Assembly (NCBI GenBank): GCA_964374035.1 | Contig: CAYJWY010000001.1 | Location: forward strand, 1-63,913 | From: an uncultured Gammaproteobacteria bacterium | GTDB taxonomy: Bacteria; Patescibacteriota; Patescibacteriia; UBA9934; GWF2-40-263 | Reading direction: 5' to 3' | DNA: 63,913 nt | Shown: one piece after another, positions 1 to 63,913 of the stretch | How positions within the stretch are numbered: the stretch's first letter is position 1 | How the letters are laid out: each line of letters starts with the position of its first letter | The notes under the pieces: model-generated | What the model was told of the DNA's origin: nothing | Seen by the model: only the letters and a program-made list of their open reading frames with translations | Database searches by the model: none | Made by a program: the position numbers and the translations under genes

Positions 1-68
1 CTGGGGGCTGCGGGGGTTATCGGTTACGCGCCACGCTCTTTCCCCGTATCCCGACCTGACCCCACTTA
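1..68 (-). repeat. E-family 3' element (cut by the window edge)
   Basis: On the minus strand it starts right after the rsmI stop with ggggtcaggtcgg. Compare the copy at 4431..4540. Confidence 0.4.
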
Positions 69-743
69 TTATCGCTGACGTAAAACGAGGACAAATTCGC
101 CCTTGATACTAGTTGCCTTTAACTGATCTGTCACGCTCGATGCGGTGCCGCGGTAAATCGTCTCATACATCTTGGTAAGTTCGCGACCAACGACGATCGG
201 ACGATCGGGACAGCGCGCATGGATCTCGTCGAGGGTCTTCAAGATGCGGTGCGTGCTCTCGTAGAAGATGACCGTTGACTCAATTGCGGCAACGCGGTCG
301 AAGTACGTTTGTCGTCCTTTCTTGTTTGGCGGAAAGCCCAGGAAGAGAAACTCGTCGCACGGAAAGCCAGCGACGGAAAGCAGTGTGATGATCGCGGACG
401 GACCGGGAATAGGAACGATCTTCAGCGCGTCGCCGAAATGCGCGACAAGTTCTTCAATGAGCTTTCCCCCAGGGTCACTGATCGACGGCGTGCCCGCGTC
501 AGTGACCAGCGCAAGATTCTTTCCTGCCTCGATCATGTCGACCACCTTGGAGACCTTCGACGACGCCGAGTGCTGATGATACGACATCGTCTCCACATCA
601 ATCATGTACGCATCGAGCAACTTCCTCGTCACGCGCGTGTCCTCGCAGAGCACCACATCAACAGAAGCGAGCGTAGCCTTCGCTCGCTCGCTCATGTCGG
701 ACAAATGACCAATCGGTGTTGCAATAACGTATAGGGTGGACAT
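69..743 (-). CDS. rsmI: 16S rRNA C1402 2'-O-methyltransferase RsmI
   Basis: The translation LYVIATPIGHLSDMSERA...VLCEDTRVTRKLL is the typical RsmI N-terminus. The ATG at 743 is preferred over the TTG at 764 that opens the tracked ORF. Confidence 0.85.
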   Translation of the reverse strand: MSTLYVIATPIGHLSDMSERAKATLASVDVVLCEDTRVTRKLLDAYMIDVETMSYHQHSASSKVSKVVDMIEAGKNLALVTDAGTPSISDPGGKLIEELVAHFGDALKIVPIPGPSAIITLLSVAGFPCDEFLFLGFPPNKKGRQTYFDRVAAIESTVIFYESTHRILKTLDEIHARCPDRPIVVGRELTKMYETIYRGTASSVTDQLKATSIKGEFVLVLRQR

Positions 744-756
744 AGGAAGTTTGTGG

Positions 757-788
757 AGTGACAAAGTGATAAAGTGACTGAGTGACTA
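757..788. repeat. four 8-nt tandem AGTGAY repeats
   Basis: agtgacaa agtgataa agtgactg agtgacta, between the SPFH gene stop and the rsmI start. Confidence 0.75.
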
Positions 789-1526
789 GGGTTTTTGAGA
801 GATTCGATCGAACGCTCTCAGGATTTCAAGCGGCACCGCGAAGATAATCGTGTTGGATTGATCGGATGAAACGTCGTTAATCGTGTTGAGCGTTCGCAGG
901 TGTAACGCACCAGGAGACGCCGCAAGTGTTGCCGCGGCCTTGGCGATATTCTCCGCGGCCTCGACTTCACCCATCGCCGATATAACCACGGCTCTGCGCT
1001 CACGTTCCGCTTCCGCCTGTTTGCCAATCGTCCGCTTCATCTCTTCGGGCAGAGTGATGTCTTTGAGCTCGACGTTATCCACCTGAATCCCCCACGGATC
1101 CGTAAGCCTGTCAACGATATGTTTAATGCGAGCCGACGCCTCCTCACGCGCCGACAAGAGTTGATCAAGATCCATCTCTCCCACCACATTACGCATCGTT
1201 GTTTGCGCAAGTTGACTGACCGCATACGAAAAGTTCTCCACCTCAATCACTGCCTTGGCCGCGTCCTTCACCTTGTAGTAAATCACCGCGTTCACGCTGA
1301 CCGAAATGTTATCCTTGGTAATGCCTTCCTGATTAGGAACATCAACGGCCTTCACGCGAATGTCGACCTTCTGCATGTGTTCAATCACCGGCAGGATCAA
1401 ACGCCAACCCGGTTCCTTTGTATTGACATATCGACCAAGACGAAACTTCACCCCGCGTTCATACTGATTGATCTGACGAATACTGATGAGCAACACGATC
1501 ACAATTGGAATAAGAAGAAATTCCAT
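786..1526 (-). CDS. SPFH/band-7 (stomatin/prohibitin-like) membrane protein
   Basis: An N-terminal TM helix (MEFLLIPIVIVLLISI) is followed by the band-7 core QYERGVKFRLGRY...VDVPNQEGITKDN. The ATG at 1526 avoids overlap with the upstream gene. Confidence 0.85.
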   Translation of the reverse strand: MEFLLIPIVIVLLISIRQINQYERGVKFRLGRYVNTKEPGWRLILPVIEHMQKVDIRVKAVDVPNQEGITKDNISVSVNAVIYYKVKDAAKAVIEVENFSYAVSQLAQTTMRNVVGEMDLDQLLSAREEASARIKHIVDRLTDPWGIQVDNVELKDITLPEEMKRTIGKQAEAERERRAVVISAMGEVEAAENIAKAAATLAASPGALHLRTLNTINDVSSDQSNTIIFAVPLEILRAFDRISQKP

Positions 1527-1527
1527 A

Positions 1528-2601
1528 TTAACTTTTGCTGGTAACCTCCGAATTAGGATAGGTTGCGAACCACGAGAACCAATAACGCATCTCAAGCGGA
1601 ATGCGAAGAAGTTGCTCCCCTCGAAGCGCTCCCGCAAAGGCACGCCCATCTAAATTCCACCGCGTCTGGGTCTGTTTGTCAACCAAGACTTGGCCATCAA
1701 GTTCAAACGTGAGTGCTTTGTCGTTGACGTTGCGTTGAAAGCCTTTGATCGTCGATAATTGCTTGTCGTAGACCACCACCACATCGAGATCACCGAGGCG
1801 ATCGTTGATCACGCCGCGATCGACAACGGCATCTTCGAAGTACGCCTTCTGACGCGTTCCATCGTCGAACCCGTACACAATCGACTTGGGATGAAAGCGA
1901 TCATCTTTCGAACTGAGCGAAAACAAGATTGCATTGTTGCCGTGGTAGTCGCCATACGGATCGCGCGTATAATCTCGGACGACTCCGGTCTTTCTCGAAA
2001 GGACACTTCCGGTTGCGTACGCCTGCTTGTAGGCACGCCACGGCAGAATTGACGACGGATAGTGATCGAGGGTTGCGCCCTCTCGCGGACCATCAATCGC
2101 CTTGCCGCTTGATTGCAACCATCGCGTGTTCGTTTCGCGATCAAACATCACGGTATTGCTATTGTACAGATCACCGGACACACCAAACGTCATCGGCGTG
2201 GGAGCAAGAGCGCGATCGAACACGGATGTTGAATATGTGAGTGGACTGTATGTGACAAGCAAAGACCGACCCGCGAAAGTGTCGTTGACAAGCTCGTGCC
2301 ACACAAGAATTTGAAACGGATAAAAGCGATGTTTGCCGTCCACTTCCACATCAATGCCAAAACTGGCATCGTCAAGGTATTCATCTGCGGTGGCGACCGA
2401 CTCAAACTGCGGTTCGTCGATTGCGGGAATGCCGTCCCTGCCCGGACCGCCAGCGACAAGTCGATCGATGATGCTCTCAGTCGCGACCGCATCGTTGGCA
2501 GACGGAGAGCTTGAATAATAGCGATATTGGAGATAAACCGCGGCGGCGAAAACAACAAGTACTGCCAAAATCAGCGGTTTGGTGTAAGATCGAGTTGCCA
2601 T
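1528..2601 (-). CDS. DUF3179-like exported protein
   Basis: It has an N-terminal TM/signal anchor, then GRDGIPAIDEPQF, WHELVNDT and FGVSGDLYNSNTVMFDRET, as I recall for DUF3179. The usual YCPLC position reads YSPLTYS here. Confidence 0.6.
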   Translation of the reverse strand: MATRSYTKPLILAVLVVFAAAVYLQYRYYSSSPSANDAVATESIIDRLVAGGPGRDGIPAIDEPQFESVATADEYLDDASFGIDVEVDGKHRFYPFQILVWHELVNDTFAGRSLLVTYSPLTYSTSVFDRALAPTPMTFGVSGDLYNSNTVMFDRETNTRWLQSSGKAIDGPREGATLDHYPSSILPWRAYKQAYATGSVLSRKTGVVRDYTRDPYGDYHGNNAILFSLSSKDDRFHPKSIVYGFDDGTRQKAYFEDAVVDRGVINDRLGDLDVVVVYDKQLSTIKGFQRNVNDKALTFELDGQVLVDKQTQTRWNLDGRAFAGALRGEQLLRIPLEMRYWFSWFATYPNSEVTSKS

Positions 2602-2641
2602 AACGCACGTATGGTAACGAACAATTAACCGAAAGTACATT

Positions 2642-3259
2642 ATGCCATCGGCCATCGATTACGAGGCAAAACCTCTTCCCTTTAACAAAGACTTGATCGG
2701 TATTTCCAAAAATACCCTCGCGATTCATCACGACAAGCTCTACCAGGGCTATGTAAATAAGATGAAAGAGGTCGCGACGAAACTCAAGGAGATGCATGCC
2801 TCCGGCGTCGGGCTGGATACATCGAATCAAAGTTTCTCTGAACTGCGATCACTGCGTGACGCGGAGACGTTCACCGTCAACGGCGTCTATCTCCACGAGT
2901 ATTACTTCTCCGTGCTCGGTGGCGAAGGTGTGCCGAGTGGATCGCTCGTCGATGCCCTTGTAGAAAAATACGGATCAATCGAAAAATTTATCGCCTTCTT
3001 CTCCGCAACCGGCATGGCCGTTCGTGGCTGGGTGGTCCTCGCCTGGGACACACAAGTACAACGACTCAAAATCTACGGATGCGATGCGCACAACCAAGGC
3101 GGCGTCTGGGGATGCTTGCCGGTGATTGTGCTCGACGTCTATGAGCATGCGTACTTCATGGACTACGGAAGCGATCGCAAGAAATACATCGAGGACTTCT
3201 GGAAAAATTTTAACTGGGATGCGGCAGGAAAGCTGTACGAAAAGGTTTCGAAAATATAA
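2642..3259 (+). CDS. Fe/Mn-family superoxide dismutase
   Basis: AIHHDKLYQGYV at the N-terminus and the C-terminal LDVYEHAYFMDYGSDRKKYIEDFWKNFNW (D-x-x-x-H metal ligands) match the family. Confidence 0.85.
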   Translation: MPSAIDYEAKPLPFNKDLIGISKNTLAIHHDKLYQGYVNKMKEVATKLKEMHASGVGLDTSNQSFSELRSLRDAETFTVNGVYLHEYYFSVLGGEGVPSGSLVDALVEKYGSIEKFIAFFSATGMAVRGWVVLAWDTQVQRLKIYGCDAHNQGGVWGCLPVIVLDVYEHAYFMDYGSDRKKYIEDFWKNFNWDAAGKLYEKVSKI

Positions 3260-3270
3260 CCAACCCTTAC

Positions 3271-3361
3271 CCTGTGTCATCTCGAGCGAAGTCGAGAGAT
3301 CTCGAATCGTCAGAAAATGGGATCTCTCCATTCCGCCTCGCTCCAGTCGAGATGACACAGG
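3271..3361. repeat. D-family long hairpin (GTCATC...GAGAGATC subtype)
   Basis: cctgtgtcatctcgagcgaagtcgagagatc ... gatctctccattccgcctcgctccagtcgagatgacacagg. Confidence 0.85.
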
Positions 3362-3377
3362 AAAACAAAACAACTCT

Positions 3378-3899
3378 ATGATTCAAGTCGGAAAACCCGC
3401 TCCCGACTTCGCCATGAAGGCTACAACTGGCGCAGGCGAATTTAAAGACGTTTTACTCGCCGACTATCGTGGCAAGTGGCTTGTGCTGTTCTTCTATCCG
3501 CTCGACTTTACGTTTGTTTGTCCAACCGAAATTACCGCGTTCTCCACACGCTATGACGAATTCAAAACTCTGAACGCAGAAGTCCTCGGCGGCTCAACCG
3601 ACAGCGTGCACTCGCACAAAGCCTGGCTCAAGGAACTTGGCGAACTCCGTTACTGCCTCTTCTCCGACATGACCCACGCCGTTTCTCGCGACTACAACGT
3701 TCTGATCGACGACAAGGGTATGGCCCTACGCGGAACCTTCATCATCGACCCGGACGGCGTTTTGCAATACGCGCTTTACCACGCACTTGGCGTTGGACGA
3801 TCGGTGAGCGAGACACTGCGCGTGCTCAAAGCACTTCAGTCTGGCGAGCTCTGTCCGGTCGAATGGACCGAGGGTGGAAAGACGCTTGGAAAGGCGTAA
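3378..3899 (+). CDS. typical 2-Cys peroxiredoxin (AhpC/Prx1 type)
   Basis: FYPLDFTFVCPTEI holds the peroxidatic Cys and GELCPVEW holds the resolving Cys. The ATG at 3378 lies after the hairpin repeat; the longer tracked ORF reads through the repeat. Confidence 0.9.
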   Translation: MIQVGKPAPDFAMKATTGAGEFKDVLLADYRGKWLVLFFYPLDFTFVCPTEITAFSTRYDEFKTLNAEVLGGSTDSVHSHKAWLKELGELRYCLFSDMTHAVSRDYNVLIDDKGMALRGTFIIDPDGVLQYALYHALGVGRSVSETLRVLKALQSGELCPVEWTEGGKTLGKA

Positions 3900-3911
3900 T
3901 TCTCAAAACAT

Positions 3912-3935
3912 AAAACCGGCATCGCCGGCTTTTTG
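3912..3935. terminator. bidirectional hairpin between convergent prx and grx genes
   Basis: aaaa-ccggc-atc-gccgg-cttttt. Confidence 0.45.
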
Positions 3936-3936
3936 T

Positions 3937-4170
3937 TTAAGTAATCTTGAGAAGCTCTGACATCTTCTTTTTGTTAAATCCGATCAGAACATCTTCCCCC
4001 ACCACAATCACCGGCACGCCCATCTGCCCGGACTTCTGAATCATCTCCTGTGCTTTTGTTTGATCCGCGGACACATCAATCTCTGTAAACGCAATCTTGT
4101 GTTCGTCGAAAAATATTTTCGCTTGCTTACAGAATGGACACGTTGGTGTCGAGTAAATGGTTACGTTCAT
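3937..4170 (-). CDS. glutaredoxin/NrdH-like small redoxin
   Basis: MNVTIYSTPTCPFCKQAK carries a CPFC active site and the protein is 77 aa. The ATGA overlap with the upstream ferredoxin gene suggests translational coupling. Confidence 0.8.
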   Translation of the reverse strand: MNVTIYSTPTCPFCKQAKIFFDEHKIAFTEIDVSADQTKAQEMIQKSGQMGVPVIVVGEDVLIGFNKKKMSELLKIT

Positions 4171-4421
4171 AGATTGGTCATGACGCGACGGACGATCTCG
4201 TCGATGTCGGATTCTTTTACTTCGCCGAGGTAGATGTTGTCGGGCATGATCGCAACGGTCGCGCCGCCTTCGCAGTTGCCAAGACACCCCGTCTTTGACA
4301 CACGCACGCGAGGATCAACGGCGGCGATGGCGAGTTTGAGTTTATGATAAAGCTCGAGAGACATCTTCTGTGCGCAACAAGGTTTGCCGTCGAGCCTTTC
4401 GTTTGTGCAAACGAGAACGAT
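4167..4421 (-). CDS. thioredoxin-like [2Fe-2S] ferredoxin, start codon uncertain
   Basis: The tracked 65-aa ORF contains only TGCLGNCEGG. The in-frame upstream codons read K-I-V-L-V-C-T-N-E-R-L-D-G-K-P-C-C-A-Q-K, which is the first Cys pair, and are preceded directly by TAA. No ATG/GTG/TTG is available there; ATC at 4421 is the only candidate start. Confidence 0.5.
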   Translation of the reverse strand: MVLVCTNERLDGKPCCAQKMSLELYHKLKLAIAAVDPRVRVSKTGCLGNCEGGATVAIMPDNIYLGEVKESDIDEIVRRVMTNL

Positions 4422-4430
4422 TTTTTAAAA

Positions 4431-4540
4431 CTGAATGTCAGCTGGACGCATAGGCGTGGGGTCACGTCCCATCGGCAGGGGGTCTGGGCCGCCCACTGAA
4501 AAGTCGGTAGTCGGACCTGACCCCCATCTTTTGACGGACA
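4431..4540 (-). repeat. E-family 3' hairpin element
   Basis: The arms ggggtcacgtcc (4458..) and ggacctgacccc (..4525) are 11/12 complementary. On the minus strand the element starts right after the pepA stop. Confidence 0.5.
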
Positions 4541-6043
4541 TTAAAAACTTCGCAAAAATTGAATCAATGTCCTGACCGGATGTCCGGTTGCCCCCTTTTG
4601 TTCGTAAGGACTGAACGGACGCTCCGCAAACGCTGGGCCTGCGATGTCGAGGTGAATCCAAGGCATGGCCTTGTCGACAAACTCTTGCAGAAACAATCCC
4701 GCGGTGAGTGCGCCGCCGTAACGGCCGCCGCCTATATTTTTTACATCGGCTACGTCAGAAACAATGAGCGGCTGGTAGGGCTTGTACAGTGGAAGTTCCC
4801 ACATCTGCTCCCCTGCCTGAGTCGATGCGATAAGCATACGTTGTGCCAATTCTGGGTTGTTCGACATTAGTCCCGTAATCTCCTCGCCAAGGGCAACCAT
4901 GCACGCACCGGTCAATGTTGCCAGATCGATGATCATGTCTGGTTTCAACTTGCCGGCGTACGTAAGCGTATCGGCAAGTGTGACGCGACCCTCCGCATCC
5001 GTATTCAAAATCTCAATCGTCTTTCCGTTCATTGCGGTGACAACGTCGCCGGGTCGAATCGCTTTGCCCGACGGCATGTTCTCGACGGCGCCAAAAATGC
5101 CGTGCACCTCGACGTTCGGCTGCAACTCGGAAAGAACGCTAAAGAGCCCGATCACCGCGGCCGCACCGCTCATGTCGATCTTCATCGTCATCATGCCGTC
5201 GGCAGGCTTGAGCGAAAGTCCACCCGAGTCGAACGTCACCGCCTTGCCCACAAACGCGACGACTTTCTTCGCCTTCTTCTTTGGTTTGTACGTAAGATGC
5301 ACCATGAACGGATCGTGATCCGAACCTTGGTTCACCGCAAGAATACCGCCGGCTCCCATCTTCTTGAGTTGTTCCTTGTTAAAAACTTTCACGCGAACAC
5401 CCACGTGCCCTTGCACAAGTTCCTTTGCAGAGGCAACTAAATCCTTCGGCGCCATGTGGAGTGCAGGCGTGTTGACGAGATCGCGAGCGACAATGGTTCC
5501 CGCGGCACAAAGTTGCGCGAGTTCCAGAGCGGCCTGGGCTTTGCGAAGGAATCGACCGTCGTCGAGAATCAGATCGAGTGCGTCGATCGGTGATTGCTTC
5601 TGTTTCTTTTTGTAACGACCATACGTGTACTCAGCGAGTCGAAAACCCTCGACCATCGCTTGAACAGATTCAATGGGATCAAGCTTGGCCTGACTCCATC
5701 CAAACGGAACGACAAGCACGCGCTTCAATCTTAATGAGGACAGCGCGTGATACGCCTGCGCGCTCGCGCGTCGAACCATCGCAACCGTGAGTTCATCCGT
5801 TGTACCCAGACCCACAACAAGCACGCGTTTCGCCGGAATGCGACCATCCAGACGGATCAACATCGTCGCGCCTTCCTTTGCTTTGAATCGATCTTCCTTG
5901 AGCACGTGGGCCAGGTGCGCATCGACCGCATCGTTGATCCTTGTTGAAAGCTGGGGCGCTTTCTTTGCATCCATGACCGCACCGATTACAAGCAAATCAC
6001 ACGCTTCCTCCGCAATCGTTCCTTTTCGAGTCGAAATAGTCAT
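4541..6043 (-). CDS. pepA: leucyl aminopeptidase (M17)
   Basis: NTDAEGRVTLADTLTYA and GKAVTFDSGGLSLKP are M17 signatures, and the 500-aa length fits. Confidence 0.9.
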   Translation of the reverse strand: MTISTRKGTIAEEACDLLVIGAVMDAKKAPQLSTRINDAVDAHLAHVLKEDRFKAKEGATMLIRLDGRIPAKRVLVVGLGTTDELTVAMVRRASAQAYHALSSLRLKRVLVVPFGWSQAKLDPIESVQAMVEGFRLAEYTYGRYKKKQKQSPIDALDLILDDGRFLRKAQAALELAQLCAAGTIVARDLVNTPALHMAPKDLVASAKELVQGHVGVRVKVFNKEQLKKMGAGGILAVNQGSDHDPFMVHLTYKPKKKAKKVVAFVGKAVTFDSGGLSLKPADGMMTMKIDMSGAAAVIGLFSVLSELQPNVEVHGIFGAVENMPSGKAIRPGDVVTAMNGKTIEILNTDAEGRVTLADTLTYAGKLKPDMIIDLATLTGACMVALGEEITGLMSNNPELAQRMLIASTQAGEQMWELPLYKPYQPLIVSDVADVKNIGGGRYGGALTAGLFLQEFVDKAMPWIHLDIAGPAFAERPFSPYEQKGATGHPVRTLIQFLRSF

Positions 6044-6113
6044 ACAATAAAAATAAGCTTTACAATGCGTAGAGCTTACACAATTCAGTCATATTACTCA
6101 ACAATCAAAGAAC

Positions 6114-6241
6114 CAGACTGCCTGAGCCTGCTCGCCACTCGAAACGTTAGTCACCGACGCGCCAAAGCGCTATAGCGACGGCGCGCGGAGTGTGGTCGAA
6201 GGCCGCATTCCCCCTGCGAGTCCATTGTCCTGCGCTCAGGG
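6114..6241. repeat. F-family structured repeat, long form
   Basis: cctgagcctgctcgccactcg...caccgacgcgccaaagcgctatagcgacggcgcgcggagtgtggtcgaagg...ctgcgctcaggg. Confidence 0.85.
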
Positions 6242-6589
6242 TGTATTGGAAACAACCACACCTACTTGGTAGACGACCGGCATGGTCATGATCAAAAATA
6301 ATATGACGGAGGTTACGAAAAACCAAAAAATGCGATCGCGCCAGTGGGAGAGGTCACGTCCTCTCACGAGCAGAAGGGTGAGCATCCAAAAGACAAAAAA
6401 TGTTGCGATGGATAATAGATACAAACCAGAGATCGGACCAAGATCGACCTGCCGTGTGAGAAGATCAGTAATCACAGCACTGCGGTAAACGAGCACACTT
6501 GCAATCCAAGCAACCTGCATGGTGATCGATGCCGCAAAGACGGATGCGAAGGCGACCGATTCGTGAATACGATGATGAAACCATTTCAT
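6236..6589 (-). CDS. hypothetical integral membrane protein
   Basis: It has about four hydrophobic helices, a 4-nt overlap with the upstream membrane ORF, and a stop codon lying in the end of repeat F1. Confidence 0.5.
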   Translation of the reverse strand: MKWFHHRIHESVAFASVFAASITMQVAWIASVLVYRSAVITDLLTRQVDLGPISGLYLLSIATFFVFWMLTLLLVRGRDLSHWRDRIFWFFVTSVILFLIMTMPVVYQVGVVVSNTP

Positions 6590-7041
6590 AAAAGCGATTC
6601 AAAGGCAATCAAGAGGATGGCCAAAAAACTCACGCACGTTGAAATCTGAACAATGGTGCGATAGGGCTTGGAATGCGATTCTGTGATGTGTTGCTGATAC
6701 GTACACAAAATGGCGATCGACGACAGCGTCAAAAGAACCGGCAGTTGAATGAGCAACCAACGATGTGTTGAAAAACTATCCGACAATATTCTGACTGTTT
6801 CAAACGTATAAAAGGAACCACTTGCCCCGGAAAGGTCCAGTACGATCACCGCCACGAGAAGACACAAGATGATCGCGAGGTCGGCAATGAGCAAGGTGTA
6901 CGTGTTCTTACTCGAGCGCAACATAAACACAAGCGCAAGCGCAAAACCAAACAGCACAAGCAACGCACCAAATAATACAAGCCCCGAACTGGACAAGGCA
7001 ATCGAGACTACGGACGGATTGGTGAGGACGATTCCCTCCAT
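6586..7041 (-). CDS. hypothetical integral membrane protein
   Basis: Multiple TM helices and coupling to the 6236..6589 ORF. No motif was recognised. Confidence 0.5.
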   Translation of the reverse strand: MEGIVLTNPSVVSIALSSSGLVLFGALLVLFGFALALVFMLRSSKNTYTLLIADLAIILCLLVAVIVLDLSGASGSFYTFETVRILSDSFSTHRWLLIQLPVLLTLSSIAILCTYQQHITESHSKPYRTIVQISTCVSFLAILLIAFESLL

Positions 7042-7084
7042 AATGCGGCTAGTATATCACACGCCCGATTCCTTTGAACACAGC

Positions 7085-7113
7085 TTGACGCCGAAACCCA
7101 AACCTCGTATCCT
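7085..7113 (+). promoter_or_regulatory. sigma70-like -35/-10 pair upstream of the small basic ORF
   Basis: TTGACG (7085..7090), a 17-nt spacer, then TATCCT (7108..7113). Confidence 0.25.
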
Positions 7114-7141
7114 TAGGCCATTCAAGGATGATCGAAATACT

Positions 7142-7255
7142 ATGCCTGGAAAACGCAAACAAATTCGTACCGCTTGGAAGGCGGATCGCAAAGTTCAGCT
7201 CGCGAGCAATCGTCGCAAGAAAGCGATTCGCTTGAAGAAAGCCACTGCCGTATAG
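7142..7255 (+). CDS. candidate 37-aa highly basic small protein
   Basis: MPGKRKQIRTAWKADRKVQLASNRRKKAIRLKKATAV lies in an otherwise empty spacer. AAGGA sits about 10 nt upstream, and a TTGACG-17-TATCCT promoter-like pair lies at 7085..7113. Confidence 0.25.
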   Translation: MPGKRKQIRTAWKADRKVQLASNRRKKAIRLKKATAV

Positions 7256-7265
7256 GCAGATTTTC

Positions 7266-8789
7266 TTATTCCTTGTTCAGAGTGAGCGCCGGTGAGGCGT
7301 TCTTTTTTTGTACCAATGATGCTCGGACTTTTTCCATCACTGGCGTACCGAGTCGAATCGTTGGCTGAGCAAAAATGTAGGCGAACAAAAGGAAGCCAAG
7401 GCCGATTGGATGATTGAGGTAGGGCGAGAAGACATGCGTGCCGTAGAGAAATGTGATCGATGTGAGAAAGCCCACCGCAAGCCAGCGATGTTCGGTCGAG
7501 AGTTGAACAATAAACGCTTGCACAAGAAACGCGGCCAGGAACAGAAAGCCGAGCGGGCCAAAGATTCCCATCTTGATCCACAACTCGAGCCAGCCCCATT
7601 CCATCGAATACGTTTCCCATGTGCCATCAGGACTGCTTGCGCGCACACGCGGGTCGTCGGTTTTGAAGGTGACGGTTTTGCCGAAGCCGCTTCCCAGCAG
7701 TGGCGCCTCTGCGATGGTCGCGAGCATCGGCTCAAGAAGTTTCCAGCGACTCGAAACAGCAACGTCAGAGTCTGCGCGGTTTCTTAAAGCGTCGGCGAGG
7801 TCGATGGAAGATGAGCGTTCAGGAAATGGGAAGAGGACGATGGATGCAAGGATGAGCAAGCCGATGACGATCGAGGCGATGGACTTCCCTGCCAAGCCTG
7901 CGATGTCCTTGAGTCGCGGTCGAATCGAAAAAGCGAGCAGAAGAATGCTTGTAACCAGGGCAAAGACGACACCGATCCAGAAACTTCGCGAGAGACCCAT
8001 GGTCACGATCGCAACGGCGGGAGACAGGAGAAGAACGAGGATGCGATTCGTTCGAACATTCTGTTTCTCGAACAAAAGTCCCACGCACATCATCGCGAAG
8101 ACGACAACGAAAAATTGGGATTGGATGAAAACGCGGTAGATCGACGCGGTGATGCCCGTGATCTCGGCAATGCGAACGTCGCGCAGGAAGGTGTATGTTG
8201 TTTCGAGTTGAAATTCGGCGAAGTGCGAGTAGAGGTAGAGTGAACCCAATGAAAGAATGACGATCCACGTTGCGCCAGCGGCGAGACATTGCAGGAGGAG
8301 GCGTTTCGAGGATGCATTCCATTGAATCGAAATGATTGGCAATAGGTACAACAAGTACAGGTACGCATTGCCGTCTTGAAACGCGGCGACAGGATGGTTG
8401 GCGAGCAGACCGATGAAGCCAAGCCCAACAGCGACAACGAGGACAAGAAATGGCTTGAGCCGCGCAAGATCGAGCACGAAACTTTTTTGCAGAAACAGGA
8501 CAACCCACGCGAGCATGATTGCGGCGAAGATCACCATGCGGATGGAAAGTGTTTGGTCGGCGATGGTTGTGAAAATGAGTTTACCGTGTGGGTTTGTGAA
8601 GAGTTCAAGAAACGCAAAGACGATGGCCCACTCGAGGCGCTTGTAAGCGAGAATGAGAATGGCAATAAAGTAGATCGCAAGCGTGACGGCTCCGAGGTGA
8701 AACGCATACGAAAGAATCGCGTCGACAAACATGGCGACGCTCAGGGCAAGCAGGAATCCGTATTCTCTTCCAAAAAATTGTTTGATCAT
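7266..8789 (-). CDS. O-antigen ligase/polymerase-like (Wzy_C-type) membrane protein
   Basis: A 507-aa polytopic membrane protein with a large loop near the C-terminal third. It heads a glycosyltransferase/flippase cluster. Confidence 0.65.
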   Translation of the reverse strand: MIKQFFGREYGFLLALSVAMFVDAILSYAFHLGAVTLAIYFIAILILAYKRLEWAIVFAFLELFTNPHGKLIFTTIADQTLSIRMVIFAAIMLAWVVLFLQKSFVLDLARLKPFLVLVVAVGLGFIGLLANHPVAAFQDGNAYLYLLYLLPIISIQWNASSKRLLLQCLAAGATWIVILSLGSLYLYSHFAEFQLETTYTFLRDVRIAEITGITASIYRVFIQSQFFVVVFAMMCVGLLFEKQNVRTNRILVLLLSPAVAIVTMGLSRSFWIGVVFALVTSILLLAFSIRPRLKDIAGLAGKSIASIVIGLLILASIVLFPFPERSSSIDLADALRNRADSDVAVSSRWKLLEPMLATIAEAPLLGSGFGKTVTFKTDDPRVRASSPDGTWETYSMEWGWLELWIKMGIFGPLGFLFLAAFLVQAFIVQLSTEHRWLAVGFLTSITFLYGTHVFSPYLNHPIGLGFLLFAYIFAQPTIRLGTPVMEKVRASLVQKKNASPALTLNKE

Positions 8790-8816
8790 ATCTGTAAGGT
8801 CTGCCTGTCTTGTGAC

Positions 8817-9662
8817 TTAGCGTGGTTTGACAACGGCGGCGATTTGTCCGAGCACGTAAAAGACTGGCTCGAAGACTACGAAAACGATCCATGTTGCGAA
8901 CCCGTAATGCTTTTTCATGTAGCGACGAATACTCGCTCGCAGAACCTTCTGTTTCCAGCCTGTCTGAACGCGATCAAAACTACTTCCCTTCTTGTGACGC
9001 ACGCAAATGTCGGCAAAGTAGCGAACGCTCGACCCGGCATCGATTGCTTGTTTGCAGTAATCAACCTCCTCATACCACATGAAATATCCGTCATCCATGA
9101 GGCCGATTTTTTCAAGTAGAGAGCGTCGAATGCAGAAGAAGGCTCCCATGACTTGGTCAACGTCTTGCGATGTGCTGTAGTCAAAGTCGTCGTAACGCCA
9201 ACGCGCGATGGGTGCGATATGTTGAAAAAGATGATGCACCTTGAGCAAGAGCAAAAACTGATCGAGCGGAGTTGGAAATCGCCATACGCACTTCTGCTGT
9301 GTGCCGTCGAGATTCCTGAGCGACACGCCGCCGATACCAACGTTGGGATGCTGATTCATCGCGTTCTCGATTTGGTACAGCGCGTCGTCATGAAACATAA
9401 CGTCGGGGTTTAACAGCAAGACATACTCCCCGTTCGCTTTCTCAATCGCCAGATTACATCCACCAGCGAATCCAAGATTGATGTCGCTCTCAATAACACA
9501 AACCTGCGGAAAGCGTTGTTTGATTGTGCTAAGATCGTCGCCCGATGCGTTGTCAACAACAAAGACTTCAACGTCGCGACCTTGGTGATGCTCGAACAAA
9601 GACGCGAGGAGCGTCTCAAGATAGTCGACGGTTTTGTAATTGACCGTAACGGTTGAAATCAT
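8817..9662 (-). CDS. family 2 glycosyltransferase
   Basis: The N-terminal VTVNYKT...VVDNASGDD and the NLGFAGGCN motif are typical of GT2 rhamnosyl-type transferases. Confidence 0.8.
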   Translation of the reverse strand: MISTVTVNYKTVDYLETLLASLFEHHQGRDVEVFVVDNASGDDLSTIKQRFPQVCVIESDINLGFAGGCNLAIEKANGEYVLLLNPDVMFHDDALYQIENAMNQHPNVGIGGVSLRNLDGTQQKCVWRFPTPLDQFLLLLKVHHLFQHIAPIARWRYDDFDYSTSQDVDQVMGAFFCIRRSLLEKIGLMDDGYFMWYEEVDYCKQAIDAGSSVRYFADICVRHKKGSSFDRVQTGWKQKVLRASIRRYMKKHYGFATWIVFVVFEPVFYVLGQIAAVVKPR

Positions 9663-10375
9663 ACTTCTCGCGATGCGTGCTTGGCTTGGATGATGGCCTT
9701 TGCCTCATCATACCTTCGAATGCGTTTTGGTTTCCATGGCAACACATTCCACGGAACCGCATACAAAAACGAAGGAAGCCATGACGAAATGTTTCTGCGA
9801 GCATGATCTTGTTCGACCACGTAGAGTTCTTCGTTGATGAATACCCCAACATGACGCCTCTCAAGCATGGTTAACCACACGTCCCAGTCCTGAAACTTTT
9901 TGAGCGACACATCGAAGCCTGGAAAATGCTCGCGACGTATCAACGCGGCGGAGGTGTGGATGAAGTTACGCTGACGAAGCGCTGAGGCATCGAAGACTCG
10001 ACAACGAAATCGTTTCCATCCCCAACGAAAACGACAATAGGCATAGGACGCCTCCGGATGTAATGCGAGTGTCGACTCGAGGCGCTCGAGCATGATGGGC
10101 TTCATCACGACGTCCGCGTCACAAAATAAAACGAGGTCTCCGGTCGAGCGTTGAAACCCGTTGTTTCGAGCCGTGGGTCCACCCGTGTTCGGTTGAAAAA
10201 CATAGAGGATTCGATCGAGATAGGGCCGCAGAATCTCACGCGTTTGATCGGTCGACCCGTCGTCAATCACCACAATCTCATCGGCTCGACGCGTCTGATG
10301 CAAAATCGCCTCAAGCGTTCTGCCGATGCGGTTTTCGTGTTGATACGTCGTAACAATGACGGAAATGCGCATCAT
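9659..10375 (-). CDS. family 2 glycosyltransferase
   Basis: ISVIVTTYQHENRIGRTLEAIL...VVIDDGSTDQT and the DAD motif. It overlaps its neighbours by 4 nt on both sides. Confidence 0.8.
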   Translation of the reverse strand: MMRISVIVTTYQHENRIGRTLEAILHQTRRADEIVVIDDGSTDQTREILRPYLDRILYVFQPNTGGPTARNNGFQRSTGDLVLFCDADVVMKPIMLERLESTLALHPEASYAYCRFRWGWKRFRCRVFDASALRQRNFIHTSAALIRREHFPGFDVSLKKFQDWDVWLTMLERRHVGVFINEELYVVEQDHARRNISSWLPSFLYAVPWNVLPWKPKRIRRYDEAKAIIQAKHASREV

Positions 10376-11415
10376 AAATATTCCGCGAGTTTTGAGAATT
10401 GATGCTCGCAGGTGAATTCTCGTTGCGCACGCTCACGCGCCGCCGATCCAAGCTGTGAGCGTTCTTCTTTATTGTGGAGTAGTCGATCGATCCACGTTGC
10501 GAGTTCAGGGATATTGTTGTCGTGAACTAAAATCCCAGTCTCGCCATGGATGATCGCCTCGTCAATTCCGGGAATGTCCGTTGCGATCGAGGGAACGCCA
10601 TGCGCGGCGGCCTCAAGATAGACGAGACCAAAACCCTCTTTGTCGATGGGATCGTTCACAACCGGCATGACAAACAAATCACTCTGCTGATAGAGCTCTG
10701 TGCGCGTGTGATCATCAACATCGCCATGAAACGTCACAACGGCGTCGAGATTGAGCGAATGGACCGTGGAACGAATTTGTTCTTCATACGGGCCTGTGCC
10801 GACGATGTGATACTCCACCCCATCAAATCGTCCAAGCGCACGCAATTCGGCGAGCGCACGCAACACACGTTCGTGCCCTTTTCGTTCAATGAGTCGACTA
10901 ACCGTCAGAATACGTTTGGTTGTTCGATCAACTTCGATCTCGTCGGCAATTGTTTCAAGACAGGGATACACAACGAGCGCTTGTTGAACACCAAGAGCAC
11001 TCAACTCTTGAGCAAGCGCATTTGAATTTGCCACGATCAGGTATGCGGAAGCTAGAACCTTGCGAGCAAGCCAAGATCGAAAGACAGAACGACGAATCAA
11101 TCGAACGTCGAGTCCATGCACGATGACGACGTAGGATTTTTTTGTAAACCACTTGGCAACATACGCCGCGGTTCCAAACGGAAGCAGATGACTCGTGATC
11201 ACGTAATCGTAGGAATCTTTTTGCTTGTACAAATATCTGGTTGTGCGTAACCACTTCGGCCACACGCGTTGATACAGTAAGTCGGTTGTCTGCACGGTCA
11301 TGCGCGATCCAAAGTAACGCGACATCGCACCGAGATACGATGCAACTCCCCCGCGATTTGGAGGAAAGTCCGGTGTAATGAGAAGCAGTCGAGAAGGTTG
11401 TGTCATCATAGACAA
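10372..11415 (-). CDS. GT4-family (GT-B fold) glycosyltransferase
   Basis: LLLITPDFPPNRGGVASY at the N-terminus and the C-terminal EGFGLVYLEAAAHGVPSIAT E-x7-E region. Confidence 0.8.
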   Translation of the reverse strand: MSMMTQPSRLLLITPDFPPNRGGVASYLGAMSRYFGSRMTVQTTDLLYQRVWPKWLRTTRYLYKQKDSYDYVITSHLLPFGTAAYVAKWFTKKSYVVIVHGLDVRLIRRSVFRSWLARKVLASAYLIVANSNALAQELSALGVQQALVVYPCLETIADEIEVDRTTKRILTVSRLIERKGHERVLRALAELRALGRFDGVEYHIVGTGPYEEQIRSTVHSLNLDAVVTFHGDVDDHTRTELYQQSDLFVMPVVNDPIDKEGFGLVYLEAAAHGVPSIATDIPGIDEAIIHGETGILVHDNNIPELATWIDRLLHNKEERSQLGSAARERAQREFTCEHQFSKLAEYL

Positions 11416-12933
11416 TTAATTGATCGGTTTTCTAAAGGAAGGCATGATCCAACGAACATCACCGGCACGCAATGAGATCATGATAAAGAGAAGTGCAAGG
11501 TAGACGAAGCCACAAATCGGGATTGCAACGAGCCAACCAAATGAGGCTTTGACAACCACGCCAACCAGTGCCATTGCCATCCCGCAAAAAAGAATAACAA
11601 GAAGCGTACGCGTGATACGCCAGTAAGAATATCCTTTCACGATTGACGGAACAATCGCAAAACCAACAAGAAACATAAATGTAAAACTGATCAAAGAGGC
11701 ATAAGCCGCACCCATGATTCCCATCACAGGAATAAGAATGATATTCATCACTACATTGAGAACCATTGTGAGTCCCATAATGACCGTCTTTGTCACCTGA
11801 CGATCAGCCGCGTTGAGGAGTGAGCCAATTGGAAAGTCAAGAAAAATCGGGAGAAGAACGAAAACGAGTGTTTGCAAAACGGGTCCTGCCGCCTGATATT
11901 GTTCCCCCACAAGCAAGACGACCTCAGGCGCGATCAACCACAGACCAAACGTGATCGGTGTGGCGATGAGCATCATGTACCACAACGAGCGATCAAACAG
12001 CATGTGAAGCGCATCCGGATCAGATTGAATCGTTTCACTCAAGCTTGGATAAAGGCCGGCGATATATGCCAGAGGAAAAAATTGAAACGCATAGGTGAAC
12101 TTGTAGGCAATGCTGTACAAACCAACTTCGAGCGTGCCAAGCATTTTTGAAATGATAATGCTATCAACGTAAGAATAAACTTTGACGAAAATAGCGGCGA
12201 GCGCAAATGGAAGGGCAATCGCTAAAATCATTTTAGAAAACACGGGATCGAAATCTGGTCGGAAAATACTCTGACCGAATAATTTGTAAACTCCATAGGT
12301 TGAAATGATCACATTTGTAAGCGAACCGCAAACCAAAGCAATGATAAGCAGAGGAAGTGATGGATGTAAAAAAAGAACAAGCCCGCCAATGAGCGCCGTG
12401 GTCGACATTCCAACGAACATCCCGACTGATTCAAACTTGAGTTCTTGGCGTCCTCGAAGAAGACCGAAAAAAAAGACTTGAATCGAATCCAGGATGAGTA
12501 CGCCTGTGGCGAGCAGAACTAAAAAACGAATGGATGAATCGTAGCCGAGCAGGTAGCTCGTTAAGATCACGCCCACAAACGCAAGAACCGCAAACGGAAT
12601 TTTTAGTCCGAGCGCATGTTTTGCGAATGTCACAGCCTTTGCCGGATATTTGGCAATTTCTCGAATGACAACCGAGGTAATGCCAAAATCCGCGACCACG
12701 GAAAAAATAATGACAAGCGAGGTCGCAAGGAAATACACACCCGTATTTTCCGGCATCATCACCCTTGCCAAAAACAAAAAATAGACAAACGCGATCAGCT
12801 TTTGACCGACAGAGGCGATGGTGAGATAGATGGTATTTATTGCTAATTGTCTGGTCACAATGGGATCATTTTGCCCGATTTTTCCAATTCTGTAAACAAA
12901 AAACCCACCATTGCCAGAAGCAATCGTGGGCAA
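11416..12933 (-). CDS. polysaccharide flippase (MOP/Wzx family)
   Basis: A 505-aa protein with about 12-14 TM helices, directly abutting the GT4 gene. Confidence 0.7.
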   Translation of the reverse strand: MPTIASGNGGFFVYRIGKIGQNDPIVTRQLAINTIYLTIASVGQKLIAFVYFLFLARVMMPENTGVYFLATSLVIIFSVVADFGITSVVIREIAKYPAKAVTFAKHALGLKIPFAVLAFVGVILTSYLLGYDSSIRFLVLLATGVLILDSIQVFFFGLLRGRQELKFESVGMFVGMSTTALIGGLVLFLHPSLPLLIIALVCGSLTNVIISTYGVYKLFGQSIFRPDFDPVFSKMILAIALPFALAAIFVKVYSYVDSIIISKMLGTLEVGLYSIAYKFTYAFQFFPLAYIAGLYPSLSETIQSDPDALHMLFDRSLWYMMLIATPITFGLWLIAPEVVLLVGEQYQAAGPVLQTLVFVLLPIFLDFPIGSLLNAADRQVTKTVIMGLTMVLNVVMNIILIPVMGIMGAAYASLISFTFMFLVGFAIVPSIVKGYSYWRITRTLLVILFCGMAMALVGVVVKASFGWLVAIPICGFVYLALLFIMISLRAGDVRWIMPSFRKPIN

Positions 12934-12945
12934 GCGCTGAGTGAA

Positions 12946-13824
12946 TTATCCCTTTACGTCAGGATGTGCATTTTCCTCAGCAATGTAGAAGAAGGTCCGG
13001 TTGGCCGCCTGATTCTGCGCCTGAATGAGTTCGCGCAAGCCATGCTCACTCACCACGGTTTTTCCGATCTGTTCGAGCGGGAAGCCACTGGCGCGAAGCT
13101 TACTGGCATGAACACCATCTGCGAACCCCGCCTTCCAAAGACTGCGCATGCAGGGCTTGAATGATCGAGCAAAGAGAAGGGAAAGCGCCTCCTTATGAAA
13201 CACACGCCATTCATCAGCCTGTGGAAGATCGGGCATCTGCTCCACTTGATACGCTCCCTGCCAGAGCACCCACCGAGTGAATGGAACGTAGACGCGCGCA
13301 CGATGACGATTGCGTGCGTTCTCGTAGTCGATACGGTTGCGCTCACGCTCGATCCCGGAGAGCGACGAGGCCGTCACGCGGAAAAACTCCTCACCGTCGA
13401 TCTTGTAGCCATACCAGATCTGAATGGTTGTGCCGTTGTGTGGTTCGGGTGCACCAAGGTCACTGATCTGACGATGGGCATCTTGCAGAGCCTCCACGAT
13501 TGAGTAGTTGACCTGACGACTCGCTGAGCCTGTCGCACCATCGCTCATCATCATCGTACCGGTCTTTGCCAGAAATCGTCGTCGAACGACATCGCTGTCC
13601 GGTGTGACGGTCACATGCCACTGGTGCAACGTGCCCTTGTCGGTTTTGACAATCTCGAGAACCGTTCGAAGTCCGATGATCGCCGGCTGTAGATCCTTGT
13701 CGATCTCAATTTCCACGATATCGTCCGGGAGATCCTTGGGGGGCACAATACCGCGCCGTTGCATGGTGCTCACGAGTTGATCGGTGATTGAAACACGCAC
13801 GCCGATCATGGAAGCAGATGACAT
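12946..13824 (-). CDS. orphan hypothetical protein (293 aa, no TM)
   Basis: The tracked ORF (to 14076) overlaps rpsI. An internal ATG at 13824 is preceded by GAGGAGG-tatcc. No motif was recognised. Confidence 0.5.
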   Translation of the reverse strand: MSSASMIGVRVSITDQLVSTMQRRGIVPPKDLPDDIVEIEIDKDLQPAIIGLRTVLEIVKTDKGTLHQWHVTVTPDSDVVRRRFLAKTGTMMMSDGATGSASRQVNYSIVEALQDAHRQISDLGAPEPHNGTTIQIWYGYKIDGEEFFRVTASSLSGIERERNRIDYENARNRHRARVYVPFTRWVLWQGAYQVEQMPDLPQADEWRVFHKEALSLLFARSFKPCMRSLWKAGFADGVHASKLRASGFPLEQIGKTVVSEHGLRELIQAQNQAANRTFFYIAEENAHPDVKG

Positions 13825-13924
13825 GGATACCTCCTCGATGGAATATCGATGCAACAAAACCCTATTGGAAAAAAGATCTATTGTCAATCTATCAACAAAA
13901 AATCGCCCCTTTCGAGGCGATTTC

Positions 13925-14329
13925 TTAGCGTTTGCTGAATTGTGGAGCGCGTCGTGCGCTACGCTTTCCAAATTTCTTGCGTTCGCGGACACGGGCATCG
14001 CGCTTGAGGTAACCGAGTTTTTTGAGAGTTGTACGTAGCTCAGGATTGAACTCGAGCAGAGCTCGAGACGCGCCAAGGCGTACGCTATCGGCCTGGCCGT
14101 TCATGCCACCTCCGCTCACTTGAATCGTGACATCAAACATATTCTGTAAATCAGTCTGCACAAATGGCGATAAGCACGTCTCCTGCATGAGAGCACCTGG
14201 AAAGTAGGCCTTAAACTCCTTATCATTCACCGTAATCTTGCCACTTCCTCCATGATGCAAACGCACGCGCGCGATGGCTTCTTTTCGTCGTCCAATTCCT
14301 TCGATAAATTGTTTCTTTTCGTCTGACAT
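13925..14329 (-). CDS. rpsI: 30S ribosomal protein S9
   Basis: GRRKEAIARV...GGGMNGQADSVRLGASRAL...RDARVRERKKFG...RRAPQFSKR. Confidence 0.95.
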   Translation of the reverse strand: MSDEKKQFIEGIGRRKEAIARVRLHHGGSGKITVNDKEFKAYFPGALMQETCLSPFVQTDLQNMFDVTIQVSGGGMNGQADSVRLGASRALLEFNPELRTTLKKLGYLKRDARVRERKKFGKRSARRAPQFSKR

Positions 14330-14332
14330 AGT

Positions 14333-14689
14333 CTAGTTCGATACACTCAAACGCTTCATGCGTGGAGCGCGATGCGTATTTTTTGGCAACATATTTGACA
14401 CAGCTCGTCGCAATACTTCTCCGGAATTTTTTGCGAGCACACTTCCCATGGTTTCTGTTTTCAGTCCATGCGCGTAGCCGGAATGTTTGTGATATTCTTT
14501 TTGATCCAATTTTTTGGCGTTGATTTTCATTTTCGCCACATTCACCACTTGAACATAATCTCCAACGTCCAAATGTGATTCAAAAGTTGGTTTGTGTTTT
14601 CCAATCAAAATACCTGCAACTTCTGTTGCGATTCGTCCGGGAGCTTTTCCCTCAGCATCGATTGTTCGAATGTCTCGATTCGTTTCCAT
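14333..14689 (-). CDS. rplM: 50S ribosomal protein L13
   Basis: IDAEGKAPGRIATEVAGILIGKHKPTFESHLDVGDYVQVVN. The ATG at 14689 abuts the rplQ stop. Confidence 0.9.
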   Translation of the reverse strand: METNRDIRTIDAEGKAPGRIATEVAGILIGKHKPTFESHLDVGDYVQVVNVAKMKINAKKLDQKEYHKHSGYAHGLKTETMGSVLAKNSGEVLRRAVSNMLPKNTHRAPRMKRLSVSN

Positions 14690-14690
14690 A

Positions 14691-15041
14691 TTACACAAGT
14701 TCGATTTGAACCATGTCCGCGCCATCACCCTGACGCGTTCCAATTTTTGTGATCCTGGTATAACCACCAGGTCGCATTTTGTAACGTGGGCCGAGAACCT
14801 CCAAGATTTTCTTCACCGGATGGTCTGTGTAAAATAGTTTCATCAGATTTCGACGGTGTGCCAATGTGGGCTCCTTTCCCGACGTAATGGCTTTTTCTAC
14901 CATCGGTCGTAAAACATTTGCCTTTGCCGATGTTGTTTCAATCTTCTCATACAAAATAAAACTTGTCGCAAGATGACGAAGCAAGGCCTCTCTAGGAGCT
15001 TTGAGTCGGTCTAACTTTTTTGTTTTGTTTCGGTGTCGCAT
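14691..15041 (-). CDS. rplQ: 50S ribosomal protein L17
   Basis: MRHRNKTKKLDRLKAPREALLRHL...TT..KA is the L17 N-terminal signature. Confidence 0.95.
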   Translation of the reverse strand: MRHRNKTKKLDRLKAPREALLRHLATSFILYEKIETTSAKANVLRPMVEKAITSGKEPTLAHRRNLMKLFYTDHPVKKILEVLGPRYKMRPGGYTRITKIGTRQGDGADMVQIELV

Positions 15042-15053
15042 ACGGTGATGTGT

Positions 15054-15809
15054 CTAGGCGGCATCTGAAAATTCAGGGGCATCCAAAGACGATGGAGTAT
15101 CTGAATAGGTGGTGGAGGTGGCGGGATTGTGTAACAAAACAGAAAAATAGTCAATCAACATTTTTACGGCTTGATCCACCGCCGCCTCAGGTGTAATGGT
15201 TCCATCGGTTTCGATATTCATGATCAAACGATCATAGTTGGTGATTTCACCAACACGAGCATTTTCAACACGATATCCCACGTTTCGAATCGGTGAAAAT
15301 AAGGAATCAATGGCAATCGTTCCAAGGTCGTGGATTTCATCTGTTCGATCTTCTGTTCGCAAATATCCACGTCCTCTTCGAACTGTGAGCTCCATGTCAA
15401 AATCAAAATTGTCAGCGGTGATGGTAGCAATCGGAGCCTCAGGATTGACAATCTCGACGTCAGCGTTTGGTTCAATATCTCCAGCCGTAACTGTTTTAAT
15501 TCCTCTTGAAAAAATCTTGAGCGTTACCGGCTCATCAGAAAACACACGCATACGCAACGATTTCAAGTTCAGAATAATTTCGAGCGCATCTTCGCGTACA
15601 CCTTCGAGAGCCTGAAACTCATGCGTCACGCCCTTTATCTTGACAGAAGTTACCGCCGCGCCAGGCAAAGACGAAAGCAAAACACGACGCAGGGCGTTGC
15701 CGAGCGTCGTTCCGTATCCGTAAAAACAAGGCTCCACAATAAACAACCCTTCATGTGGTCGCTCGCCTTGTTCGAAACGAATGTTCGATGGAAGAAGAAT
15801 GTTCTCCAT
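15054..15809 (-). CDS. rpoA: RNA polymerase alpha subunit, N-terminal domain only
   Basis: GYGTTLGNALRRVLLSSLPGAAVTSVKI and the dimerisation/assembly domain are present. The protein ends at 251 aa with a short Ser/Thr/Pro tail and has no HhH-type alpha-CTD. Confidence 0.9.
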   Translation of the reverse strand: MENILLPSNIRFEQGERPHEGLFIVEPCFYGYGTTLGNALRRVLLSSLPGAAVTSVKIKGVTHEFQALEGVREDALEIILNLKSLRMRVFSDEPVTLKIFSRGIKTVTAGDIEPNADVEIVNPEAPIATITADNFDFDMELTVRRGRGYLRTEDRTDEIHDLGTIAIDSLFSPIRNVGYRVENARVGEITNYDRLIMNIETDGTITPEAAVDQAVKMLIDYFSVLLHNPATSTTYSDTPSSLDAPEFSDAA

Positions 15810-15829
15810 ACTAAATGTCCTCCTTAAGA

Positions 15830-16444
15830 TTATCGAGAATAAAATTCAACAATGAGCGTCGAGTCGAATTGTTGATCAGTGTCATCCCGTTCGGGAAGAT
15901 TCGTCACTTTTCCTGTCATGGCTTGATCGTCACGTGAAAGCCATTTGGGCATCTGAGCGGCCTTCATGGCTTCGGGAATTTGTTTGACAATTCCCTTTTC
16001 CTTTTTTGAAACTTTGATGGAAATTTCATCGCCAACATTTACCGAACAGGAAGGAATGTCAACACGATTTCCATTCACCTGAATAAACCCATGACTCACC
16101 ATTTGACGTGCTTGACGACGCGTTTTGGAAAATCCGAGTCGAAAAACCACGTTATCTAATCTTTGCTCCAACATTTGTAACATCAAATCTCCGGTATTGC
16201 CCTCATGGTGAGACGCCAAATCAAAATAGCGTTGAAATTGACGTTCAAGAATTCCGTAGATGGCCTTTGCTTTTTGTTTTTCAATAAGCTGTTCGCCATA
16301 CGAAGACGTACGAGGTCGCTGTTGACCTTGTTTTGGGCCGTGAATCCCCGGCGGATACTGTCGACGTCGAACGTACTTCTCTTTTCCAAGCACAATGCCC
16401 AGGCGGCGAGAACGCTTGACGATTGGTGATAGATCTTTTCCCAT
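15830..16444 (-). CDS. rpsD: 30S ribosomal protein S4
   Basis: SYGEQLIEKQKAKAIYGILERQF and an S4 RNA-binding domain near the C-terminus. Confidence 0.95.
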   Translation of the reverse strand: MGKDLSPIVKRSRRLGIVLGKEKYVRRRQYPPGIHGPKQGQQRPRTSSYGEQLIEKQKAKAIYGILERQFQRYFDLASHHEGNTGDLMLQMLEQRLDNVVFRLGFSKTRRQARQMVSHGFIQVNGNRVDIPSCSVNVGDEISIKVSKKEKGIVKQIPEAMKAAQMPKWLSRDDQAMTGKVTNLPERDDTDQQFDSTLIVEFYSR

Positions 16445-16447
16445 AGA

Positions 16448-16846
16448 TTAAACGCGTCGTGGTTTTGGAGGTCGGCAACCGTTATGTGGCAGTGGAGTGA
16501 TATCTTTGATGGAAAGCACGTGAAAGCCGTTTGCATTTAATGCACGAACGGCTGAATCTCGTCCGGAACCGACACCTTTGACAAAAACATTTAATTCCTT
16601 GAGTCCTGTTGCTTTCACTTTCTCTGCGGCACTCTTTACAATCAAACTGGCGGCGTATGGGGTGGCCTTCTTTGGTCCCTTGAAGCCACAATTTCCCGCA
16701 CTTGACCATGCGAGGGTATTTCCATTGAGATCCGTGATCGTCAAAATGGTGTTGTTATACGTCGCTTGAACATACGCACAGCCCTGGCTGACCTGTCTTG
16801 CGGCTTTCTTTTTTCGAGACTTTGTTGATTTTGTGATCTCAGCCAT
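16448..16846 (-). CDS. rpsK: 30S ribosomal protein S11
   Basis: NNTILTITDLNGNTLAWSSAG..GFKG.KK.TPYAA...DITPLPHNGCRPPKPRRV. Confidence 0.95.
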   Translation of the reverse strand: MAEITKSTKSRKKKAARQVSQGCAYVQATYNNTILTITDLNGNTLAWSSAGNCGFKGPKKATPYAASLIVKSAAEKVKATGLKELNVFVKGVGSGRDSAVRALNANGFHVLSIKDITPLPHNGCRPPKPRRV

Positions 16847-16847
16847 A

Positions 16848-17237
16848 TTACGTCTTGGTCAAGGCGCGCTTTCCACTGCCTGTTGTTCTGCGAACGTTTC
16901 CTCGAACCGTGCGAGAATTTGTTTTTGTACGCTGTCCGCGAGATGGAAGATGTTTGGAAAGCCGTGAACCGCGGTAGGAGCCAATTTCCTTTAGCCGCTT
17001 TACGTTGGCAAGAATATCACGCTTCAAGTCACCCTCGAGACGAAATCCGTGTTTGTCAATGAGGTCGCGAATTTGATTGATCTGATCTTCCGTCAAATCT
17101 TTCGTGCGGATGCTTTCACTGAGTCCGGCCTCCTTTAAAAGCGCTTTTGATCGGACAAGTCCAATGCCGTAAATGTACGTCAGTGAAATGACGATGCGTT
17201 TTTCGTTTGGAATAGTTGTTCCTGCGATACGTGCCAT
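16848..17237 (-). CDS. rpsM: 30S ribosomal protein S13
   Basis: [26 protein letters not shown]...[22 protein letters not shown]. Confidence 0.95.
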
Positions 17238-17239
17238 AC

Positions 17240-17353
17240 TTATCCTTGTCGTTGTTTATGTCGTGGATTCTTACAAATGGCAACAACACGTCCTTCACGA
17301 CGAAGAACTTTGCAATCACGGCAGATTTTTTTAACGGAAGCGCGAACCTTCAT
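17240..17353 (-). CDS. rpmJ: 50S ribosomal protein L36
   Basis: This gene is not in the ORF track because it is too short. The minus-strand translation is [37 protein letters not shown], in the canonical position between infA and rpsM. Confidence 0.9.
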
Positions 17354-17355
17354 AC

Positions 17356-17577
17356 TTAGAATCGATACACAACGCGGCCTTTTGTTAAATCGTAGGGACT
17401 GATCTCAACCTTCACTTCATCACCCGGCAAGAGACGAATGCGAAACTTTCGCATCTTTCCGGAAAGATGTCCGATAATGTCTTGCCCGTTTTCCAGTTTA
17501 ATTTTGAACGTCGCCGCGGGAAAAAGTTCTTCGACAGTTCCTCGCAACACAATGAAATCCTTGGTTCCTTGCGCCAT
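17356..17577 (-). CDS. infA: translation initiation factor IF-1
   Basis: The S1-like fold [60 protein letters not shown]. The ATG at 17577 gives 73 aa. Confidence 0.9.
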
Positions 17578-17705
17578 AGTTGATTGAATGGGACGAATTC
17601 TAGCAAGATTAGCGAAGAATTGCAAGGAAACCTTCTAAATTTGAGGCGCGGGTATTTTATGCTTTGAGCAATCACCTGTCAAGGAATCGCACGGGGATAA
17701 ACACG

Positions 17706-19559
17706 TTACTCAAGGACAGCCTTGATTCGTCGTACTCCCGAACCAACGGATTCCTCTTTTTGAATGACAAAATGGCCAAGCTCTGCGGTTTTTTTGACGT
17801 GCGGACCACCACAGACCTCCTTGCTGTACGCGTCTGCCGTTGCATCATCTCCGATAAAATACACTTTAATCTTGCCCCCAAGCTGGGCGTACTTGTCATC
17901 GAACACGCCGATCGCTCCACGAGATTTGGCTTCCACGAGATCGAGAATTTCGAAGTGGACGGTGAGGTCGCGTTGAATATGTTCGTTTACAAGATCTTCG
18001 ACTGCCTTGAGTTGTTCTTCGGTGAGTTTGTCTGGATGGGAAAAATCAAAACGCAAACGTTCAGGAGTGATGTTCGACCCTTTTTGAAACACGTGTTCGC
18101 CAAGGACTTTGCGAAGAGCTTGATGTAACATGTGCGTTGCGGTGTGCAAGCGAACCGTTGCTTGAGAGTGGTCCGCAAGACCGCCGGCAAATTTTTGCTC
18201 CGAGCCAGCACGAGAAAGATCTTTGTGTTTCTTGAACTCCGTCTGAAACATCTCACGATCGATGTGCTGACCTTTCTCTTGTGCCATTTCTTCTGTCAGT
18301 TCAAGAGGAAAGCCGTACGTAGAATACAAGACAAAGGCGTCTTCACCTGAAATTCCGTTTCGCTCTACAAACATCTGCTCGAATTCTTTTTCACCTTTCG
18401 TCAGCGTTGCCAAAAACTTTTCTTCCTCGCGCAAAAGTTCGTCGTGGATGATCGAAGACTTTTCTTGAAGCGATGGATACTGTTGTGCGTAGGTATCGAC
18501 AACGGCCTGACCCATGGCCGTAATAAATGTTTCTTTGATGCCAAGGTTTTTGCCGAAGCGCACAGCCCGACGAATAAGTCGGCGTGTGAAGTATCCCTGA
18601 TCTTTGTTTGAAGGGATGACGCCGTCGGCAATCAGAAACGTTGCGGCGCGCAAGTGGTCGAGAATGACGCGAAAGGCAAAGGTATCCGAGGCAGAACTGC
18701 CATACGGTCGACCGGCAACGCGTTCGATCACGGAGCGCGCCTTATCGAACACGTCGATTCGGAAAATATCTGAATCATCTGAAACAGCGGCCGCGATCCG
18801 TTCGAGGCCACCACCGAAGTCTACGTTGCGTTTTGGAAGTGGAACAAAACCTGATGCTGTCTTTTGATACTGCATGAAGACGTTGTTGCCGATCTCAACA
18901 TAGCGTCCACAGTCACAGTTCACATGACAGGCCTCATCTGCGTACAAGGATTGCTCGTGAAATTTCAGGGCTTCTCCAAAATCCCAAAACAATTCGGTGT
19001 CCGGTCCACCTGGTTCACCCACAGGCATCTTTTCAGGAACACCGGATCGCGACCACCAGTTTTTCTTCTCGTTGTAATAAAAAATCCGTTCGCCGATCTT
19101 GGCATCGATGCCGACGCTCTGAAAGGTTTCTTGCCACAATTGCACCGTTTCCTCGTCGCGTGGAATGCCCATCGCATCGTTGCCCCCAAAGGCGGTAACG
19201 AACAATCGGTTTGGATCGAGACCGAGTTCCTTTGTGAGAAACGCAAACATCCAACTGATCTGTTCTCTCTTAAAATAATCTCCGAGTGACCAGTTCCCCA
19301 ACATTTCAAAAAAGGTCGTATGACGATTGTCTCCGACTTCCTCGATATCTTGCGAGCGAAAACATTTCTGTGAATCGACAATACGATTACCGAGCGGATG
19401 CGGTTCGCCAAGCAAAAACGGAACCATCGGTTGCATGCCTGAACCGGTGAAAAGCGTGGAAGGGTCATTTTCTGGCACCAGCGAGGCCGAGGCAATCATC
19501 TTGTGACCGTGTTTTACAAAAAAATCCAGATAGCGTTGTCGAATTTCGTGCGTCGTCAT
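17706..19559 (-). CDS. alaS: alanine--tRNA ligase, short form
   Basis: It has the class II catalytic core and the editing-domain motifs HTATHMLHQALRKVLG and CGGPHV. It ends at 617 aa, directly after the editing domain. Confidence 0.9.
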   Translation of the reverse strand: MTTHEIRQRYLDFFVKHGHKMIASASLVPENDPSTLFTGSGMQPMVPFLLGEPHPLGNRIVDSQKCFRSQDIEEVGDNRHTTFFEMLGNWSLGDYFKREQISWMFAFLTKELGLDPNRLFVTAFGGNDAMGIPRDEETVQLWQETFQSVGIDAKIGERIFYYNEKKNWWSRSGVPEKMPVGEPGGPDTELFWDFGEALKFHEQSLYADEACHVNCDCGRYVEIGNNVFMQYQKTASGFVPLPKRNVDFGGGLERIAAAVSDDSDIFRIDVFDKARSVIERVAGRPYGSSASDTFAFRVILDHLRAATFLIADGVIPSNKDQGYFTRRLIRRAVRFGKNLGIKETFITAMGQAVVDTYAQQYPSLQEKSSIIHDELLREEEKFLATLTKGEKEFEQMFVERNGISGEDAFVLYSTYGFPLELTEEMAQEKGQHIDREMFQTEFKKHKDLSRAGSEQKFAGGLADHSQATVRLHTATHMLHQALRKVLGEHVFQKGSNITPERLRFDFSHPDKLTEEQLKAVEDLVNEHIQRDLTVHFEILDLVEAKSRGAIGVFDDKYAQLGGKIKVYFIGDDATADAYSKEVCGGPHVKKTAELGHFVIQKEESVGSGVRRIKAVLE

Positions 19560-19582
19560 AGCACAGGCATCATAACGAACGA

Positions 19583-21202
19583 TTAGGTCGATGTCGAATT
19601 GGTTTGTTGCACAGCTTCAGCAGGAGTGGATTTGACCAAGATGCGACGATGCATTGAGGAAAGGAAGAGATGTAATTCCTCGACCTTGAGCAGGTAGGCG
19701 ATAAAAAGATAGATGAGAAATCCGGCTCCACCGGCAACCAGAACTTGCATGAAAACGCCCAGAAAGGTATCGAGGGAAAAGACCTGGACGGTAAGTGGTT
19801 TGAGAAGTTGCATCACGATCGTGCACCCAAGACCCGCCACCACGATTTTCATGAATGATTGCAGGATGTGCAGTTCATCAAGCGATCCCACGCGCGTGCG
19901 AAGTGCCGTCCACAGAAGAACCGCGTTCACGATGGCAGAGAGCGAGTACGCCATCGCGAGACCCACAACACCAAACGTTGATTCAAACAAGAAGGCGGCA
20001 ATGATTCCAAGCAGTGCGGAGACGATTCCTGCGGTGAGCGGTGTGGCTGTATCGTGAAGACTAAAAAAAGCTCTCGCGAGGATGAACGCGAAGGCCTGAG
20101 GAATACAAGTCAACGCAAAAAACGCCAGAGCATCTGCGGTTATCACCGTCGAGCGCCAATCAAAGGCGCCTGCGCCCACGATGATCCGAACAACCTGAGA
20201 TCGCATAATCAGAAACAAAAGCATCATTGGAATCATGAAGAAGAGAACCTGTCGAATCGTGGAAGAAAAGGATTCGCGAAAGGCATCAAAATCTCCGGTT
20301 CCCAAATGCTCTGTAAACGACGGAAAAGCGGCGATTGCGTAGGAAACGCCGATGATACCGATGGGGAAAAACTGAATGTTGTAGGCAAACTGAAACATCG
20401 TCACCGCTCCGGCTCCCATGGTGGTCGCCATGATCGAAAGAATCACGAAAAGCAATTGGGACACACCGATGGCAAGCATGCGCGGCATGGTCATGCGTGT
20501 CATTTCCTTCACGCAATGATCTTTCCAATCGATGAACAACGCGTAACGGTAGCCGACTTGGTAGGCACCAAAGAGTTGCAACGCCGTGTGCAAAAAGGCT
20601 CCAAAAACCACACCCCAGGCCAGGCCGATGGGTCCAATGTGTTTCACGAAAACAAGTGCACCGACGATAATGCCGGCATTGTAGACGATCGGCGCACACG
20701 CGTAGAGTGTGAAGCGTTTCAAGCCCTGCAAAATCGATCCGAAGATCATCGAACAGGCGAGAAGCATTTGTGAAAGGAACATGATACGCATGAAACTGGC
20801 GACCTGCATTTGCATCACGACATCAAATCCCGGAGCGATGAGTGTGGCGAGTGGTTTTGCAAAAATCATGAAGAGCAAGGTGATCGTCAGGACAATCACA
20901 CCGAGCAGATGAAGAACATTGTTTGTAAATTTCCATGCGTTTTCTTTTGCGTGTCCGCGATAATGGTTGATGAACATGGGAATAAAACTCGCGGAGAGAG
21001 CTCCCACGACAAGAAGTTGAAAGAAAAGATCCGGAATCCTAAACGCCGCGTAGTAGACATCAAGCGTTTCCCCTGCTCCAAACGCACCCGCGAGAATACG
21101 ATCGCGCATCAAACCAACGATGCGACTGGCAAACGAAAACAAGCCGACAATCGCCGCGGCACCGACAATCGTTTTTGATTCTCGATTGATGAATCCGATC
21201 AT
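19583..21202 (-). CDS. murJ: lipid II flippase MurJ/MviN
   Basis: A 539-aa polytopic protein with FASRIVGLMRDRILAGAFGAGETLDVYYAAFRIPD, the typical MurJ N-terminus. Confidence 0.85.
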   Translation of the reverse strand: MIGFINRESKTIVGAAAIVGLFSFASRIVGLMRDRILAGAFGAGETLDVYYAAFRIPDLFFQLLVVGALSASFIPMFINHYRGHAKENAWKFTNNVLHLLGVIVLTITLLFMIFAKPLATLIAPGFDVVMQMQVASFMRIMFLSQMLLACSMIFGSILQGLKRFTLYACAPIVYNAGIIVGALVFVKHIGPIGLAWGVVFGAFLHTALQLFGAYQVGYRYALFIDWKDHCVKEMTRMTMPRMLAIGVSQLLFVILSIMATTMGAGAVTMFQFAYNIQFFPIGIIGVSYAIAAFPSFTEHLGTGDFDAFRESFSSTIRQVLFFMIPMMLLFLIMRSQVVRIIVGAGAFDWRSTVITADALAFFALTCIPQAFAFILARAFFSLHDTATPLTAGIVSALLGIIAAFLFESTFGVVGLAMAYSLSAIVNAVLLWTALRTRVGSLDELHILQSFMKIVVAGLGCTIVMQLLKPLTVQVFSLDTFLGVFMQVLVAGGAGFLIYLFIAYLLKVEELHLFLSSMHRRILVKSTPAEAVQQTNSTST

Positions 21203-22536
21203 TATTCTTCTTTTACAACAATCCTTTTTTTACGCGGCGATAAACAAACGCGTCCATCGTCTTGTTCGTCATCGATCGAAGGTTCCTGTGACTCATCGGT
21301 TTCAGCATCGTCGAGGTCCTTAGGACATGCTTGATTCATGGCGTTGCTAAAAAATCGGCGTTGTTTGTTTGCTATGATCCGTGGAGCAACAAAACATGCG
21401 AGCAGGAGGGCACCCAGGATGATCATGATCCACAACACGGTGGGATTGCTCAGAGAAAAAAATGGCACGATAACCTCAACGAATTCTGTTGCTTTCTCCC
21501 CTGTTGGCGCATGGATCGTCAATGCCACTTGGTATGTTCCGGCCTTCTTATAACGATGCTCTACATTTGCGTGAGAAGATTTTGTTTCGTCGCCGAGATT
21601 CCATTCGTAGACATGGTCTTCGCGAGCGGGTCCAATCAGACGAAACGCAAAAACGTTCCATGCCTTGCGCTCATAGGTAAAGATGGCATTTGTTGACAGG
21701 ACAAACGAATCCACTGCTTCATTGCGGTCAACGAGCGTGAGGGTCTCATTCACCTGATCGACCACGTTGTTCAAAAGAGCCGTAATTTTGGAGGGTTGAT
21801 CTTTGGATTTTTTTGGAATCGTCGAGGATTCTGCTTGCGTTGAGGGAATCGACTCTGGTTTGGAAGCAACCGGTGCCGCTTGCGTAGATGATGGCTTTGA
21901 CATCTCGCGTGTGGTCTTTGTTGGATCCGTTGGAAAGGCATCATTTGGATCCACAGTGCCATCCCCATCCGAATCCTTTGCGAAGGGATTTGATCCAAGT
22001 TCTGCTTCAACCGCATCGGAAAGTCCGTCATTATCATCATCCTCATCACAAAGATCCCCTATGGTATCGGCGTCGGAGTCTGCCTGATTGATGTTTGCGA
22101 TATTTGGACAATTGTCTTGAACGTTTTCAACACCATCACGATCATCATCGACCATCGGACGAAACATGCGCGTAATGGCCGTATTGTTGCTTTCATTTTG
22201 ATCAACGGGATCTGTACCGCGAATTTCAGCGCGAATGTTAAATTCACTGGATGGAATCATGAAGTCGACAAAAACCTCGTCAGGTAGCCCACCAGCAACG
22301 GAAGAGATGACCTGTGAATTTCCAATGGGAACCGAGCCTTGATAGAACGAAACGAAACCAGAGATATCCTCGGTTCCAACATTGAAAATTTTCGCATAGA
22401 GTCGCACACGATCGCCCGCAACGATCATCTCCTTGGAAAACCGAATCTCATCGGCGCGAATTTCAAGATCCTGCGTCGCGGCATACCCCACGATGGGAAA
22501 CGCACAAAGGACGATGATGAGAAGACGGTTCAACAT
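21202..22536 (-). CDS. cell-surface protein with a CARDB-like domain, thrombospondin type-3 (Ca-binding) repeats, a PKD-like domain and a C-terminal TM anchor
   Basis: Features in order: a signal peptide (MLNRLLIIVLCAFPIVGYAA); DDDRDGVENVQDNCPNIANINQADSDAD..DLCDEDDDNDG..DSDGDGTVDPNDAFP; WNLGDET...YKKAGTYQVALT; then a hydrophobic helix and an acidic tail. Confidence 0.6.
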   Translation of the reverse strand: MLNRLLIIVLCAFPIVGYAATQDLEIRADEIRFSKEMIVAGDRVRLYAKIFNVGTEDISGFVSFYQGSVPIGNSQVISSVAGGLPDEVFVDFMIPSSEFNIRAEIRGTDPVDQNESNNTAITRMFRPMVDDDRDGVENVQDNCPNIANINQADSDADTIGDLCDEDDDNDGLSDAVEAELGSNPFAKDSDGDGTVDPNDAFPTDPTKTTREMSKPSSTQAAPVASKPESIPSTQAESSTIPKKSKDQPSKITALLNNVVDQVNETLTLVDRNEAVDSFVLSTNAIFTYERKAWNVFAFRLIGPAREDHVYEWNLGDETKSSHANVEHRYKKAGTYQVALTIHAPTGEKATEFVEVIVPFFSLSNPTVLWIMIILGALLLACFVAPRIIANKQRRFFSNAMNQACPKDLDDAETDESQEPSIDDEQDDGRVCLSPRKKRIVVKEE

Positions 22537-23093
22537 AGACGAACGCGATGATGAGAAAGTAACCACAGACGTGCGGCCTCGTCGGATGAAATATGAAGTT
22601 CGTTTGCAAACGTTGGGTGGACGCGCACAACGACATGCTCAATGCACTGCGATGGAGCATCAACAAGGTGAACGGTTACGGTTTGGTGATGATTCAATCC
22701 GATTTGCTTGGCCGTTTGGTCGTTGCAATGAAGATGTCGTGCGGGAATAATCGTTTGTGATTTCGCGTTCACGCTTCCGTGCGTACCCTTCAGGGTGCAT
22801 GTTCCGGATCGAGCCATATCCCCGGAAATACGTACAGGCGCATTGATACCGATCGCGAACGCATCCACAGCGGAAAGTTCCACCTGTGTTTGATCACGAA
22901 ACGGCCCAAGGATACGGACTCCCTCAAAGAAACCTTGCGTTCCGATAAGGTCGACGGTTTGCTCACAGAGAAACTGTCCGCGATGCGCGAGCTCACGCTG
23001 TGCAATCAACTCAACGTTATCGCCAAACAAAACCTCGGCATCGTTCTTGCTCAAATGGACGTGTCGATGTTGGATGACGACGGAAAATTCCAT
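22530..23093 (-). CDS. pduL: PduL-type phosphate acyltransferase
   Basis: The duplicated PduL signature: HRHVHLSKNDAEVLFG ... ARHLHCNDQTAKQIGL. Confidence 0.8.
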   Translation of the reverse strand: MEFSVVIQHRHVHLSKNDAEVLFGDNVELIAQRELAHRGQFLCEQTVDLIGTQGFFEGVRILGPFRDQTQVELSAVDAFAIGINAPVRISGDMARSGTCTLKGTHGSVNAKSQTIIPARHLHCNDQTAKQIGLNHHQTVTVHLVDAPSQCIEHVVVRVHPTFANELHISSDEAARLWLLSHHRVRLC

Positions 23094-23102
23094 AGCCGAG
23101 CA

Positions 23103-23849
23103 TTACTTCTTTGGTTTCAAAAATGCGAGGAGATGCTTTTTCTGACGGTCCTTGTTGTGGCCAAACGTGTACTTGAATTTATCGTGCTTGATGGGACCCA
23201 ACAGCGCGAGGTGCATTTCCGCAAGCATGAACTTGATCGCGATATTCATGCGTCCGTCGCGATCCAGGCGGCGAATCGACACGGGAATTTTGGTTGATTT
23301 CAAAAAACCGAAACGACCGAACTTGCGAAAGCGTTGCGCGTAATCGTGATCTTCGCAAAATGGAATCGACTCGTCGAAGCCGCCAAGCTTGTTGTGCAGG
23401 TCGCGCTGAACCAGCATGCAGAAGCCGGGCGCGTGCGGAAACAAGGCTCCCCAGGCACGAACGTAGGTATTATACGCCTTGTGCATGAAATGATCGATGA
23501 AGTCGTCGCTGAGCGGAAAAACGTCGCAGGTTGCAAGGCCGAGATGGCGTTTTTTCATTTCTGTTACCGCCTTCTCAAGAAATTCCGGATCGCGTAATTC
23601 AACATCGGCGTCGAGAAAAAAAATGAGATCCGTTTTTGCATGCGCGGCGCCAAGGTTGCGTGCTGTGGCTGGTAACCCTCCGTTGATCACTGTTGCTCCA
23701 TACGATGTTGCAAGCTCGCGTGTATGATCGCTTGAGTGTGCATCCGCGACGATGATCTGCGTCGGCTGGAGTGTCTGTTTCTTGATCGACTTCAAAAGAA
23801 TGGGCAAGTACGCCTCCTCGTTCTTCGTCGGGATCACGATGGTCAACAT
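23103..23849 (-). CDS. family 2 glycosyltransferase
   Basis: MLTIVIPTKNEEAYLPILLKSI...FLDADV...CEDHDY. The ATG at 23849 avoids overlap with the SpoU gene. Confidence 0.75.
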   Translation of the reverse strand: MLTIVIPTKNEEAYLPILLKSIKKQTLQPTQIIVADAHSSDHTRELATSYGATVINGGLPATARNLGAAHAKTDLIFFLDADVELRDPEFLEKAVTEMKKRHLGLATCDVFPLSDDFIDHFMHKAYNTYVRAWGALFPHAPGFCMLVQRDLHNKLGGFDESIPFCEDHDYAQRFRKFGRFGFLKSTKIPVSIRRLDRDGRMNIAIKFMLAEMHLALLGPIKHDKFKYTFGHNKDRQKKHLLAFLKPKK

Positions 23850-23862
23850 AGATGAGCTCAGT

Positions 23863-24312
23863 TTACCGTTTTTGCGAACGAAGAGCAAACATGGCGATTC
23901 CTGCGGCGACTGAGACATTGAGGGATTGTTTCGCTCCAGGCAGATCGATCTGAACGATTTGATCACAAGCCTTGAGGACGTCTTGTTCGAGACCTTCGAC
24001 TTCGTTGCCGACAATAAGAACGATCGCCTGACTCTCGGTGATCGAGGAAATCGACGTCGCGCTCTCAACGTTGTCGAGAGCGACGACGCGACGACCCTCA
24101 AGTTTCAATCCTTCGATGAGGCTCAGCACATCGTCTCGACCTTCCCACGCGACACGGTGCTCACTGCCAAGACTCACTTTTGCAATCTCTTTGCGAGGCG
24201 GTCGACCTGAAATGCCCGTGAGATAAACCTTTTCGATCAAAAAGGCATCCGCAGAACGCAAAATCGCGCCGACGTTGTGAAGTGAACGAATGTTGTGGGC
24301 GATGATAGTCAT
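23863..24312 (-). CDS. SpoU/TrmH-family RNA 2'-O-methyltransferase
   Basis: HNVGAILRSADAF...IVGNEVEGL...IPGAKQSLNVSVAAGIAMF are SPOUT knot motifs. Confidence 0.85.
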   Translation of the reverse strand: MTIIAHNIRSLHNVGAILRSADAFLIEKVYLTGISGRPPRKEIAKVSLGSEHRVAWEGRDDVLSLIEGLKLEGRRVVALDNVESATSISSITESQAIVLIVGNEVEGLEQDVLKACDQIVQIDLPGAKQSLNVSVAAGIAMFALRSQKR

Positions 24313-24397
24313 ACGTTTTGGTGAAGAGGGCTAAGAGGCCGAAGATGGGGAAAGTGCTAAAATGTGTTATCCTCTTAGCCCTCCTCGCCATCTTACT

Positions 24398-25552
24398 ATG
24401 TCCCCTTGCCCACAAAAAGAACTTTGCGGATCGTGCTCGTGGTCGCACATTCCGTATGACAAGCAGTTGCAACAAAAGCTGTCGGATATCAACGGATCGT
24501 TTGCGTTGAAGGAGCTTGATTTCACGTGTGATAAAATCGTCGCTTCCCCGAAGACCGAACATTATCGCAACCGCATGGATTTTGTGATTGACTTTGAGGG
24601 GCGCGTTGGCATGCGCGAAACAAGAAAGTGGTGGAAGGTTATTGATAATCATACCTGCTTTCTTGCAGACGAAAAGATCGACGAAACATTTTCGCGCGTT
24701 CGAGATTGGGTGAAGACGAGCGGGCTGAGTTTTTACGATCGCAAGTCGCATGAAGGATTTTTGCGTTACGCGGTAATTCGATCAACGACGCTTGGTGAGA
24801 CGATGGTGAATCTTGTAACGAGTGCGCCGGTGAAGGATGAGGAGTGGCTCGATCAATCCAGTGCAACGCAACCTGGTTGCGTTCACGGCAACCAGGTTGC
24901 GTTGCCTTTATTCCCGCCGTGTACATCGCTGATGTGGTCGATCAACGATACGATGACCGACGTTTCATTCGGAAGCGACATTCGTACGCTCGCTGGCTCG
25001 AATACGATCGAAGAATCCATCGGTGGCATTCGTTATCGCATTAGTCCAAACGCATTCTTCCAAACAAACTCGTACGCGGCCCCCCTTCTGTTGAAAACCG
25101 TCGAGGAGTTCACGGGCGATATGGTGAACAAAACGCTTCTCGACCTGTATTGCGGTACTGGTTTCTTTGCAGTCGCGCTCGCGAACAAGACCAAACGTAC
25201 CGTCGGTGTCGAGATGGTCGACGAGGCGATTCACGACGCGGTCGAAAACGCGAAGTTGAACAACGTCGATGTCGAATTTCACGTCGCGAAGACAGAAGAC
25301 TTCAACTGGGCTGAGTACAACGCCGACATCGCAATCCTTGACCCGCCGCGCTCCGGCATGCATGATACGGCCCTCGCGGACGTTCTGAGGATCTTGCCCA
25401 AGGAAATCATCTATGTTTCCTGCAATCCAAAGAACTTCGCTCGCGAAATGGTACAATTACAGAAGCATTACCGCGTCGAGCGCATGCGCGCGATTGATAT
25501 GTTTCCCCATACGCCGCATGTGGAGCTCGTTACGAAGTTGAAACGTAAGTGA
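24398..25552 (+). CDS. RNA (uracil-5)-methyltransferase, RlmD/TrmA family
   Basis: An N-terminal CGSCSW Cys cluster, SPNAFFQTN, DLYCGTGFF, DPPRSGM and the C-terminal YVSCNP...DMFPHTPHVE. Confidence 0.8.
   Translation: MSPCPQKELCGSCSWSHIPYDKQLQQKLSDINGSFALKELDFTCDKIVASPKTEHYRNRMDFVIDFEGRVGMRETRKWWKVIDNHTCFLADEKIDETFSRVRDWVKTSGLSFYDRKSHEGFLRYAVIRSTTLGETMVNLVTSAPVKDEEWLDQSSATQPGCVHGNQVALPLFPPCTSLMWSINDTMTDVSFGSDIRTLAGSNTIEESIGGIRYRISPNAFFQTNSYAAPLLLKTVEEFTGDMVNKTLLDLYCGTGFFAVALANKTKRTVGVEMVDEAIHDAVENAKLNNVDVEFHVAKTEDFNWAEYNADIAILDPPRSGMHDTALADVLRILPKEIIYVSCNPKNFAREMVQLQKHYRVERMRAIDMFPHTPHVELVTKLKRK
24863..24905. repeat. G-family perfect hairpin inside rlmD
   Basis: gcaacgcaacctggttgc-gttcacg-gcaaccaggttgcgttgc is an 18-bp perfect stem, read through as ATQPGCVHGNQVAL. 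Confidence 0.85.
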
Positions 25553-25610
25553 CTAGTGACTGAGTGACTGGTGACTAATTTCAATCTCAGTCACTAGTCA
25601 CTCAGTCACT
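25548..25610. repeat. hairpin built from GTGACT repeats
   Basis: agtgact agtgactg agtgactg gtgacta - atttcaatc - tcagtcac tagtcac tcagtcact, between rlmD and era. Confidence 0.8.
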
Positions 25611-25626
25611 CTTCCACCCCCACCCT

Positions 25627-26484
25627 ATGAAAAAATCCGGTTTCGTCGTCATGATTGGTCGATCAAACGTGGGTAAGTCCACGTTGCTTAATGCTGTCAT
25701 CGGATCCAAGATTGCGATCACAACACCAAAACCTCAAACAACGCGTATGCCCATTCAAGGCGTGCTGACGCAAGCTCAGGGACAAATGGTGTTTGTGGAT
25801 ACGCCAGGAGTGCTCAAGGGTGCGCGTGATGTGCTTTCGAAAAAACTTGCCGAGTCTGTGCAAGCGTCGCTCACGGATGTGAATGTGCTTGTGTATGTCG
25901 TGGATCCGTCGCGAGAAATTGGCGACGAGGAACGCTCGGTGATGCAGATGATTAAGAATGTCGAAGGCAAACGAGTTCTCGTCATTAACAAGTGCGACCT
26001 CAGCGACAAGGACAAACCGTTTATCGACTTCTATCGTGACCTTGGCAAGGACTTCGACGCTACCATGGAAGTCTCTGCGCTACGCGGGACACACATCCCC
26101 TCACTCATCTCAACGCTGTTCGACATGCTTCCTGAAGGCGAGGCGTTCTATCCAGAAGGTCAGCTCACCAACATGCCAAACAACATTTGGCTCGCGGAGT
26201 TGATTCGCGAGAAATTGTTTCTTCGACTGCGACAGGAGGTTCCGTATTCTGTGCACGTCGAAGTCGACGAGGCGGAAGTGCGACCAAACGGCATGTTCTA
26301 CATCAGAGCAACCGTCTTCACGACGGACGAACGTTATAAGCGTATGATGATCGGACAAGGTGGACGCGGCATAAAGGAAATTGGACAGTCAACGCGTCGC
26401 GAACTTGAGCAAGCCATGGATACAAAAGTGTTTCTCGATCTCACGGTTGAGGTGGACGCGCACTGGATGCAACGTTTTGAGTAA
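25627..26484 (+). CDS. era: GTPase Era
   Basis: GRSNVGKSTLLN (G1), DTPG (G3), NKCD (G4) and a C-terminal KH domain (IGQGGRGIKEIG). Confidence 0.95.
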   Translation: MKKSGFVVMIGRSNVGKSTLLNAVIGSKIAITTPKPQTTRMPIQGVLTQAQGQMVFVDTPGVLKGARDVLSKKLAESVQASLTDVNVLVYVVDPSREIGDEERSVMQMIKNVEGKRVLVINKCDLSDKDKPFIDFYRDLGKDFDATMEVSALRGTHIPSLISTLFDMLPEGEAFYPEGQLTNMPNNIWLAELIREKLFLRLRQEVPYSVHVEVDEAEVRPNGMFYIRATVFTTDERYKRMMIGQGGRGIKEIGQSTRRELEQAMDTKVFLDLTVEVDAHWMQRFE

Positions 26485-27385
26485 TCGAAATGACTTCGTA
26501 GCCGACAAACGACTCAAATAAATTCTTCTTGTTAAAGAGGTTGATCGAACCTCGAGATAGTGGAGACAGGACAACCTCCAAAATTAGGGGGTTGTTTTCG
26601 TTGGCAAGGATGGTGTAGCGCGCGAAACTGTTTTGGGCCTCGATCGTGCGAACAACAACAGACTTGCCGTTCACGTTTAAGGTAAAGGCGGACCAATCCG
26701 GTCGTGCAACAATCTTGAGAACATCTTCGCGTTTCTCTTGTTCTTTGCTTTGCGTCAGCCAGTTTGCAAGATCTTTTGCGCGATCCGAAAGTGCCTGCGC
26801 GTACGCGAGCGAGTCATCGAACAATCCTAGATTGATTCGCGTTTCGCGTGTTTGTGTCAGCGCTTGATATTGTTTGCGCGTCAGCCAAAGCAGACTGTTT
26901 TTTTGTGTGACTTGTTCGCCCTCAACCCACAGATGTGGGAGTAAGATGTTCGTCGCATCAATGAGCTCGGTTGCACGAATCAAACCGGTCGTTTCTGTTT
27001 TCTGAATGTCCTGCTTGGGCGGCTCTGGAATGGGCGTTCCAACGGGCGTGTGCTTATACTTGGCATCGTAGGCAGAACGCGCGTCGATCGACGCCTGCGT
27101 CTCTTGTTCGCTTGTCATCGACCACGAGAGGTCGATCAACACATCGGCATTCCACGTCCCTGCTTTGACTCGTCGCTCAGTGGAAACACCGCCGAGCAGA
27201 TCAACGACCTGACCACCCAAGCCGAGAAATGTTTCGCGAAGCACGAGTTCATCTCCGGACGAAAAAGAAAGCGAGTCGGTCGCTTTCTGATCGCTGATAC
27301 TCGAGACAACGGACTGCGTACATCCTGCGCCGATCATCACGATCGTCGCGAGCAAGAGGCCGAGTTGTTTCGAGATTGACTGCAT
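26441..27385 (-). CDS. hypothetical lipoprotein
   Basis: A signal peptide with lipobox (LLATIVMIGAGC). No other motif was recognised. Its 3' end overlaps the era 3' end by 44 nt. Confidence 0.5.
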   Translation of the reverse strand: MQSISKQLGLLLATIVMIGAGCTQSVVSSISDQKATDSLSFSSGDELVLRETFLGLGGQVVDLLGGVSTERRVKAGTWNADVLIDLSWSMTSEQETQASIDARSAYDAKYKHTPVGTPIPEPPKQDIQKTETTGLIRATELIDATNILLPHLWVEGEQVTQKNSLLWLTRKQYQALTQTRETRINLGLFDDSLAYAQALSDRAKDLANWLTQSKEQEKREDVLKIVARPDWSAFTLNVNGKSVVVRTIEAQNSFARYTILANENNPLILEVVLSPLSRGSINLFNKKNLFESFVGYEVISITQNVASSARPPQP

Positions 27386-27399
27386 AGGTGCTCACCAAC

Positions 27400-27654
27400 T
27401 TATCGTCCGGCGGCCCAAGCGCGAATCGAATCCTCTTCGGCCGATCCGCAAATAAACTTGCCACTCTTCTCGTTCCAAAAAAACGGAACGCCTCCGCACT
27501 TCCCGTGATCCTTTTCTTCCGCGAGCTTGGCGTTCATTTTATTATTCCAGGTTTCAAGCTTCTCAATCTTCACGCCCTCGCTGATCAATTTGTCCACCGT
27601 TGGCATCACGGTGTGGCAATGGGGACAGCCGTCCCCATAGAAAAAATATAGCAT
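27400..27654 (-). CDS. thioredoxin-fold protein (CPHC)
   Basis: MLYFFYGDGCPHCHTVMPTVDKL is a CxxC redox motif at the position expected in a thioredoxin fold. Confidence 0.6.
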   Translation of the reverse strand: MLYFFYGDGCPHCHTVMPTVDKLISEGVKIEKLETWNNKMNAKLAEEKDHGKCGGVPFFWNEKSGKFICGSAEEDSIRAWAAGR

Positions 27655-27670
27655 ATGGTAGAATTCTAAC

Positions 27671-28261
27671 ATGACAAAACGAATGATCCCAATCCTGGTT
27701 ATCCTCATCGTCTCCGGACTCCTTGTCTGGCAACGTTTTCATATCGCGCCGCAAGTAAAAGCGGTTGTGGTTGCCTCGACAAGCGATAAGTACAACGTTG
27801 GCGATCAACTGCGACGAGGTCAGACGGTATCAACAGGTGATCGCGAATACGTCGCGTTTCAAATCGCCTCTGCACGCATCGGTCTTGCAGAAAAAACTTC
27901 CGTCGAGTTGAAGCGTCTTCTTGAAAACGAACGCATCGTCATCTTCCCTCGCGGCCGCATCGTCCTCGACAATCCCGCGAGCACTCCACTGTTCATCCAT
28001 ACACGCAAGACAGAAAACACCCTCACTCAGGGTAAGGCTACGCTCATCAATTTTGATTTTCTTCGCACACTTCACATCATTCCGCTTGAGCGATCGATTC
28101 AAACTCGACTCGTGGGCACGAATGAATTTTTAGTCTTGCCTCGACCGATCGCTGTGGATGAATCGGGAGCGGGGTCCTACAAAGCCATCGAATTTGACCC
28201 GGCCCAAAACACGGCGAGCGACTTTTATACTTGGTTTGACGCAATCTCCTCCGTCGAGTAA
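27671..28261 (+). CDS. membrane-anchored hypothetical protein (FecR-like beta-rich ectodomain possible)
   Basis: An N-terminal TM helix (IPILVILIVSGLLVW) followed by about 170 aa of beta-rich sequence. Confidence 0.4.
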   Translation: MTKRMIPILVILIVSGLLVWQRFHIAPQVKAVVVASTSDKYNVGDQLRRGQTVSTGDREYVAFQIASARIGLAEKTSVELKRLLENERIVIFPRGRIVLDNPASTPLFIHTRKTENTLTQGKATLINFDFLRTLHIIPLERSIQTRLVGTNEFLVLPRPIAVDESGAGSYKAIEFDPAQNTASDFYTWFDAISSVE

Positions 28262-28271
28262 ATTTCTGTTT

Positions 28272-28439
28272 GAGACCTCTGAAAAACAGCGATCTTTCGT
28301 CTCACGGGCCTTCGCCCGCGATAGCGGGCTTCGGCCCGCGACGGCGGGCACCCGCCGACCCCACTCAAGGTAGTTTTCACTACCTTGAGTGGGGCTCGAC
28401 AGCCCGTTCAACGAAATCTCACCATTTTTCAGAGGTCTC
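28272..28439. repeat. 168-nt multi-hairpin structured element upstream of the HAD-like gene
   Basis: It is closed by the 15-bp stem gagacctctgaaaaa/tttttcagaggtctc. The internal hairpins are gggcc-ttc-gcccgc-gata-gcgggc-ttc-ggccc, ggcggg-cac-ccgcc and ccccactcaaggtag-ttttca-ctaccttgagtgggg. Confidence 0.75.
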
Positions 28440-28459
28440 GTTTGTTCTTACCTTAGGAG

Positions 28460-29350
28460 ATGCTCGTGAATATTCGCATTTACAAGACCGTGGACGAAGC
28501 TCGCGAACTTCTCTCAGGAACCGAAGACCGTATCGTGACGAAACTGCAACCTGCGGAGATCCTCAAGCGCGCGCGCTGGATCAAGGCGGGAGCGTTCGAT
28601 TTCGATCAAAGTCTGGCGATCGGAAACCAGTGGCTTGAAATCGAGTCAATCGTTGGCTCTCACTACATTCAAGGAGAACAGAGTGATCGCGAGTGGTACC
28701 TTGAGCGTGCGCACGCAAATCACACCAACCACAAGGGTCCTATCGAAGACACCGACTGGTTCTTCGAGAAAACGGTTCTCGATAACCGTGCGGCGGTTGA
28801 AGGAGCGTGGGTTGCGCGATCCGTGAAACGCTTCGAGCAACAAGCTGTCATGGATTCAACCTTCGCCCATATCGGCAAACACATGACATTGCGTGACGGT
28901 GCTCGTGACTTGTTTGCACTCTTGGAAAAGCGTTTGGTGATCAGCATGGGTATCGAACAGTTGATTGCCGCCTCGTTGCAACACAATGGGATGAGCGCTG
29001 GCGTGATTGCCACCCGACTGGTGTTCAACAAGGAAAACACCGTCTCCGGCTGTCATCGCAACGTTGTTGTGAGCACCTCCAAGGGAGTCGCCCATCGACG
29101 TTTCGTTGAACTCTCTGAGATGCGGGTGAAACACCACTTGGTTCTGGGCGACTCCTACTTCGACATCCACATGATGCCACAGGGTGCGTTCAATGTGTGG
29201 ATTGTACCGCACAGCGACGTCGACAATGGGCTGGTAAACTATCGTGATGCGCACTTCGAGATCATGCTCGATCGCGCCACCATCGTTCTTTATTCAAACT
29301 CTCTGCTACCGCTGGTCATGTTGATCCGCGAAGCTCGCGCAGGCATGTAA
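28460..29350 (+). CDS. HAD-superfamily hydrolase-like protein
   Basis: FDFDQSL fits the DxDx(T/S) motif I and LGDSYFDIHM fits the GDxxxD motif IV. GTG at 28466 is an alternative start. Confidence 0.5.
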   Translation: MLVNIRIYKTVDEARELLSGTEDRIVTKLQPAEILKRARWIKAGAFDFDQSLAIGNQWLEIESIVGSHYIQGEQSDREWYLERAHANHTNHKGPIEDTDWFFEKTVLDNRAAVEGAWVARSVKRFEQQAVMDSTFAHIGKHMTLRDGARDLFALLEKRLVISMGIEQLIAASLQHNGMSAGVIATRLVFNKENTVSGCHRNVVVSTSKGVAHRRFVELSEMRVKHHLVLGDSYFDIHMMPQGAFNVWIVPHSDVDNGLVNYRDAHFEIMLDRATIVLYSNSLLPLVMLIREARAGM

Positions 29351-29367
29351 GTCGCCTGCTTTTTTTT
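29339..29367 (+). terminator. Rho-independent terminator of the HAD-like gene
   Basis: gcaggc-N9-gcctgc followed by tttttttt. The stop codon lies in the loop. Confidence 0.6.
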
Positions 29368-29394
29368 CCTGCCTGTCTTCGACTCCGAGGTCGC

Positions 29395-29520
29395 TCAGAC
29401 TCGATGAGAGCCTGCTCGCCACTCGTGGCCTTGGTCACCGACGCGCCAAAGCGCTATGGCGACGGCGCGCGAAGTGTGGTCGAAAGCGCACTCCGACATT
29501 CCCCTTCGACAGGCTCAGGG
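29395..29520. repeat. F-family structured repeat, long form
   Basis: gagcctgctcgccactcg...caccgacgcgccaaagcgctatggcgacggcgcgcgaagtgtggtcgaaag...cgacaggctcaggg. It is near-identical to 6121..6200. Confidence 0.85.
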
Positions 29521-29537
29521 AATATTTAGGTGCATGA

Positions 29538-30761
29538 TTAATCGATGATCGCTCCCCCGAGCATGATGTCGCCGTCGTAAAAGACAATCGACTGTCCGGG
29601 CGTGACGGCGCGTTGTGGTTCCAAAAATTCGACTCCGACGCGGTCGCCGTCGATCGCGACGATCGTGCAGTCTTGTACCTCTTGGCGATAACGTATGCGG
29701 GATTGACACCGAAGAAATGTTGACGAATCTGTCCGATCGAACATCTTTGTCAACATTTCTTTATCGAACCAATTTGCCTTCGATGCGGTTAGGCTTTTTT
29801 TGTATAGCGATGGATGGTAGTTACTTGAAACGATCAACTCCTTCGTCTTGGGTCGCTTATCGACCACGTAGTACGGGGCTCCTCCGCCAACGTTCAGTCC
29901 GTGTCGCTGGCCATGTGTGTAAAAATTTATTCCGCGATGCGTTCCAATCACCTTCCCTTCTGTTGTCACGATCGGACCCGGGTCCTCGGAAATGCGCGCG
30001 AGCAGAAACTCACTCATATCGACCTCACCGACGAAGCAGATACCGACGCTGTCTTTTTTCTCGGCGTTGTCGAGTCCGAGCTCGCGAGCCTTCTGCCGAA
30101 CCTCCGGCTTCGTCATCTCTCCGATCGGAAACAAAACGCGATGAATCACAGCTGGATCGATGGCCCACAAGAAATAGGATTGATCTTTATTTGTATCGAC
30201 TCCCTTCAAAATGATTGCGTGCGGTGAGACTGGGGTGTTGTCGGAGGCAACGACGGCGACAGTCCCATCGTCGCCAGGGCTCTGATGGGCAGGCCGGCGG
30301 CTCGGAGACAATACCCCAGTCTCACCACTTCGAACGCGAGCATAATGCCCCGTAGCAATATACGCACACCCAAGCCGATCCGCCTCCTTCACAAACACAT
30401 CAAACTTCACAAACTTGTTACACATCACATCCGGATTTGGTGTGCGACCTTTTTCAAACTCCGCGAACATGTACTCGACCACATCACGGCGATACTCCGT
30501 CTCAAAGTCGAGCGTCAGAAATGGAATGCCCAACTTCGCGGCCACACGCGCGGCAGCACGGCGTTCCTCTTTCCATCCGCATTCTTGAAACTCTTCACCG
30601 ACGTTGTTGGCGTCCTTCGCGCGAGATCCACACACATCGCCAGACCAATTTTTCATGAACGCACCAATCACTTCATACCCAGCCTCCAACAACAAAGCCG
30701 CCGACACACTTGAGTCGACGCCGCCAGACATACCGAGGAGGACTCTAGGTTTGGGAGTCAT
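29538..30761 (-). CDS. mnmA: tRNA 2-thiouridine(34) synthase MnmA, carrying an in-frame repeat insertion
   Basis: GMSGGVDSSVSA (PP-loop), IATGHYAR, KDQSYFLW and DSVGICFVG. An extra 35-aa loop is encoded by repeat H1. Confidence 0.9.
   Translation of the reverse strand: MTPKPRVLLGMSGGVDSSVSAALLLEAGYEVIGAFMKNWSGDVCGSRAKDANNVGEEFQECGWKEERRAAARVAAKLGIPFLTLDFETEYRRDVVEYMFAEFEKGRTPNPDVMCNKFVKFDVFVKEADRLGCAYIATGHYARVRSGETGVLSPSRRPAHQSPGDDGTVAVVASDNTPVSPHAIILKGVDTNKDQSYFLWAIDPAVIHRVLFPIGEMTKPEVRQKARELGLDNAEKKDSVGICFVGEVDMSEFLLARISEDPGPIVTTEGKVIGTHRGINFYTHGQRHGLNVGGGAPYYVVDKRPKTKELIVSSNYHPSLYKKSLTASKANWFDKEMLTKMFDRTDSSTFLRCQSRIRYRQEVQDCTIVAIDGDRVGVEFLEPQRAVTPGQSIVFYDGDIMLGGAIID
30223..30326. repeat. 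H-family element inserted in frame in mnmA
   Basis: The termini are ggtgagactggggt and accccagtctcacc. The core cgacagtcccatcgtcgccagggctctgatgggcaggccggcggctcggagaca is shared with 55335..55442. Confidence 0.85.
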
Positions 30762-32071
30762 AGAAGGGCCTGAAATCTGTTTGCATCTTCGCGATGTACA
30801 AAAAAATCCGTGAATCGAAGTTTCTCGTTATATTTTTTGAGCAGGTCAGAGTACTCGAAAATCGGGATATACGCAATGCTCTTGAGAGTCTTCTTGGCCA
30901 CATAAATCGTCGTTGCTTGCTCAGACGATTGTCCGCTGAATAACGAAAGTCGATTGCTCGCGCTGTGCGTGAACCACTTGATCGAGGCGTTGTTGCACGT
31001 CGACTTCAACAATTGCAACGTTTTAACGTCTTCTGATTTGTCGTCGTGGAGTCTAAGCACGCGCTTGGCCGCGATGCGATGCATGAGATGGTGTGACCAA
31101 TACGACGCGGGATGTTCGGCGGCGGCAAACAATTGCTCGATCACCGCGCCGTCTCTGAGTTTTGTATACGCGTAGGGATCCGTTGGGATGTGCAGGGTAA
31201 TTTCCTTCGATCTCATCGCTTCTTCCAGGTAATGCGTGAAGCCGGCTTTTGTTTTGTGAAAATAAACCTGATCGATCATGTGATAACGCGCAAGCAACAT
31301 ATCCTCAAGCGCACGCACGCCATTTTCTGAAATCGTTAACAACAATTCACGGTCGCGCTCAGCAAGCGACAACGAGGAGATCAACCAATCAAGATCGTAC
31401 TGTCCGTAAGCGACGCCACAAAAATAGCTGTCACGCAAAAGATAATCCATGCGATCGCAATCGACCTCGCCGGAGATGTGCGCTTTGAGAATGCTGTGGA
31501 GAAAGGCGAAGCGTTCGTTTGTGAATGTGATCTCGCGATGAATCAGCGCACAGATGTCTTGCGCGAACTGTCGGTCGAAGAGTCCTTGCTCGCTGAGAGT
31601 TTGAATCAACAGAACGCTGTAGTCCTCGTGCACGGCCTGTCGATCAGGTCGAAAATCCGACGAAGTCTTGGCGAGGTTGGATGTTGTTTTCCACCACGAC
31701 CAGTCGAGGGGAAGTTCGTCGACGCGCGGAAAGACGACTTCAGACGCGTGCGAGAACGGGCCGTGGCCGAGATCGTGAAGCAAGCCGGCAATGCGCACGC
31801 GCTGTCGCAGTTGCTCGATCTCGTCGAACGAAAGTCGCTCTTGAACGATCGACGACGATGCAATGATGCGTGCAAAAAGTCGACCCGCAACATGCATGGC
31901 GCCAAGGGCGTGTGAGAAACGGTCGTGGACGGCGCCGGGATAGACGTAGGCTTGCGTGAACCCGAGTTGGGAAATAAAACGAAGGCGCTGTACAAACGGA
32001 TGATCGATGATCGAGCGTTCAAATTCGTTGAACGTGATGCGCTTGTGAATGGGATCGCGAAGTTCATACAT
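30758..32071 (-). CDS. HD-domain phosphohydrolase (dNTP triphosphohydrolase-like)
   Basis: VHDRFSHALGAMHVA...LLHDLGHGPFSH...DCDRMDYLLRDSYFCG. Confidence 0.8.
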   Translation of the reverse strand: MYELRDPIHKRITFNEFERSIIDHPFVQRLRFISQLGFTQAYVYPGAVHDRFSHALGAMHVAGRLFARIIASSSIVQERLSFDEIEQLRQRVRIAGLLHDLGHGPFSHASEVVFPRVDELPLDWSWWKTTSNLAKTSSDFRPDRQAVHEDYSVLLIQTLSEQGLFDRQFAQDICALIHREITFTNERFAFLHSILKAHISGEVDCDRMDYLLRDSYFCGVAYGQYDLDWLISSLSLAERDRELLLTISENGVRALEDMLLARYHMIDQVYFHKTKAGFTHYLEEAMRSKEITLHIPTDPYAYTKLRDGAVIEQLFAAAEHPASYWSHHLMHRIAAKRVLRLHDDKSEDVKTLQLLKSTCNNASIKWFTHSASNRLSLFSGQSSEQATTIYVAKKTLKSIAYIPIFEYSDLLKKYNEKLRFTDFFVHREDANRFQALL

Positions 32072-32099
32072 ACCTGCGCATCATAGCGATCCGATCGTC

Positions 32100-32858
32100 T
32101 CAAAGCAACACAAGAATCAAGACACCCAGAACGACTCGAAGAAGAGCAATTTCCCTGTATGTGTTCTTTTCAAGAAATTTAAGAAAAAGCCGAATCGTAC
32201 CTAGGGCGGTGACAAAGGCCACGACAAAACCCACGATGAGCGCAATTGGATCAATCATGGAAGGACGACGGATAACTTCCACAAGATTGAAAAGCCCGCC
32301 GGCCGCGATTGTTGGAATGCCCAGGAGGAACGAGAACTTCGCAGCCGTTTGGCGTGAGAGTCCGCCGAAAAGTCCTGCGGTAATCGTGATCCCTGAACGT
32401 GATGTTCCGGGAATAAGAGCGATTGCTTGGGCAAGGCCGATCAGCATCGCACGTTTCCAGCCAACCTTCGTGACATCGTCGCTCAAAGGCTTCGCATAGC
32501 GATCCGCGACAAATAAGACAAGGCCCCAGACGACAAACGACCAGCCCACGACCTGAGCGGAACGAAACTCAACGTGTGTCCCGTTCACGAGAATCAATCC
32601 AACCAGAACGGCTGGGATTGTCGCAAAAAAAATCCACCATGCAATCGAACGCCACTGTTTCAACTCAGGCCAAAGCGCGATCACAATCGCTGTGAGTGTC
32701 GCCAGATGGAGCAATGCATCAAAAGCCAAATCTTGAGGCTCCCAGCCCAGCACCTGCGGAACCAGGATAAGAAACCCCGAACTTGAAATCGGTAAAAACT
32801 CGGTCAGACCCTGAACAAAACCGAGGATTGCCGCTTGGAGAATCGGCATACTAATCAA
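32100..32858 (-). CDS. uppP: undecaprenyl-diphosphate phosphatase
   Basis: GLTEFLPISSSGFLIL and PGTSRSGITI are BacA/UppP signatures. Confidence 0.9.
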   Translation of the reverse strand: MISMPILQAAILGFVQGLTEFLPISSSGFLILVPQVLGWEPQDLAFDALLHLATLTAIVIALWPELKQWRSIAWWIFFATIPAVLVGLILVNGTHVEFRSAQVVGWSFVVWGLVLFVADRYAKPLSDDVTKVGWKRAMLIGLAQAIALIPGTSRSGITITAGLFGGLSRQTAAKFSFLLGIPTIAAGGLFNLVEVIRRPSMIDPIALIVGFVVAFVTALGTIRLFLKFLEKNTYREIALLRVVLGVLILVLL

Positions 32859-34746
32859 AACTCACGGTTTGACCCGGCTGGATCGTTCCTGATTTAGGTT
32901 CAGGAGCCTCGGGAATGACGGACGCGGTTGAAGATACTGGCGGTTGAGAACCCTGAGCTGAAGCGGGCTTTGGCTCATGTTCTTTTTTCTTTGTCTGTGG
33001 TTTCTCCATCTGGCTCTTGAGCACAATTTTTAACGGCGGGCGCGGCTGGGTAATGGTTTCGATCCGTTCAACTGGTTTTGTGATCGCAACTGGCTTTGGT
33101 TCCGGTACTTTTAACTCAGTGAGCGAAATCGTTTTGTTCTGTGTTCTTGGCTTTTCAATCATCTTGCCATCAGAAGGTTTTGCTGTTGTTGCACTCTTGG
33201 CAACGGCTAAACCTGGCGAACCAACCTTTGGGGGCACTTTATAATCTTTTTTAGAACCGGCCGACTTTCGCTCCTCACGCACAATCTCAATACAATCTTC
33301 GCAATAGATGGGGCGCGAACGATCAAGCTCAACTGGAAGCACCATGTCTTTATTACAGCGCGAACAGTTGTACTCAAACTTTGGCTTCTTTGAATCCTTG
33401 GATGCTTTCTTTTTTTCCTCCGCTTTCTCAAGCATCTGCGCATCGGAGACGTCCCCCATTCCACTCCACGTCATAATCTTTTCCTCGACCTCACTACGAC
33501 CGACGGCGTAGGCTTTTCGTGAGTTTTCAATCACCTGAGAAGACGAGTGGGTGATTTGCGCAATGGGTGGAAGTGTTGCCGCGGAAAATGGCTGACTCGT
33601 GACACCATCGATCAACAGTTTCAAGTAGATGTTAAATTTGGGAAGGTTGATAATGTCCTCCGGCAAGAAACGTGGCGCAAACTCGGTTTCCATATAGGTA
33701 GCATCCGGCGAACCGACGCGAAACGTGATGATCGTTCCAACGTTACCAAACACCGCCTCGCGCACTTCATCCGTGAGCTGGGCGATGTATTGATGCGCCA
33801 TGGTCAGGCACAAACGATACTTGCGCGCCTCGGACAAAATACCGGCGAAGGATTCCACGGCGAAGTTCTGAAACTCGTCAACGTACAGATAAAAATCTTT
33901 TCGCTCGTTTTCAGGAATATCAACACGTTCCATCGCCGAAAGCTGAATTTTGGTGATCAACAGTCCACCCAACAATCGCGAATTATCTTCTCCGATTCGT
34001 CCCTTGGAAAGATTGACAATGAAGATTTGTTCGTTATCCATAATCTCACGAACACGAATCGTCGATTTCACTTGTGCAACGATGTTACGAATCACGGCGG
34101 CGGACAAAAACTGTCCGATCTTGTTTTGAATCGGCGCCACAGCTTCTTGGGCATATTTTTCGTTGTAGGATGCAAACTCAGACAACCAAAACTGTCGCAC
34201 AACGGGATCTTTCACATTGCTCACAATCTGCTTACGATACTCCGCGTCTGAAAGCATGCGATTGATTCCAAGCAGTGTTTGACCTGGATTTGCCAGCAAC
34301 GCGAGAATGGTATTATTTAAAATGTATTCCATGCGCGACGACCACATATTCTCCCAAATTTTCTTGAAGACACCCATCATTCCGGACGCGACAAGATGTT
34401 GATGACGTTCACTCACGGCTTCAAGGATATTAAACCCGACAGGAAAATCCATGTCCGCCGGATTGAAATAGACGACATCCTTTTGTCGCCAGCTTGGAAT
34501 GAAATCGATGAGTTTTTCGGCTGTATCTCCATGCGGATCAACATAACAACATCCATGCCCGGCGTAGATGTCGGTCAAAATAAAATTCTCGAGCAAGGTT
34601 GTCTTGCCCATACCGGTCTTGCCAATGACGTAAATGTGTCGGCGACGGTCATCGGTCTTGACACCGAACTTTGTCATCGTGTTACGAAAATTCGTCTTGG
34701 CAAAATAGTTGACCTCATGTTCGTGATCGTGGTTGTACAAGGGCAT
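32851..34746 (-). CDS. VirD4/TraD-like (type IV coupling protein-like) P-loop ATPase with a C-terminal zinc ribbon and a Lys/Pro-rich tail
   Basis: Walker A is VIGKTGMGKTT and Walker B is FYLYVDEFQNF. The zinc ribbon is CSRCNKDMVLPVELDRSRPIYCEDC, followed by about 170 aa of low-complexity K/P/E sequence. Confidence 0.7.
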   Translation of the reverse strand: MPLYNHDHEHEVNYFAKTNFRNTMTKFGVKTDDRRRHIYVIGKTGMGKTTLLENFILTDIYAGHGCCYVDPHGDTAEKLIDFIPSWRQKDVVYFNPADMDFPVGFNILEAVSERHQHLVASGMMGVFKKIWENMWSSRMEYILNNTILALLANPGQTLLGINRMLSDAEYRKQIVSNVKDPVVRQFWLSEFASYNEKYAQEAVAPIQNKIGQFLSAAVIRNIVAQVKSTIRVREIMDNEQIFIVNLSKGRIGEDNSRLLGGLLITKIQLSAMERVDIPENERKDFYLYVDEFQNFAVESFAGILSEARKYRLCLTMAHQYIAQLTDEVREAVFGNVGTIITFRVGSPDATYMETEFAPRFLPEDIINLPKFNIYLKLLIDGVTSQPFSAATLPPIAQITHSSSQVIENSRKAYAVGRSEVEEKIMTWSGMGDVSDAQMLEKAEEKKKASKDSKKPKFEYNCSRCNKDMVLPVELDRSRPIYCEDCIEIVREERKSAGSKKDYKVPPKVGSPGLAVAKSATTAKPSDGKMIEKPRTQNKTISLTELKVPEPKPVAITKPVERIETITQPRPPLKIVLKSQMEKPQTKKKEHEPKPASAQGSQPPVSSTASVIPEAPEPKSGTIQPGQTVSFD

Positions 34747-34748
34747 AG

Positions 34749-36335
34749 TTACGTGGGTAGATTTGGAGGAACAAACGTTTCATCTTGTTGTGTCGGCGAT
34801 GTAAGCGTTGGCAAAAATTCTGCCGGAGGCATGGGTGGTTCACTCGCCGGAACTTCTGCTTTGGGTACATCCATCGTGAGAAGAGGCGTGTGTGACACTT
34901 CTTGCTCTTGCGTTGCAAATGACGCAAGAGCGTTGTCTTCAAACGTAAACGGAAGTCCAAACGGCGGCTCGGCTCGTTTTGATTCGGATTTTTTGATGAG
35001 TGGAGCCTTGATACTGATTGTGGGGAAATGCCACAACGTTGCAAGTTCCTCCGCATTCAAAAACTTTGGTTGTGCGCCAACAGCAAAGCTACGCCGACAA
35101 TACGCACCCATGAGCGTCTTTTGTTTTTTTGTATACGACCAACGCATCCAAAAATAATCGTCCTTTGGAACCTGTGGAATAAAAAGAGTGAATTTGTTGA
35201 ACTGGAGATGAGAAAACTGATTCAAGATTCCCTTCACAATGCCCGTGCGTTCAACTTTTGCATACACCTCCTTCTTGGCGATGTAAAGAATACGAATTTT
35301 TGTTCCAAGCCCAACCTTCGAAGTCTTACGAAAAATGGCTTTTGCTTCCTCAATGTCTCGAACCGAAAGTTTAAACGCTTTAAACGGATCCTCCTCGGCT
35401 TTTGCGTGAGCTCCAAATAAGGTTCCTAAAATACTGAAATTTGTGGCATGCTCAATGAGCCCACTGGGGATATCCAGAATGGGTGTTAACGCAGACTCGA
35501 TAAAACCTTTCTTTGATTTTTCCGGAATGCCGTAAATTTCGTTAATCCGCTTCACACCGTCCTTGATCCAATCGTTGGATGATGGTTGAACAAGATACTG
35601 AATCCAAAAATGTTCACCCGGGCGCATCTTCGCCATTTGTTCGAGCGTAAAGCCAAGCGGATCCTTGATTTCCTGTGTCATGGAGTCTTCAAAATCGACG
35701 TAGGTGCGAATCGGATGATAGGAAGGTCCATCAAGCGTCATCTCTGATCCCCACATTTCATACGTATTGTTTGGGAACTCCTTGGGAAACTTTGTTGTGT
35801 AATCCTCCACCTCGGAAATTTCCGCATCGGGATAGTGCGCGTAAATACCGGCCTCGAGAATGTCTCGGAAGCGTGTCTGGCAACGTATCAAAAATTGAAT
35901 GTAGCCTTCAGAAGAAATCATTTCAAAAGAAAATGTGGGATGAAATCTTCCTAAAATCCATTTCTCTTTCCAGGTCAGTGAAGATTTACATCCATAAATG
36001 GTGGCAAACAAATTCTCAAGCGCTTTTGGGGTTTGTTCGGTCATGGATGGAACATCGATCGCAAGCAGGATATGTTTGAGCTTTCCGGCAGTTTTTCCTT
36101 GTTGATAATTCACCCATATCTGAATGAAGCCCCAAATAAACGTGATCGCAATCGGAATCCAACCAAACCAAACAAGGATGTCAAAAAGTACAATGTCCAG
36201 TGGACGCGAAAAGAATCCCAAATTTACGAGACTCGACGAACTGTTTGCAGTCTCTGCGACAATCGGAATGCCAAGAAGTGAAAACATAGTGACCCAAACA
36301 CTATACCAAAAAAACAACGCAACGTCTCGAGTCAT
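34749..36335 (-). CDS. large membrane protein partnered with the VirD4-like ATPase
   Basis: Two or three N-terminal TM helices and a soluble domain of about 400 aa. It abuts secF (0-nt gap) and the ATPase (2-nt gap). Confidence 0.55.
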   Translation of the reverse strand: MTRDVALFFWYSVWVTMFSLLGIPIVAETANSSSSLVNLGFFSRPLDIVLFDILVWFGWIPIAITFIWGFIQIWVNYQQGKTAGKLKHILLAIDVPSMTEQTPKALENLFATIYGCKSSLTWKEKWILGRFHPTFSFEMISSEGYIQFLIRCQTRFRDILEAGIYAHYPDAEISEVEDYTTKFPKEFPNNTYEMWGSEMTLDGPSYHPIRTYVDFEDSMTQEIKDPLGFTLEQMAKMRPGEHFWIQYLVQPSSNDWIKDGVKRINEIYGIPEKSKKGFIESALTPILDIPSGLIEHATNFSILGTLFGAHAKAEEDPFKAFKLSVRDIEEAKAIFRKTSKVGLGTKIRILYIAKKEVYAKVERTGIVKGILNQFSHLQFNKFTLFIPQVPKDDYFWMRWSYTKKQKTLMGAYCRRSFAVGAQPKFLNAEELATLWHFPTISIKAPLIKKSESKRAEPPFGLPFTFEDNALASFATQEQEVSHTPLLTMDVPKAEVPASEPPMPPAEFLPTLTSPTQQDETFVPPNLPT

Positions 36336-37235
36336 CTACGTTTGGTTTGAATGCTTCTTCCACAAGTTCCACGAAACAAGCAACGGACTTGCAAAGAAAA
36401 TCGACGAGTAGGTTCCAACCGCAATGCCGATGATCAAGACCAGCGCGAATGGGCGCGTACTTTCACCTCCGAAAAGGAAAACCGCCAGCAGGGCAAGGAT
36501 GGTTGTCAGGCTGGTGCTTAGCGATCGTGTAAGCGTTTGATGAATGCTCAATTCCACGGTTTCTTCAAAATGCTCTTCTGCCTGTCGAATCAAATTCTCT
36601 CGTGTGCGATCGAACAGAATAACCGTGTCGTTAATCGAATAACCCAGTATGGTTAAAATGGCCGCGACGAACGCTGTGCCAATCTCCCAGTTGAAAAGAT
36701 AACCAAAGAGCGCAATAAATCCGACGGTTACCACAATGTCGTGGATGGAACACAAAATGGTAATGACGCCGTATTTCCAAGATTCCACTGACGAGGTGAC
36801 CTTTCGAAAGGCCCAGGCAATGTACAGACCAATGAGCACAAGGGTGATGAGCACACCAAGCATCGCTGTCTTTCGAAGTTCGTTTCCCACAACCGGACCA
36901 ATCGAGTCGAACTGTCGCTCTTCTACAACTCCTAATGTTTGTAATGCTTCAAGAATCTTCTGATGTTCTTCTTCTGTAAGATTTTTTGTGCGAAGCAGAA
37001 AGCCGTTCTGTTCTGTATCCTGAAAAGAAACCTCTGTGAAGCCAGCGGCTTCAAGTGTTGAGCGCAAATCCGTGCTCTCAATGGTTTGATCAAAACGAAC
37101 AGACAGGAGGCTTCCACCGGTAAAATCAATACCAAACCTGAGCCCGAAGATCATCATAAAGATAAGACTACCGGCAATCAACACTGTCGAGATCGCGTAC
37201 CAAATCCTTCGATGTTTGATGAAATGTACCTTCAT
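36336..37235 (-). CDS. secF: protein translocase subunit SecF
   Basis: GIDFTGGSLL, six TM helices and SINDTVILFDRTREN. Confidence 0.9.
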   Translation of the reverse strand: MKVHFIKHRRIWYAISTVLIAGSLIFMMIFGLRFGIDFTGGSLLSVRFDQTIESTDLRSTLEAAGFTEVSFQDTEQNGFLLRTKNLTEEEHQKILEALQTLGVVEERQFDSIGPVVGNELRKTAMLGVLITLVLIGLYIAWAFRKVTSSVESWKYGVITILCSIHDIVVTVGFIALFGYLFNWEIGTAFVAAILTILGYSINDTVILFDRTRENLIRQAEEHFEETVELSIHQTLTRSLSTSLTTILALLAVFLFGGESTRPFALVLIIGIAVGTYSSIFFASPLLVSWNLWKKHSNQT

Positions 37236-37239
37236 ACGG

Positions 37240-39288
37240 CTACGACTTTTTTACATTAAAGAGAGAGGGCTTTTGGAACATCTTCCATTGCAACAAGCTC
37301 ATTGAGTACACACGCGCAACCGTGATTGCAGAGAACATGCTTAACAACACACCGATGGAAAGCGTCAACGCAAAGCCACGGATAAAACTTGAGCTAAACC
37401 AATACAAGACAACAGCGGCAATCAGCGTGGTGAGATTTCCGTCGCGGATGGCGTTCCATGCACGACGAAAAGCTTCGTCAAGCGCGGAGAGATATCCGCG
37501 ACCCGCACTCAATTCTTCTTTGAAGCGTTCAATAATAAGAACGTTTGCGTCTACAGCAATACCAAGCGACAAAACAAATCCGGCAATGCCTGCAAGTGTT
37601 ATCGTGACGTCAAACAAGCGATACATGGCCAGGTTAAGTGACGCGAAAAAGAATAACGCAATGACGGCAATGAATCCTGCAAATCGATATACGACGACCA
37701 TGTAAATCGCAACAAACAAAAATCCGTAAAGCGCGGCGGTAACACTCTGTTGCAAAGAGACGATGCCGAGTGTTGGTCCGATACGTTGCTGGGAGAGAAG
37801 ATTCACAGGAACAGGAAGCGCACCCGCGTTGAGACGCTGAGCAAGGAGCTTGGATTCTTCGATCGTGAAGTTGCCGGTAATCACAGCCTGTCCACCGTAA
37901 ATCGCGGTTTGGACAACCGGAGCCGAGATGACTTGGCCATCGAGAAATATACCGATTGGCTGTCCGACAAGAGATGTGGTCAGGGCACCGAATAAATCGC
38001 CGCCCTCTTTATCAAACTGAATGGAAACAAGCGGAGCGTTCGTATTGGGATCAAATTGAACGGTTGCACTCTGCAAATGCTTTCCGGAAAGCTCTGTATT
38101 CACCCAAGGTGAGCTTGGCGGCAGGATGTCGAACTCATTGGAACGTGGCAGGACGATGCGTTTGATATCGTATGTCACGGCATCACGCTCGTCAGATTTG
38201 TAAATGATGTGATAACCGAATTCGGTTTCGATCGAGGTCGTTGTGATCTCACCCTTAACCAATGCGGCGGCGGCCAAACGAAACGCATCAACGTATCGAC
38301 TTCCCATCGCCCATCCAAGATCACCACCGTTTGTCACGGCGGAAGGATCGTTTGATTTCTCTTTTGCAATCTGTGCAAAGTTTTCAGGCGTGACTTCCTT
38401 TAAGATCGTTTGGATTTGCAGAGATGCATCGAGATCGGAAATGGGATTTTCACACCCCGTCTTTCCTTCAAAACAAATCAGAATGTGAGAAAGTTTCATT
38501 TCTTTTTCAATCTTCTGGTCGTCGAGTCGTAAGATGTTAAATCCGTCGGACGTTTCAACGATCGTGCGGTTCACCTGACCTTTTTTCAACCTAGACGTTT
38601 TGATTGAATCCACAAACGGGGATCCTGCTTCGTCAGCTGTGACACCTTTTAAGATGCCGCGCTGTTCGTTCTGCGGTTCGATGGTGTTTTCCGCGAGCAA
38701 TGCGTCGAAATCCTCACCCTGTAACGCGCGAGCCAGAACAGCATCGGCTTGCTTACGCTCCGCAAGATTGCGCGCAGAAAGATCAGCCTTCTCTTCTGCG
38801 GTAAGATCACGTTCTAATTGTTGACCTTGCTTCTTAAATTCCAGCACCGGTGTTTCTCCAATTTGCGCGATGGCGTCAGATACATTCAACACACCCGCGA
38901 GTTCAACAATCACTCGATAGGTTCCACCCGTTGAGGTCGTCTGCACAATTGGTTCAGAAACACCAAAAGCATTCACGCGACGTTCGATGACATCGCGAAC
39001 ACCCTCGAGGGCTTCACCTTTTTGTGTTTCTGGAATCTGTTTCATGTCGGCCTCATAAATGAGATGTGTGCCACCTTGAAGATCTAGCCCCAAACGAAAC
39101 GGACGCTCTGGAAGTTTCACCATTTGTGGGATGGCAAGGCGATCCACGACCTGATTCCATACGCCTGGAAAGTCATAGACAAATAAACCTAGGGTCGAAA
39201 ACAGAAAAAAAATAGCCAGAACTCGCGCGGTCCAGGGCTTGTGTTCCTTCTTTTTTTGAGCCTTTTTCTTTACTTTCCATGTTTGCAT
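37240..39288 (-). CDS. secD: protein translocase subunit SecD with an inserted parvulin-type PPIase module
   Basis: The SecD framing is LGLDLQGGTHLIYEA, RVNAFGVSEPIVQ and the C-terminal six-TM SecD/F core. Residues ~155-395 are extra and contain HILI...GGDLGW...FGYHIIYK. Confidence 0.85.
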   Translation of the reverse strand: MQTWKVKKKAQKKKEHKPWTARVLAIFFLFSTLGLFVYDFPGVWNQVVDRLAIPQMVKLPERPFRLGLDLQGGTHLIYEADMKQIPETQKGEALEGVRDVIERRVNAFGVSEPIVQTTSTGGTYRVIVELAGVLNVSDAIAQIGETPVLEFKKQGQQLERDLTAEEKADLSARNLAERKQADAVLARALQGEDFDALLAENTIEPQNEQRGILKGVTADEAGSPFVDSIKTSRLKKGQVNRTIVETSDGFNILRLDDQKIEKEMKLSHILICFEGKTGCENPISDLDASLQIQTILKEVTPENFAQIAKEKSNDPSAVTNGGDLGWAMGSRYVDAFRLAAAALVKGEITTTSIETEFGYHIIYKSDERDAVTYDIKRIVLPRSNEFDILPPSSPWVNTELSGKHLQSATVQFDPNTNAPLVSIQFDKEGGDLFGALTTSLVGQPIGIFLDGQVISAPVVQTAIYGGQAVITGNFTIEESKLLAQRLNAGALPVPVNLLSQQRIGPTLGIVSLQQSVTAALYGFLFVAIYMVVVYRFAGFIAVIALFFFASLNLAMYRLFDVTITLAGIAGFVLSLGIAVDANVLIIERFKEELSAGRGYLSALDEAFRRAWNAIRDGNLTTLIAAVVLYWFSSSFIRGFALTLSIGVLLSMFSAITVARVYSMSLLQWKMFQKPSLFNVKKS
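38191..38499 (-). other. parvulin (PpiC/PrsA/SurA-type) rotamase domain embedded in SecD
   Basis: KLSHILICFEG...FAQIAKEKSNDPSAVTNGGDLGWAMGSRYVDAF...GEITTTSIETEFGYHIIYKSDE matches the rotamase consensus position by position. Confidence 0.8.
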
Positions 39289-39359
39289 ACAAGATGGTCA
39301 ATCAATCAAAAAAACGCGGTTAGTGTAAGCATTCGAGGCAATTCTCGCAAGTGGACAGC

Positions 39360-39656
39360 TTACTCACCCAATTCTTCCATCTGCACGTCACCCTGGATGA
39401 TGTTTAAAAATACCTCGCGCATTTTCGACGATTCTGGTCTGGCTGTTATCTCTCGCTCGATCCGATCGGCCTCTTGTTTGGAAGGATATATAACAATCTC
39501 CTCAATAAACATAGTCCCACCTATCTTTCGAGTCGGACTCTGTTGAAACGAGACATCTTTATAGGCCGCATACATCCGATTCGATTCACGCGACAATATT
39601 AACCAACCTGCATAGTCCTTTTCCAAAATGTGATAACGAAAAAACTTTGTAAGCAT
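39360..39656 (-). CDS. hypothetical protein (98 aa)
   Basis: The ORF lies downstream of the RAYT-like gene. The tracked N-terminal extension is translation of the REP hairpins, so the ATG at 39656 is preferred. Confidence 0.35.
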   Translation of the reverse strand: MLTKFFRYHILEKDYAGWLILSRESNRMYAAYKDVSFQQSPTRKIGGTMFIEEIVIYPSKQEADRIEREITARPESSKMREVFLNIIQGDVQMEELGE

Positions 39657-39660
39657 AGCA

Positions 39661-39710
39661 ATATCGCTACCCGGTAGCGAGTAGATCTTATCGCTACCGG
39701 GTAGCGATAT
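39661..39710. repeat. pair of REP-like hairpins (inverted pair) 3' of the RAYT-like gene
   Basis: atatcgctacCCGgtagcga (39661..39680) and its exact reverse complement tcgctacCGGgtagcgatat (39691..39710), separated by 10 nt. Confidence 0.85.
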
Positions 39711-40389
39711 CTTCAATTAATTCTGGGTATGAGTTGCGTACTGACCACAATTGAAGTGCTTGCGTGTAGTCATGAGTCGACCTAAACATCTTGTTGGCAA
39801 GTTCAGCATTAACAATTGGCAACGTTTGACCGAAACCGCGAAAAAACGTGTGGCTTGACCACGGATAATGATCCATCATGTTAAGTGCGTCAAACCAGTT
39901 CGTAACAATGCCATCTCTCCAGGAATGCCCAGTTAGATCTAAAATATTCAGGTGAATATACAAGATGATATATTCAAAATATGCCTCGTTATTTATATGT
40001 TTAGCGTAAAATCTTCCCTCAAACATGGTTCCCTTTCGATCATTGGCGTGATTGTAAGACCAACTATAGGCCTTATTTACTTTGTGGAGAAATTTAGAAA
40101 TGCCTCCGTCCTGTTCTTGACGTAAAAGAAAGTGATAATGATTTGGTAATAATGTCCAGCTAACAATTGATACAAATTGCTCTCGATCAATATCGAAAAG
40201 ATGGTGGCCTGTAATTTTTGCGATTTTCTCGAATGGGTCACCTGAGTGACGATACTTTGAATCATTAAAAAGATAGAGTGATTCGACAAAGCGTTGGTAA
40301 TCGCCGCTACAGTCAAAAATGCGTCGCTTGTCCACGCCACGCAGATACACATGGTAATACTCACCATTTACGAAAGAAATCTCTCTCAT
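39694..40389 (-). mobile_element. IS200/IS605-like Y1 (HUH) transposase, REP-associated (RAYT-like)
   Basis: The HUH motif is LLPNHYHFLL. The C-terminal region FEGRFYAKHI...YFEYIILYIHLN contains the candidate catalytic Tyr. No tnpB is present, and the gene is flanked on both sides by paired hairpins. Confidence 0.7.
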
Positions 40390-40410
40390 AATAAAATTTC
40401 TATCTCCACC

Positions 40411-40460
40411 CCGCTACCCGGTAGCGATATGAATGTTATTCGCTACCGGGTAGCGATATT
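40411..40460. repeat. pair of REP-like hairpins 5' of the RAYT-like gene
   Basis: ccgctacCCGgtagcgatat (40411..40430) and tcgctacCGGgtagcgatatt (40440..40460). The core is the same as at 39661..39710. Confidence 0.85.
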
Positions 40461-40527
40461 TTAATTTCACATGATTTGACTGTACTGGATAACTATAGCA
40501 CTTCTGCGTGGGATCTTTAAGCTGAAA

Positions 40528-40536
40528 TGGTATAAT
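40528..40536 (+). promoter_or_regulatory. extended -10 promoter element (TGgTATAAT) for the NRAMP gene
   Basis: TGGTATAAT ends 15 nt before the ATG at 40552. This implies a very short leader without a Shine-Dalgarno sequence. Confidence 0.4.
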
Positions 40537-40551
40537 CAGAAACATCGCTCT

Positions 40552-41808
40552 ATGAAAAGAAGAACGTTTTTCAAACGCCTTGGCCCGGGATTCATCACTG
40601 GCGCCGCTGATGATGATCCGTCGGGAATCGCAACCTATTCGCAAACCGGTGTGCAGTTTGGATATGGACAGCTGTGGACATCTCTGTTTTCGTTTCCGTT
40701 CATGGCCGCTGTGCAAGAAATGTGTGGACGTATTGGTATGGTGACGGGTAATGGGCTGTCCGGTGTTCTTAGAAAACATTATCCTCGAAGCATTCTTGGC
40801 GTCGCCGTCATCCTTCTTGTGAGCGCAAACACCATCAATATCGGCGCTAATCTTGGAGCGATGGCCTCAGCGGTTCAGCTCGTCTTTGGCCTTCCGTTTG
40901 TCTTCTTACTCTTTGTGCTCACCGTGATCACGATCCTTCTTCAAGTCTTCATTTCTTATGAAAAATATGCAGGGTTCCTCAAATACCTCACGCTTTCTCT
41001 GTTCGCTTACATCATCGTTGCGCTCATGGTGAAACAGGATTGGAATCTGATCCTGACATCAACCTTTCTTCCCTCGTTTTCGTGGAGCAAGGACTACATG
41101 CTCAATATCGTCGCGATCTTTGGAACAACCATCTCGCCCTACCTTTTTTTCTGGCAGGCCGACCAAGAAGTCGAGCAAGAAATTGAAAAACATCAACTCA
41201 CCGGCATCGGCGAAGGTCGACCGAAGATCAACATGATCGACATCAAGAACATGCGCGCCGACACATTCTTTGGGATGTTCTTCTCAAACCTCGTGATGTT
41301 TTTCATTATGATCACCGCCGCGTCAACACTTCGATCAGCAGGAATCACCCAAATCGACACAGCGGCTCAGGCCGCTGAGGCCTTGCGACCACTGGCTGGC
41401 AATTTCAGCTTTTTGCTCTTCTCATTGGGGATTCTTGGAACCGGTCTGCTTGCGGTACCCATTCTTGCAGGTTCTGCGTCGTATGCTGTTTCAGAAGGCC
41501 TTGGGTGGAAAAGCGGCCTCAGTCGTACATTCAAGGACGCTCACGGATTTTACGGTGTCATCGCACTTGCCACGCTCGTCGGACTTCTTGTGAATTTCAT
41601 CGGCGTGCCACCGTTCAAAATGTTGTACTACACCGCCGTATTCAACGGCCTTGCCGCACCTGGGCTCCTCGTCCTGATTCTTCTGATTTCGAATAACAAA
41701 AAAATCATGGGCAAACACACAAACGGCCCAATCTCAAACATCTTGGGCATCGTCATTACGACAATCATGTTTGTCGCAGGCGTGATGTTGCTTGTGTGGT
41801 CGTCATAA
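40552..41808 (+). CDS. mntH: NRAMP-family divalent metal transporter
   Basis: GPGFITGAADDDPSGIATYSQTG is the NRAMP signature, and there are about 11 TM helices. Confidence 0.8.
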   Translation: MKRRTFFKRLGPGFITGAADDDPSGIATYSQTGVQFGYGQLWTSLFSFPFMAAVQEMCGRIGMVTGNGLSGVLRKHYPRSILGVAVILLVSANTINIGANLGAMASAVQLVFGLPFVFLLFVLTVITILLQVFISYEKYAGFLKYLTLSLFAYIIVALMVKQDWNLILTSTFLPSFSWSKDYMLNIVAIFGTTISPYLFFWQADQEVEQEIEKHQLTGIGEGRPKINMIDIKNMRADTFFGMFFSNLVMFFIMITAASTLRSAGITQIDTAAQAAEALRPLAGNFSFLLFSLGILGTGLLAVPILAGSASYAVSEGLGWKSGLSRTFKDAHGFYGVIALATLVGLLVNFIGVPPFKMLYYTAVFNGLAAPGLLVLILLISNNKKIMGKHTNGPISNILGIVITTIMFVAGVMLLVWSS

Positions 41809-41852
41809 CGACGGCATCCGAACTGTCACAGATACGATCGTTTGTGAGATGG

Positions 41853-42236
41853 TCAACGGATCTGGGTGGTAATCGATAGCAATGGTGTCTCGATAAATTG
41901 ATAGACGATCGTCACCTGCACAAGAAGCAGTGCCCAAACAACAATCTGAAACGAGAGCTTTCTACGTTTGTGTCGAAGCACGTAGATGGCCGCAAGCATG
42001 CCAAGCGAACCGCCAAAAAACGTCATGATATAGAGGGATCGCTCTGAGATGCGTCTGTCCCCTGTTCTCGCCTGCACTTTGTCGACAAGCATGACGAGAA
42101 AGGTTGCCATTGTGAGGGCGATGAACACACACAACCAAAACGGGAAGTCGACGAACCAAACAAATCCAATAGACAAGACAATCGCGATGATGGCCCAGAG
42201 GAGGAGGCCTTGTTGGTCTGCTTTTCTAAGTAACAT
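41853..42236 (-). CDS. DUF1294 membrane protein
   Basis: MLVDKVQARTGDRRISERSLYIMTFFGGSLGMLAAIYVLRHKRRKLSF matches the DUF1294 pattern. Confidence 0.7.
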   Translation of the reverse strand: MLLRKADQQGLLLWAIIAIVLSIGFVWFVDFPFWLCVFIALTMATFLVMLVDKVQARTGDRRISERSLYIMTFFGGSLGMLAAIYVLRHKRRKLSFQIVVWALLLVQVTIVYQFIETPLLSITTQIR

Positions 42237-42278
42237 TGGTGAAAGTATATCACAAAACCGCCTGAGGGCGGTTTTGAT

Positions 42279-45113
42279 TTAAGCGCCGTGGCATTTTTTG
42301 AATTTTTTTCCACTTCCGCATGGGCATGGTTCGTTGCGACCCGCCTTCGCTGGGGCTTTGGCGGGCGAGCCTGCTTTTTCGCTTACCGCACCTCCCTTGA
42401 ACCCCCCTTGAGAAAGCTGGAGCTTCGTTTCTCCCTTGTCCGCTCCAGCCATCACAACGCCAGTTCGACTCAAAAGAGACGTGTTTAACTCCGCCTGGAC
42501 GTTCATATCCACGGCGTGATGGGCGTACTTGAAGAATGTGTAGGCGATTTCTTGGTTGATGGAACTGAGGAGCGTCTGGAAGATATTGAAGCCTTCGCGT
42601 TTGTATTCGATGAGTGGATCGCGTTGGCCGTAACCTTGTAGGCCAATGCCGGTGCGAAGGGCGCGCATCGCCTCGAGGTGGTCGATCCAGAGCATGTCGA
42701 TCGCGCGCAGGATAACGGCTTTTTCGACGAGATGGAGGTCTTTGATTTCTGGGAGGGACTGCGTGAGTTTGTCGTATTGCTCCGTGATCACAGACATGAT
42801 CGCTTCGATCAGCTGTGTACGACCCTGCGCAAGCGACTGTTTGTCGTGTGAAACGTTGATCGAAAGTTCTTCAATCTGTTTGCGTTGTTGCTGAGAAAAT
42901 GCAACGATCGTCTGCATGGTCTGAAGAATTTCTGCGATGTTCCAGGTTGTGTTCACGGTTGATGATGTTGTGTCATTTTTGTGTTCAACAAATTCACCGG
43001 TGTGAAACAGAACAACTTGTTCAACTTCTCCTTCGATGATATCGAGGATGCGCATGCGTAAATCCTCGGGGTCATCCGTAAAGGTTGTTAAAACTTCAAG
43101 ACGCCGCGCGTAGATCACTTCGCGGTGTTTGTTCAAGACATCATCGTATTCCAAGATGTGTTTGCGCGAATCGAAGTGGTGGCCTTCCACGCGCATCTGC
43201 GCCTTTTCGACGGCTCCTGTAATCATCTTATTTTCGATCGGCATCTCGTCGGGAATCCCCAGGCGATCCATGAGGCCGCGTGTGCGATCGGAGCCGAAGA
43301 TACGCATGAGGTCGTCCTCCATCGAGATGTAAAACTGCGTGAGACCCGGATCACCTTGTCGACCGGAGCGGCCGCGAAGCTGGTTGTCGATGCGGCGTGA
43401 TTCGTGACGCTCCGTGCCGATCACATAGAGTCCGCCGAGGTCCTTCACGCGTTTCTCTTCCTCGGGATTCGTCGGATTTCCACCCAGCTTAATATCAACA
43501 CCGCGGCCTGCCATGTTGGTTGCAAGCGTCACGGCACCAACACGGCCCGCTTGAGCGATGATCTCGGCCTCGCGTTCATGATTTTTCGCATTCAAAATTT
43601 CATGTCGCACACCGGCGTTGTCAAGCAACGTATGCAGGAGTTCGTTCTTTTCAACCGACGCCGTACCAATCAAAACCGGCTGACCTCGCTCACTGGCCGC
43701 TTTCACTTCTTCGATCACTGAGAGGTATTTCCCTTTCTCATTTTTAAAAATCTTATCGCCTCGATCTATGCGCGTGACCGGTTGGTTCGTGGGAATTTCA
43801 ACGACTTCGAGCTGATAAATCTTGGAAAACTCCTCGGCTTCTGTCGATGCCGTACCCGTCATGCCGGCGAGCTTTTCGTACATCCGAAACAAATTTTGAA
43901 ACGTAATGGTCCCGAGTGTTTGGCTCTCGCGTTGGATTTCCACCTTTTCTTTTGCTTCGATCGCTTGGTGAATGCCTTCGGAGAATCGTCGACCAGGCAT
44001 AAGACGGCCCGTAAACTCATCGACGATGATCACCTCACCATCTTTGACGATATAGTGGACGTCCTTGTGATAGTTCGCGCGTGCGCGAAGCGCTGTGTCT
44101 GCGTAGCGCTGGTACTGGCCTTGTTCGATCGCGTACAGGTTGTCGATACCCAGAGCTTTCTCGATGCGATCGATACCGGATTCCGACAGCGTCGCTGTTC
44201 GCATCTTCTCATCGACATTGAAGTCTTCATGTTCTTTGAGCGTATTTGCGATGTCGGCAAATCGATAATAGAGATCATTCGATTTTTCCGCCGGCGCGGA
44301 AATAATGAGCGGTGTACGAGCCTCGTCGATCAAGATGGAATCGATTTCGTCGATGATGGCGTATGGCATACCACGCATCACGGTTTGATCAACGTCGGAC
44401 GCCATGTTGTCACGCAAGTAATCGAAACCGAACTGATTGTTGGTGCCATACGTAATGTCAGCGGCGAAGGATTCGCGACGACTGCAAGGTCGAAGAAATT
44501 CGTCGTGGATTTGGAACGATTCGGTTCCTAGTTCCTCTTCGTTTGCAGTCGCGACCCCCTCTAACTCCCCCTTGGCAAGGGGGAGAACAGGCTTCGTGTG
44601 ACTTGTTCGATACGATGGATCGTAAAGATAACTATCGAACTGTTGAATACAACCTACGCTTAGGCCGAGGAAATGAAAAATCTGTCCCATCCAGACGCAA
44701 TCGCGCTTTGCCAAATAATCGTTTACGGTGACGAGGTGTGCGCCTTTGGCGCTCAGAGCATTTGTATAAAGGGCAAGCGTCGAAGTCAACGTCTTTCCTT
44801 CGCCCGTACGCATTTCCGCGATCTGTCCTCGATGCAAAATGAGTCCGCCGATCAATTGAACATCGAAGTGTCGCTGATTGATTGTTCGTTTGGCGGCTTC
44901 ACGCACAACCGCGAAGGCTTCGTGAAGAACAGCGTCAACGGTCTCCCCTGCTTCGAGCCGTTTTTTAAACTCCAAGGTTTTCGCCTTGAGTTCATCGTCG
45001 ACGAGCTTGGAAATGTTTGGTTCAAACGCATTGATCTTTGAAACTTCCTTTTGAAGTTCGGTTAACAACCGCTTGTTTGGATCGCCAAAGAGAATCTTTA
45101 GAACCTTGCTCAT
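42279..45113 (-). CDS. secA: preprotein translocase ATPase SecA with an enlarged loop before the PPXD
   Basis: MRTGEGKTLT, DITYGTNNQFGFDYLRDNM, DEIDSILIDEARTPLIIS, TNMAGRGVDI and the C-terminal zinc finger CPCGSGKKFKKCHG. Confidence 0.95.
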   Translation of the reverse strand: MSKVLKILFGDPNKRLLTELQKEVSKINAFEPNISKLVDDELKAKTLEFKKRLEAGETVDAVLHEAFAVVREAAKRTINQRHFDVQLIGGLILHRGQIAEMRTGEGKTLTSTLALYTNALSAKGAHLVTVNDYLAKRDCVWMGQIFHFLGLSVGCIQQFDSYLYDPSYRTSHTKPVLPLAKGELEGVATANEEELGTESFQIHDEFLRPCSRRESFAADITYGTNNQFGFDYLRDNMASDVDQTVMRGMPYAIIDEIDSILIDEARTPLIISAPAEKSNDLYYRFADIANTLKEHEDFNVDEKMRTATLSESGIDRIEKALGIDNLYAIEQGQYQRYADTALRARANYHKDVHYIVKDGEVIIVDEFTGRLMPGRRFSEGIHQAIEAKEKVEIQRESQTLGTITFQNLFRMYEKLAGMTGTASTEAEEFSKIYQLEVVEIPTNQPVTRIDRGDKIFKNEKGKYLSVIEEVKAASERGQPVLIGTASVEKNELLHTLLDNAGVRHEILNAKNHEREAEIIAQAGRVGAVTLATNMAGRGVDIKLGGNPTNPEEEKRVKDLGGLYVIGTERHESRRIDNQLRGRSGRQGDPGLTQFYISMEDDLMRIFGSDRTRGLMDRLGIPDEMPIENKMITGAVEKAQMRVEGHHFDSRKHILEYDDVLNKHREVIYARRLEVLTTFTDDPEDLRMRILDIIEGEVEQVVLFHTGEFVEHKNDTTSSTVNTTWNIAEILQTMQTIVAFSQQQRKQIEELSINVSHDKQSLAQGRTQLIEAIMSVITEQYDKLTQSLPEIKDLHLVEKAVILRAIDMLWIDHLEAMRALRTGIGLQGYGQRDPLIEYKREGFNIFQTLLSSINQEIAYTFFKYAHHAVDMNVQAELNTSLLSRTGVVMAGADKGETKLQLSQGGFKGGAVSEKAGSPAKAPAKAGRNEPCPCGSGKKFKKCHGA
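44565..44585. repeat. 21-nt palindrome inside secA
   Basis: ctcccccttg-g-caagggggag, translated as PLAKGE. A second 8-bp stem, gttcgata/tatcgaac, lies at 44605..44640. Confidence 0.8.
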
Positions 45114-45159
45114 ATGACGGGCATTGTTACGGATTTCTCCTAATTAATCAAGAATCGAA

Positions 45160-45177
45160 AACCGGGTTTCCCCGGTT
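45160..45177 (-). terminator. hairpin downstream of hpf
   Basis: On the minus strand: aaccggg-gaaa-cccggtt followed by ttcgattctt. Confidence 0.45.
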
Positions 45178-45197
45178 TGTATGTTCAGCTGTGTGAC

Positions 45198-45542
45198 TTA
45201 TTCTTTGTCTGGTCGTTGTCCACGATGTCGATCAATGAGTTTTCCTTTATGTTCATTCAGCTGACGCCTTAGATGATCACGTGCGTTATCGATGGCCGCA
45301 TAAAGATCCTCCGCCTCCTCCACAACTCTGAGCGTTGCCCCTGGAATCGCCAACTGCATTTCTGCACGATAATAGGGACCCTTGGAATGATGTTTAGACG
45401 ACTTTCCAACATCGACCTTCATTTCATCAGATGGATCAAAATCACCGCATAATTTTTTTAACGATTCGACTCGATCTTCTACATGAGCACGAATCGCGTC
45501 TGTGAGTTCGATGTTCGTCGCCTTGAGCATGGTGATGCGCAT
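45198..45542 (-). CDS. hpf: ribosome hibernation factor (HPF/RaiA family, short form)
   Basis: ATNIELTDAIRAHVEDRV...YRAEMQLAIPGATLRVVEEAEDLYAAID. Confidence 0.85.
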   Translation of the reverse strand: MRITMLKATNIELTDAIRAHVEDRVESLKKLCGDFDPSDEMKVDVGKSSKHHSKGPYYRAEMQLAIPGATLRVVEEAEDLYAAIDNARDHLRRQLNEHKGKLIDRHRGQRPDKE

Positions 45543-45553
45543 AGGTGTGGTTG

Positions 45554-46516
45554 TTAATTGCAGATGTATTGTACCTCTTCTTGAAGTTGAACACCAAATG
45601 TATTGCGGATGCGTGTTTTGATCACACTGATCACTTGCAGGACCTCGTCCGCTGTGGCATGACCACGATTCACAAGAAAATTTGCGTGTTTGTCACTGAC
45701 TTGTGCGTCCCCGATCCTGAGGCCTTTCAAATCCGCATGGTCGATGAGCCAGCCCGCCGGCAGACGACGAGCTGTGCTCATCTCTATAGGTATATCGAGT
45801 AACATTGCGAGTCGTTGCAGTTCCTCATCTGAGTGCACTTCGTAATTTTTAAACAAACAGCCGGCAGAACCTGCGTCGAGAGGTTGCGAGGATTTGCGCG
45901 AGGCTAGTTTTTCGTCGAGATCTTTGAGAAGCGACGGCGAGTCACCGGGCTCAAACATGAACGTGGCCGCGATGACAATGTCGTTGTTATGTTTGATCAT
46001 CGACTCACGATAGGCAAACTTGAGTTCGCTCGCAGGAACAGTGACGACGTCCCCGTTTCGAAACACCTCGACCTCGACAAGATGATCGCGCGTCTCACCG
46101 CCAAAGCAACCCGCGTTTCCACGCACGGCCCCACCGATCGTTCCCGGAAGCGAGATCGCCCACGTGAACCCGGCGAGACCGGCTTTTGCGGTTATTCGAG
46201 CCAGTCCGGCGGATAAAACGCCCGCTTCGGCTCGTACGCGGTTTCCATTGATGGTGACCTCTCGCAGTGCCATCTTGATCGCAAGGCCGTCAAAGCCGTG
46301 GTCGCTCACAAGCATGTTTGAGCCTCCACCGAAAACAAAAACCTTGGCACCGTTCTGCACGGCGGTCGAAACCGCAAACTTCAATTCGTCGACAGATTTT
46401 ACTTCAACAAAAAACTTCGCCGGTCCGCCGATGCGAAAATTCGTGTACTTGCTCATAGGTTCCTCAAGTTTGAGGCGGTCGCCGAAAATTTCTTTCAGCG
46501 TGGTTTCTATCGTCAT
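45554..46516 (-). CDS. murB: UDP-N-acetylenolpyruvoylglucosamine reductase
   Basis: FRIGGPAKFF, GGGSNMLV and GSAGCLFKN. Confidence 0.9.
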   Translation of the reverse strand: MTIETTLKEIFGDRLKLEEPMSKYTNFRIGGPAKFFVEVKSVDELKFAVSTAVQNGAKVFVFGGGSNMLVSDHGFDGLAIKMALREVTINGNRVRAEAGVLSAGLARITAKAGLAGFTWAISLPGTIGGAVRGNAGCFGGETRDHLVEVEVFRNGDVVTVPASELKFAYRESMIKHNNDIVIAATFMFEPGDSPSLLKDLDEKLASRKSSQPLDAGSAGCLFKNYEVHSDEELQRLAMLLDIPIEMSTARRLPAGWLIDHADLKGLRIGDAQVSDKHANFLVNRGHATADEVLQVISVIKTRIRNTFGVQLQEEVQYICN

Positions 46517-47916
46517 ACAAGTTTTCTTGCGAGCTCATCGATATCGCCAGCGCCCATCACAATAAGCACATCGTTGTTTACAACCGTCTTTCGAATGAGC
46601 GTCTCTGCCTCAAAGAGATCTTTGGCAAACACGGCATAGTCGAGACCGACGGCCGCGACTAAATCTCGCGACGAAACTGCTTGATCTTCGTTGCGCCCTG
46701 CCACGTCGTAGACTTCAGCGATGATGATTGGGATGTTGAGCTTCGAGAAAACATCGACAAATTCATTGAACAACTTTTTTGTTCGAGCGTGCTGGTGTGG
46801 TTGATAACACAAGACAATTCTTCGATCTGGATAAAACTCTTTCGCCGCCTGAACCGTCGCGGCGATTGCCGTGGGATGATGGCCGTAGTCGGAAATAACG
46901 TCGATGCCATTGAACGAGCCGACATGCTCGAAGCGTCTCCAAATTCCTCTAAACGATTCGAGCGCCTGCTTACACGTCGCAAATGGAATACCAAGCTCCA
47001 TCGCCGTTGCGATCGCGGCGAGGGCATTGTGTCGATTGTATTGTCCCGGGATCTGCAACGCAATCGATCCGATCGGCTGGTCGCCGTTTTCTTTACGATA
47101 CACGTTATTGCCTGTGGGCGACCATCCCCCTTTGCCTGGCTTCGGAGGGACTGGAAGCGAGGGTCGCTCCTCCGGCTCGATGCGGTATTGTGCGGTTGCA
47201 TCTGTTCCAAAGGTAATTGATCGTTCTGTGACTAGCATCTTCGACTGCGGGTCGTCGATATTTAAGACCACGAGGCCGTTGCCTGAGAGTCGATCGATGA
47301 ACTCCTTAAACGTGTTACGAACATGATCGATGTCTCGATAAAAATCCGGGTGGTCCATCTCGATGTTTGTGAGAACAATCGATTCGGGGTGAAGGTTGAG
47401 AATGTTTGCTTGGTATTCGCAACCTTCCACAACGAAGAATCGGCTGTTACCGATGCGAATATTCCCATCGGGAAACGACGGAACAAGCGAACCCACAAGA
47501 ATCGTTGGATCATATCCTGCCGCCTCAAGGATCAAGCCGAGCATCGCCGTGGTCGTCGACTTTCCGTGTGTGCCAGTGACGACAATCGTGGAAAACTGTT
47601 TCGTATATTCGCCAAGCGCCTCGGCATACGAGCGTTCAACAATCCCCTGTTCTTTGGCAAATCGTCGCTCCTCATTTGATTCGGGAACCGCGGAAGAATA
47701 AATGACAAGGTCAGTCCTCACATCGACATACTCGCCGTGATGTCCGTGCGCAATGACAACGCCGCGACGTTGTAGGTCTTGTGTGATCGGACTTTCGACG
47801 AGATCTGAGCCTGTGATCGTTTTGCCTTGTGCAAGCAAAAGCTTCGCGAGGCCGGACATCCCAATGCCGCCGATCCCAATGAAGTGCACGTGTGTGACGT
47901 TGTCTAACATACGCAC
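46513..47916 (-). CDS. murC: UDP-N-acetylmuramate--L-alanine ligase
   Basis: HFIGIGGIGMSGLA, VTGTHGKSTTTAM and DYGHHPTAI. A possible extra Pro/Gly/Lys loop (PSLPVPPKPGKGGWSP) is also present. Confidence 0.9.
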   Translation of the reverse strand: MRMLDNVTHVHFIGIGGIGMSGLAKLLLAQGKTITGSDLVESPITQDLQRRGVVIAHGHHGEYVDVRTDLVIYSSAVPESNEERRFAKEQGIVERSYAEALGEYTKQFSTIVVTGTHGKSTTTAMLGLILEAAGYDPTILVGSLVPSFPDGNIRIGNSRFFVVEGCEYQANILNLHPESIVLTNIEMDHPDFYRDIDHVRNTFKEFIDRLSGNGLVVLNIDDPQSKMLVTERSITFGTDATAQYRIEPEERPSLPVPPKPGKGGWSPTGNNVYRKENGDQPIGSIALQIPGQYNRHNALAAIATAMELGIPFATCKQALESFRGIWRRFEHVGSFNGIDVISDYGHHPTAIAATVQAAKEFYPDRRIVLCYQPHQHARTKKLFNEFVDVFSKLNIPIIIAEVYDVAGRNEDQAVSSRDLVAAVGLDYAVFAKDLFEAETLIRKTVVNNDVLIVMGAGDIDELARKLV

Positions 47917-47958
47917 AGATACGTTAGCGCATCTTGGGCAAAAGAAAAAGCCGAACGT

Positions 47959-49230
47959 TTAGAGTTCAGCGGAGATGGTGTGCAAGTGGCTTTGGTCGTA
48001 CGTGGTCAAAATCGTGCGATCGTTCACGGAGTTGTAGCGCACCACATTGCCACTCCATGTGAGATTCCACGCGAAGACAACGGGTGTGTGACGAGCGTTG
48101 TAAACGTAGGGCGTGAAGAGACCTCGATCCAGAACCAGTCGTGCGGCAATACAGCCCAGGTCATCGATCAGGAAGTCTACGAGATCGCCGTCTTCGAGCA
48201 ACATGGATTGCTTGCTCGCAACGATCGCGGGGACGCCTCCTTGCTCAAGAGGCAGAAGATAGGCACCGACATGTTCTTCACCGGGCGACCAGCGAAGATC
48301 TTCGACCCGTAGGGAAAATGCACCCTGGCAGATCACATGTCCGTTGAGAAAAAGTGTTCGCGTGATGCGACCATCCTGGGTGCGTCGTGCCAGGTAGGCA
48401 ATCGACCTTGCTTGGGGGGATTGCCACACACACTCGAGCTGACCGTCGATCTTCTCGACGTCGAAGAGATGATCGAGCTCGCCGTAGGAGACAAGACGTG
48501 ACGCTTTTTCACCCGAGAGGCATAGAACTTGAAGTTGATAGGTGCGCACGCTTGCAATGGGAAGCTCCCCTGGAAGCACGGCAATGGGAACGGGTACGAG
48601 ATCGTCGATGCCGTTGTATCCCACCAGATAGCGATAGTACCGTTCACCGATCTTCTGCAGTAACTGCACACCACCCTGGTCGAGTGGCGCCACAACGGTG
48701 TCGTAGTTGATATCCAACGTACCACACGGCGTGATTGCGCGAAACGGGGCGGGCTCATCTTGATCGCAACGCCCCTTGATGATGAGTGCCGTTCCACTGC
48801 GACCGATCTCAAGCACGATGTCGAGACGATCCACGAGTAGACACGCAGACTCGGTCAATCGATACACACCCTTGAGAAAATCTCCCATCGGCTTGCCCCA
48901 GACAAGCACGCTGTCATCGCACACATCCAGAACGCGCGTTCCAATCGCCTCGAAGACCATGGGAACCAGACGCATGGCACTGTGTGTGAGCGTCTCACCT
49001 GCGGGCCCATTGGATTGAATCACGACGACGCGTTTACCGTCGGCCGACGCGGTGATTTGTTTGCCGGCCACGAGATCACTGAGTCGTTCAGGTGAGGCTG
49101 AACTGGGAAGTTCAAAGATGACATCTTCCGCGCCATGATAAAATTTCGTTTTGCGCTCACGATCCTCTTCACCATCCTGACGCAACGATGTTTCGACGAC
49201 GAGCCCTGAAGACGCATTGCGTGCATGCAT
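47959..49230 (-). CDS. orphan hypothetical protein (423 aa, no TM or signal peptide)
   Basis: A long intact ORF with an AAGGA upstream of the ATG. No motif was recognised, and the composition looks beta-rich. Confidence 0.5.
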   Translation of the reverse strand: MHARNASSGLVVETSLRQDGEEDRERKTKFYHGAEDVIFELPSSASPERLSDLVAGKQITASADGKRVVVIQSNGPAGETLTHSAMRLVPMVFEAIGTRVLDVCDDSVLVWGKPMGDFLKGVYRLTESACLLVDRLDIVLEIGRSGTALIIKGRCDQDEPAPFRAITPCGTLDINYDTVVAPLDQGGVQLLQKIGERYYRYLVGYNGIDDLVPVPIAVLPGELPIASVRTYQLQVLCLSGEKASRLVSYGELDHLFDVEKIDGQLECVWQSPQARSIAYLARRTQDGRITRTLFLNGHVICQGAFSLRVEDLRWSPGEEHVGAYLLPLEQGGVPAIVASKQSMLLEDGDLVDFLIDDLGCIAARLVLDRGLFTPYVYNARHTPVVFAWNLTWSGNVVRYNSVNDRTILTTYDQSHLHTISAEL

Positions 49231-49408
49231 TGTCCTTAACCTTCCTGTGAAACGAACGACACGAGAGAAACGTGTTGAGTCAACATAGCGATTTTTTCAC
49301 TCGTTGTCAACGCCTCCACGCTCCAGTAAACTATGAACAGATTTTTCGAAACCATCTATGTTGTGATACGCAATTTCAAGCCTTTTTTAACCATTTCACA
49401 ACAATCTT

Positions 49409-50692
49409 ATGATTCTTTCAGCATGTGATCCTGAAATTGCGAACGCCCTTAATCATGAACTTGAACGAGAACAGACCGGTTTGGAAATGATCCCCAGTGA
49501 AAACTTTGTCTCGCGGGCAACGCTTGCGGCGCTCGGTTCTATCGGAACGAACAAATATTCAGAGGGATATCCAGGTATGCGTTATTACGGCGGATGCGAA
49601 TGGGTGGATGCTATTGAAAATCTAGCTCGCGATCGCGCAAAAGCCTTGTTCGGTGTCACACATGCAAACGTCCAGCCAGCGTCGGGATGTGCGGCAAACA
49701 TCGCTGCGATGTTTGCCCTGCTCGAACCGGGTGACACCCTCATGGGCATGAATCTGTTTTACGGTGGCCACATGACACACGGACTTCCGGTAAATTTTTC
49801 TGGACGATATTACAAATCTGTCCAATATACATCGACCGAGGATGGATACATGGATTTTGATCAGATGCTTTCACTTGCGCTCGAGCACAAACCAAAACTG
49901 ATTATCGTTGGAGCAACAGCCTATCCTCGTCTCATTGATTGGCAAAAAGCGCGAGAGGTTGCCGATCGCGTGGGTTCTTTTCTCATGGCCGATATCGCTC
50001 ACATCGCGGGGCTTATCGTCTCTGGCGATCACCCTTCTCCCGTAGGAATAGCGGACATTATCACAACAACAACACATAAGACCCTTCGTGGACCGCGAGG
50101 TGCGATGATTCTGTGCAACGGAAATCCATCAACGCCACTGAAAAAAGTGGAGGTGTCGCGTGAAAACATTCCAACACTCGTGGATCGAGCGATCATTCCT
50201 GGACTACAAGGAGGACCGCACAATCATCAAACCGCCGCGATCGCCGTTGCTCTCAAAGAAGCCGCGCAACCCGACTTCAAAGAATATGGTCATCAAATTG
50301 TTCGCAATGCAAAAAAACTTGCGGAGGTGTTGATGTCGCATGGATTCAACCTGGTCACGGGTGGAACGGACAATCACTTGATGGTCGTGAACCTGACAAA
50401 CAAAAACGTGTCGGGAAAACAGGCGGAGTTTGCCTTGGGTCTCGCCGGGATCACGGTCAACAAAAACACGGTTCCCTTTGAGCCACGAACACCATTTGAT
50501 CCCTCGGGCATCCGCCTTGGAACACCTGCACTCACAAGTCGAGGGATGAAAGAGGAAGATATGAAAACCGTTGGTGATTGGATTGATCGAGCGATCACAC
50601 ATGCGACAGACGAAACAACCCTGAAAACAATTCGCACAGAAATCGAAGAATTCACCAAACAATTTCCTCTGTATGAAAATCTCCACTACTAG
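49409..50692 (+). CDS. glyA: serine hydroxymethyltransferase
   Basis: LEMIPSENF, YSEGYPGMRYYGG and TTTTHKTLRGPRG (PLP lysine). Confidence 0.95.
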   Translation: MILSACDPEIANALNHELEREQTGLEMIPSENFVSRATLAALGSIGTNKYSEGYPGMRYYGGCEWVDAIENLARDRAKALFGVTHANVQPASGCAANIAAMFALLEPGDTLMGMNLFYGGHMTHGLPVNFSGRYYKSVQYTSTEDGYMDFDQMLSLALEHKPKLIIVGATAYPRLIDWQKAREVADRVGSFLMADIAHIAGLIVSGDHPSPVGIADIITTTTHKTLRGPRGAMILCNGNPSTPLKKVEVSRENIPTLVDRAIIPGLQGGPHNHQTAAIAVALKEAAQPDFKEYGHQIVRNAKKLAEVLMSHGFNLVTGGTDNHLMVVNLTNKNVSGKQAEFALGLAGITVNKNTVPFEPRTPFDPSGIRLGTPALTSRGMKEEDMKTVGDWIDRAITHATDETTLKTIRTEIEEFTKQFPLYENLHY

Positions 50693-50817
50693 CTCGTAAG
50701 CCGGTTACGAGCAGGATTGCATAGCTGTTTTCATTGACATGTGCGTTGAAACTGGATTTTCTTCAGGCTCACCTGTTCTCGTGTCAAGCGGGAAACTTTG
50801 ATCTAAAACGTATTCTA

Positions 50818-50855
50818 CTGGCTACCTGGTTGCTGATCGGCAACCAGGTAGCCAG
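50818..50855. repeat. G-family perfect hairpin upstream of folD
   Basis: ctggctacctggttgc-tgatcg-gcaaccaggtagccag is a 16-bp stem. It shares acctggttgc/gcaaccaggt with the rlmD copy. Confidence 0.85.
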
Positions 50856-50898
50856 AAACGTTGATCTCTGGCTTGTTCGTTGCTATGCTTGCCAGACT

Positions 50899-51768
50899 AT
50901 GGCGTTGATCCTTAATGGTCGTGCGCTTGGAAAACGCATTCAAGACAATGTAAAAGCTCGGGTCGCAGAGCTTGCTTTAAAGCCAGGCTTGGCTGTGATT
51001 CTTGTTGGAAATGATCCTGCCTCACACACATACGTCAACATCAAAGCGCGCGCCTGTCTAGAAGCCGGCATCCACTTTGAAGAATTTCTGTATGAAGCGA
51101 ATAGTGCTCAGGAGGTTCTTGAAAATAAAATTCAGGAGCTCAATCAACGCGAAGATATCCACGGGATTCTCGTGCAACTTCCCCTTCCCTCACAAAATGC
51201 GGACCATCTCATCGCCGTCATCAATCCAAACAAAGACGTTGACGGATTTCATCCTAAAAATATTCGTGCACTCAAAGAAGGAAAGCCCGCCTTGGTCAGT
51301 GCCGTGGCTCTTGGCATCGTGAGACTCATCGCTGTTGCGATGAAGCAAGGCCTTCAACCAAGAACAGCAACTATCATTTCCAGTGCGCTCTTTGCGGAGC
51401 CCATCATCGAACTTCTTCGTGAACGCTCGATTTCGAGCACGGTTGAAGTCATAGAAAAAAATCAGGAATCGGCAAAAATTTTCAACTCAGACATCATCAT
51501 TATCGCCCTTGGTCACCCAAACTTTTTGACGGGAAACATGATCAAACCAGGATCGATCATCATCGACGTGGGCACAACAAAAATCAACGGCCTCCTGCAT
51601 GGCGACGTTGATCGTGCATCGGTTGAATTTATTGCGGGAGCACTGAGTCCTGTTCCGGGGGGAGTCGGTCCAATGACGGTCGCAATGCTGCTCTTGAACG
51701 TGCTAAAAGCGTTTCAACTCCAACATGTGGGGCGAACATTCCACCAGCAAGAATCGCGGCGAGATTGA
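50899..51768 (+). CDS. folD: bifunctional methylenetetrahydrofolate dehydrogenase/cyclohydrolase
   Basis: LILNGRALGKRIQ, PASHTYVNIKARAC, GILVQLPLP and PVPGGVGPMTVAML. The ATG at 50899 lies after the hairpin repeat. Confidence 0.9.
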   Translation: MALILNGRALGKRIQDNVKARVAELALKPGLAVILVGNDPASHTYVNIKARACLEAGIHFEEFLYEANSAQEVLENKIQELNQREDIHGILVQLPLPSQNADHLIAVINPNKDVDGFHPKNIRALKEGKPALVSAVALGIVRLIAVAMKQGLQPRTATIISSALFAEPIIELLRERSISSTVEVIEKNQESAKIFNSDIIIIALGHPNFLTGNMIKPGSIIIDVGTTKINGLLHGDVDRASVEFIAGALSPVPGGVGPMTVAMLLLNVLKAFQLQHVGRTFHQQESRRD

Positions 51769-60713: not shown

Positions 60714-63340
60714 AGGGCTTCAGCTTTTTCTATGCGAATTCCATCTTTTTCCAGAACGATGGTATCGCGCCGTCGGACATCGCCTTGCAGAAGTGCGTTC
60801 GCGATCGCGTTGTCGACTTCTTCTTGAATGATGCGGCGCAGGGGTCGTGCGCCGAACTTTGGATCAAAGCCCTTCTGGGCAAGCATTGCAACGACCTCGT
60901 CTGAAGCGCGAAAATTCATACCTTTTGGTTCAAGACGCTTGGCAACTTGGGCAATCATTAACTGAGCGATCTCAACGAGTTCATCTTGCGAGAGCGGCTT
61001 GAATACAATAATTCCGTCGAATCGGTTCAGGAGTTCCGGTCGGTAGTATTCTCGCAACGTTTCCTCGATGAGCGTTGTCTTGATCGTATCGAGGTCGAGA
61101 TGTTGTGCTGTGGCTTCTTGAATATACTGCGTGCCGGCATTCGACGTTGCTATGATAACCGCGTTCGTAAAATCAACGGTTCGACCCGCCGCATCCGTGA
61201 GACGGCCATCGTCAAAGACTTGAAGAAACACGTTCAAGATATTCTTGTCGGCTTTTTCAAACTCGTCGAGGAGAACGATCGTGAATGGATTCTTTCGAAT
61301 CGCTTCCGTGAGCAATCCCCCGCTCTGAGAATTTGGATCGCCGATCAATCGACTGATGCTCGAGGGGTCTTGATACTCGGACATATCCAGACGCACCATC
61401 GCGTCCTCGCTTCCGAAATACGTTTCCGCAATCGTCTTGGCAAGTTCTGTTTTTCCAACACCGGTTGGACCGAGAAACAGGAACGTCGCGATCGGTCGCT
61501 TTTCTGATCGCAGATCGGTACGCGCTCGACGCAGAGCAGACGCAACGGCGGAGACCGCTTCGTTTTGACCGATCATGCGTTCGTGCATGCGCTCCTCAAG
61601 ATGCAACAACGTATCTTTCTCCTCTTCTTGCACGCTCGTGAGTGGAACATTTGTTTTCTCCGCGACGATGCGTGCAATGTCTTGATCGGTCACAAAACTA
61701 TCCGCTCCTCGCGATTTTGCAACAAAGAGCGCGGTTTCGCGTGCAATCTCGATTGCCTTCTTTGGCAAGTAACTCTCGTGCATATAGCGATCCGTCAACT
61801 GAACACATTTCTCAAGCGCGAGATAATTGAAGATGACATTGTGCTCAAACTCAATCGCTCCGACTTTCGATTCGAGAATATGAATCGCTTCCGTTTCATC
61901 CGGTTCGCGGACTTCCACTTTTTGAAAGACGCGGCTCAAAATAGAATTCTCAATCACGGCCGAGTACGCGCGCGGACTTGTCGTTGCAATCGCAAACGTT
62001 CCACTTCGGGAAAGGAAGTCAACAAGTGTTGCAGAAAGATCCGCCGTCTCACCCGATCCCGACGTGACGCCGGTCATCTGTTCAATATCCGTAATGGCAA
62101 GAACAATGTTGCCGGAACGCATGACTTCATTAAGCGCAAGGATCAACCGTTCTTGAGCTTCTGAGGCCGACGCGCCCGAGATCAAATGTGGAATAGAGAT
62201 ACGCACGAGGCGCTTGTCTTTCAGAACGTCGGGTACACGTTCCTCAACCATTAACTGTGCAATTCCTGACAAAAGCGCGGTCTTTCCCACACCTTCTGGA
62301 CCCACGAGCATGACGCTTTCGCGACCTCCTTCAATAATACGAAAAATTTCTTCGAGCTCACGATCGCGACCCACAAGAAGTGGAAGAGCGCCCTGAACAC
62401 CTGCCGTTGTCAGATCCTCCGAGAACGCATCGAGCATTGGCGTTGCAACGGAAGTCATCGCACGATTCATCGGACCGGTCGGTTTGAACAAAGCCGCTTT
62501 GTGAAACTGTTCATAGCGCTCGCGCATTTTCTCGTGAATACGAACCCACTCAACCATGTTGGCGAATTGATCAGCCGAGACACCTTGATCGATCAGTAAC
62601 TCTTGAACGAATGGCTCGCGCTTGTATGCTTCAAAAAAAAGTTCGAGGGCGGTGACGGATTCGCGTTGTTGAACGAATGCATTCACAAACGCGGACAAAA
62701 TCGTTTCGATAGATTGCGTTGAGACCGTTAATGGCGTGCCGAGTTGGCGAAGACTCAGACGTCGGCCGAGCGGCTCTTTAATTTGATCGAACGAAAGGCC
62801 GAGTCGTGAGAACACCGCGCCGGCATTCGAGTCGTCGAGCGCACCGATGAACAGGTGAAGCGGGTCGACAGATTTGTGACCGAACTTGTTTGCAAGCGAA
62901 AACGCCGCGTCGACCGACGCATCCATGGAACCATCGAACACATCCGCGATATTAACTTCATTCTTGGACCACGGCTGTTCTTCGAGTTGCGGGACGATGT
63001 CTTCACGCAAAAACTTCGGCATCAAGAGACGACGTTGTTTTGCTCGAACAAGATGTGAGAACAAGAGTGCGACGATCAGCCCTGCTGTCGAGAGTAACAT
63101 GCCACCCCAAGATGGTGACAACCAAAACGCGCTCGAAAAAATACGAAACACATCTCCATTGATAAATACAATGAAGAGTCCAAACAAACAGAAAACTAGA
63201 AACAATACAAACAGCGAAACGCTCGCGACCTTCACCGCTTGATCGTCGGCCGCGCGCTTTTGAATCGCGGTCTCTGACATTTCTTCAGACCAGCGATACA
63301 CCGTGTTGTGAATCGTTACGCCAAGTGCCATATCATCCAA
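60710..63340 (-). CDS. membrane-anchored Clp/Hsp100 AAA+ ATPase (ClpC/ClpB-like, two NBDs)
   Basis: In order: two N-terminal TM helices; Clp_N-like repeats; NBD1 with GPEGVGKTAL; NBD2 with GPTGVGKTELAK and VLLDEFEKA; and the sensor region GARPLRR. Confidence 0.85.
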   Translation of the reverse strand: MDDMALGVTIHNTVYRWSEEMSETAIQKRAADDQAVKVASVSLFVLFLVFCLFGLFIVFINGDVFRIFSSAFWLSPSWGGMLLSTAGLIVALLFSHLVRAKQRRLLMPKFLREDIVPQLEEQPWSKNEVNIADVFDGSMDASVDAAFSLANKFGHKSVDPLHLFIGALDDSNAGAVFSRLGLSFDQIKEPLGRRLSLRQLGTPLTVSTQSIETILSAFVNAFVQQRESVTALELFFEAYKREPFVQELLIDQGVSADQFANMVEWVRIHEKMRERYEQFHKAALFKPTGPMNRAMTSVATPMLDAFSEDLTTAGVQGALPLLVGRDRELEEIFRIIEGGRESVMLVGPEGVGKTALLSGIAQLMVEERVPDVLKDKRLVRISIPHLISGASASEAQERLILALNEVMRSGNIVLAITDIEQMTGVTSGSGETADLSATLVDFLSRSGTFAIATTSPRAYSAVIENSILSRVFQKVEVREPDETEAIHILESKVGAIEFEHNVIFNYLALEKCVQLTDRYMHESYLPKKAIEIARETALFVAKSRGADSFVTDQDIARIVAEKTNVPLTSVQEEEKDTLLHLEERMHERMIGQNEAVSAVASALRRARTDLRSEKRPIATFLFLGPTGVGKTELAKTIAETYFGSEDAMVRLDMSEYQDPSSISRLIGDPNSQSGGLLTEAIRKNPFTIVLLDEFEKADKNILNVFLQVFDDGRLTDAAGRTVDFTNAVIIATSNAGTQYIQEATAQHLDLDTIKTTLIEETLREYYRPELLNRFDGIIVFKPLSQDELVEIAQLMIAQVAKRLEPKGMNFRASDEVVAMLAQKGFDPKFGARPLRRIIQEEVDNAIANALLQGDVRRRDTIVLEKDGIRIEKAEAL

Positions 63341-63722
63341 ACATCACGCCAAGGAGGTTGATTAGAAACATGATCGCGAACAATGGAAGAGCGAAGACAT
63401 AAAGAAGAAATCCAATGGAGGCAATGACCGCCCAAATACCGACACCAAGTCCTCGAAACATGATGACGAACAAACGAATACCAAAACTAACCATCCGACC
63501 AACAGGCGTGTCGTCGCCGTACATGGGCACAAATAAATTTTTCACCCATACACCAAGGCCAAGTGTTTTGGAAACGTTCACGATCGACCTGCGAACAAGA
63601 TCAAGGACGTGTAAAAAACCCGAGGTGTACCACCAAAATGGGAGCAATATGAACTCGCGCGCTGTTTGCACGATCACAGAGCGAGCAAGCCTAGAAACAG
63701 AAACAGATGCCATAGAATTCAT
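63333..63722 (-). CDS. small membrane protein coupled to the Clp-like ATPase
   Basis: A 129-aa protein with about three TM helices. Its 8-nt overlap with the ATPase start suggests translational coupling. Confidence 0.45.
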   Translation of the reverse strand: MNSMASVSVSRLARSVIVQTAREFILLPFWWYTSGFLHVLDLVRRSIVNVSKTLGLGVWVKNLFVPMYGDDTPVGRMVSFGIRLFVIMFRGLGVGIWAVIASIGFLLYVFALPLFAIMFLINLLGVMFG

Positions 63723-63777
63723 TATTGGTTATCCTGTATCTTCTCTTAATTTAGGAACAAACAAGATTTCATCGTTG

Positions 63778-63866
63778 TCCGTCATCCTGAGTGCATCCGA
63801 AGGATCTCTTGTGACAAAGACGTTCATAAAATCCAGAGATTCTTCGGGTGCACTCAGAATGACGAA
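63778..63866. repeat. D-family hairpin (GAAGGATC subtype)
   Basis: tccgtcatcctgagtgcatccgaaggatctc ... gagattcttcgggtgcactcagaatgacgaa. Confidence 0.8.
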
Positions 63867-63881
63867 TGGAAACTCGTTGTT

Positions 63882-63913
63882 GTCTGTCATCATGAGTGCA
63901 TCCGAAGGATCTC
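63882..63913. repeat. D-family hairpin, left arm only (window end)
   Basis: tgtctgtcatcatgagtgcatccgaaggatctc is nearly identical to 63778..63811. Confidence 0.7.

What the first reader, a model, noticed from the sequence alone, without database searches (positions are those of the whole stretch)
24863..24905. Perfect 18-bp hairpin embedded in the rlmD coding sequence, related to a hairpin upstream of folD
Inside the RlmD/TrmA-family methyltransferase gene, gcaacgcaacctggttgc-gttcacg-gcaaccaggttgcgttgc is read through as ATQPGCVHGNQVAL. This falls in a segment between the conserved N-terminal and SAM-binding parts. The inner 10 bp (acctggttgc / gcaaccaggt) is identical to the apex of the 16-bp hairpin at 50818..50855 in the glyA-folD spacer. 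The outer stem parts differ but remain complementary (gcaacgca/tgcgttgc versus ctggct/agccag). This is a second, independent case of the pattern seen in mnmA: one copy in a coding region, one in a spacer, with a conserved apex and a variable basal stem.
Basis: seen in the sequence. Interest (0 to 1): 0.62.

Follow-up and report, generated by a model that had tools for sequence, protein, structure and literature searches.

The report
Mobile palindromic repeat inserted in rlmD
The perfect hairpin inside the rRNA methyltransferase gene is one copy of a small mobile palindromic repeat (REP/REPIN-like) of the kind spread by a tyrosine "HUH" transposase, a gene for which lies 15 kb away flanked by related palindromes; it landed in frame in a flexible loop, which is uncommon but already documented.

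Summary
In detail: 24863-24905 is a perfect 18-bp stem with a 7-nt loop inside an intact RlmD gene of a Candidatus Uhrbacteria (Patescibacteria) genome. It shares its inner 10 bp with the hairpin at 50818-50855.

It is a copy of a repeat family, not a lone oddity.
- All four such elements in the window are inverted pairs of a 13-bp palindrome, GCWACCNGGTWGC.
- Two of them directly flank a 231-aa Y1/HUH transposase gene (39694-40389, RAYT/TIRYT-like).
- Homologues of that gene in eight other Patescibacteria loci are each flanked by their own palindromes.
- The exact GCAACCWGGTTGC unit flanks similar transposase genes in unrelated high-GC metagenome contigs.

The rlmD copy matches 12 extra codons that are absent from the four nearest orthologues, in a predicted disordered loop. 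In the source metagenome the hairpin core is multi-copy, with different flanks at the same coverage as the genome.

Best reading: an in-frame insertion of a REPIN-like element that the protein tolerates. Intragenic REPs and "TIRtron" repeats are already published, so this is a new member of a known kind. Which transposase moves this subfamily was not established.

The parts
24863..24905 (.). REPIN-like doublet hairpin: 18-bp perfect stem (24863-24880 / 24888-24905) and 7-nt loop (24881-24887)
   Evidence: Other copies in run X1 share the extent 24862/24865 to 24901/24905, so the whole hairpin is the repeated unit.
24868..24880 (.). First 13-bp palindromic unit, GCAACCTGGTTGC
   Evidence: 8 hits to GCWACCNGGTWGC against 0.24 expected.
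24888..24900 (.). Second 13-bp palindromic unit, GCAACCAGGTTGC. The centre base is flipped, so it is an inverted copy.
24869..24904 (+). Twelve extra codons (Q170-L181, QPGCVHGNQVAL) absent from the nearest orthologues
   Evidence: Codon alignment, protein alignment A1. Residues 165-182 have pLDDT below 50 in the AF2 model.
24362..25552 (+). rlmD/rumA-family 23S rRNA m5U methyltransferase gene, intact. The true start is probably M13 at 24398.
50818..50855 (.). Related hairpin in the glyA-folD spacer. Its units are GCTACCTGGTTGC / GCAACCAGGTAGC, a hybrid of the two subtypes. Its exact sequence occurs once in the metagenome.
39661..39710 (.). Hairpin (units CGCTACCCGGTAGCG / CGCTACCGGGTAGCG) overlapping the last codons of the Y1 transposase gene
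39694..40389 (-). 231-aa Y1/HUH tyrosine transposase (RAYT/TIRYT-like). HUH motif is H84-Y85-H86, catalytic Tyr is Y144, tail motif is PWSS. Single-copy depth.
   Evidence: PF01797, 30 bits (above the cut-off of 23). Best NCBIfam match is REP_Tyr_transpos, 43 bits, below its cut-off of 80. Best PDB match is 4ER8 TnpA-REP. Invariant residues. Depth.
40412..40455 (.). Hairpin with the same units, 23 nt upstream of the transposase start codon

Best explanation
The hairpin is one copy of a short non-autonomous mobile palindromic repeat. It is a doublet of two inverted 13-bp palindromic units, like a REPIN (a REP doublet that forms a hairpin) or the self-complementary 'TIR repeats' of TIRtrons. Such repeats are spread by single-strand-DNA HUH/Y1 tyrosine transposases (RAYT/TIRYT).

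The element inserted into rlmD after this lineage split from its nearest sampled relatives. The result was a net gain of 36 nt, so the frame was kept. The 12 added residues sit in a variable, disordered linker, so the enzyme tolerates them.

**Shown here:**
- the repeat family and its architecture;
- the insertion relative to orthologues;
- extra copies with other flanks;
- a Y1 gene flanked by related palindromes;
- covariation of flanking palindromes with Y1 lineages.

**Inferred, not shown:**
- that a Y1 enzyme cuts and joins these hairpins as single-stranded DNA at the replication fork (by analogy with E. coli TnpA-REP and IS200/IS605);
- which Y1 gene does it. It could be the one in the window, whose flanks are the GCTACC-S-GGTAGC subtype, or a second one cognate to the GCAACC-W-GGTTGC subtype.
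For: **Repeat architecture in the window.**
- Four elements are each an inverted pair of GCWACCNGGTWGC: 8 hits against 0.24 expected.
- The centre base flips in all four pairs (T..A or C..G), and 20 columns are invariant across the four.

**Link to a Y1 transposase.**
- Two elements flank a Y1_Tnp gene.
- Its best solved relative is the REP-associated transposase 4ER8 (profile E = 8.6e-4). No IS200/IS608 structure matched at that threshold.
- The HUH histidines and the catalytic Tyr are invariant across 25 homologues.
- Homologues in L147, L148, L150, L152, L154, L155 and L156 are each flanked on both sides by their own palindromes: CGCTACCWGGTAGCG, CGTTACTCGGTAACG, CGTAACCGGGTTACG, CGTCACCAGGTGACG, CGCTACTCGGTAGCG, CGACTCTAAGAGTCG and GAGCAAGG..CCTTGCTC.
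- The metagenome scan used the hairpin pattern alone. Of its 119 hits, 32 have full 13-bp palindromic arms, against about 2 expected. Three of those loci (L115, L132, L136) carry a Y1 gene directly flanked by clusters of GCAACCWGGTTGC.

**Insertion in rlmD.**
- There are +36 nt exactly at the hairpin compared with L024 (86% aa identity), L025, L026 and L001.
- The extra residues fall in a predicted loop with pLDDT below 50.
- All family-invariant residues are retained.

**Multiple copies.**
- In run X1 depth rises from 27 to about 365 across 24873-24893.
- Twelve contigs hold the hairpin with 0-2 differences, loop included, and with different flanks, at depths of 27-33x, the same as the window's genome.
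- One 7,117-nt contig has two copies with 703 nt between them.
- One joint shows two copies separated only by ATTATG.

**Behaviour of the Y1 gene.** It is single copy. It keeps its position next to secDF in L147 and near it in L148.
Against: - The abundant subtype (GCAACC-W-GGTTGC plus the GCAAC/GTTGC extension) is not identical to the palindromes flanking the window's transposase (GCTACC-S-GGTAGC). No transposase was shown to be flanked by the finding's subtype in this genome.
- Copy number appears low: at least 4 other places, not tens or hundreds.
- The canonical GT[AG]G tag of REPs is absent from this copy, which has GTTG.
- The net gain (36 nt) is smaller than the element (41-43 nt), and the ancestral site cannot be reconstructed because the linker is too divergent.
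- No empty-site variant was seen in any of the four runs laid on this site.
- No biochemical evidence exists.
Confidence: 0.75

Rival explanations
1. The hairpin arose locally. Replication template switching or quasi-palindrome correction within rlmD produced a perfect inverted repeat, and the similarity to other hairpins reflects a shared mutational bias, not transposition.
For: The stem is built from reiterated GCAAC/GTTGC pentamers, and the arms are themselves palindromic. This is the kind of sequence in which template switching makes perfect hairpins. The net gain (36 nt) does not equal the element length.
Against: Other contigs at the same depth carry the same 33-41 nt, including the 7-nt loop, with 0-2 differences and unrelated flanks. 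The same 13-mer unit recurs next to Y1 transposase genes.
Confidence: 0.07
2. The hairpin is kept because it does something in cis. It could be an RNA stem-loop or intrinsic-terminator-like site that attenuates or stabilises the rlmD message. Alternatively, it could be two adjacent palindromic binding sites, 20 bp apart, for a dimeric DNA-binding protein. Either role could have been acquired after insertion.
For: The simple terminator scan flags it: 18-bp stem, tail CTTTATTCCC. The RNA fold is -42.3 kcal/mol, z = -5.9. The stem is perfect, and the 50818 copy has arm changes that are compensatory at the level of the long hairpin.
Against: - It sits in the middle of an intact, conserved gene whose downstream catalytic domain must be expressed.
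- No Rfam family matched.
- The centre base flips between units in 4 of 4 elements, as expected for an inverted duplication and not for repeated operator sites.
- A perfect stem is also what a recent insertion predicts.
Confidence: 0.1
3. Chance or an assembly artefact.
For: None found.
Against: No shuffle gives the shared motif and none folds as well. The hairpin with both flanks is present in an independent run's contig (X6), and the locus is held by six runs.
Confidence: 0.01

Closest known systems
REP / REPIN elements with RAYT (TnpA-REP) transposases (E. coli, Pseudomonas; Nunvar 2010, Bertels & Rainey 2011 PMC3116915, Ton-Hoang 2012)
   Same: - Short palindromic units arranged as inverted doublets that fold into a longer hairpin.
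- Dispersed copies.
- A single-copy Y1/HUH gene flanked by the repeats ('REPtron').
- The gene stays at a conserved chromosomal position in relatives.
   Different: - No GT[AG]G tag at the foot of this copy.
- The units are very short (13 bp) and perfect.
- Copy number appears low.
- The host is a roughly 1-Mb-class Patescibacteria genome.
- The abundant subtype differs from the subtype flanking the transposase gene in the window.
- This copy is intragenic.
TIRtrons / TIRYT (Di Nocera et al. 2013, PMC3733652), equated with TnpA-Y1 subclass 2.1 (Quentin et al. 2018, PMC6006769) and Bertels Group 1
   Same: - The protein matches the published subclass 2.1 signatures: 231 aa (median 238), HuH = NHYH (NH[YF]H), Y motif YIHLN (Y[IV]HLNP), and an SS tail motif.
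- Di Nocera describes flanking repeats that can be self-complementary or 'double palindromic', occur as dimers or clusters, and form moderately abundant families.
   Different: - Quentin et al. found no REP-like structures next to subclass 2.1 genes.
- The GGGGWSAS TIR motif is not present here.
- I compared motifs only and did not place the protein in a tree.
Intragenic REPs (Di Nocera 2013) and Rickettsia palindromic elements (RPE; Ogata 2000, as cited in PMC3733652)
   Same: A palindromic repeat read through in frame inside a functional housekeeping gene. It adds a short peptide in a loop or linker. Dimers are reported to encode 20-30 aa.
   Different: RPEs are longer, tagged with CGTC, restricted to Rickettsia, and have no dedicated transposase. 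Here the insert is 12 aa and is linked to a Y1 system.
IS200/IS605 insertion sequences and their miniature derivatives (PATEs)
   Same: HUH/Y1 chemistry on single-stranded hairpins. There are no terminal inverted repeats of the classical kind and no target duplication.
   Different: Here the transposase gene is single copy and syntenic. The two flanks are the same palindrome, not distinct left and right ends. No IS200/IS608 structure matched the profile.

Membership tests
REP/REPIN element | Short palindrome able to form a stem-loop; doublet of inverted units forming a longer hairpin | tested here: met
   Two inverted 13-bp palindromic units. The 18-bp stem folds at -24.3 kcal/mol, z = -8.7.
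REP/REPIN element | Repeated at many places in one genome | tested here: inconclusive
   In run X1, 12 contigs hold the hairpin and at least 4 other places have different flanks, at 27-33x, the same depth as the window's genome. The total number and their linkage to one genome could not be established. The window itself has 4 elements in 64 kb.
REP/REPIN element | Conserved GT[AG]G tetranucleotide at one end of the unit | tested here: not met
   The finding's units read GGTTGC (GTTG). The units flanking the transposase contain GTAG, but inside the stem. Atypical REPs without GT[AG]G are reported for subclass 2.6 and class 3.
REP/REPIN element | Same repeat flanks a single-copy RAYT gene (REPtron) | tested here: inconclusive
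   The window's Y1 gene is flanked by the sister subtype, which matches at 10 of 13 positions. The identical 13-mer flanks Y1 genes in L115, L132 and L136, which come from other organisms. A possible second REPtron (two copies 703 nt apart on an X1 contig) could not be read.
REP/REPIN element | Extragenic location | tested here: not met
   This copy lies inside rlmD. Published exceptions exist.
RAYT / TnpA-REP (class 2 Y1 transposase) | HUH motif and catalytic Tyr in a Y---N(P) motif | tested here: met
   H84, H86, Y144 and N148 are invariant in 25 homologues. They align to the HmH and YIYiNP motifs of 4ER8. The position after N is I, not P.
RAYT / TnpA-REP (class 2 Y1 transposase) | Curated family score | tested here: inconclusive
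   Pfam Y1_Tnp scores 30 bits against a cut-off of 23. NCBIfam REP_Tyr_transpos is the only hit but scores 43 bits against a cut-off of 80.
RAYT / TnpA-REP (class 2 Y1 transposase) | Single copy, vertically inherited | tested here: met
   Depth is flat at 28x across the gene in X1. The gene sits next to secDF in the window and in L147, and near it in L148. Most homologue clusters are seen on one contig. No phylogenetic congruence test was done.
TIRYT / TnpA-Y1 subclass 2.1 | Length about 238 aa, HuH NH[YF]H, Y[IV]HLNP, SS tail motif | tested here: met
   231 aa, NHYH, YIHLN(I), PWSS. This is a motif comparison only, with no tree.
TIRYT / TnpA-Y1 subclass 2.1 | Flanking TIRs with the GGGGWSAS motif | tested here: not met
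   The flanks are ATATCGCTACCSGGTAGCGAT-type palindromes with no GGGGWSAS.
Rickettsia palindromic elements | CGTC tag, 100-150 bp, Rickettsia | tested here: not met
   43 nt, no CGTC tag, Uhrbacteria host.
Intrinsic terminator | GC-rich stem followed by a T-run, at the end of a transcription unit | tested here: inconclusive
   It passes the simple scan, with 5 T in 8. But it lies mid-gene, upstream of the catalytic domain. No transcript data are available.

The most novel reading that the evidence does not exclude
Patescibacteria (Uhrbacteria) carry a working REPIN-like system driven by a subclass-2.1/TIRYT-like Y1 protein, a subclass reported as not REP-associated. Its recognition unit is a minimal 13-15-bp palindrome of the form xxxACC-N-GGTxxx that co-varies with the transposase lineage. 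The identical GCAACCWGGTTGC unit is used by related enzymes in unrelated high-GC soil bacteria. In a streamlined genome with little intergenic space, such elements survive partly as in-frame inserts in housekeeping genes.
Probability: 0.45. Interest if true: 0.45.

Novelty: new member of a known kind. Interest (0 to 1): 0.3.

Why it matters
The finding explains an odd-looking perfect hairpin in a housekeeping gene as ordinary mobile-repeat biology.

It also provides a compact example of a palindrome/Y1-transposase system in the candidate phyla radiation. A search of the held literature returned no paper that pairs REPIN or RAYT terms with Patescibacteria.

The co-variation of very short flanking palindromes with transposase lineage across nine loci gives a ready-made set of enzyme-substrate pairs for testing how subclass-2.1/TIRYT-like Y1 proteins read their DNA.

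For annotation, it warns that 12-aa 'QPGC...NQVA' inserts in Patescibacteria proteins may be encoded by repeats.

Tried and rejected
- **Rfam scan of the whole window:** no family matched.
- **Related Uhrbacteria rlmD loci (L001-L026, about 150 kb):** none holds a GCWACCNGGTWGC unit.
- **Metagenome pattern scan:** Only the subset with full palindromic arms was informative.
- **Test of whether the high-GC copies are intragenic:** 9 of 10 long ORFs spanning them have no Pfam domain. In the tenth, the hairpin lies at the very start of the domain. These ORFs are therefore probably spurious or mis-started, and the copies are probably extragenic.
- **Viral contigs:** no match to the 18-nt arm.
- **Search for the suspected second transposase:** I fetched the contigs of P0124, P0139 and P0149. 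These are other organisms' genes. They served as further examples of palindrome-flanked Y1 genes, but none is the paralogue.
not reproduced.
- **Target-site preference:** the 30-nt flanks of the other copies show no common motif, and there are too few of them.

Full report
**1.

Positions 24863-24905 read GCAACGCAACCTGGTTGC-GTTCACG-GCAACCAGGTTGCGTTGC, a perfect 18-bp stem with a 7-nt loop. As single-stranded DNA it folds at -24.3 kcal/mol, against -7.9 +/- 1.9 for shuffles (z = -8.7).

The hairpin lies inside ORF 24362..25552(+) and is translated as ATQPGCVHGNQVAL. The ORF is an RlmD/RumA-type 23S rRNA m5U methyltransferase (TIGR00479, 230.7 bits, above its cut-off; PF05958).

The inner ACCTGGTTGC...GCAACCAGGT occurs a second time at 50824-50849 and in none of 100 shuffles. 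That second hairpin (50818-50855) sits between glyA (49409-50692) and folD. The real start of folD is most likely the ATG at 50899.

Names attached to homologues place the window in Candidatus Uhrbacteria, within the Patescibacteria.

**2. The real common unit is a 13-bp palindrome.**

The degenerate palindrome GCWACCNGGTWGC gives 8 hits in the window, where 0.24 are expected. They fall into four pairs:
- 24868 / 24888
- 39666 / 39693
- 40413 / 40442
- 50821 / 50840

In every pair the centre base is complemented between the two units (T then A, or C then G). An inverted duplication predicts this; repeated protein-binding sites do not. An alignment of the four elements has 20 invariant columns: GC-ACC-GGT-GC, twice.

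Each 'hairpin' is therefore a doublet of two inverted short palindromes. The 50818 element is a hybrid. Its units are GCTACC-T-GGTTGC and GCAACC-A-GGTAGC. Its short units are imperfect, but its long stem is perfect.

**3. Two of the four elements flank a transposase gene.**

ORF 39694..40389(-), 231 aa, lies between hairpins 39661-39710 and 40412-40455. The first overlaps its last codons. The second ends 23 nt upstream of its ATG.

Evidence on the protein:
- It matches Pfam Y1_Tnp above threshold (30 bits against 23).
- Its only NCBIfam hit is REP-associated tyrosine transposase, below that model's cut-off (43 against 80).
- The best, and at profile level the only, solved relative is E. coli TnpA-REP, 4ER8 (E = 0.018 with the single sequence, 8.6e-4 with a profile).
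- The HUH histidines (H84, H86) and the tyrosine (Y144, in YIHLN) are invariant in 25 homologues.
- Its length (231 aa), NHYH, YIHLN and the PWSS tail match the published signatures of TnpA-Y1 subclass 2.1. Quentin et al. equate that subclass with the 'TIRYT' proteins of Di Nocera et al.. This is a motif comparison, not a phylogeny.

The gene has single-copy depth in the source metagenome. It sits next to secDF, as does its closest homologue in L147. In L148 it lies between secA and secDF.

**4. Flanking palindromes co-vary with the transposase.**

Contigs were fetched for seven homologues (37-61% identity). In each, the gene is bracketed on both sides by short palindromes specific to that lineage:

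| Locus | Flanking palindrome |
|---|---|
| L147 | CCCGCTACCWGGTAGCG |
| L148, L149 | TATCGTTACTCGGTAACGATA |
| L150, L151 | ACGTAACCGGGTTACGT |
| L152, L153 | CCCGTCACCAGGTGACGGG |
| L154 | CGCTACTCGGTAGCG |
| L155 | TCCGACTCTAAGAGTCGGA |
| L156 | GAGCAAGG-GTAG-TCCTTGCTC |

This is the 'REPtron/TIRtron' arrangement described in the literature.

**5. The finding's own unit is a transposase-associated repeat elsewhere.**

A scan of JGI metagenome contigs with the hairpin pattern alone returned more than 120 loci. Most are unrelated organisms. Among 119 matches, 32 have the complete 13-bp palindromic arm, where about 2 would be expected by chance.

An HMM built from the transposase homologues found a Y1 gene in three of these short loci (L115, L132, L136; GC 0.66-0.70). 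In each it lies directly next to clusters of GCAACCWGGTTGC, and in L115 the clusters are on both sides of the gene. Those proteins also carry NHYH, YIALNP and WPWSS.

In L115 the repeat is read through at the end of the transposase ORF as ...QQPGCNQVAA. This is the same peptide motif as in RlmD.

**6. The rlmD copy is an insertion.**

In a 20-protein alignment the segment QPGCVHGNQVAL has no counterpart in the closest relatives. A codon-level alignment shows exactly 12 extra codons (24869-24904), coinciding with the hairpin. The comparison is with L024 (86% aa identity over the shared part), L025, L026 and L001, and all four have the same length at this point.

The site is a length-variable linker in the family. 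In an AlphaFold2 model, residues 165-182 are the only internal stretch around the insert with pLDDT below 50, and they lie between two strands. All family-invariant residues are retained. The gene therefore looks functional.

The element has no stop codon in the three forward frames, and one of the three reverse frames has a stop. This comes from my own reading of the sequence. Length is therefore the main filter on which insertions survive.

**7. There are more copies in the same genome.**

Six public runs hold the locus. I laid Logan contigs of run X1 on the region, with these results:
- Summed depth rises from 27 to about 365 across 24873-24893.
- Twelve contigs contain the hairpin with 0-2 differences, loop included.
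- Contigs break at the hairpin, and flanks differ among copies: two distinct upstream and at least three distinct downstream flanks.
- The long contigs have depths of 27-33x, like the window's own contigs.
- The shared extent is 24862/24865 to 24901/24905, which is the whole hairpin.
- One 7,117-nt contig has two copies with 703 nt between them. The two hairpins flanking the window's transposase are 701 nt apart. I take this as a hint, not proof, of a second transposase gene cognate to this subtype.
- Another joint shows two copies separated only by ATTATG, a cluster.

For the other elements in the window:
- The exact 50818 sequence occurs once in these runs.
- The type flanking the transposase has one further diverged copy.
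- A contig from run X6 spans 24746-24918 intact, which excludes an assembly artefact.
- No contig lacking the 36 nt was seen.

**8. Mechanism.**

The best-supported reading is that a Y1/HUH transposase mobilises these palindrome doublets as single-stranded hairpins. The mechanism is established for IS200/IS605 and shown in vitro for E. coli TnpA-REP; that statement rests on published work, not on a test here.

One copy landed in rlmD in a way that kept the frame and added a tolerated loop.

Three things are not shown:
- catalysis by a Y1 enzyme on these hairpins;
- the identity of the responsible enzyme, because the abundant subtype differs at 3 of 13 positions from the units flanking the window's gene;
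- the original target site.

A secondary role cannot be excluded. The hairpin passes a simple terminator scan and is very stable as RNA (-42.3 kcal/mol). Its position upstream of the catalytic domain of an intact gene argues against efficient termination.

**9. Comparison with what is known.**

Already described:
- REP/REPIN-RAYT systems.
- TIRtrons with self-complementary repeats that occur as dimers.
- REPs read through inside genes, including dimers in linkers.
- Rickettsia RPEs.

What is particular here:
- The host phylum. In my search, none of the listed papers that hold REPIN/RAYT terms also mentions Patescibacteria.
- The very short perfect units, which lack the GT[AG]G tag.
- The apparent assignment of the enzyme to a subclass reported to lack REP-like neighbours.
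- The recurrence of the same 13-mer with related enzymes in distant high-GC bacteria.

In those high-GC relatives the copies look extragenic. The intragenic position is therefore an exception, not a rule.

**10. Verdict.**

This is a real feature, correctly observed. It is explained as a copy of a REPIN/TIR-repeat-like mobile palindrome inserted in frame in rlmD. It is a new member of a known kind, of modest interest.

One planned query, a search for the peptides encoded by the repeat in the protein database, could not be made.

Noticed in passing
window 39661-40455: A complete 'REPtron/TIRtron': a 231-aa Y1/HUH transposase gene (39694-40389, minus strand) bracketed by two near-identical double-palindrome hairpins. 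It sits next to secD, as in its closest homologue (L147).
   Followed up: yes
window 25548-25610 and 757-790: A hairpin with 22-nt arms (95% complementary) built from AGTGACT heptamers lies directly after the rlmD stop codon and before era. The same heptamer array occurs at 757-790 but not as a hairpin. AGTGACTNAGTGACT gives 3 hits against 0.01 expected. This may be a second small repeat family or a terminator.
   Followed up: partly
window 28359-28394: A perfect 16-bp hairpin, CCCCACTCAAGGTAGT-TTTC-ACTACCTTGAGTGGGG, in the spacer 28262-28459. No second copy in the window.
   Followed up: partly
window 24319-24390: A 20-nt inverted repeat (90% complementary) spans the first ATG of the rlmD ORF. 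Homologues begin at the equivalent of M13, so the real start is probably 24398 and the repeat lies in the divergent spacer with the SpoU-type methylase gene.
   Followed up: no
L024 (orthologue P0021), residues about 125-150: The closest RlmD orthologue lacks the hairpin insert but has its own 21-aa insertion made of tandem MTQKEV-like repeats at another site. The protein tolerates indels of a different origin.
   Followed up: no
run X1 contigs laid on window 24858-24910: A 7,117-nt contig at the same depth carries two copies of the hairpin with 703 nt between them, matching the 701-nt spacing around the window's transposase gene. This may be a second transposase cognate to this subtype. Another joint has two copies separated only by ATTATG.
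   Followed up: partly
L115 2-784, L132 4969-5526, L136 131-565: High-GC metagenome contigs found through the hairpin pattern alone encode Y1 transposases flanked by clusters of the identical GCAACCWGGTTGC unit. In L115 the repeat is translated at the ORF end as QQPGCNQVAA.
   Followed up: partly
window 63836-63913: An inverted repeat with 28-nt arms (86% complementary) and a 22-nt spacer at the very end of the window. It is cut by the window edge.
   Followed up: no

What the first reader, a model, noticed from the sequence alone, without database searches (positions are those of the whole stretch)
30223..30326. Hairpin repeat read through in frame inside mnmA (RPE-like coding insertion)
A 104-nt segment of mnmA is bounded by a perfect 14-bp inverted repeat, ggtgagactggggt / accccagtctcacc. 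This extends to 20 bp with one mismatch. Its roughly 68-nt centre recurs with only a handful of mismatches in the ybaB-recR spacer (55335..55442). In mnmA it is translated without interruption as GETGVLSPSRRPAHQSPGDDGTVAVVASDNTPVSP. It sits exactly between the conserved IATGHYAR and L-x-G-x-D-x-x-KDQSYFL blocks. From memory, that connector is only about ten residues in characterised MnmA. A non-coding palindromic element that has colonised a core tRNA-modification gene while keeping the frame is the behaviour known for Rickettsia palindromic elements. I am not aware of it being described for reduced CPR-type genomes.
Basis: partly seen in the sequence, partly recalled or inferred. Interest (0 to 1): 0.72.

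Follow-up and report, generated by a model that had tools for sequence, protein, structure and literature searches.

The report
Translated hairpin repeat inside mnmA
A 104-base hairpin-forming repeat sits in frame inside the tRNA-modification gene mnmA of an Uhrbacteria (CPR) genome and appears to be translated as a floppy 35-residue loop, the behaviour known from Rickettsia palindromic elements but apparently not yet described for this lineage.

Summary
Window 30223-30326 is a 20-bp-stem hairpin (14 bp perfect) inside mnmA (29538-30761, minus strand). It reads through in frame as 35 residues. Its 78-nt core recurs at 88% identity in the ybaB-recR spacer.

- **Absent elsewhere:** solved MnmA structures lack the segment, and 66 of the 120 closest homologues have only the basic 12-residue connector.
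- **Structure:** AlphaFold models the segment as a disordered loop at a beta-hairpin tip.
- **Same family in other genomes:** a 74-nt form lacking the central 30 nt lies at the same mnmA site in two related genomes. It also lies in frame, in the same reading frame, in tgt of another metagenome contig.
- **Stems covary:** 14 of 28 pairs changed on both sides, and window versus L003 shows 5 of 5 arm substitutions at paired positions (P=6e-5). The peptide evolves faster than the host protein.
- **Constraint:** maintenance therefore acts on the nucleic acid, not the peptide.
- **Hot spot:** 54 of 120 homologues have a longer connector in this loop, many resembling other palindromic repeat families.
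- **Possible mobiliser:** the window also holds a RAYT-like Y1 transposase with REP doublets, one of them in frame in another tRNA-modification gene. No link to the mnmA element was shown.

Verdict: a real RPE/REPIN-like coding palindrome, a new member of a known kind. How it moves is unproven.

The parts
29538..30761 (-). mnmA (tRNA 2-thiouridine synthase), 407 aa, host gene
   Evidence: ORF. Pfam tRNA_Me_trans, _M and _C domains. Homologues named MnmA from Cand. Uhrbacteria. AF2 model matches MnmA 2hma/2det with TM 0.89 normalised to the target.
30223..30326 (-). The hairpin element, mnmA copy, 'long form' of 104 nt. Translated in frame as residues 146-180 (35 codons, 30222-30326).
   Evidence: CM R1 scores 89 bits on the + strand.
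30223..30242 (.). Left arm of the outer stem (20 nt)
   Evidence: I7. Covaries with the right arm among five copies.
30307..30326 (.). Right arm of the outer stem (20 nt)
   Evidence: I7.
30233..30310 (.). Conserved core shared with the ybaB-recR copy (78 nt, 88% identity)
   Evidence: D2.
30264..30293 (.). Central 30-nt hairpin module (CCCATCGTCGCCAGGGCTCTGATGGGCAGG on the + strand). Present in both window copies. Exactly absent from the 'short form' copies in L001, L003 and L019.
55335..55442 (+). Second copy of the element (long form) in the ybaB-recR intergenic spacer. Same orientation on the + strand, so sense to that operon but antisense to mnmA.
   Evidence: I9. CM R1 scores 71 bits. 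ybaB and recR confirmed by Pfam.
55378..55407 (.). Central 30-nt module of the second copy (28 of 30 identical to 30264-30293)
29712..29761 (-). Second, unrelated in-frame palindrome inside mnmA (25-nt arms, 84% complementary). It encodes ~KEMLTKMFDRTDSSTF in the C-terminal domain, a stretch absent from most homologues.
   Evidence: I14; (alignment columns 401-435). Fold -23.9 kcal/mol, z = -4.3.

Best explanation
The segment is one copy of a small dispersed family of hairpin-forming (palindromic) repeat elements. The family is non-autonomous and 74-108 nt long, with about 20-bp outer arms, an imperfect inner stem and an optional 30-nt apical hairpin.

One copy landed in frame, without stop codons, at the tip of a surface beta-hairpin of MnmA in an ancestor of several Uhrbacteria lineages. 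It has been carried there ever since. It is most probably transcribed and translated with the gene and yields a disordered 35-residue loop that the enzyme tolerates.

The element persists as a nucleic-acid hairpin. Substitutions in one arm are matched in the other, while the encoded peptide drifts.

**Shown:** the repeat, the hairpin, the in-frame position, its absence from most orthologues, copies in other loci and genes, covariation, and the disordered model.

**Inferred:** translation of the segment and near-neutrality for the enzyme.

**Speculative:**
- Spread and maintenance through a single-stranded-DNA hairpin mechanism. This could be a REPIN/RAYT-like Y1 transposase, or template-switch correction of quasi-palindromes, which is established knowledge and was not tested here.
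- Gene conversion between copies within a genome.
For: **Dispersed family.** The core recurs at 55347-55424 at 88% identity. A short-form copy sits in frame in tgt on metagenome contig L019 at 1413-1486. It has the same orientation and the same reading frame (GDVSTLSPGRRTVAVVPSDTIKTSP), at a site where solved Tgt proteins have about 20 fewer residues.

**Orthologous copies.** Copies lie at the same mnmA site in L001 and L003. A decayed remnant, the 5' arm only, is found in L028.

**Loop is an addition.** 66 of 120 close homologues have a 12-residue connector. PDB MnmA chains lack the segment.

**Structure.** AF2 mean pLDDT is 87.5, but only 42-46 across residues 151-180. There is no secondary structure between strands 141-144 and 183-186.

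**Hairpin is maintained.**
- 93.6% of cells are paired.
- 14 of 28 pairs changed on both sides.
- 0 of 500 shuffles reached this; slid controls gave 34-52% paired.
- Window versus L003: all 5 substitutions in each arm fall at paired positions, P = 6.4e-5.

**Constraint is on nucleotides, not peptide.** Insert nucleotide identity is equal to or above the rest of the gene (0.75-0.88 versus 0.72-0.75). Amino-acid identity falls to 0.52-0.56 against 0.81-0.85 for the rest of the gene.

**Translation is likely.** All indels inside coding copies are multiples of three: a 30-nt module and a 9-nt duplication. The frame is open in every copy.

**Permissive loop.** 54 of 120 homologues carry longer connectors. 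Those checked at the DNA level are mostly other palindromes (L006, L014, L015). The L006 family also occurs intergenically in this window.

**Y1 transposase in the same genome.** A RAYT-like gene with REP doublets is in the window, and one doublet lies in frame in another gene.
Against: - Only three independent loci of the family were found: mnmA, ybaB-recR and tgt.
- The scan of species-representative genomes gave only chance hits.
- The CM found no further copies in the window or in 71 kb of relatives' DNA. Copy number and current mobility are therefore unknown.
- There is no target-site duplication, and only 5-8 terminal nucleotides are conserved among independent copies.
- The arms are unrelated to the REPs that flank the RAYT-like gene, so no mobilising enzyme is linked to this element.
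- No transcript or peptide data were available.
- The two window copies share the long form and an 88%-identical core but have diverged arms, while orthologues are short form. A simple 'one old insertion' history does not explain this.
Confidence: 0.75

Rival explanations
1. The hairpin is a selected functional RNA (or single-stranded DNA) structure rather than selfish or neutral DNA. Possible roles include an mRNA-stability or processing site, a ribosome-pausing signal, or an antisense or small RNA. The protein loop would be a by-product.
For: Strong covariation of the stem. The nucleotide sequence is more conserved than the peptide. Stem mismatches are biased: 9 are G.U-compatible on the window + strand against 2 on the other strand. 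That is what strand-specific pairing would give.
Against: The two window copies have opposite orientation relative to transcription, antisense in mnmA and sense in ybaB-recR. No promoter-like or terminator-like site accompanies either copy. There is no Rfam match. The G.U bias recurs at the same stem positions (14-15), so it may be inherited rather than independent. Many homologues manage without any insert, and others carry unrelated palindromes at the same loop. Templated correction of quasi-palindromes can produce paired changes without selection (established knowledge, not tested here).
Confidence: 0.15
2. The loop is a lineage-specific functional extension of MnmA, for example a partner- or tRNA-binding loop. 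The nucleotide palindrome would be incidental.
For: The insert is retained in frame in at least three lineages. The same reading frame is used in tgt.
Against: The same nucleotide core occurs in an intergenic spacer. Peptide identity in the insert is far below that of the host protein. The segment is modelled as disordered. The closest relative (P0002/L006) has an unrelated palindromic insert at the site, and P0005 has only a remnant. A search of 1.84 billion representative proteins with the peptide found no related protein module.
Confidence: 0.06
3. The segment is not translated. It would be removed from the mRNA (intron-like, or RNase III cleavage followed by ligation) or skipped by the ribosome, as in T4 gene 60 or the yeast-mitochondrial 'byp' elements.
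For: A very stable hairpin of about -60 kcal/mol lies within a coding sequence. Byp elements are GC-rich hairpin repeats in coding genes (own knowledge).
Against: Every coding copy is a multiple of three and free of stops in the host frame. Length differences between orthologues (30 nt, 9 nt) are also multiples of three. Removal or bypass would not need any of this. There is no ribozyme or intron match in Rfam.
Confidence: 0.03
4. The segment is an assembly or chimera artefact.
For: Repeats and hairpins can cause misassembly. The Logan contig breaks at a nearby repeat.
Against: An identical gene sequence appears in two independent assemblies. Homologous inserts occur at the same site in relatives from several other samples and assemblers.
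Confidence: 0.01

Closest known systems
Rickettsia palindromic elements (RPEs; Ogata et al. 2000 and 2002, as summarised in PMC10969869)
   Same: Both are dispersed palindromic repeats of about 100-150 bp. Copies lie both between genes and in frame inside unrelated housekeeping genes. Both encode a family-typical peptide in a preferred frame, at positions compatible with the protein fold. Both occur in a reduced genome.
   Different: The host lineage is unrelated (Cand. Uhrbacteria, CPR) and no sequence relationship is known. This element is shorter (74-108 nt). It has a modular central hairpin, and its stem shows clear paired substitutions between orthologues. Only three loci are known so far, against dozens for RPEs.
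REPINs (REP doublets forming hairpins) mobilised by RAYT Y1 transposases (PMC3116915, PMC3337134)
   Same: Both are symmetrical long hairpins of about 100 nt made of two inverted arms and a spacer. Compensatory changes across the hairpin are common, and there is no target-site duplication. A RAYT-like gene flanked by REP doublets is present in the same window.
   Different: REPIN arms are the most conserved part and match the REPs flanking the RAYT. Here the core is more conserved than the arms, and the arms do not match the RAYT-flanking REPs. REPINs are extragenic, whereas this copy is coding.
Intragenic MITEs that make in-frame fusions (Coxiella QMITE, PMC5896051; intragenic ERIC and BOX elements, cited in PMC10969869)
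   Same: All are small non-autonomous repeats with open frames found inside genes.
   Different: Classical MITEs have conserved terminal inverted repeats and target-site duplications. No duplication is seen here.
Coding palindromes in Nematomorpha mitochondrial genes (PMC6649704)
   Same: Both are long hairpin-forming inverted repeats kept within protein-coding sequence.
   Different: Those are in an organelle. According to that abstract both arms encode conserved protein regions, so they are not dispersed insertions into loops.
Translational-bypass 'byp' elements of Magnusiomyces mitochondria and T4 gene 60 (own knowledge)
   Same: Both are hairpin repeats lodged in coding sequence and not removed at the DNA level.
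   Different: Byps break the frame and are skipped by the ribosome. This element keeps the frame in every copy.

Membership tests
RPE-like coding palindrome (functional class) | Dispersed repeat: the same nucleotide element at several unrelated loci | tested here: met
   Found at mnmA and ybaB-recR in the window and at tgt in L019. Only three independent loci are known.
RPE-like coding palindrome (functional class) | Palindromic, forming a hairpin | tested here: met
   Fold z = -5.3 and -6.4. 93.6% of cells paired across five copies.
RPE-like coding palindrome (functional class) | Inserted in frame in housekeeping ORFs without stops, with a preferred frame | tested here: met
   mnmA and tgt use the same frame and orientation. 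All indels are multiples of three.
RPE-like coding palindrome (functional class) | Insertion at a site compatible with the protein fold (surface loop) | tested here: met
   In the AF2 model the insert has pLDDT 42-46 and is unstructured, between strands 141-144 and 183-186, while the rest of the model is confident. Distance to the tRNA or the active site was not measured.
RPE families RPE-1 to RPE-10 (membership proper) | Sequence homology to a Rickettsia RPE consensus; host in the Rickettsiales | tested here: not met
   The host is Cand. Uhrbacteria, judged from the names of the closest MnmA homologues. Sequence homology to RPE consensus sequences could not be tested because none were at hand.
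REPIN/RAYT system | Two inverted arms plus a spacer forming a hairpin of about 100 nt, with compensatory changes | tested here: met
   Definition taken from PMC3116915.
REPIN/RAYT system | Arms are the REP sequence that flanks a RAYT gene in the same genome | tested here: not met
   The RAYT-like gene at 39694-40389 is flanked by GCTACCCGGTAGC doublets, which are unrelated to GGTGAGACTGGGG.... Other RAYT genes elsewhere in the genome cannot be excluded.
REPIN/RAYT system | Extragenic and at high copy number | tested here: inconclusive
   One of the two window copies is coding. Copy number cannot be judged from 64 kb.
Classical MITE | Target-site duplication flanking the element | tested here: not met
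   No direct repeat was seen when reading the flanks of the mnmA, ybaB-recR and tgt copies.
Classical MITE | Terminal inverted repeats conserved among copies and shared with an autonomous IS | tested here: inconclusive
   Only GGTGA.../...TCACC (5-8 nt) is shared among independent copies. No IS with such ends is present in the window.
Intron or translational-bypass element | Interrupts the reading frame or carries stops, so that removal or bypass is required | tested here: not met
   The frame is open and the length is a multiple of three in all coding copies.
Any curated RNA family (Rfam 15) | Match at the gathering score | tested here: not met
   No hits in the whole window. Only sub-threshold miRNA-hairpin noise at E-values up to 10.

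The most novel reading that the evidence does not exclude
Uhrbacteria, and perhaps CPR bacteria generally, may carry active REPIN-like single-stranded-DNA hairpin elements, some served by RAYT-type Y1 transposases. These would routinely settle in frame in permissive loops of conserved enzymes. The hairpin, not the peptide, would be the unit under selection on one strand. Such elements would then be a major, overlooked source of the lineage-specific insertions seen in CPR proteins. Here, 54 of the 120 closest MnmA homologues carry a longer connector at this one loop.
Probability: 0.2. Interest if true: 0.75.

Novelty: new member of a known kind. Interest (0 to 1): 0.55.

Why it matters
- **Origin of protein insertions.** CPR proteins are known for unexplained lineage-specific insertions. 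This case ties one of them to a dispersed nucleotide hairpin repeat, with orthologous, paralogous and decayed copies available for comparison.
- **Where selection acts.** A hairpin can be maintained by paired substitutions inside an essential coding sequence while the encoded peptide drifts. That is a clean natural example of nucleic-acid-level maintenance overriding peptide-level conservation.
- **Practical consequences.** Such inserts inflate protein lengths, break assemblies, seed spurious ORFs and can mislead alignments and phylogenies of marker genes.
- **An experimental handle.** The co-occurring RAYT-like gene, whose REP doublet lies in frame in another tRNA-modification gene, offers a way to test how such elements move.

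Tried and rejected
- **Peptide searches, large database.** A concatenate of all six reading frames and a five-sequence peptide alignment returned no scored hit, not even the source protein.
- **Peptide search, HMMER.** The full search of 1.84 billion representative proteins with the 35-residue peptide gave two low-complexity hits that I judged irrelevant without inspecting them.
- **Genome scan.** An exact-pattern scan of 185,579 species-representative genomes gave six hits, all chance or coding matches in unrelated GC-rich bacteria.
- **Viral scan.** Only chance hits were found.
- **Metagenome scan.** Four hits were returned, of which only L019 was genuine.
- **Phage and plasmid BLAST.** No match.
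- **Rfam.** Nothing at gathering score or at E-values up to 10.
- **Covariance model R1.** No extra copies, only generic hairpins.
- **Self-cleaving ribozyme, intron or bypass element.** Considered and rejected on frame conservation and the absence of motifs.
- **Precise target site in mnmA.** Rejected because different inserts begin at different codons of the connector.
- **Other inverted repeats inside window ORFs.** Those in pepA (5068-5202), secDF (37441-37502) and secA (42399-42466) were judged chance, because the Pfam domains show no extra length there.
- **RPE paper.** PMC186582 is not held in the library.
Full report
**1. The observation**

The sequence is as described. On the + strand, ggtgagactggggt (30223-30236) and accccagtctcacc (30313-30326) are a perfect 14-bp inverted repeat. 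They extend to 20-nt arms with one mismatch.

The 116-nt segment folds at about -63 to -66 kcal/mol on either strand, with z = -5.3 and -6.4. No shuffle did as well.

A 78-nt core (30233-30310) recurs at 55347-55424 at 88% identity in the same orientation. Diagnostic sub-patterns occur only at these two places, and no shuffle gave two matches.

The host ORF, 29538-30761 on the minus strand, is mnmA. It has all three Pfam MnmA domains. Its closest homologues are annotated MnmA of Candidatus Uhrbacteria or Patescibacteria.

The segment is read through as GETGVLSPSRRPAHQSPGDDGTVAVVASDNTPVSP, between IATGHYAR and ILKGVDTNKDQSYFL.

The second copy lies in the 120-nt spacer between ybaB (55029-55328) and recR (probable ATG at 55449). 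Pfam confirms both genes.

An independent Logan assembly of run ERR3478686 contains an identical mnmA including the insert. It is therefore not an assembly artefact.

**2. The loop is an addition to MnmA**

HMMER splits the alignment to solved MnmA chains (9hlv, 2hma, 2der) into residues 4-150 and 184-407. About two residues of the solved chains correspond to query residues 151-183.

Among the 120 closest homologues, 66 have a 12-residue connector between HYAR and NKDQ. The window protein has 48 residues there.

An AlphaFold2 model built on those 120 sequences is confident overall, with mean pLDDT 87.5 and pTM 0.86. It matches MnmA structures with a target-normalised TM of 0.89. Residues 151-180 have pLDDT 42-46 and no secondary structure. 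They bulge from the turn between strands 141-144 and 183-186.

I could not measure how far the loop lies from the tRNA or the active site.

**3. The same element elsewhere**

I retrieved DNA of the closest orthologues.

- **L001 (P0003) and L003 (P0004).** MnmA is 77-80% identical. Both carry the element at the same site as a 74-nt 'short form'. It lacks exactly the central 30 nt (30264-30293 in the window), which themselves form a small hairpin.
- **L028 (P0005).** Only a remnant of the 5' arm is kept, and there is no hairpin.
- **L006 (P0002).** This is the closest relative. It has an unrelated palindrome (GTCATCCTGAG...GAAGGATCTC family) in the same loop. That family occurs intergenically in this window at 58624-58689 and 63780-63913.

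One exact-pattern scan of JGI metagenomes yielded a genuine third locus, contig Ga0209211_10087851 (L019). A short-form copy at 1413-1486 lies in frame in tgt (Pfam TGT).

- It has the same orientation relative to the gene and the same reading frame as in mnmA.
- It encodes GDVSTLSPGRRTVAVVPSDTIKTSP. Compare GEAGALSPSRRTVTVVPSDNTPVSP in P0003.
- It sits between WAKRCKDSFQR and LLFGIVQGG, where solved Tgt proteins have about 20 fewer residues.

The family is thus known from three independent loci, two coding and one intergenic, in at least two organisms.

A covariance model built from the five copies found no more in the window or in 71 kb of relatives' DNA.

**4. What is conserved is the hairpin, not the peptide**

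On the five-copy alignment the proposed structure has a 20-bp outer stem plus an 8-bp imperfect inner stem.

- It is paired in 93.6% of cells.
- 14 of 28 pairs changed on both sides.
- None of 500 column shuffles reached any of the observed measures.
- Sliding the partner by 1-3 columns drops pairing to 34-52%.

Between the orthologous copies of the window and L003, each arm has five substitutions and all five fall at paired positions (hypergeometric P = 6.4e-5). L003 versus the tgt copy gives 9 of 9, P = 6e-5.

The inner stem also contains one G-C to A-U double change.

Nucleotide identity in the insert equals or exceeds that of the rest of mnmA (0.75-0.88 against 0.72-0.75). Amino-acid identity drops to 0.52-0.56 against 0.81-0.85 in comparisons with L003. 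Most nucleotide changes in the insert are therefore non-synonymous. The peptide is weakly constrained while the pairing is kept.

Either selection on a nucleic-acid structure or templated correction of quasi-palindromes during replication would give this pattern. The latter is established mutational knowledge and was not tested here.

Stem mismatches are mostly A.C on the gene-sense strand, which is G.U on the window + strand: 9 against 2. This hints at strand-specific pairing. The bias recurs at stem positions 14-15, so it may simply be inherited.

**5. Is it translated?**

There are no expression data. Several features point to read-through.

- Every coding copy is open in the host frame.
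- Copy lengths are 105 nt and 75 nt. The L003 insert is three codons longer through a 9-nt duplication at its 5' edge.
- The differences between orthologues, a 30-nt module and that 9-nt duplication, are multiples of three.

An intron or a ribosomal-bypass element would not need this. I therefore rate read-through translation as likely and removal or bypass as unlikely.

**6. Independent function as an RNA gene?**

- Rfam gives nothing at gathering score or up to E = 10.
- Neither copy has an associated promoter-like or terminator-like site.
- The two window copies have opposite orientation relative to the genes they sit in or between.

A regulatory role of the hairpin cannot be excluded, but nothing specific supports it.

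**7. Context: a genome rich in palindromes, and a Y1 transposase**

The MnmA loop is a hot spot. 54 of the 120 homologues have longer connectors (16-56 residues). Many have peptide signatures that, from my own experience of such sequences, resemble translated palindromic repeats (…SCHPEER…, …SLRAKRSNP…EIASV…, …CEPANLRTCEP…).

Five further orthologues with a different insert were folded.

- L006 folds strongly (z = -4.8) and L015 moderately (z = -2.7).
- L014 shows a long terminal stem by eye (TGTCATT...AATGACA), but its z is only -0.8.
- L016 (z = -2.0) and L013 (z = -1.6) fold weakly.

The inserts begin at different codons of the connector. This looks like a permissive loop rather than a specific target site.

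The window's own mnmA carries a second, unrelated in-frame palindrome at 29712-29761.

The window also contains a RAYT-like IS200-family Y1 transposase at 39694-40389 on the minus strand.

- Pfam Y1_Tnp scores 30 bits, above its cut-off.
- NCBIfam REP-associated tyrosine transposase scores 43 bits, below its cut-off.
- There is a weak match to E. coli TnpA-REP (4er8).
- An HUH motif (NHYHF) and a candidate catalytic Tyr are present.
- The gene is flanked on both sides by inverted doublets of GCTACC(C/G)GGTAGC.
- The cassette is missing from the syntenic Nramp-SecD interval of L003.

The pattern GCWACCNGGTWGC occurs 8 times, always as doublets, against 0.24 expected. One doublet (24863-24905, 18-bp perfect stem, z = -8.9) is in frame in a tRNA U5-methyltransferase-like gene. 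It is absent from both relatives' orthologues.

REP-type hairpins associated with a Y1 transposase therefore do enter coding sequence in frame in this genome. The arms of the mnmA element do not resemble these REPs, however. A link between this enzyme and the mnmA element is speculation.

**8. Comparison with known systems**

Functionally this matches Rickettsia palindromic elements as summarised in PMC10969869. Those are dispersed palindromic repeats found both between genes and in frame within unrelated housekeeping genes. They use a characteristic frame, at positions compatible with the fold.

It is not a member of the RPE families. The host is different and no homology is known.

Architecturally it resembles REPINs: a hairpin of about 100 nt made of two inverted arms and a spacer, common compensatory changes and no target-site duplication (PMC3116915). 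It fails the defining link to RAYT-flanking REPs, and here the core is more conserved than the arms.

It lacks the target-site duplication of classical MITEs.

Literature searches of the held library found no description of in-frame palindromic repeats in CPR/Patescibacteria.

**9. Unresolved**

Both window copies are long form with an 88%-identical core but arms only about 50% alike. The orthologous mnmA copies and the tgt copy are short form. Three explanations remain open, and five copies cannot decide between them:

- gene conversion between copies within a genome;
- re-insertion at the same site;
- mobility of the 30-nt apical module itself.

**10. Verdict**

The feature is a genuine in-frame, hairpin-preserving repeat element. 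It is a new member of the RPE/REPIN-like kind in a lineage where this seems undescribed.

It is of moderate interest on its own (0.55). It would be more interesting if a genome-wide census shows it is part of a general mechanism that generates CPR protein insertions.

Noticed in passing
window 39694-40389 (-), with 39661-39710 and 40412-40460: A RAYT-like IS200-family Y1 transposase. Pfam Y1_Tnp is above its cut-off, NCBIfam REP_Tyr_transpos is below its cut-off, and there is a weak match to E. coli TnpA-REP (4er8). The HUH motif NHYHF is present. The gene is flanked on both sides by inverted doublets of GCTACC(C/G)GGTAGC. The cassette is absent from the syntenic Nramp-SecD interval of relative L003. 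I found no report of RAYT/REP systems in CPR in the papers checked.
   Followed up: partly
window 24863-24905, inside ORF 24362-25552 (+): An 18-bp perfect palindrome (-37 kcal/mol, z = -8.9) of the same GCWACCNGGTWGC type as the RAYT-flanking REPs. It lies in frame (ATQPGCVHGNQVAL) in a tRNA U5-methyltransferase-like gene. Both relatives' orthologues (L001, L003) lack the 12-residue insertion.
   Followed up: partly
window 50818-50855: Another GCWACCNGGTWGC inverted doublet, about 50 nt upstream of where the FolD Pfam domain starts. It is probably in the 5' leader of folD.
   Followed up: no
window 29712-29761 (inside mnmA): A second, unrelated in-frame palindrome (25-nt arms, 84% complementary, z = -4.3). 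It encodes an insertion of about 15 residues in the C-terminal domain of MnmA. Other Uhrbacteria MnmA carry different inserts at this site and at a third site (alignment A2, columns 400-435 and 455-495).
   Followed up: partly
window 6121-6211, 29405-29495, 59581-59679: An intergenic repeat family of about 80-90 nt (90% identity between the first two copies) with no strong fold (z about -1). The copy at 29405-29495 lies just downstream of mnmA, and the independent Logan contig L027 ends inside it.
   Followed up: partly
window 58624-58689 and 63780-63913; also 3271-3361 and 54976-55008: Copies of the GTCATCCTGAG...GAAGGATCTC palindromic family and of a related GTCATCTCGAGCGAAGTCGAGAGATCTC variant. 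The first family fills the MnmA loop of the closest relative (L006).
   Followed up: partly
120 closest MnmA homologues (alignment A5): 54 of 120 have an enlarged connector (16-56 residues) at the same loop. The inserts are diverse, and many look like translated palindromic repeats. The loop is a recurrent insertion hot spot across Uhrbacteria.
   Followed up: partly
L019 885-2087 (tgt), residues about 301-334: Besides the element copy, this Tgt has a second stretch with no counterpart in solved Tgt structures (…QDPSTIDFFQPKADPPLAENNSLSPTWYKQL…). It may be another repeat-derived insertion.
   Followed up: no
window 25548-25610 and 28272-28439: An AGTGACT-rich hairpin between the methyltransferase-like gene and era. 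Separately, a large inverted repeat (43-nt arms, 82 nt apart) lies in the spacer before ORF 28460-29350.
   Followed up: no
L016 5222-5259: In a more distant Uhrbacterium, the ybaB-recR spacer holds a different small palindrome (GGGGATTAGGGGCTAACCCCTAATCCCC). This spacer too seems to be a recurrent landing place for hairpin repeats.
   Followed up: no

What the first reader, a model, noticed from the sequence alone, without database searches (positions are those of the whole stretch)
38104..38826. SecD with an inserted PrsA/SurA-like parvulin PPIase module
Residues ~155-395 of SecD interrupt the first extracytoplasmic (P1-type) domain. The second half of the insert is an unmistakable parvulin rotamase domain (HILI...FAQIAKEKSNDPSAVTNGGDLGW...FGYHIIYK). 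The first half (ADAVLARALQGEDFDALLAE...GQVNRTIVETSDGFNILRLDD) looks like a degenerate second parvulin-like domain. This would physically fuse a secretion-coupled foldase to the SecDF motor. In model bacteria those functions are carried by separate proteins (PrsA, PpiD, SurA). I do not recall this architecture being characterised.
Basis: partly seen in the sequence, partly recalled or inferred. Interest (0 to 1): 0.62.

Follow-up and report, generated by a model that had tools for sequence, protein, structure and literature searches.

The report
SecD with built-in tandem parvulin foldase
The protein-export motor subunit SecD of this candidate-phyla-radiation bacterium carries a conserved SurA/PrsA-type prolyl-isomerase module of about 240 residues spliced into the hinge of its outward-facing domain, so a folding helper that is a separate protein in model bacteria is here part of the secretion machine.

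Summary
The ORF at 37240..39288 (-) is a full SecD of 682 aa, and secF follows it 4 nt downstream. Residues 153-393 (window 38110..38832) are an insert between the N-terminal part of the P1 base and the P1 head. The second half of the insert is a canonical parvulin (Pfam Rotamase E 7e-22; H268, D314 and H360 are kept). The first half is a degenerate parvulin: scanned alone it scores 30.7 bits against Pfam Rotamase, and hhalign against the second half gives 90% probability.

It is not a chimera. Contigs from four independent sequencing runs span both junctions with no differences, and all 120 best database relatives share the architecture.

The architecture is widespread in Patescibacteria. It was found in 33 GTDB species genomes titled Uhr-, Magasanik- and Falkowbacteria, Parcubacteria, Peribacteria and Gracilibacteria. 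It also occurs as variants: a single circularly permuted parvulin, longer inserts, and single-chain SecDF.

The AlphaFold models (pLDDT 86 and 90) and Foldseek place the insert closest to the SurA P1-P2 tandem and to the PrsA PPIase domain. The strand pattern suggests that the active domain is nested inside the degenerate one.

The most likely function is a translocon-tethered foldase/chaperone acting on chains that leave SecYEG. No paper describing it turned up in the searches made of the held library. I rate it a new variant of known kinds, of moderate to good interest.

The parts
37240..39288 (-). secD ORF, 682 aa, with the parvulin insert
   Evidence: ORF list. TIGR01129 scores 348.7 bits, above its cutoff of 244.4. 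The N-terminus M1 Q2 W4 K5 K7 is nearly invariant in 109 relatives, so the start codon is right.
39172..39234 (-). TM1 (residues 19-39). It follows a strongly basic N-terminus (MQTWKVKKKAQKKKEHK), which puts the N-terminus inside and P1 outside.
   Evidence: AF2 helix 19-39. Sequence. The SecD topology comes from the solved SecDF structures 3aqp and 5xan.
38833..39111 (-). N-terminal part of the P1 base (GG motif and SecD_1st; residues 60-152), ending in the strand VLEFK
   Evidence: Pfam Sec_GG at 62-82 and SecD_1st at 96-154. It aligns to T. thermophilus SecDF residues 28-116.
38110..38832 (-). The whole insert, residues 153-393 (241 aa). Plain CPR SecDs have only about 6-40 residues at this site.
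   Evidence: MAFFT alignment with plain SecDs. Translation. Insert-only AF2 model, pLDDT 89.9 and pTM 0.73.
38515..38811 (-). parv1: a degenerate parvulin-like domain (residues 160-258). It starts with a long helix, 164-189. It has no N-terminal beta1, and the catalytic His position is Asn251 (GFNIL).
   Evidence: Pfam Rotamase 30.7 bits, profile positions 17-97. hhalign against parv2 gives 90% probability. The SurA profile PRK10770 matches 177-370 against profile positions 195-386. Foldseek gives SurA P1 (2pv1) TMt 0.80.
38188..38505 (-). parv2: a canonical parvulin PPIase domain (residues 262-367) with H268, D314, L324, F336 and H360
   Evidence: Pfam Rotamase E 6.9e-22. Foldseek gives S. 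aureus PrsA PPIase (2jzv) TMt 0.83 and SurA P2 (4g2p) TMt 0.84, rmsd 2.2. Residue conservation.
38452..38475 (-). Cys272...Cys279 (ICFEGKTGC). The pair is invariant in 109 Uhrbacteria-type relatives and may form an extracytoplasmic disulfide in the beta1-alpha1 loop.
   Evidence: Invariant columns. Translation. The pair is absent in other lineages. The disulfide itself is an inference.
38146..38178 (-). Tail strand YDIKRIVLP (residues 371-381). It continues the last strand of parv2 and is inferred to supply the missing beta1 of parv1. It aligns with the 'ASHILF' beta1 motif of the single-domain permuted variants.
   Evidence: Both AF2 models show continuous strands 249-271 and 358-380. Alignment with type-b proteins. 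The de-permutation test on P0148. The 3D contacts could not be inspected.
37804..38109 (-). P1 head subdomain (residues 394-495), starting at PWVNTELSGK
   Evidence: Pfam SecDF_P1_head E 2.1e-31. It aligns to T. thermophilus SecDF from residue 159.
37291..37800 (-). TM2-TM6 of SecD (residues 497-666), including D580, which aligns with T. thermophilus D340
   Evidence: Pfam SecD_SecF_C. phmmer alignment to 3aqp. D580 and N582 are invariant.
36336..37235 (-). secF, 299 aa, 4 nt downstream of secD; the partner subunit
   Evidence: Pfam SecD_SecF_C E 3.3e-55 and Sec_GG. The secD-secF adjacency is kept in 27 of 33 related loci; in five of them SecF is part of one SecDF chain.

Best explanation
This is a genuine, vertically conserved secD gene of a Patescibacteria (Uhrbacteria-like) bacterium. 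The extracytoplasmic P1 domain of its product carries a module of about 240 residues and two domains of the parvulin family, inserted at the hinge between the P1 base and the P1 head. The inner domain (parv2) keeps the parvulin active-site residues. The outer domain (parv1) is degenerate and probably acts as scaffold and stalk.

Inferred mechanism: SecDF sits next to the SecYEG exit, and its P1 head captures the emerging chain and pulls on it, driven by the proton-motive force. The parvulin module, tethered by two short flexible linkers next to the head, would bind the same unfolded chain as it leaves the channel and catalyse cis/trans isomerisation of prolyl bonds, or at least hold the chain. 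That would make it a built-in equivalent of PrsA, PpiD or SurA.

Shown here: domain identities, insertion site, conservation of the catalytic residues, wide distribution, and integrity of the assembly. Inferred: PPIase or chaperone activity, the position of the module relative to SecY, and the nested topology.
For: Domain calls: Pfam and NCBIfam.

Fold: the full model has pLDDT 85.9 and the insert model 89.9. For the insert, Foldseek puts SurA 1m5y on top, aligned over 220 columns that span both parvulins, and the PrsA and SurA-P2 PPIase domains reach TM 0.83-0.84.

Insertion site: between LEFK and PWxNTxLSGK.

Active site under selection: in 109 close relatives H268 is kept in 107, H360 in 109, F336 in 108 and L324 in 107, and position 314 is Asp in 74, Gly in 22 and a gap in 13. 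In 104 diverse insert-bearing SecDs, H360 is kept in 99 and position 314 is D, E or C in 88.

SecD core intact: the TM4 Asp (D580, aligned with T. thermophilus D340) is invariant, and secF is adjacent.

Not an artefact: four independent runs give identical contigs across both junctions. All 120 best relatives have Rotamase plus SecD domains. Of the 150 best 50%-identity representatives, 83 carry the insert. The same holds for 33 GTDB species genomes.

Functional precedent: E. coli SurA binds the holotranslocon, and AlphaFold places the SurA P1 and P2 parvulin domains on the SecDF P1 head (PMC9987972). PpiD-YfgM associates with SecYEG (PMC9643414). PrsA-like PPIase lipoproteins form a dome with the Sec translocon and crosslink to SecD in M. 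pneumoniae (10.1101/2025.04.25.650208; 10.1101/2024.09.05.611430).
Against: No activity data exist. The pTM of the full model is only 0.50, so the orientation of the module relative to the head, and hence to SecY, is not defined, and I could not inspect coordinates or PAE. In 13 of 109 close relatives the loop carrying Asp314 is deleted, and in 22 it is Gly, so catalysis may be dispensable in part of the family. Parvulin domains without activity that act only as chaperone parts are well known (SurA P1, PpiD). Some related SecDs lack the insert, so it is not essential for SecD function as such.
Confidence: 0.7

Rival explanations
1. The module is a substrate-holding or structural extension of the P1 head with no catalytic role. 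It would be a chaperone or stalk only, like the inactive parvulin domains of PpiD and SurA P1. It would enlarge the polypeptide-binding surface, or space the head away from the membrane and wall.
For: parv1 has lost the His pair: position 251 is N, S or E and position 377 is mostly R. In 13 of 109 relatives the Asp314 loop of parv2 is deleted and in 22 it is Gly. One natural variant (P0124) keeps only parv1.
Against: The two His residues, F336, L324 and the acidic or Cys residue at 314 are kept across very divergent lineages, down to 34-40% identity. That is hard to explain without selection on the active site. The single-domain variants also keep both His residues despite the circular permutation.
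Confidence: 0.22
2. The ORF is an assembly or gene-calling artefact that joins secD to a separate parvulin gene.
For: None found.
Against: Contigs assembled independently from 4 runs span 38100 and 38830 with 0 differences. The insert is in frame inside one SecD HMM match. The same architecture is seen in more than 120 protein clusters from NCBI, JGI, ENA and Logan and in 33 GTDB genomes. AF2 folds it confidently.
Confidence: 0.01
3. The module has been recruited for a job other than general folding of Sec substrates. Examples would be docking SecDF to a lineage-specific surface machine (type IV pili, or the T4SS-like genes next door) or to the cell wall, or regulating head movement.
For: There is conserved synteny of secD-secF with a 528-aa membrane protein and a VirD4-like ATPase. 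The module is grafted on one of the hinge connections whose bending drives the SecDF cycle.
Against: Synteny alone does not indicate interaction. Conservation of the active site points to a conventional parvulin substrate, a prolyl peptide. Peribacteria and Gracilibacteria loci with the insert did not show that synteny.
Confidence: 0.07

Closest known systems
SecD / SecDF (T. thermophilus 3AQP, D. radiodurans 5XAN; TIGR01129)
   Same: TM1, P1 base, P1 head and TM2-6. GG motif. TM4 Asp. secF adjacent. HMM score above the equivalog-domain cutoff.
   Different: A tandem-parvulin insert of about 240 residues sits at the base-head hinge, where T. thermophilus has about 42 residues and plain CPR SecDs have 6-40.
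SurA (E. coli, 1M5Y): the P1-P2 tandem parvulin part
   Same: The insert is collinear with SurA P1 plus P2 (NCBIfam PRK10770 profile positions 195-386; Foldseek top hit over 220 columns). The first domain is inactive-like and the second active-like. AlphaFold models in PMC9987972 place these very domains on the SecDF P1 head.
   Different: There is no SurA N/C chaperone core. The score is 65.7 bits against a cutoff of 394. The host is thought to have no outer membrane or BAM (general knowledge, not tested here). parv1 lacks its N-terminal strand, and the domains appear nested.
PrsA (Bacillus and Staphylococcus lipoprotein foldase)
   Same: An extracytoplasmic, membrane-tethered parvulin that acts on Sec substrates in a cell with a single membrane. 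The PPIase domain superposes (2jzv, TMt 0.83).
   Different: No lipobox, no NC dimerisation or chaperone domain. The tether is SecD itself. NCBIfam PrsA models score 35-42 bits against cutoffs of 343-361.
PpiD-YfgM at SecYEG (E. coli)
   Same: A parvulin-containing chaperone anchored in the membrane at the translocon exit (PMC9643414). Foldseek hit 8zht.
   Different: PpiD is a separate protein with one TM segment, an inactive parvulin and a large chaperone domain. The score here is 52.5 bits against a cutoff of 493.
M. pneumoniae Sec-translocon 'dome' (Mdp444/436/489, PrsA-like PPIase lipoproteins)
   Same: A genome-reduced bacterium with one membrane that couples the Sec translocon, SecDF included, near-obligately to parvulin-type foldases (10.1101/2025.04.25.650208; 10.1101/2024.09.05.611430).
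   Different: There the foldases are separate large lipoproteins that form a chamber. Here a small module is covalently inserted in SecD.

Membership tests
SecD (TIGR01129 / Pfam SecD_1st + SecDF_P1_head + SecD_SecF_C) | HMM score above the curated cutoff over the full length | tested here: met
   348.7 bits against a cutoff of 244.4, residues 66-660 matched to profile positions 1-395 of 397. All three Pfam domains are above their gathering scores.
SecD (TIGR01129 / Pfam SecD_1st + SecDF_P1_head + SecD_SecF_C) | Fold and topology: TM1, periplasmic P1 (base and head), then five TM helices | tested here: met
   AF2 model pLDDT 85.9. Foldseek gives 5xan, 5yhf and 3aqp at E 1e-21 to 1e-23.
SecD (TIGR01129 / Pfam SecD_1st + SecDF_P1_head + SecD_SecF_C) | Conserved TM4 Asp of the proton path, and a SecF partner | tested here: met
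   D580 aligns with T. thermophilus D340 and is invariant. secF lies 4 nt downstream. The role of D340 is taken from established knowledge of the published SecDF structures, recalled from memory.
SecD (TIGR01129 / Pfam SecD_1st + SecDF_P1_head + SecD_SecF_C) | PMF-dependent stimulation of protein export | not testable with these tools
   Needs genetics or biochemistry.
Parvulin / PpiC-type PPIase domain (PF00639, PF13616) | HMM above the gathering score | tested here: met
   parv2: 78.7 bits against 21.7. parv1 alone: 30.7 bits against 21.7, but only profile positions 17-97.
Parvulin / PpiC-type PPIase domain (PF00639, PF13616) | Beta-alpha3-beta-alpha-beta2 fold | tested here: met
   Foldseek: 2jzv TMt 0.83, 4g2p TMt 0.84, Pin1 PPIase domains about 0.77 and 2pv1 0.80.
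Parvulin / PpiC-type PPIase domain (PF00639, PF13616) | Active-site residues (two His on beta1 and beta4; Cys or Asp in the S-x-[CD]-P loop; hydrophobic proline pocket) | tested here: met
   parv2 has H268, D314, L324, Y332, F336 and H360, all conserved. The mapping onto Pin1 H59, C113, L122, M130, F134 and H157 rests on my memory of the Pin1 sequence. parv1 does not meet this feature (N251, R377).
Parvulin / PpiC-type PPIase domain (PF00639, PF13616) | Measured prolyl isomerase activity | not testable with these tools
   Needs an enzyme assay.
SurA (NF008038) | Full-length equivalog score; N-terminal and C-terminal chaperone core flanking two parvulins | tested here: not met
   65.7 bits against a cutoff of 394. 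Only profile positions 195-386 (the parvulin pair) are matched. No SurA_N hit.
PrsA (NF002827, NF002846, NF002824) | Lipoprotein with an NC domain around one parvulin; equivalog score | tested here: not met
   35-42 bits against cutoffs of 343-361, and only the parvulin part is matched. There is no lipobox; the domain is internal to SecD.
PpiD (NF008054) | An N-terminal TM segment, a large chaperone domain and an inactive parvulin | tested here: not met
   52.5 bits against a cutoff of 493, and only residues 301-366 are matched.

The most novel reading that the evidence does not exclude
A large part of the Patescibacteria has hard-wired a SurA-like parvulin pair into the moving hinge of SecD. 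That would make a translocon with a covalently built-in foldase. It would also be natural 'Rosetta-stone' evidence that the SecDF P1 head and parvulin chaperones (SurA, PpiD, PrsA) work as one physical unit at the SecY exit in bacteria generally. In addition, the module would be an apparently undescribed parvulin topology: an active domain nested in a circularly permuted, degenerate one, with single permuted domains in sister lineages.
Probability: 0.5. Interest if true: 0.7.

Novelty: new variant of a known kind. Interest (0 to 1): 0.6.

Why it matters
How secreted chains are handed from SecYEG-SecDF to extracytoplasmic folding factors is still debated. The evidence so far is low-resolution EM and AlphaFold docking for SurA, crosslinks for PpiD, and in-cell tomography for Mycoplasma. 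A natural covalent fusion of the two partners at the base-head hinge of P1, just ahead of the P1 head, conserved over deep lineages, is independent evolutionary evidence for that hand-over. It also gives a compact single-chain object (P1 plus parvulins, about 440 aa, soluble domain) for structural and biochemical work. It bears on how ultra-small, genome-reduced bacteria economise on envelope biogenesis factors. It may also explain KEGG-style 'PrsA' calls in CPR genomes. The apparent circular permutation and nesting of the parvulin fold is of interest to people who study protein evolution.

Tried and rejected
- Chimera or mis-assembly was rejected.
- I looked for a second, stand-alone parvulin gene in the window by searching all 643 stop-to-stop ORFs of at least 50 aa with my own HMMs. 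Only SecD matched.
- De-permuting the window's own parv1 (tail strand moved to the front) did not extend the Pfam match (29.5 against 30.7 bits). The tail is too degenerate for a sequence test. The same test worked for type b protein P0148 (69.4 to 78.7 bits; profile coverage 17-96 to 1-96).
- The NJ tree of the SecD core is too star-like to settle between a single gain and repeated gain or loss. I use it only as a hint that losses and deletions occurred inside the Uhrbacteria-type clade.
- The Rfam scan of the window gave 0 families, and the promoter and terminator scan around secD showed nothing above the shuffled expectation.
The position of the module relative to the head, the Cys272-Cys279 distance and the strand pairing are therefore inferred from DSSP strings only.
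- Literature: searches combining SecD or SecDF with parvulin, PPIase domain, PpiC, rotamase, PrsA, peptidyl-prolyl, Patescibacteria, Parcubacteria or candidate phyla radiation, and a search for 'circularly permuted' plus 'parvulin', found no description of this architecture. The library does not hold subscription-only papers.
Full report
**1. What is in the sequence**

The finding lies inside one ORF on the minus strand, 37240..39288, 682 aa. A 299-aa ORF follows 4 nt downstream (36336..37235).

- Pfam on the large ORF gives Sec_GG (62-82), SecD_1st (96-154), Rotamase (268-364; E 6.9e-22, 78.7 bits against a gathering score of 21.7), Rotamase_3 (257-365), SecDF_P1_head (398-493, profile positions 19-114) and SecD_SecF_C (497-659).
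- The downstream ORF is SecF (SecD_SecF_C, E 3.3e-55).
- NCBIfam TIGR01129 (secD) matches residues 66-660 as one stretch at 348.7 bits (cutoff 244.4). The parvulin is therefore internal to one SecD match.
- The SurA model PRK10770 matches residues 177-370 to its profile positions 195-386, the part that holds SurA's two parvulin domains. The score of 65.7 bits is far below the SurA cutoff of 394.

**2. Where the insert sits**

phmmer against solved structures aligns residues 60-152 with T. thermophilus SecDF 28-116 and residues 399-659 with 159-419. A MAFFT alignment with plain SecDs from the same protein neighbourhood shows the shortest ones running straight from '...LEFK' into 'F/W-x-x-T-x-L-[ST]-G-[KR]' after only about 6 residues.

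The insert is thus residues 153-393 (window 38110..38832). It lies exactly at the connection between the N-terminal part of the P1 base and the first strand of the P1 head. The N-terminus is very basic and is followed by a hydrophobic helix (19-39), so P1 and the insert are extracytoplasmic, as in all SecDs. The SecD core looks functional: D580 aligns with T. thermophilus D340 and is invariant in 109 relatives.

**3. The two halves of the insert**

The second half (parv2, about 262-367) is a canonical parvulin. The first half (parv1, about 160-258), scanned alone, still passes Pfam's Rotamase threshold (30.7 bits, E 6.6e-7), but only over profile positions 17-97, so it lacks the N-terminal beta1 strand. 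Profile-profile comparison of the two halves, built from 109 relatives, gives 90% probability and E 1.5e-6 over 61 columns. In that alignment GFNIL falls opposite GYHII.

In parv2 the residues that I map, from memory of the Pin1 sequence, to Pin1 H59, C113, L122, M130, F134 and H157 are H268, D314, L324, Y332, F336 and H360.

| Set of sequences | H268 | H360 | F336 | L324 | Position 314 |
|---|---|---|---|---|---|
| 109 close relatives | 107 | 109 | 108 | 107 | D in 74, G in 22, gap in 13 |
| 104 diverse insert-bearing SecDs (down to about 34% identity) | 78, plus 21 gaps (mostly permuted forms and fragments) | 99 | 96 | 98 | D, E or C in 88 |

**4. Structure**

AlphaFold2 with 109 homologues gives a mean pLDDT of 85.9 for the whole protein (pTM 0.50). 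The insert scores 84-95, with weaker linkers at about 141-160 and 381-400. The insert alone (residues 146-404, 25 sequences) gives pLDDT 89.9 and pTM 0.73.

- Foldseek of the full model finds SecDF (5xan, 5yhf, 3aqp; E 1e-21 to 1e-23) and also SurA 1m5y over about 250 columns.
- Foldseek of the insert puts SurA 1m5y first (220 columns, both parvulins).
- Single-domain superpositions reach TMt 0.83 (S. aureus PrsA PPIase, 2jzv), 0.84 (SurA P2, 4g2p) and 0.80 (SurA P1, 2pv1).

In both models DSSP shows two very long strands, 249-271 and 358-380, that run through both domains. In a parvulin, beta1 and beta4 are neighbouring antiparallel strands. A continuous ribbon therefore means that 262-271 pairs with 358-367 (the beta1 and beta4 of parv2) and that 249-258 pairs with 371-380. 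The tail strand 'YDIKRIVLP' would then supply the beta1 that parv1 lacks, which makes parv2 nested in a circularly permuted parv1. This is an inference, because I could not obtain coordinates.

Two independent observations support it:
- Sister SecDs with a single parvulin (P0140, P0145, P0148, P0153, P0155, P0157) have the order '...FG[YW]HIIKK - loop - [KH]ASHIL[FI]', with the hallmark beta1 motif after beta4. Moving that strand to the front in P0148 raises the Pfam Rotamase score from 69.4 to 78.7 bits and extends coverage from profile positions 17-96 to 1-96.
- One natural variant (P0124) lacks parv2 cleanly and keeps parv1 plus the tail.

**5. Not an artefact, and how widespread**

- Logan contigs of four runs from two studies cover 36900..39700. 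Separate contigs cross both 38100 and 38830 with zero differences.
- All 120 best hits among 5.8 billion proteins (55-74% identity, 658-738 aa) carry both Rotamase and SecD domains. Where named, they are 'SecD' of Candidatus Uhrbacteria or the Patescibacteria group.
- An exhaustive HMMER search with the P1 region gave 308 50%-identity representatives at E<=1e-30. Of the 150 listed, 83 combine SecD and parvulin domains and 67 are plain.

The insert-bearing proteins fall into four architectures:

| Type | Architecture | Length |
|---|---|---|
| a | double parvulin, as in this window | about 655-705 aa |
| b | single permuted parvulin | about 560-620 aa |
| c | single-chain SecDF with the insert | 1015-1119 aa |
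| d | longer inserts | about 775-830 aa |

A scan of one genome per GTDB species with a parvulin-to-head alignment found 33 species genomes with the fusion. Their titles are Uhrbacteria, Magasanikiibacteriota, Falkowbacteria, Parcubacteria group, Peribacteria or Peribacteraceae, and Gracilibacteria. Some MAGs are titled 'uncultured Gammaproteobacteria' or 'Binatia', yet their loci are syntenic with and 50-70% identical to this one, so those labels are probably wrong. The remaining 47 loci of that scan matched over the parvulin part only, with no P1 head. They come from genomes titled Proteobacteria, Bacteroidota and other phyla, so I take them to be stand-alone parvulin genes; their ORFs were not examined. 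I therefore saw the fusion only in Patescibacteria. A crude NJ tree of the SecD core suggests a deep all-insert clade plus a clade of Uhrbacteria type with occasional losses, but it is not decisive.

**6. Mechanism**

From established knowledge of SecDF (the 3AQP and 5XAN work), the P1 head binds the emerging preprotein and swings about the base-head hinge, driven by the proton-motive force. The module is tied by two short, low-confidence linkers to exactly that hinge. The most economical reading is a translocon-tethered foldase and holdase: parv2 catalyses prolyl isomerisation of, and binds, the chain leaving SecY, and parv1 with its long helix (164-189) serves as stalk and scaffold.

Three published systems make this plausible:
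- SurA binds the E. coli holotranslocon, and AlphaFold places its P1 and P2 parvulin domains on the SecDF P1 head (PMC9987972).
- PpiD-YfgM sits at SecYEG (PMC9643414).
- In the genome-reduced M. pneumoniae, PrsA-like PPIase lipoproteins form a dome with the Sec translocon, SecDF included, and crosslink to SecD (10.1101/2025.04.25.650208; 10.1101/2024.09.05.611430).

The CPR fusion is the covalent counterpart. The main rival is a non-catalytic chaperone or structural role. It draws support from the deleted or Gly-substituted Asp314 loop in about a third of close relatives, but the deep conservation of the His pair argues against it.

**7. Comparison and membership**

It is a member of SecD: score, fold, TM4 Asp and SecF partner are all met. 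It contains bona fide parvulin domains: score, fold and active-site residues are met for parv2, and score and fold only for parv1. It is not SurA, PrsA or PpiD: each equivalog score is far below its cutoff, and the defining chaperone cores or lipoprotein anchor are absent. It may nevertheless work like them.

**8. Novelty**

Full-text searches of the held library found no description of a SecD-parvulin fusion and none of a circularly permuted parvulin. Public annotations simply say 'SecD'. One CPR ecogenomics paper lists 'PrsA' as present in all CPR classes from automated annotation (PMC9166423); some of those calls may be these SecD-embedded domains, which I did not test. I rate the finding a new variant of known kinds, with interest 0.6.

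**9. Limits**

- There is no activity or expression evidence.
- Coordinates and PAE were not available.
- Only 64 kb of the genome was available, so the absence of stand-alone foldases is untested beyond the window.

Noticed in passing
window 32851..36335 (-), and L002, L003, L007, L013-L016, L020: Directly downstream of secF lie a 528-aa membrane protein with no Pfam hit (34749..36335) and a VirD4/TrwB-like type IV coupling ATPase (32851..34746). The order secA - secD - secF - 528-aa protein - VirD4-like is conserved in 9-14 of the related Patescibacteria loci. It may belong to the patescibacterial T4SS described in PMC12102498.
   Followed up: partly
window 39694..42236: Three genes sit between secA and secD here: an IS200-like Y1 transposase homologue (39694..40389, -; PF01797, E 6e-7), an Nramp transporter (40552..41808, +) and a DUF1294 protein (41853..42236, -). 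In relatives secA lies close upstream of secD without the first two, which suggests a local insertion.
   Followed up: partly
window 38452..38475 (residues 272 and 279): Two Cys residues in the beta1-alpha1 loop of parv2 (ICFEGKTGC) are invariant in all 109 Uhrbacteria-type relatives but absent in the other insert-bearing lineages. This may be a lineage-specific extracytoplasmic disulfide.
   Followed up: partly
alignment A1, residues 308-317 of the window protein: 13 of 109 close relatives have a clean deletion of the loop that carries the catalytic-position Asp314 ('...NFATIEGAQDLGW...'), and 22 have Gly there. PPIase chemistry may be relaxed in part of the family.
   Followed up: partly
proteins P0140, P0145, P0148, P0153, P0155, P0157; locus L028 5506..7203: These SecDs have a single parvulin that is circularly permuted, with beta1 'ASHILF' after beta4 'FGYHIIKK'. 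Their taxonomy could not be obtained. No paper mentioning circularly permuted parvulins was found.
   Followed up: partly
L001, L002, L006, L007, L012, L013, L017, L019-L021: These GTDB or ENA MAG records are titled 'uncultured Gammaproteobacteria bacterium' or 'Candidatus Binatia bacterium' yet carry loci close to Uhrbacteria in sequence (secD; in many also secA, secF and the VirD4-like gene). The taxon labels look wrong.
   Followed up: no
L022-L027, L029-L031 (Peribacteria and Gracilibacteria): In these lineages the parvulin-bearing SecD is either fused to SecF in one chain (1020-1124 aa) or has a longer insert of about 350 aa with extra segments before and after the parvulin. In L022 and L030 a separate upstream ORF gives a weak P1-head-like hit.
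   Followed up: no
window 1..63913: No Rfam family reached its gathering score anywhere in the 64-kb window, not even a tRNA.
   Followed up: no
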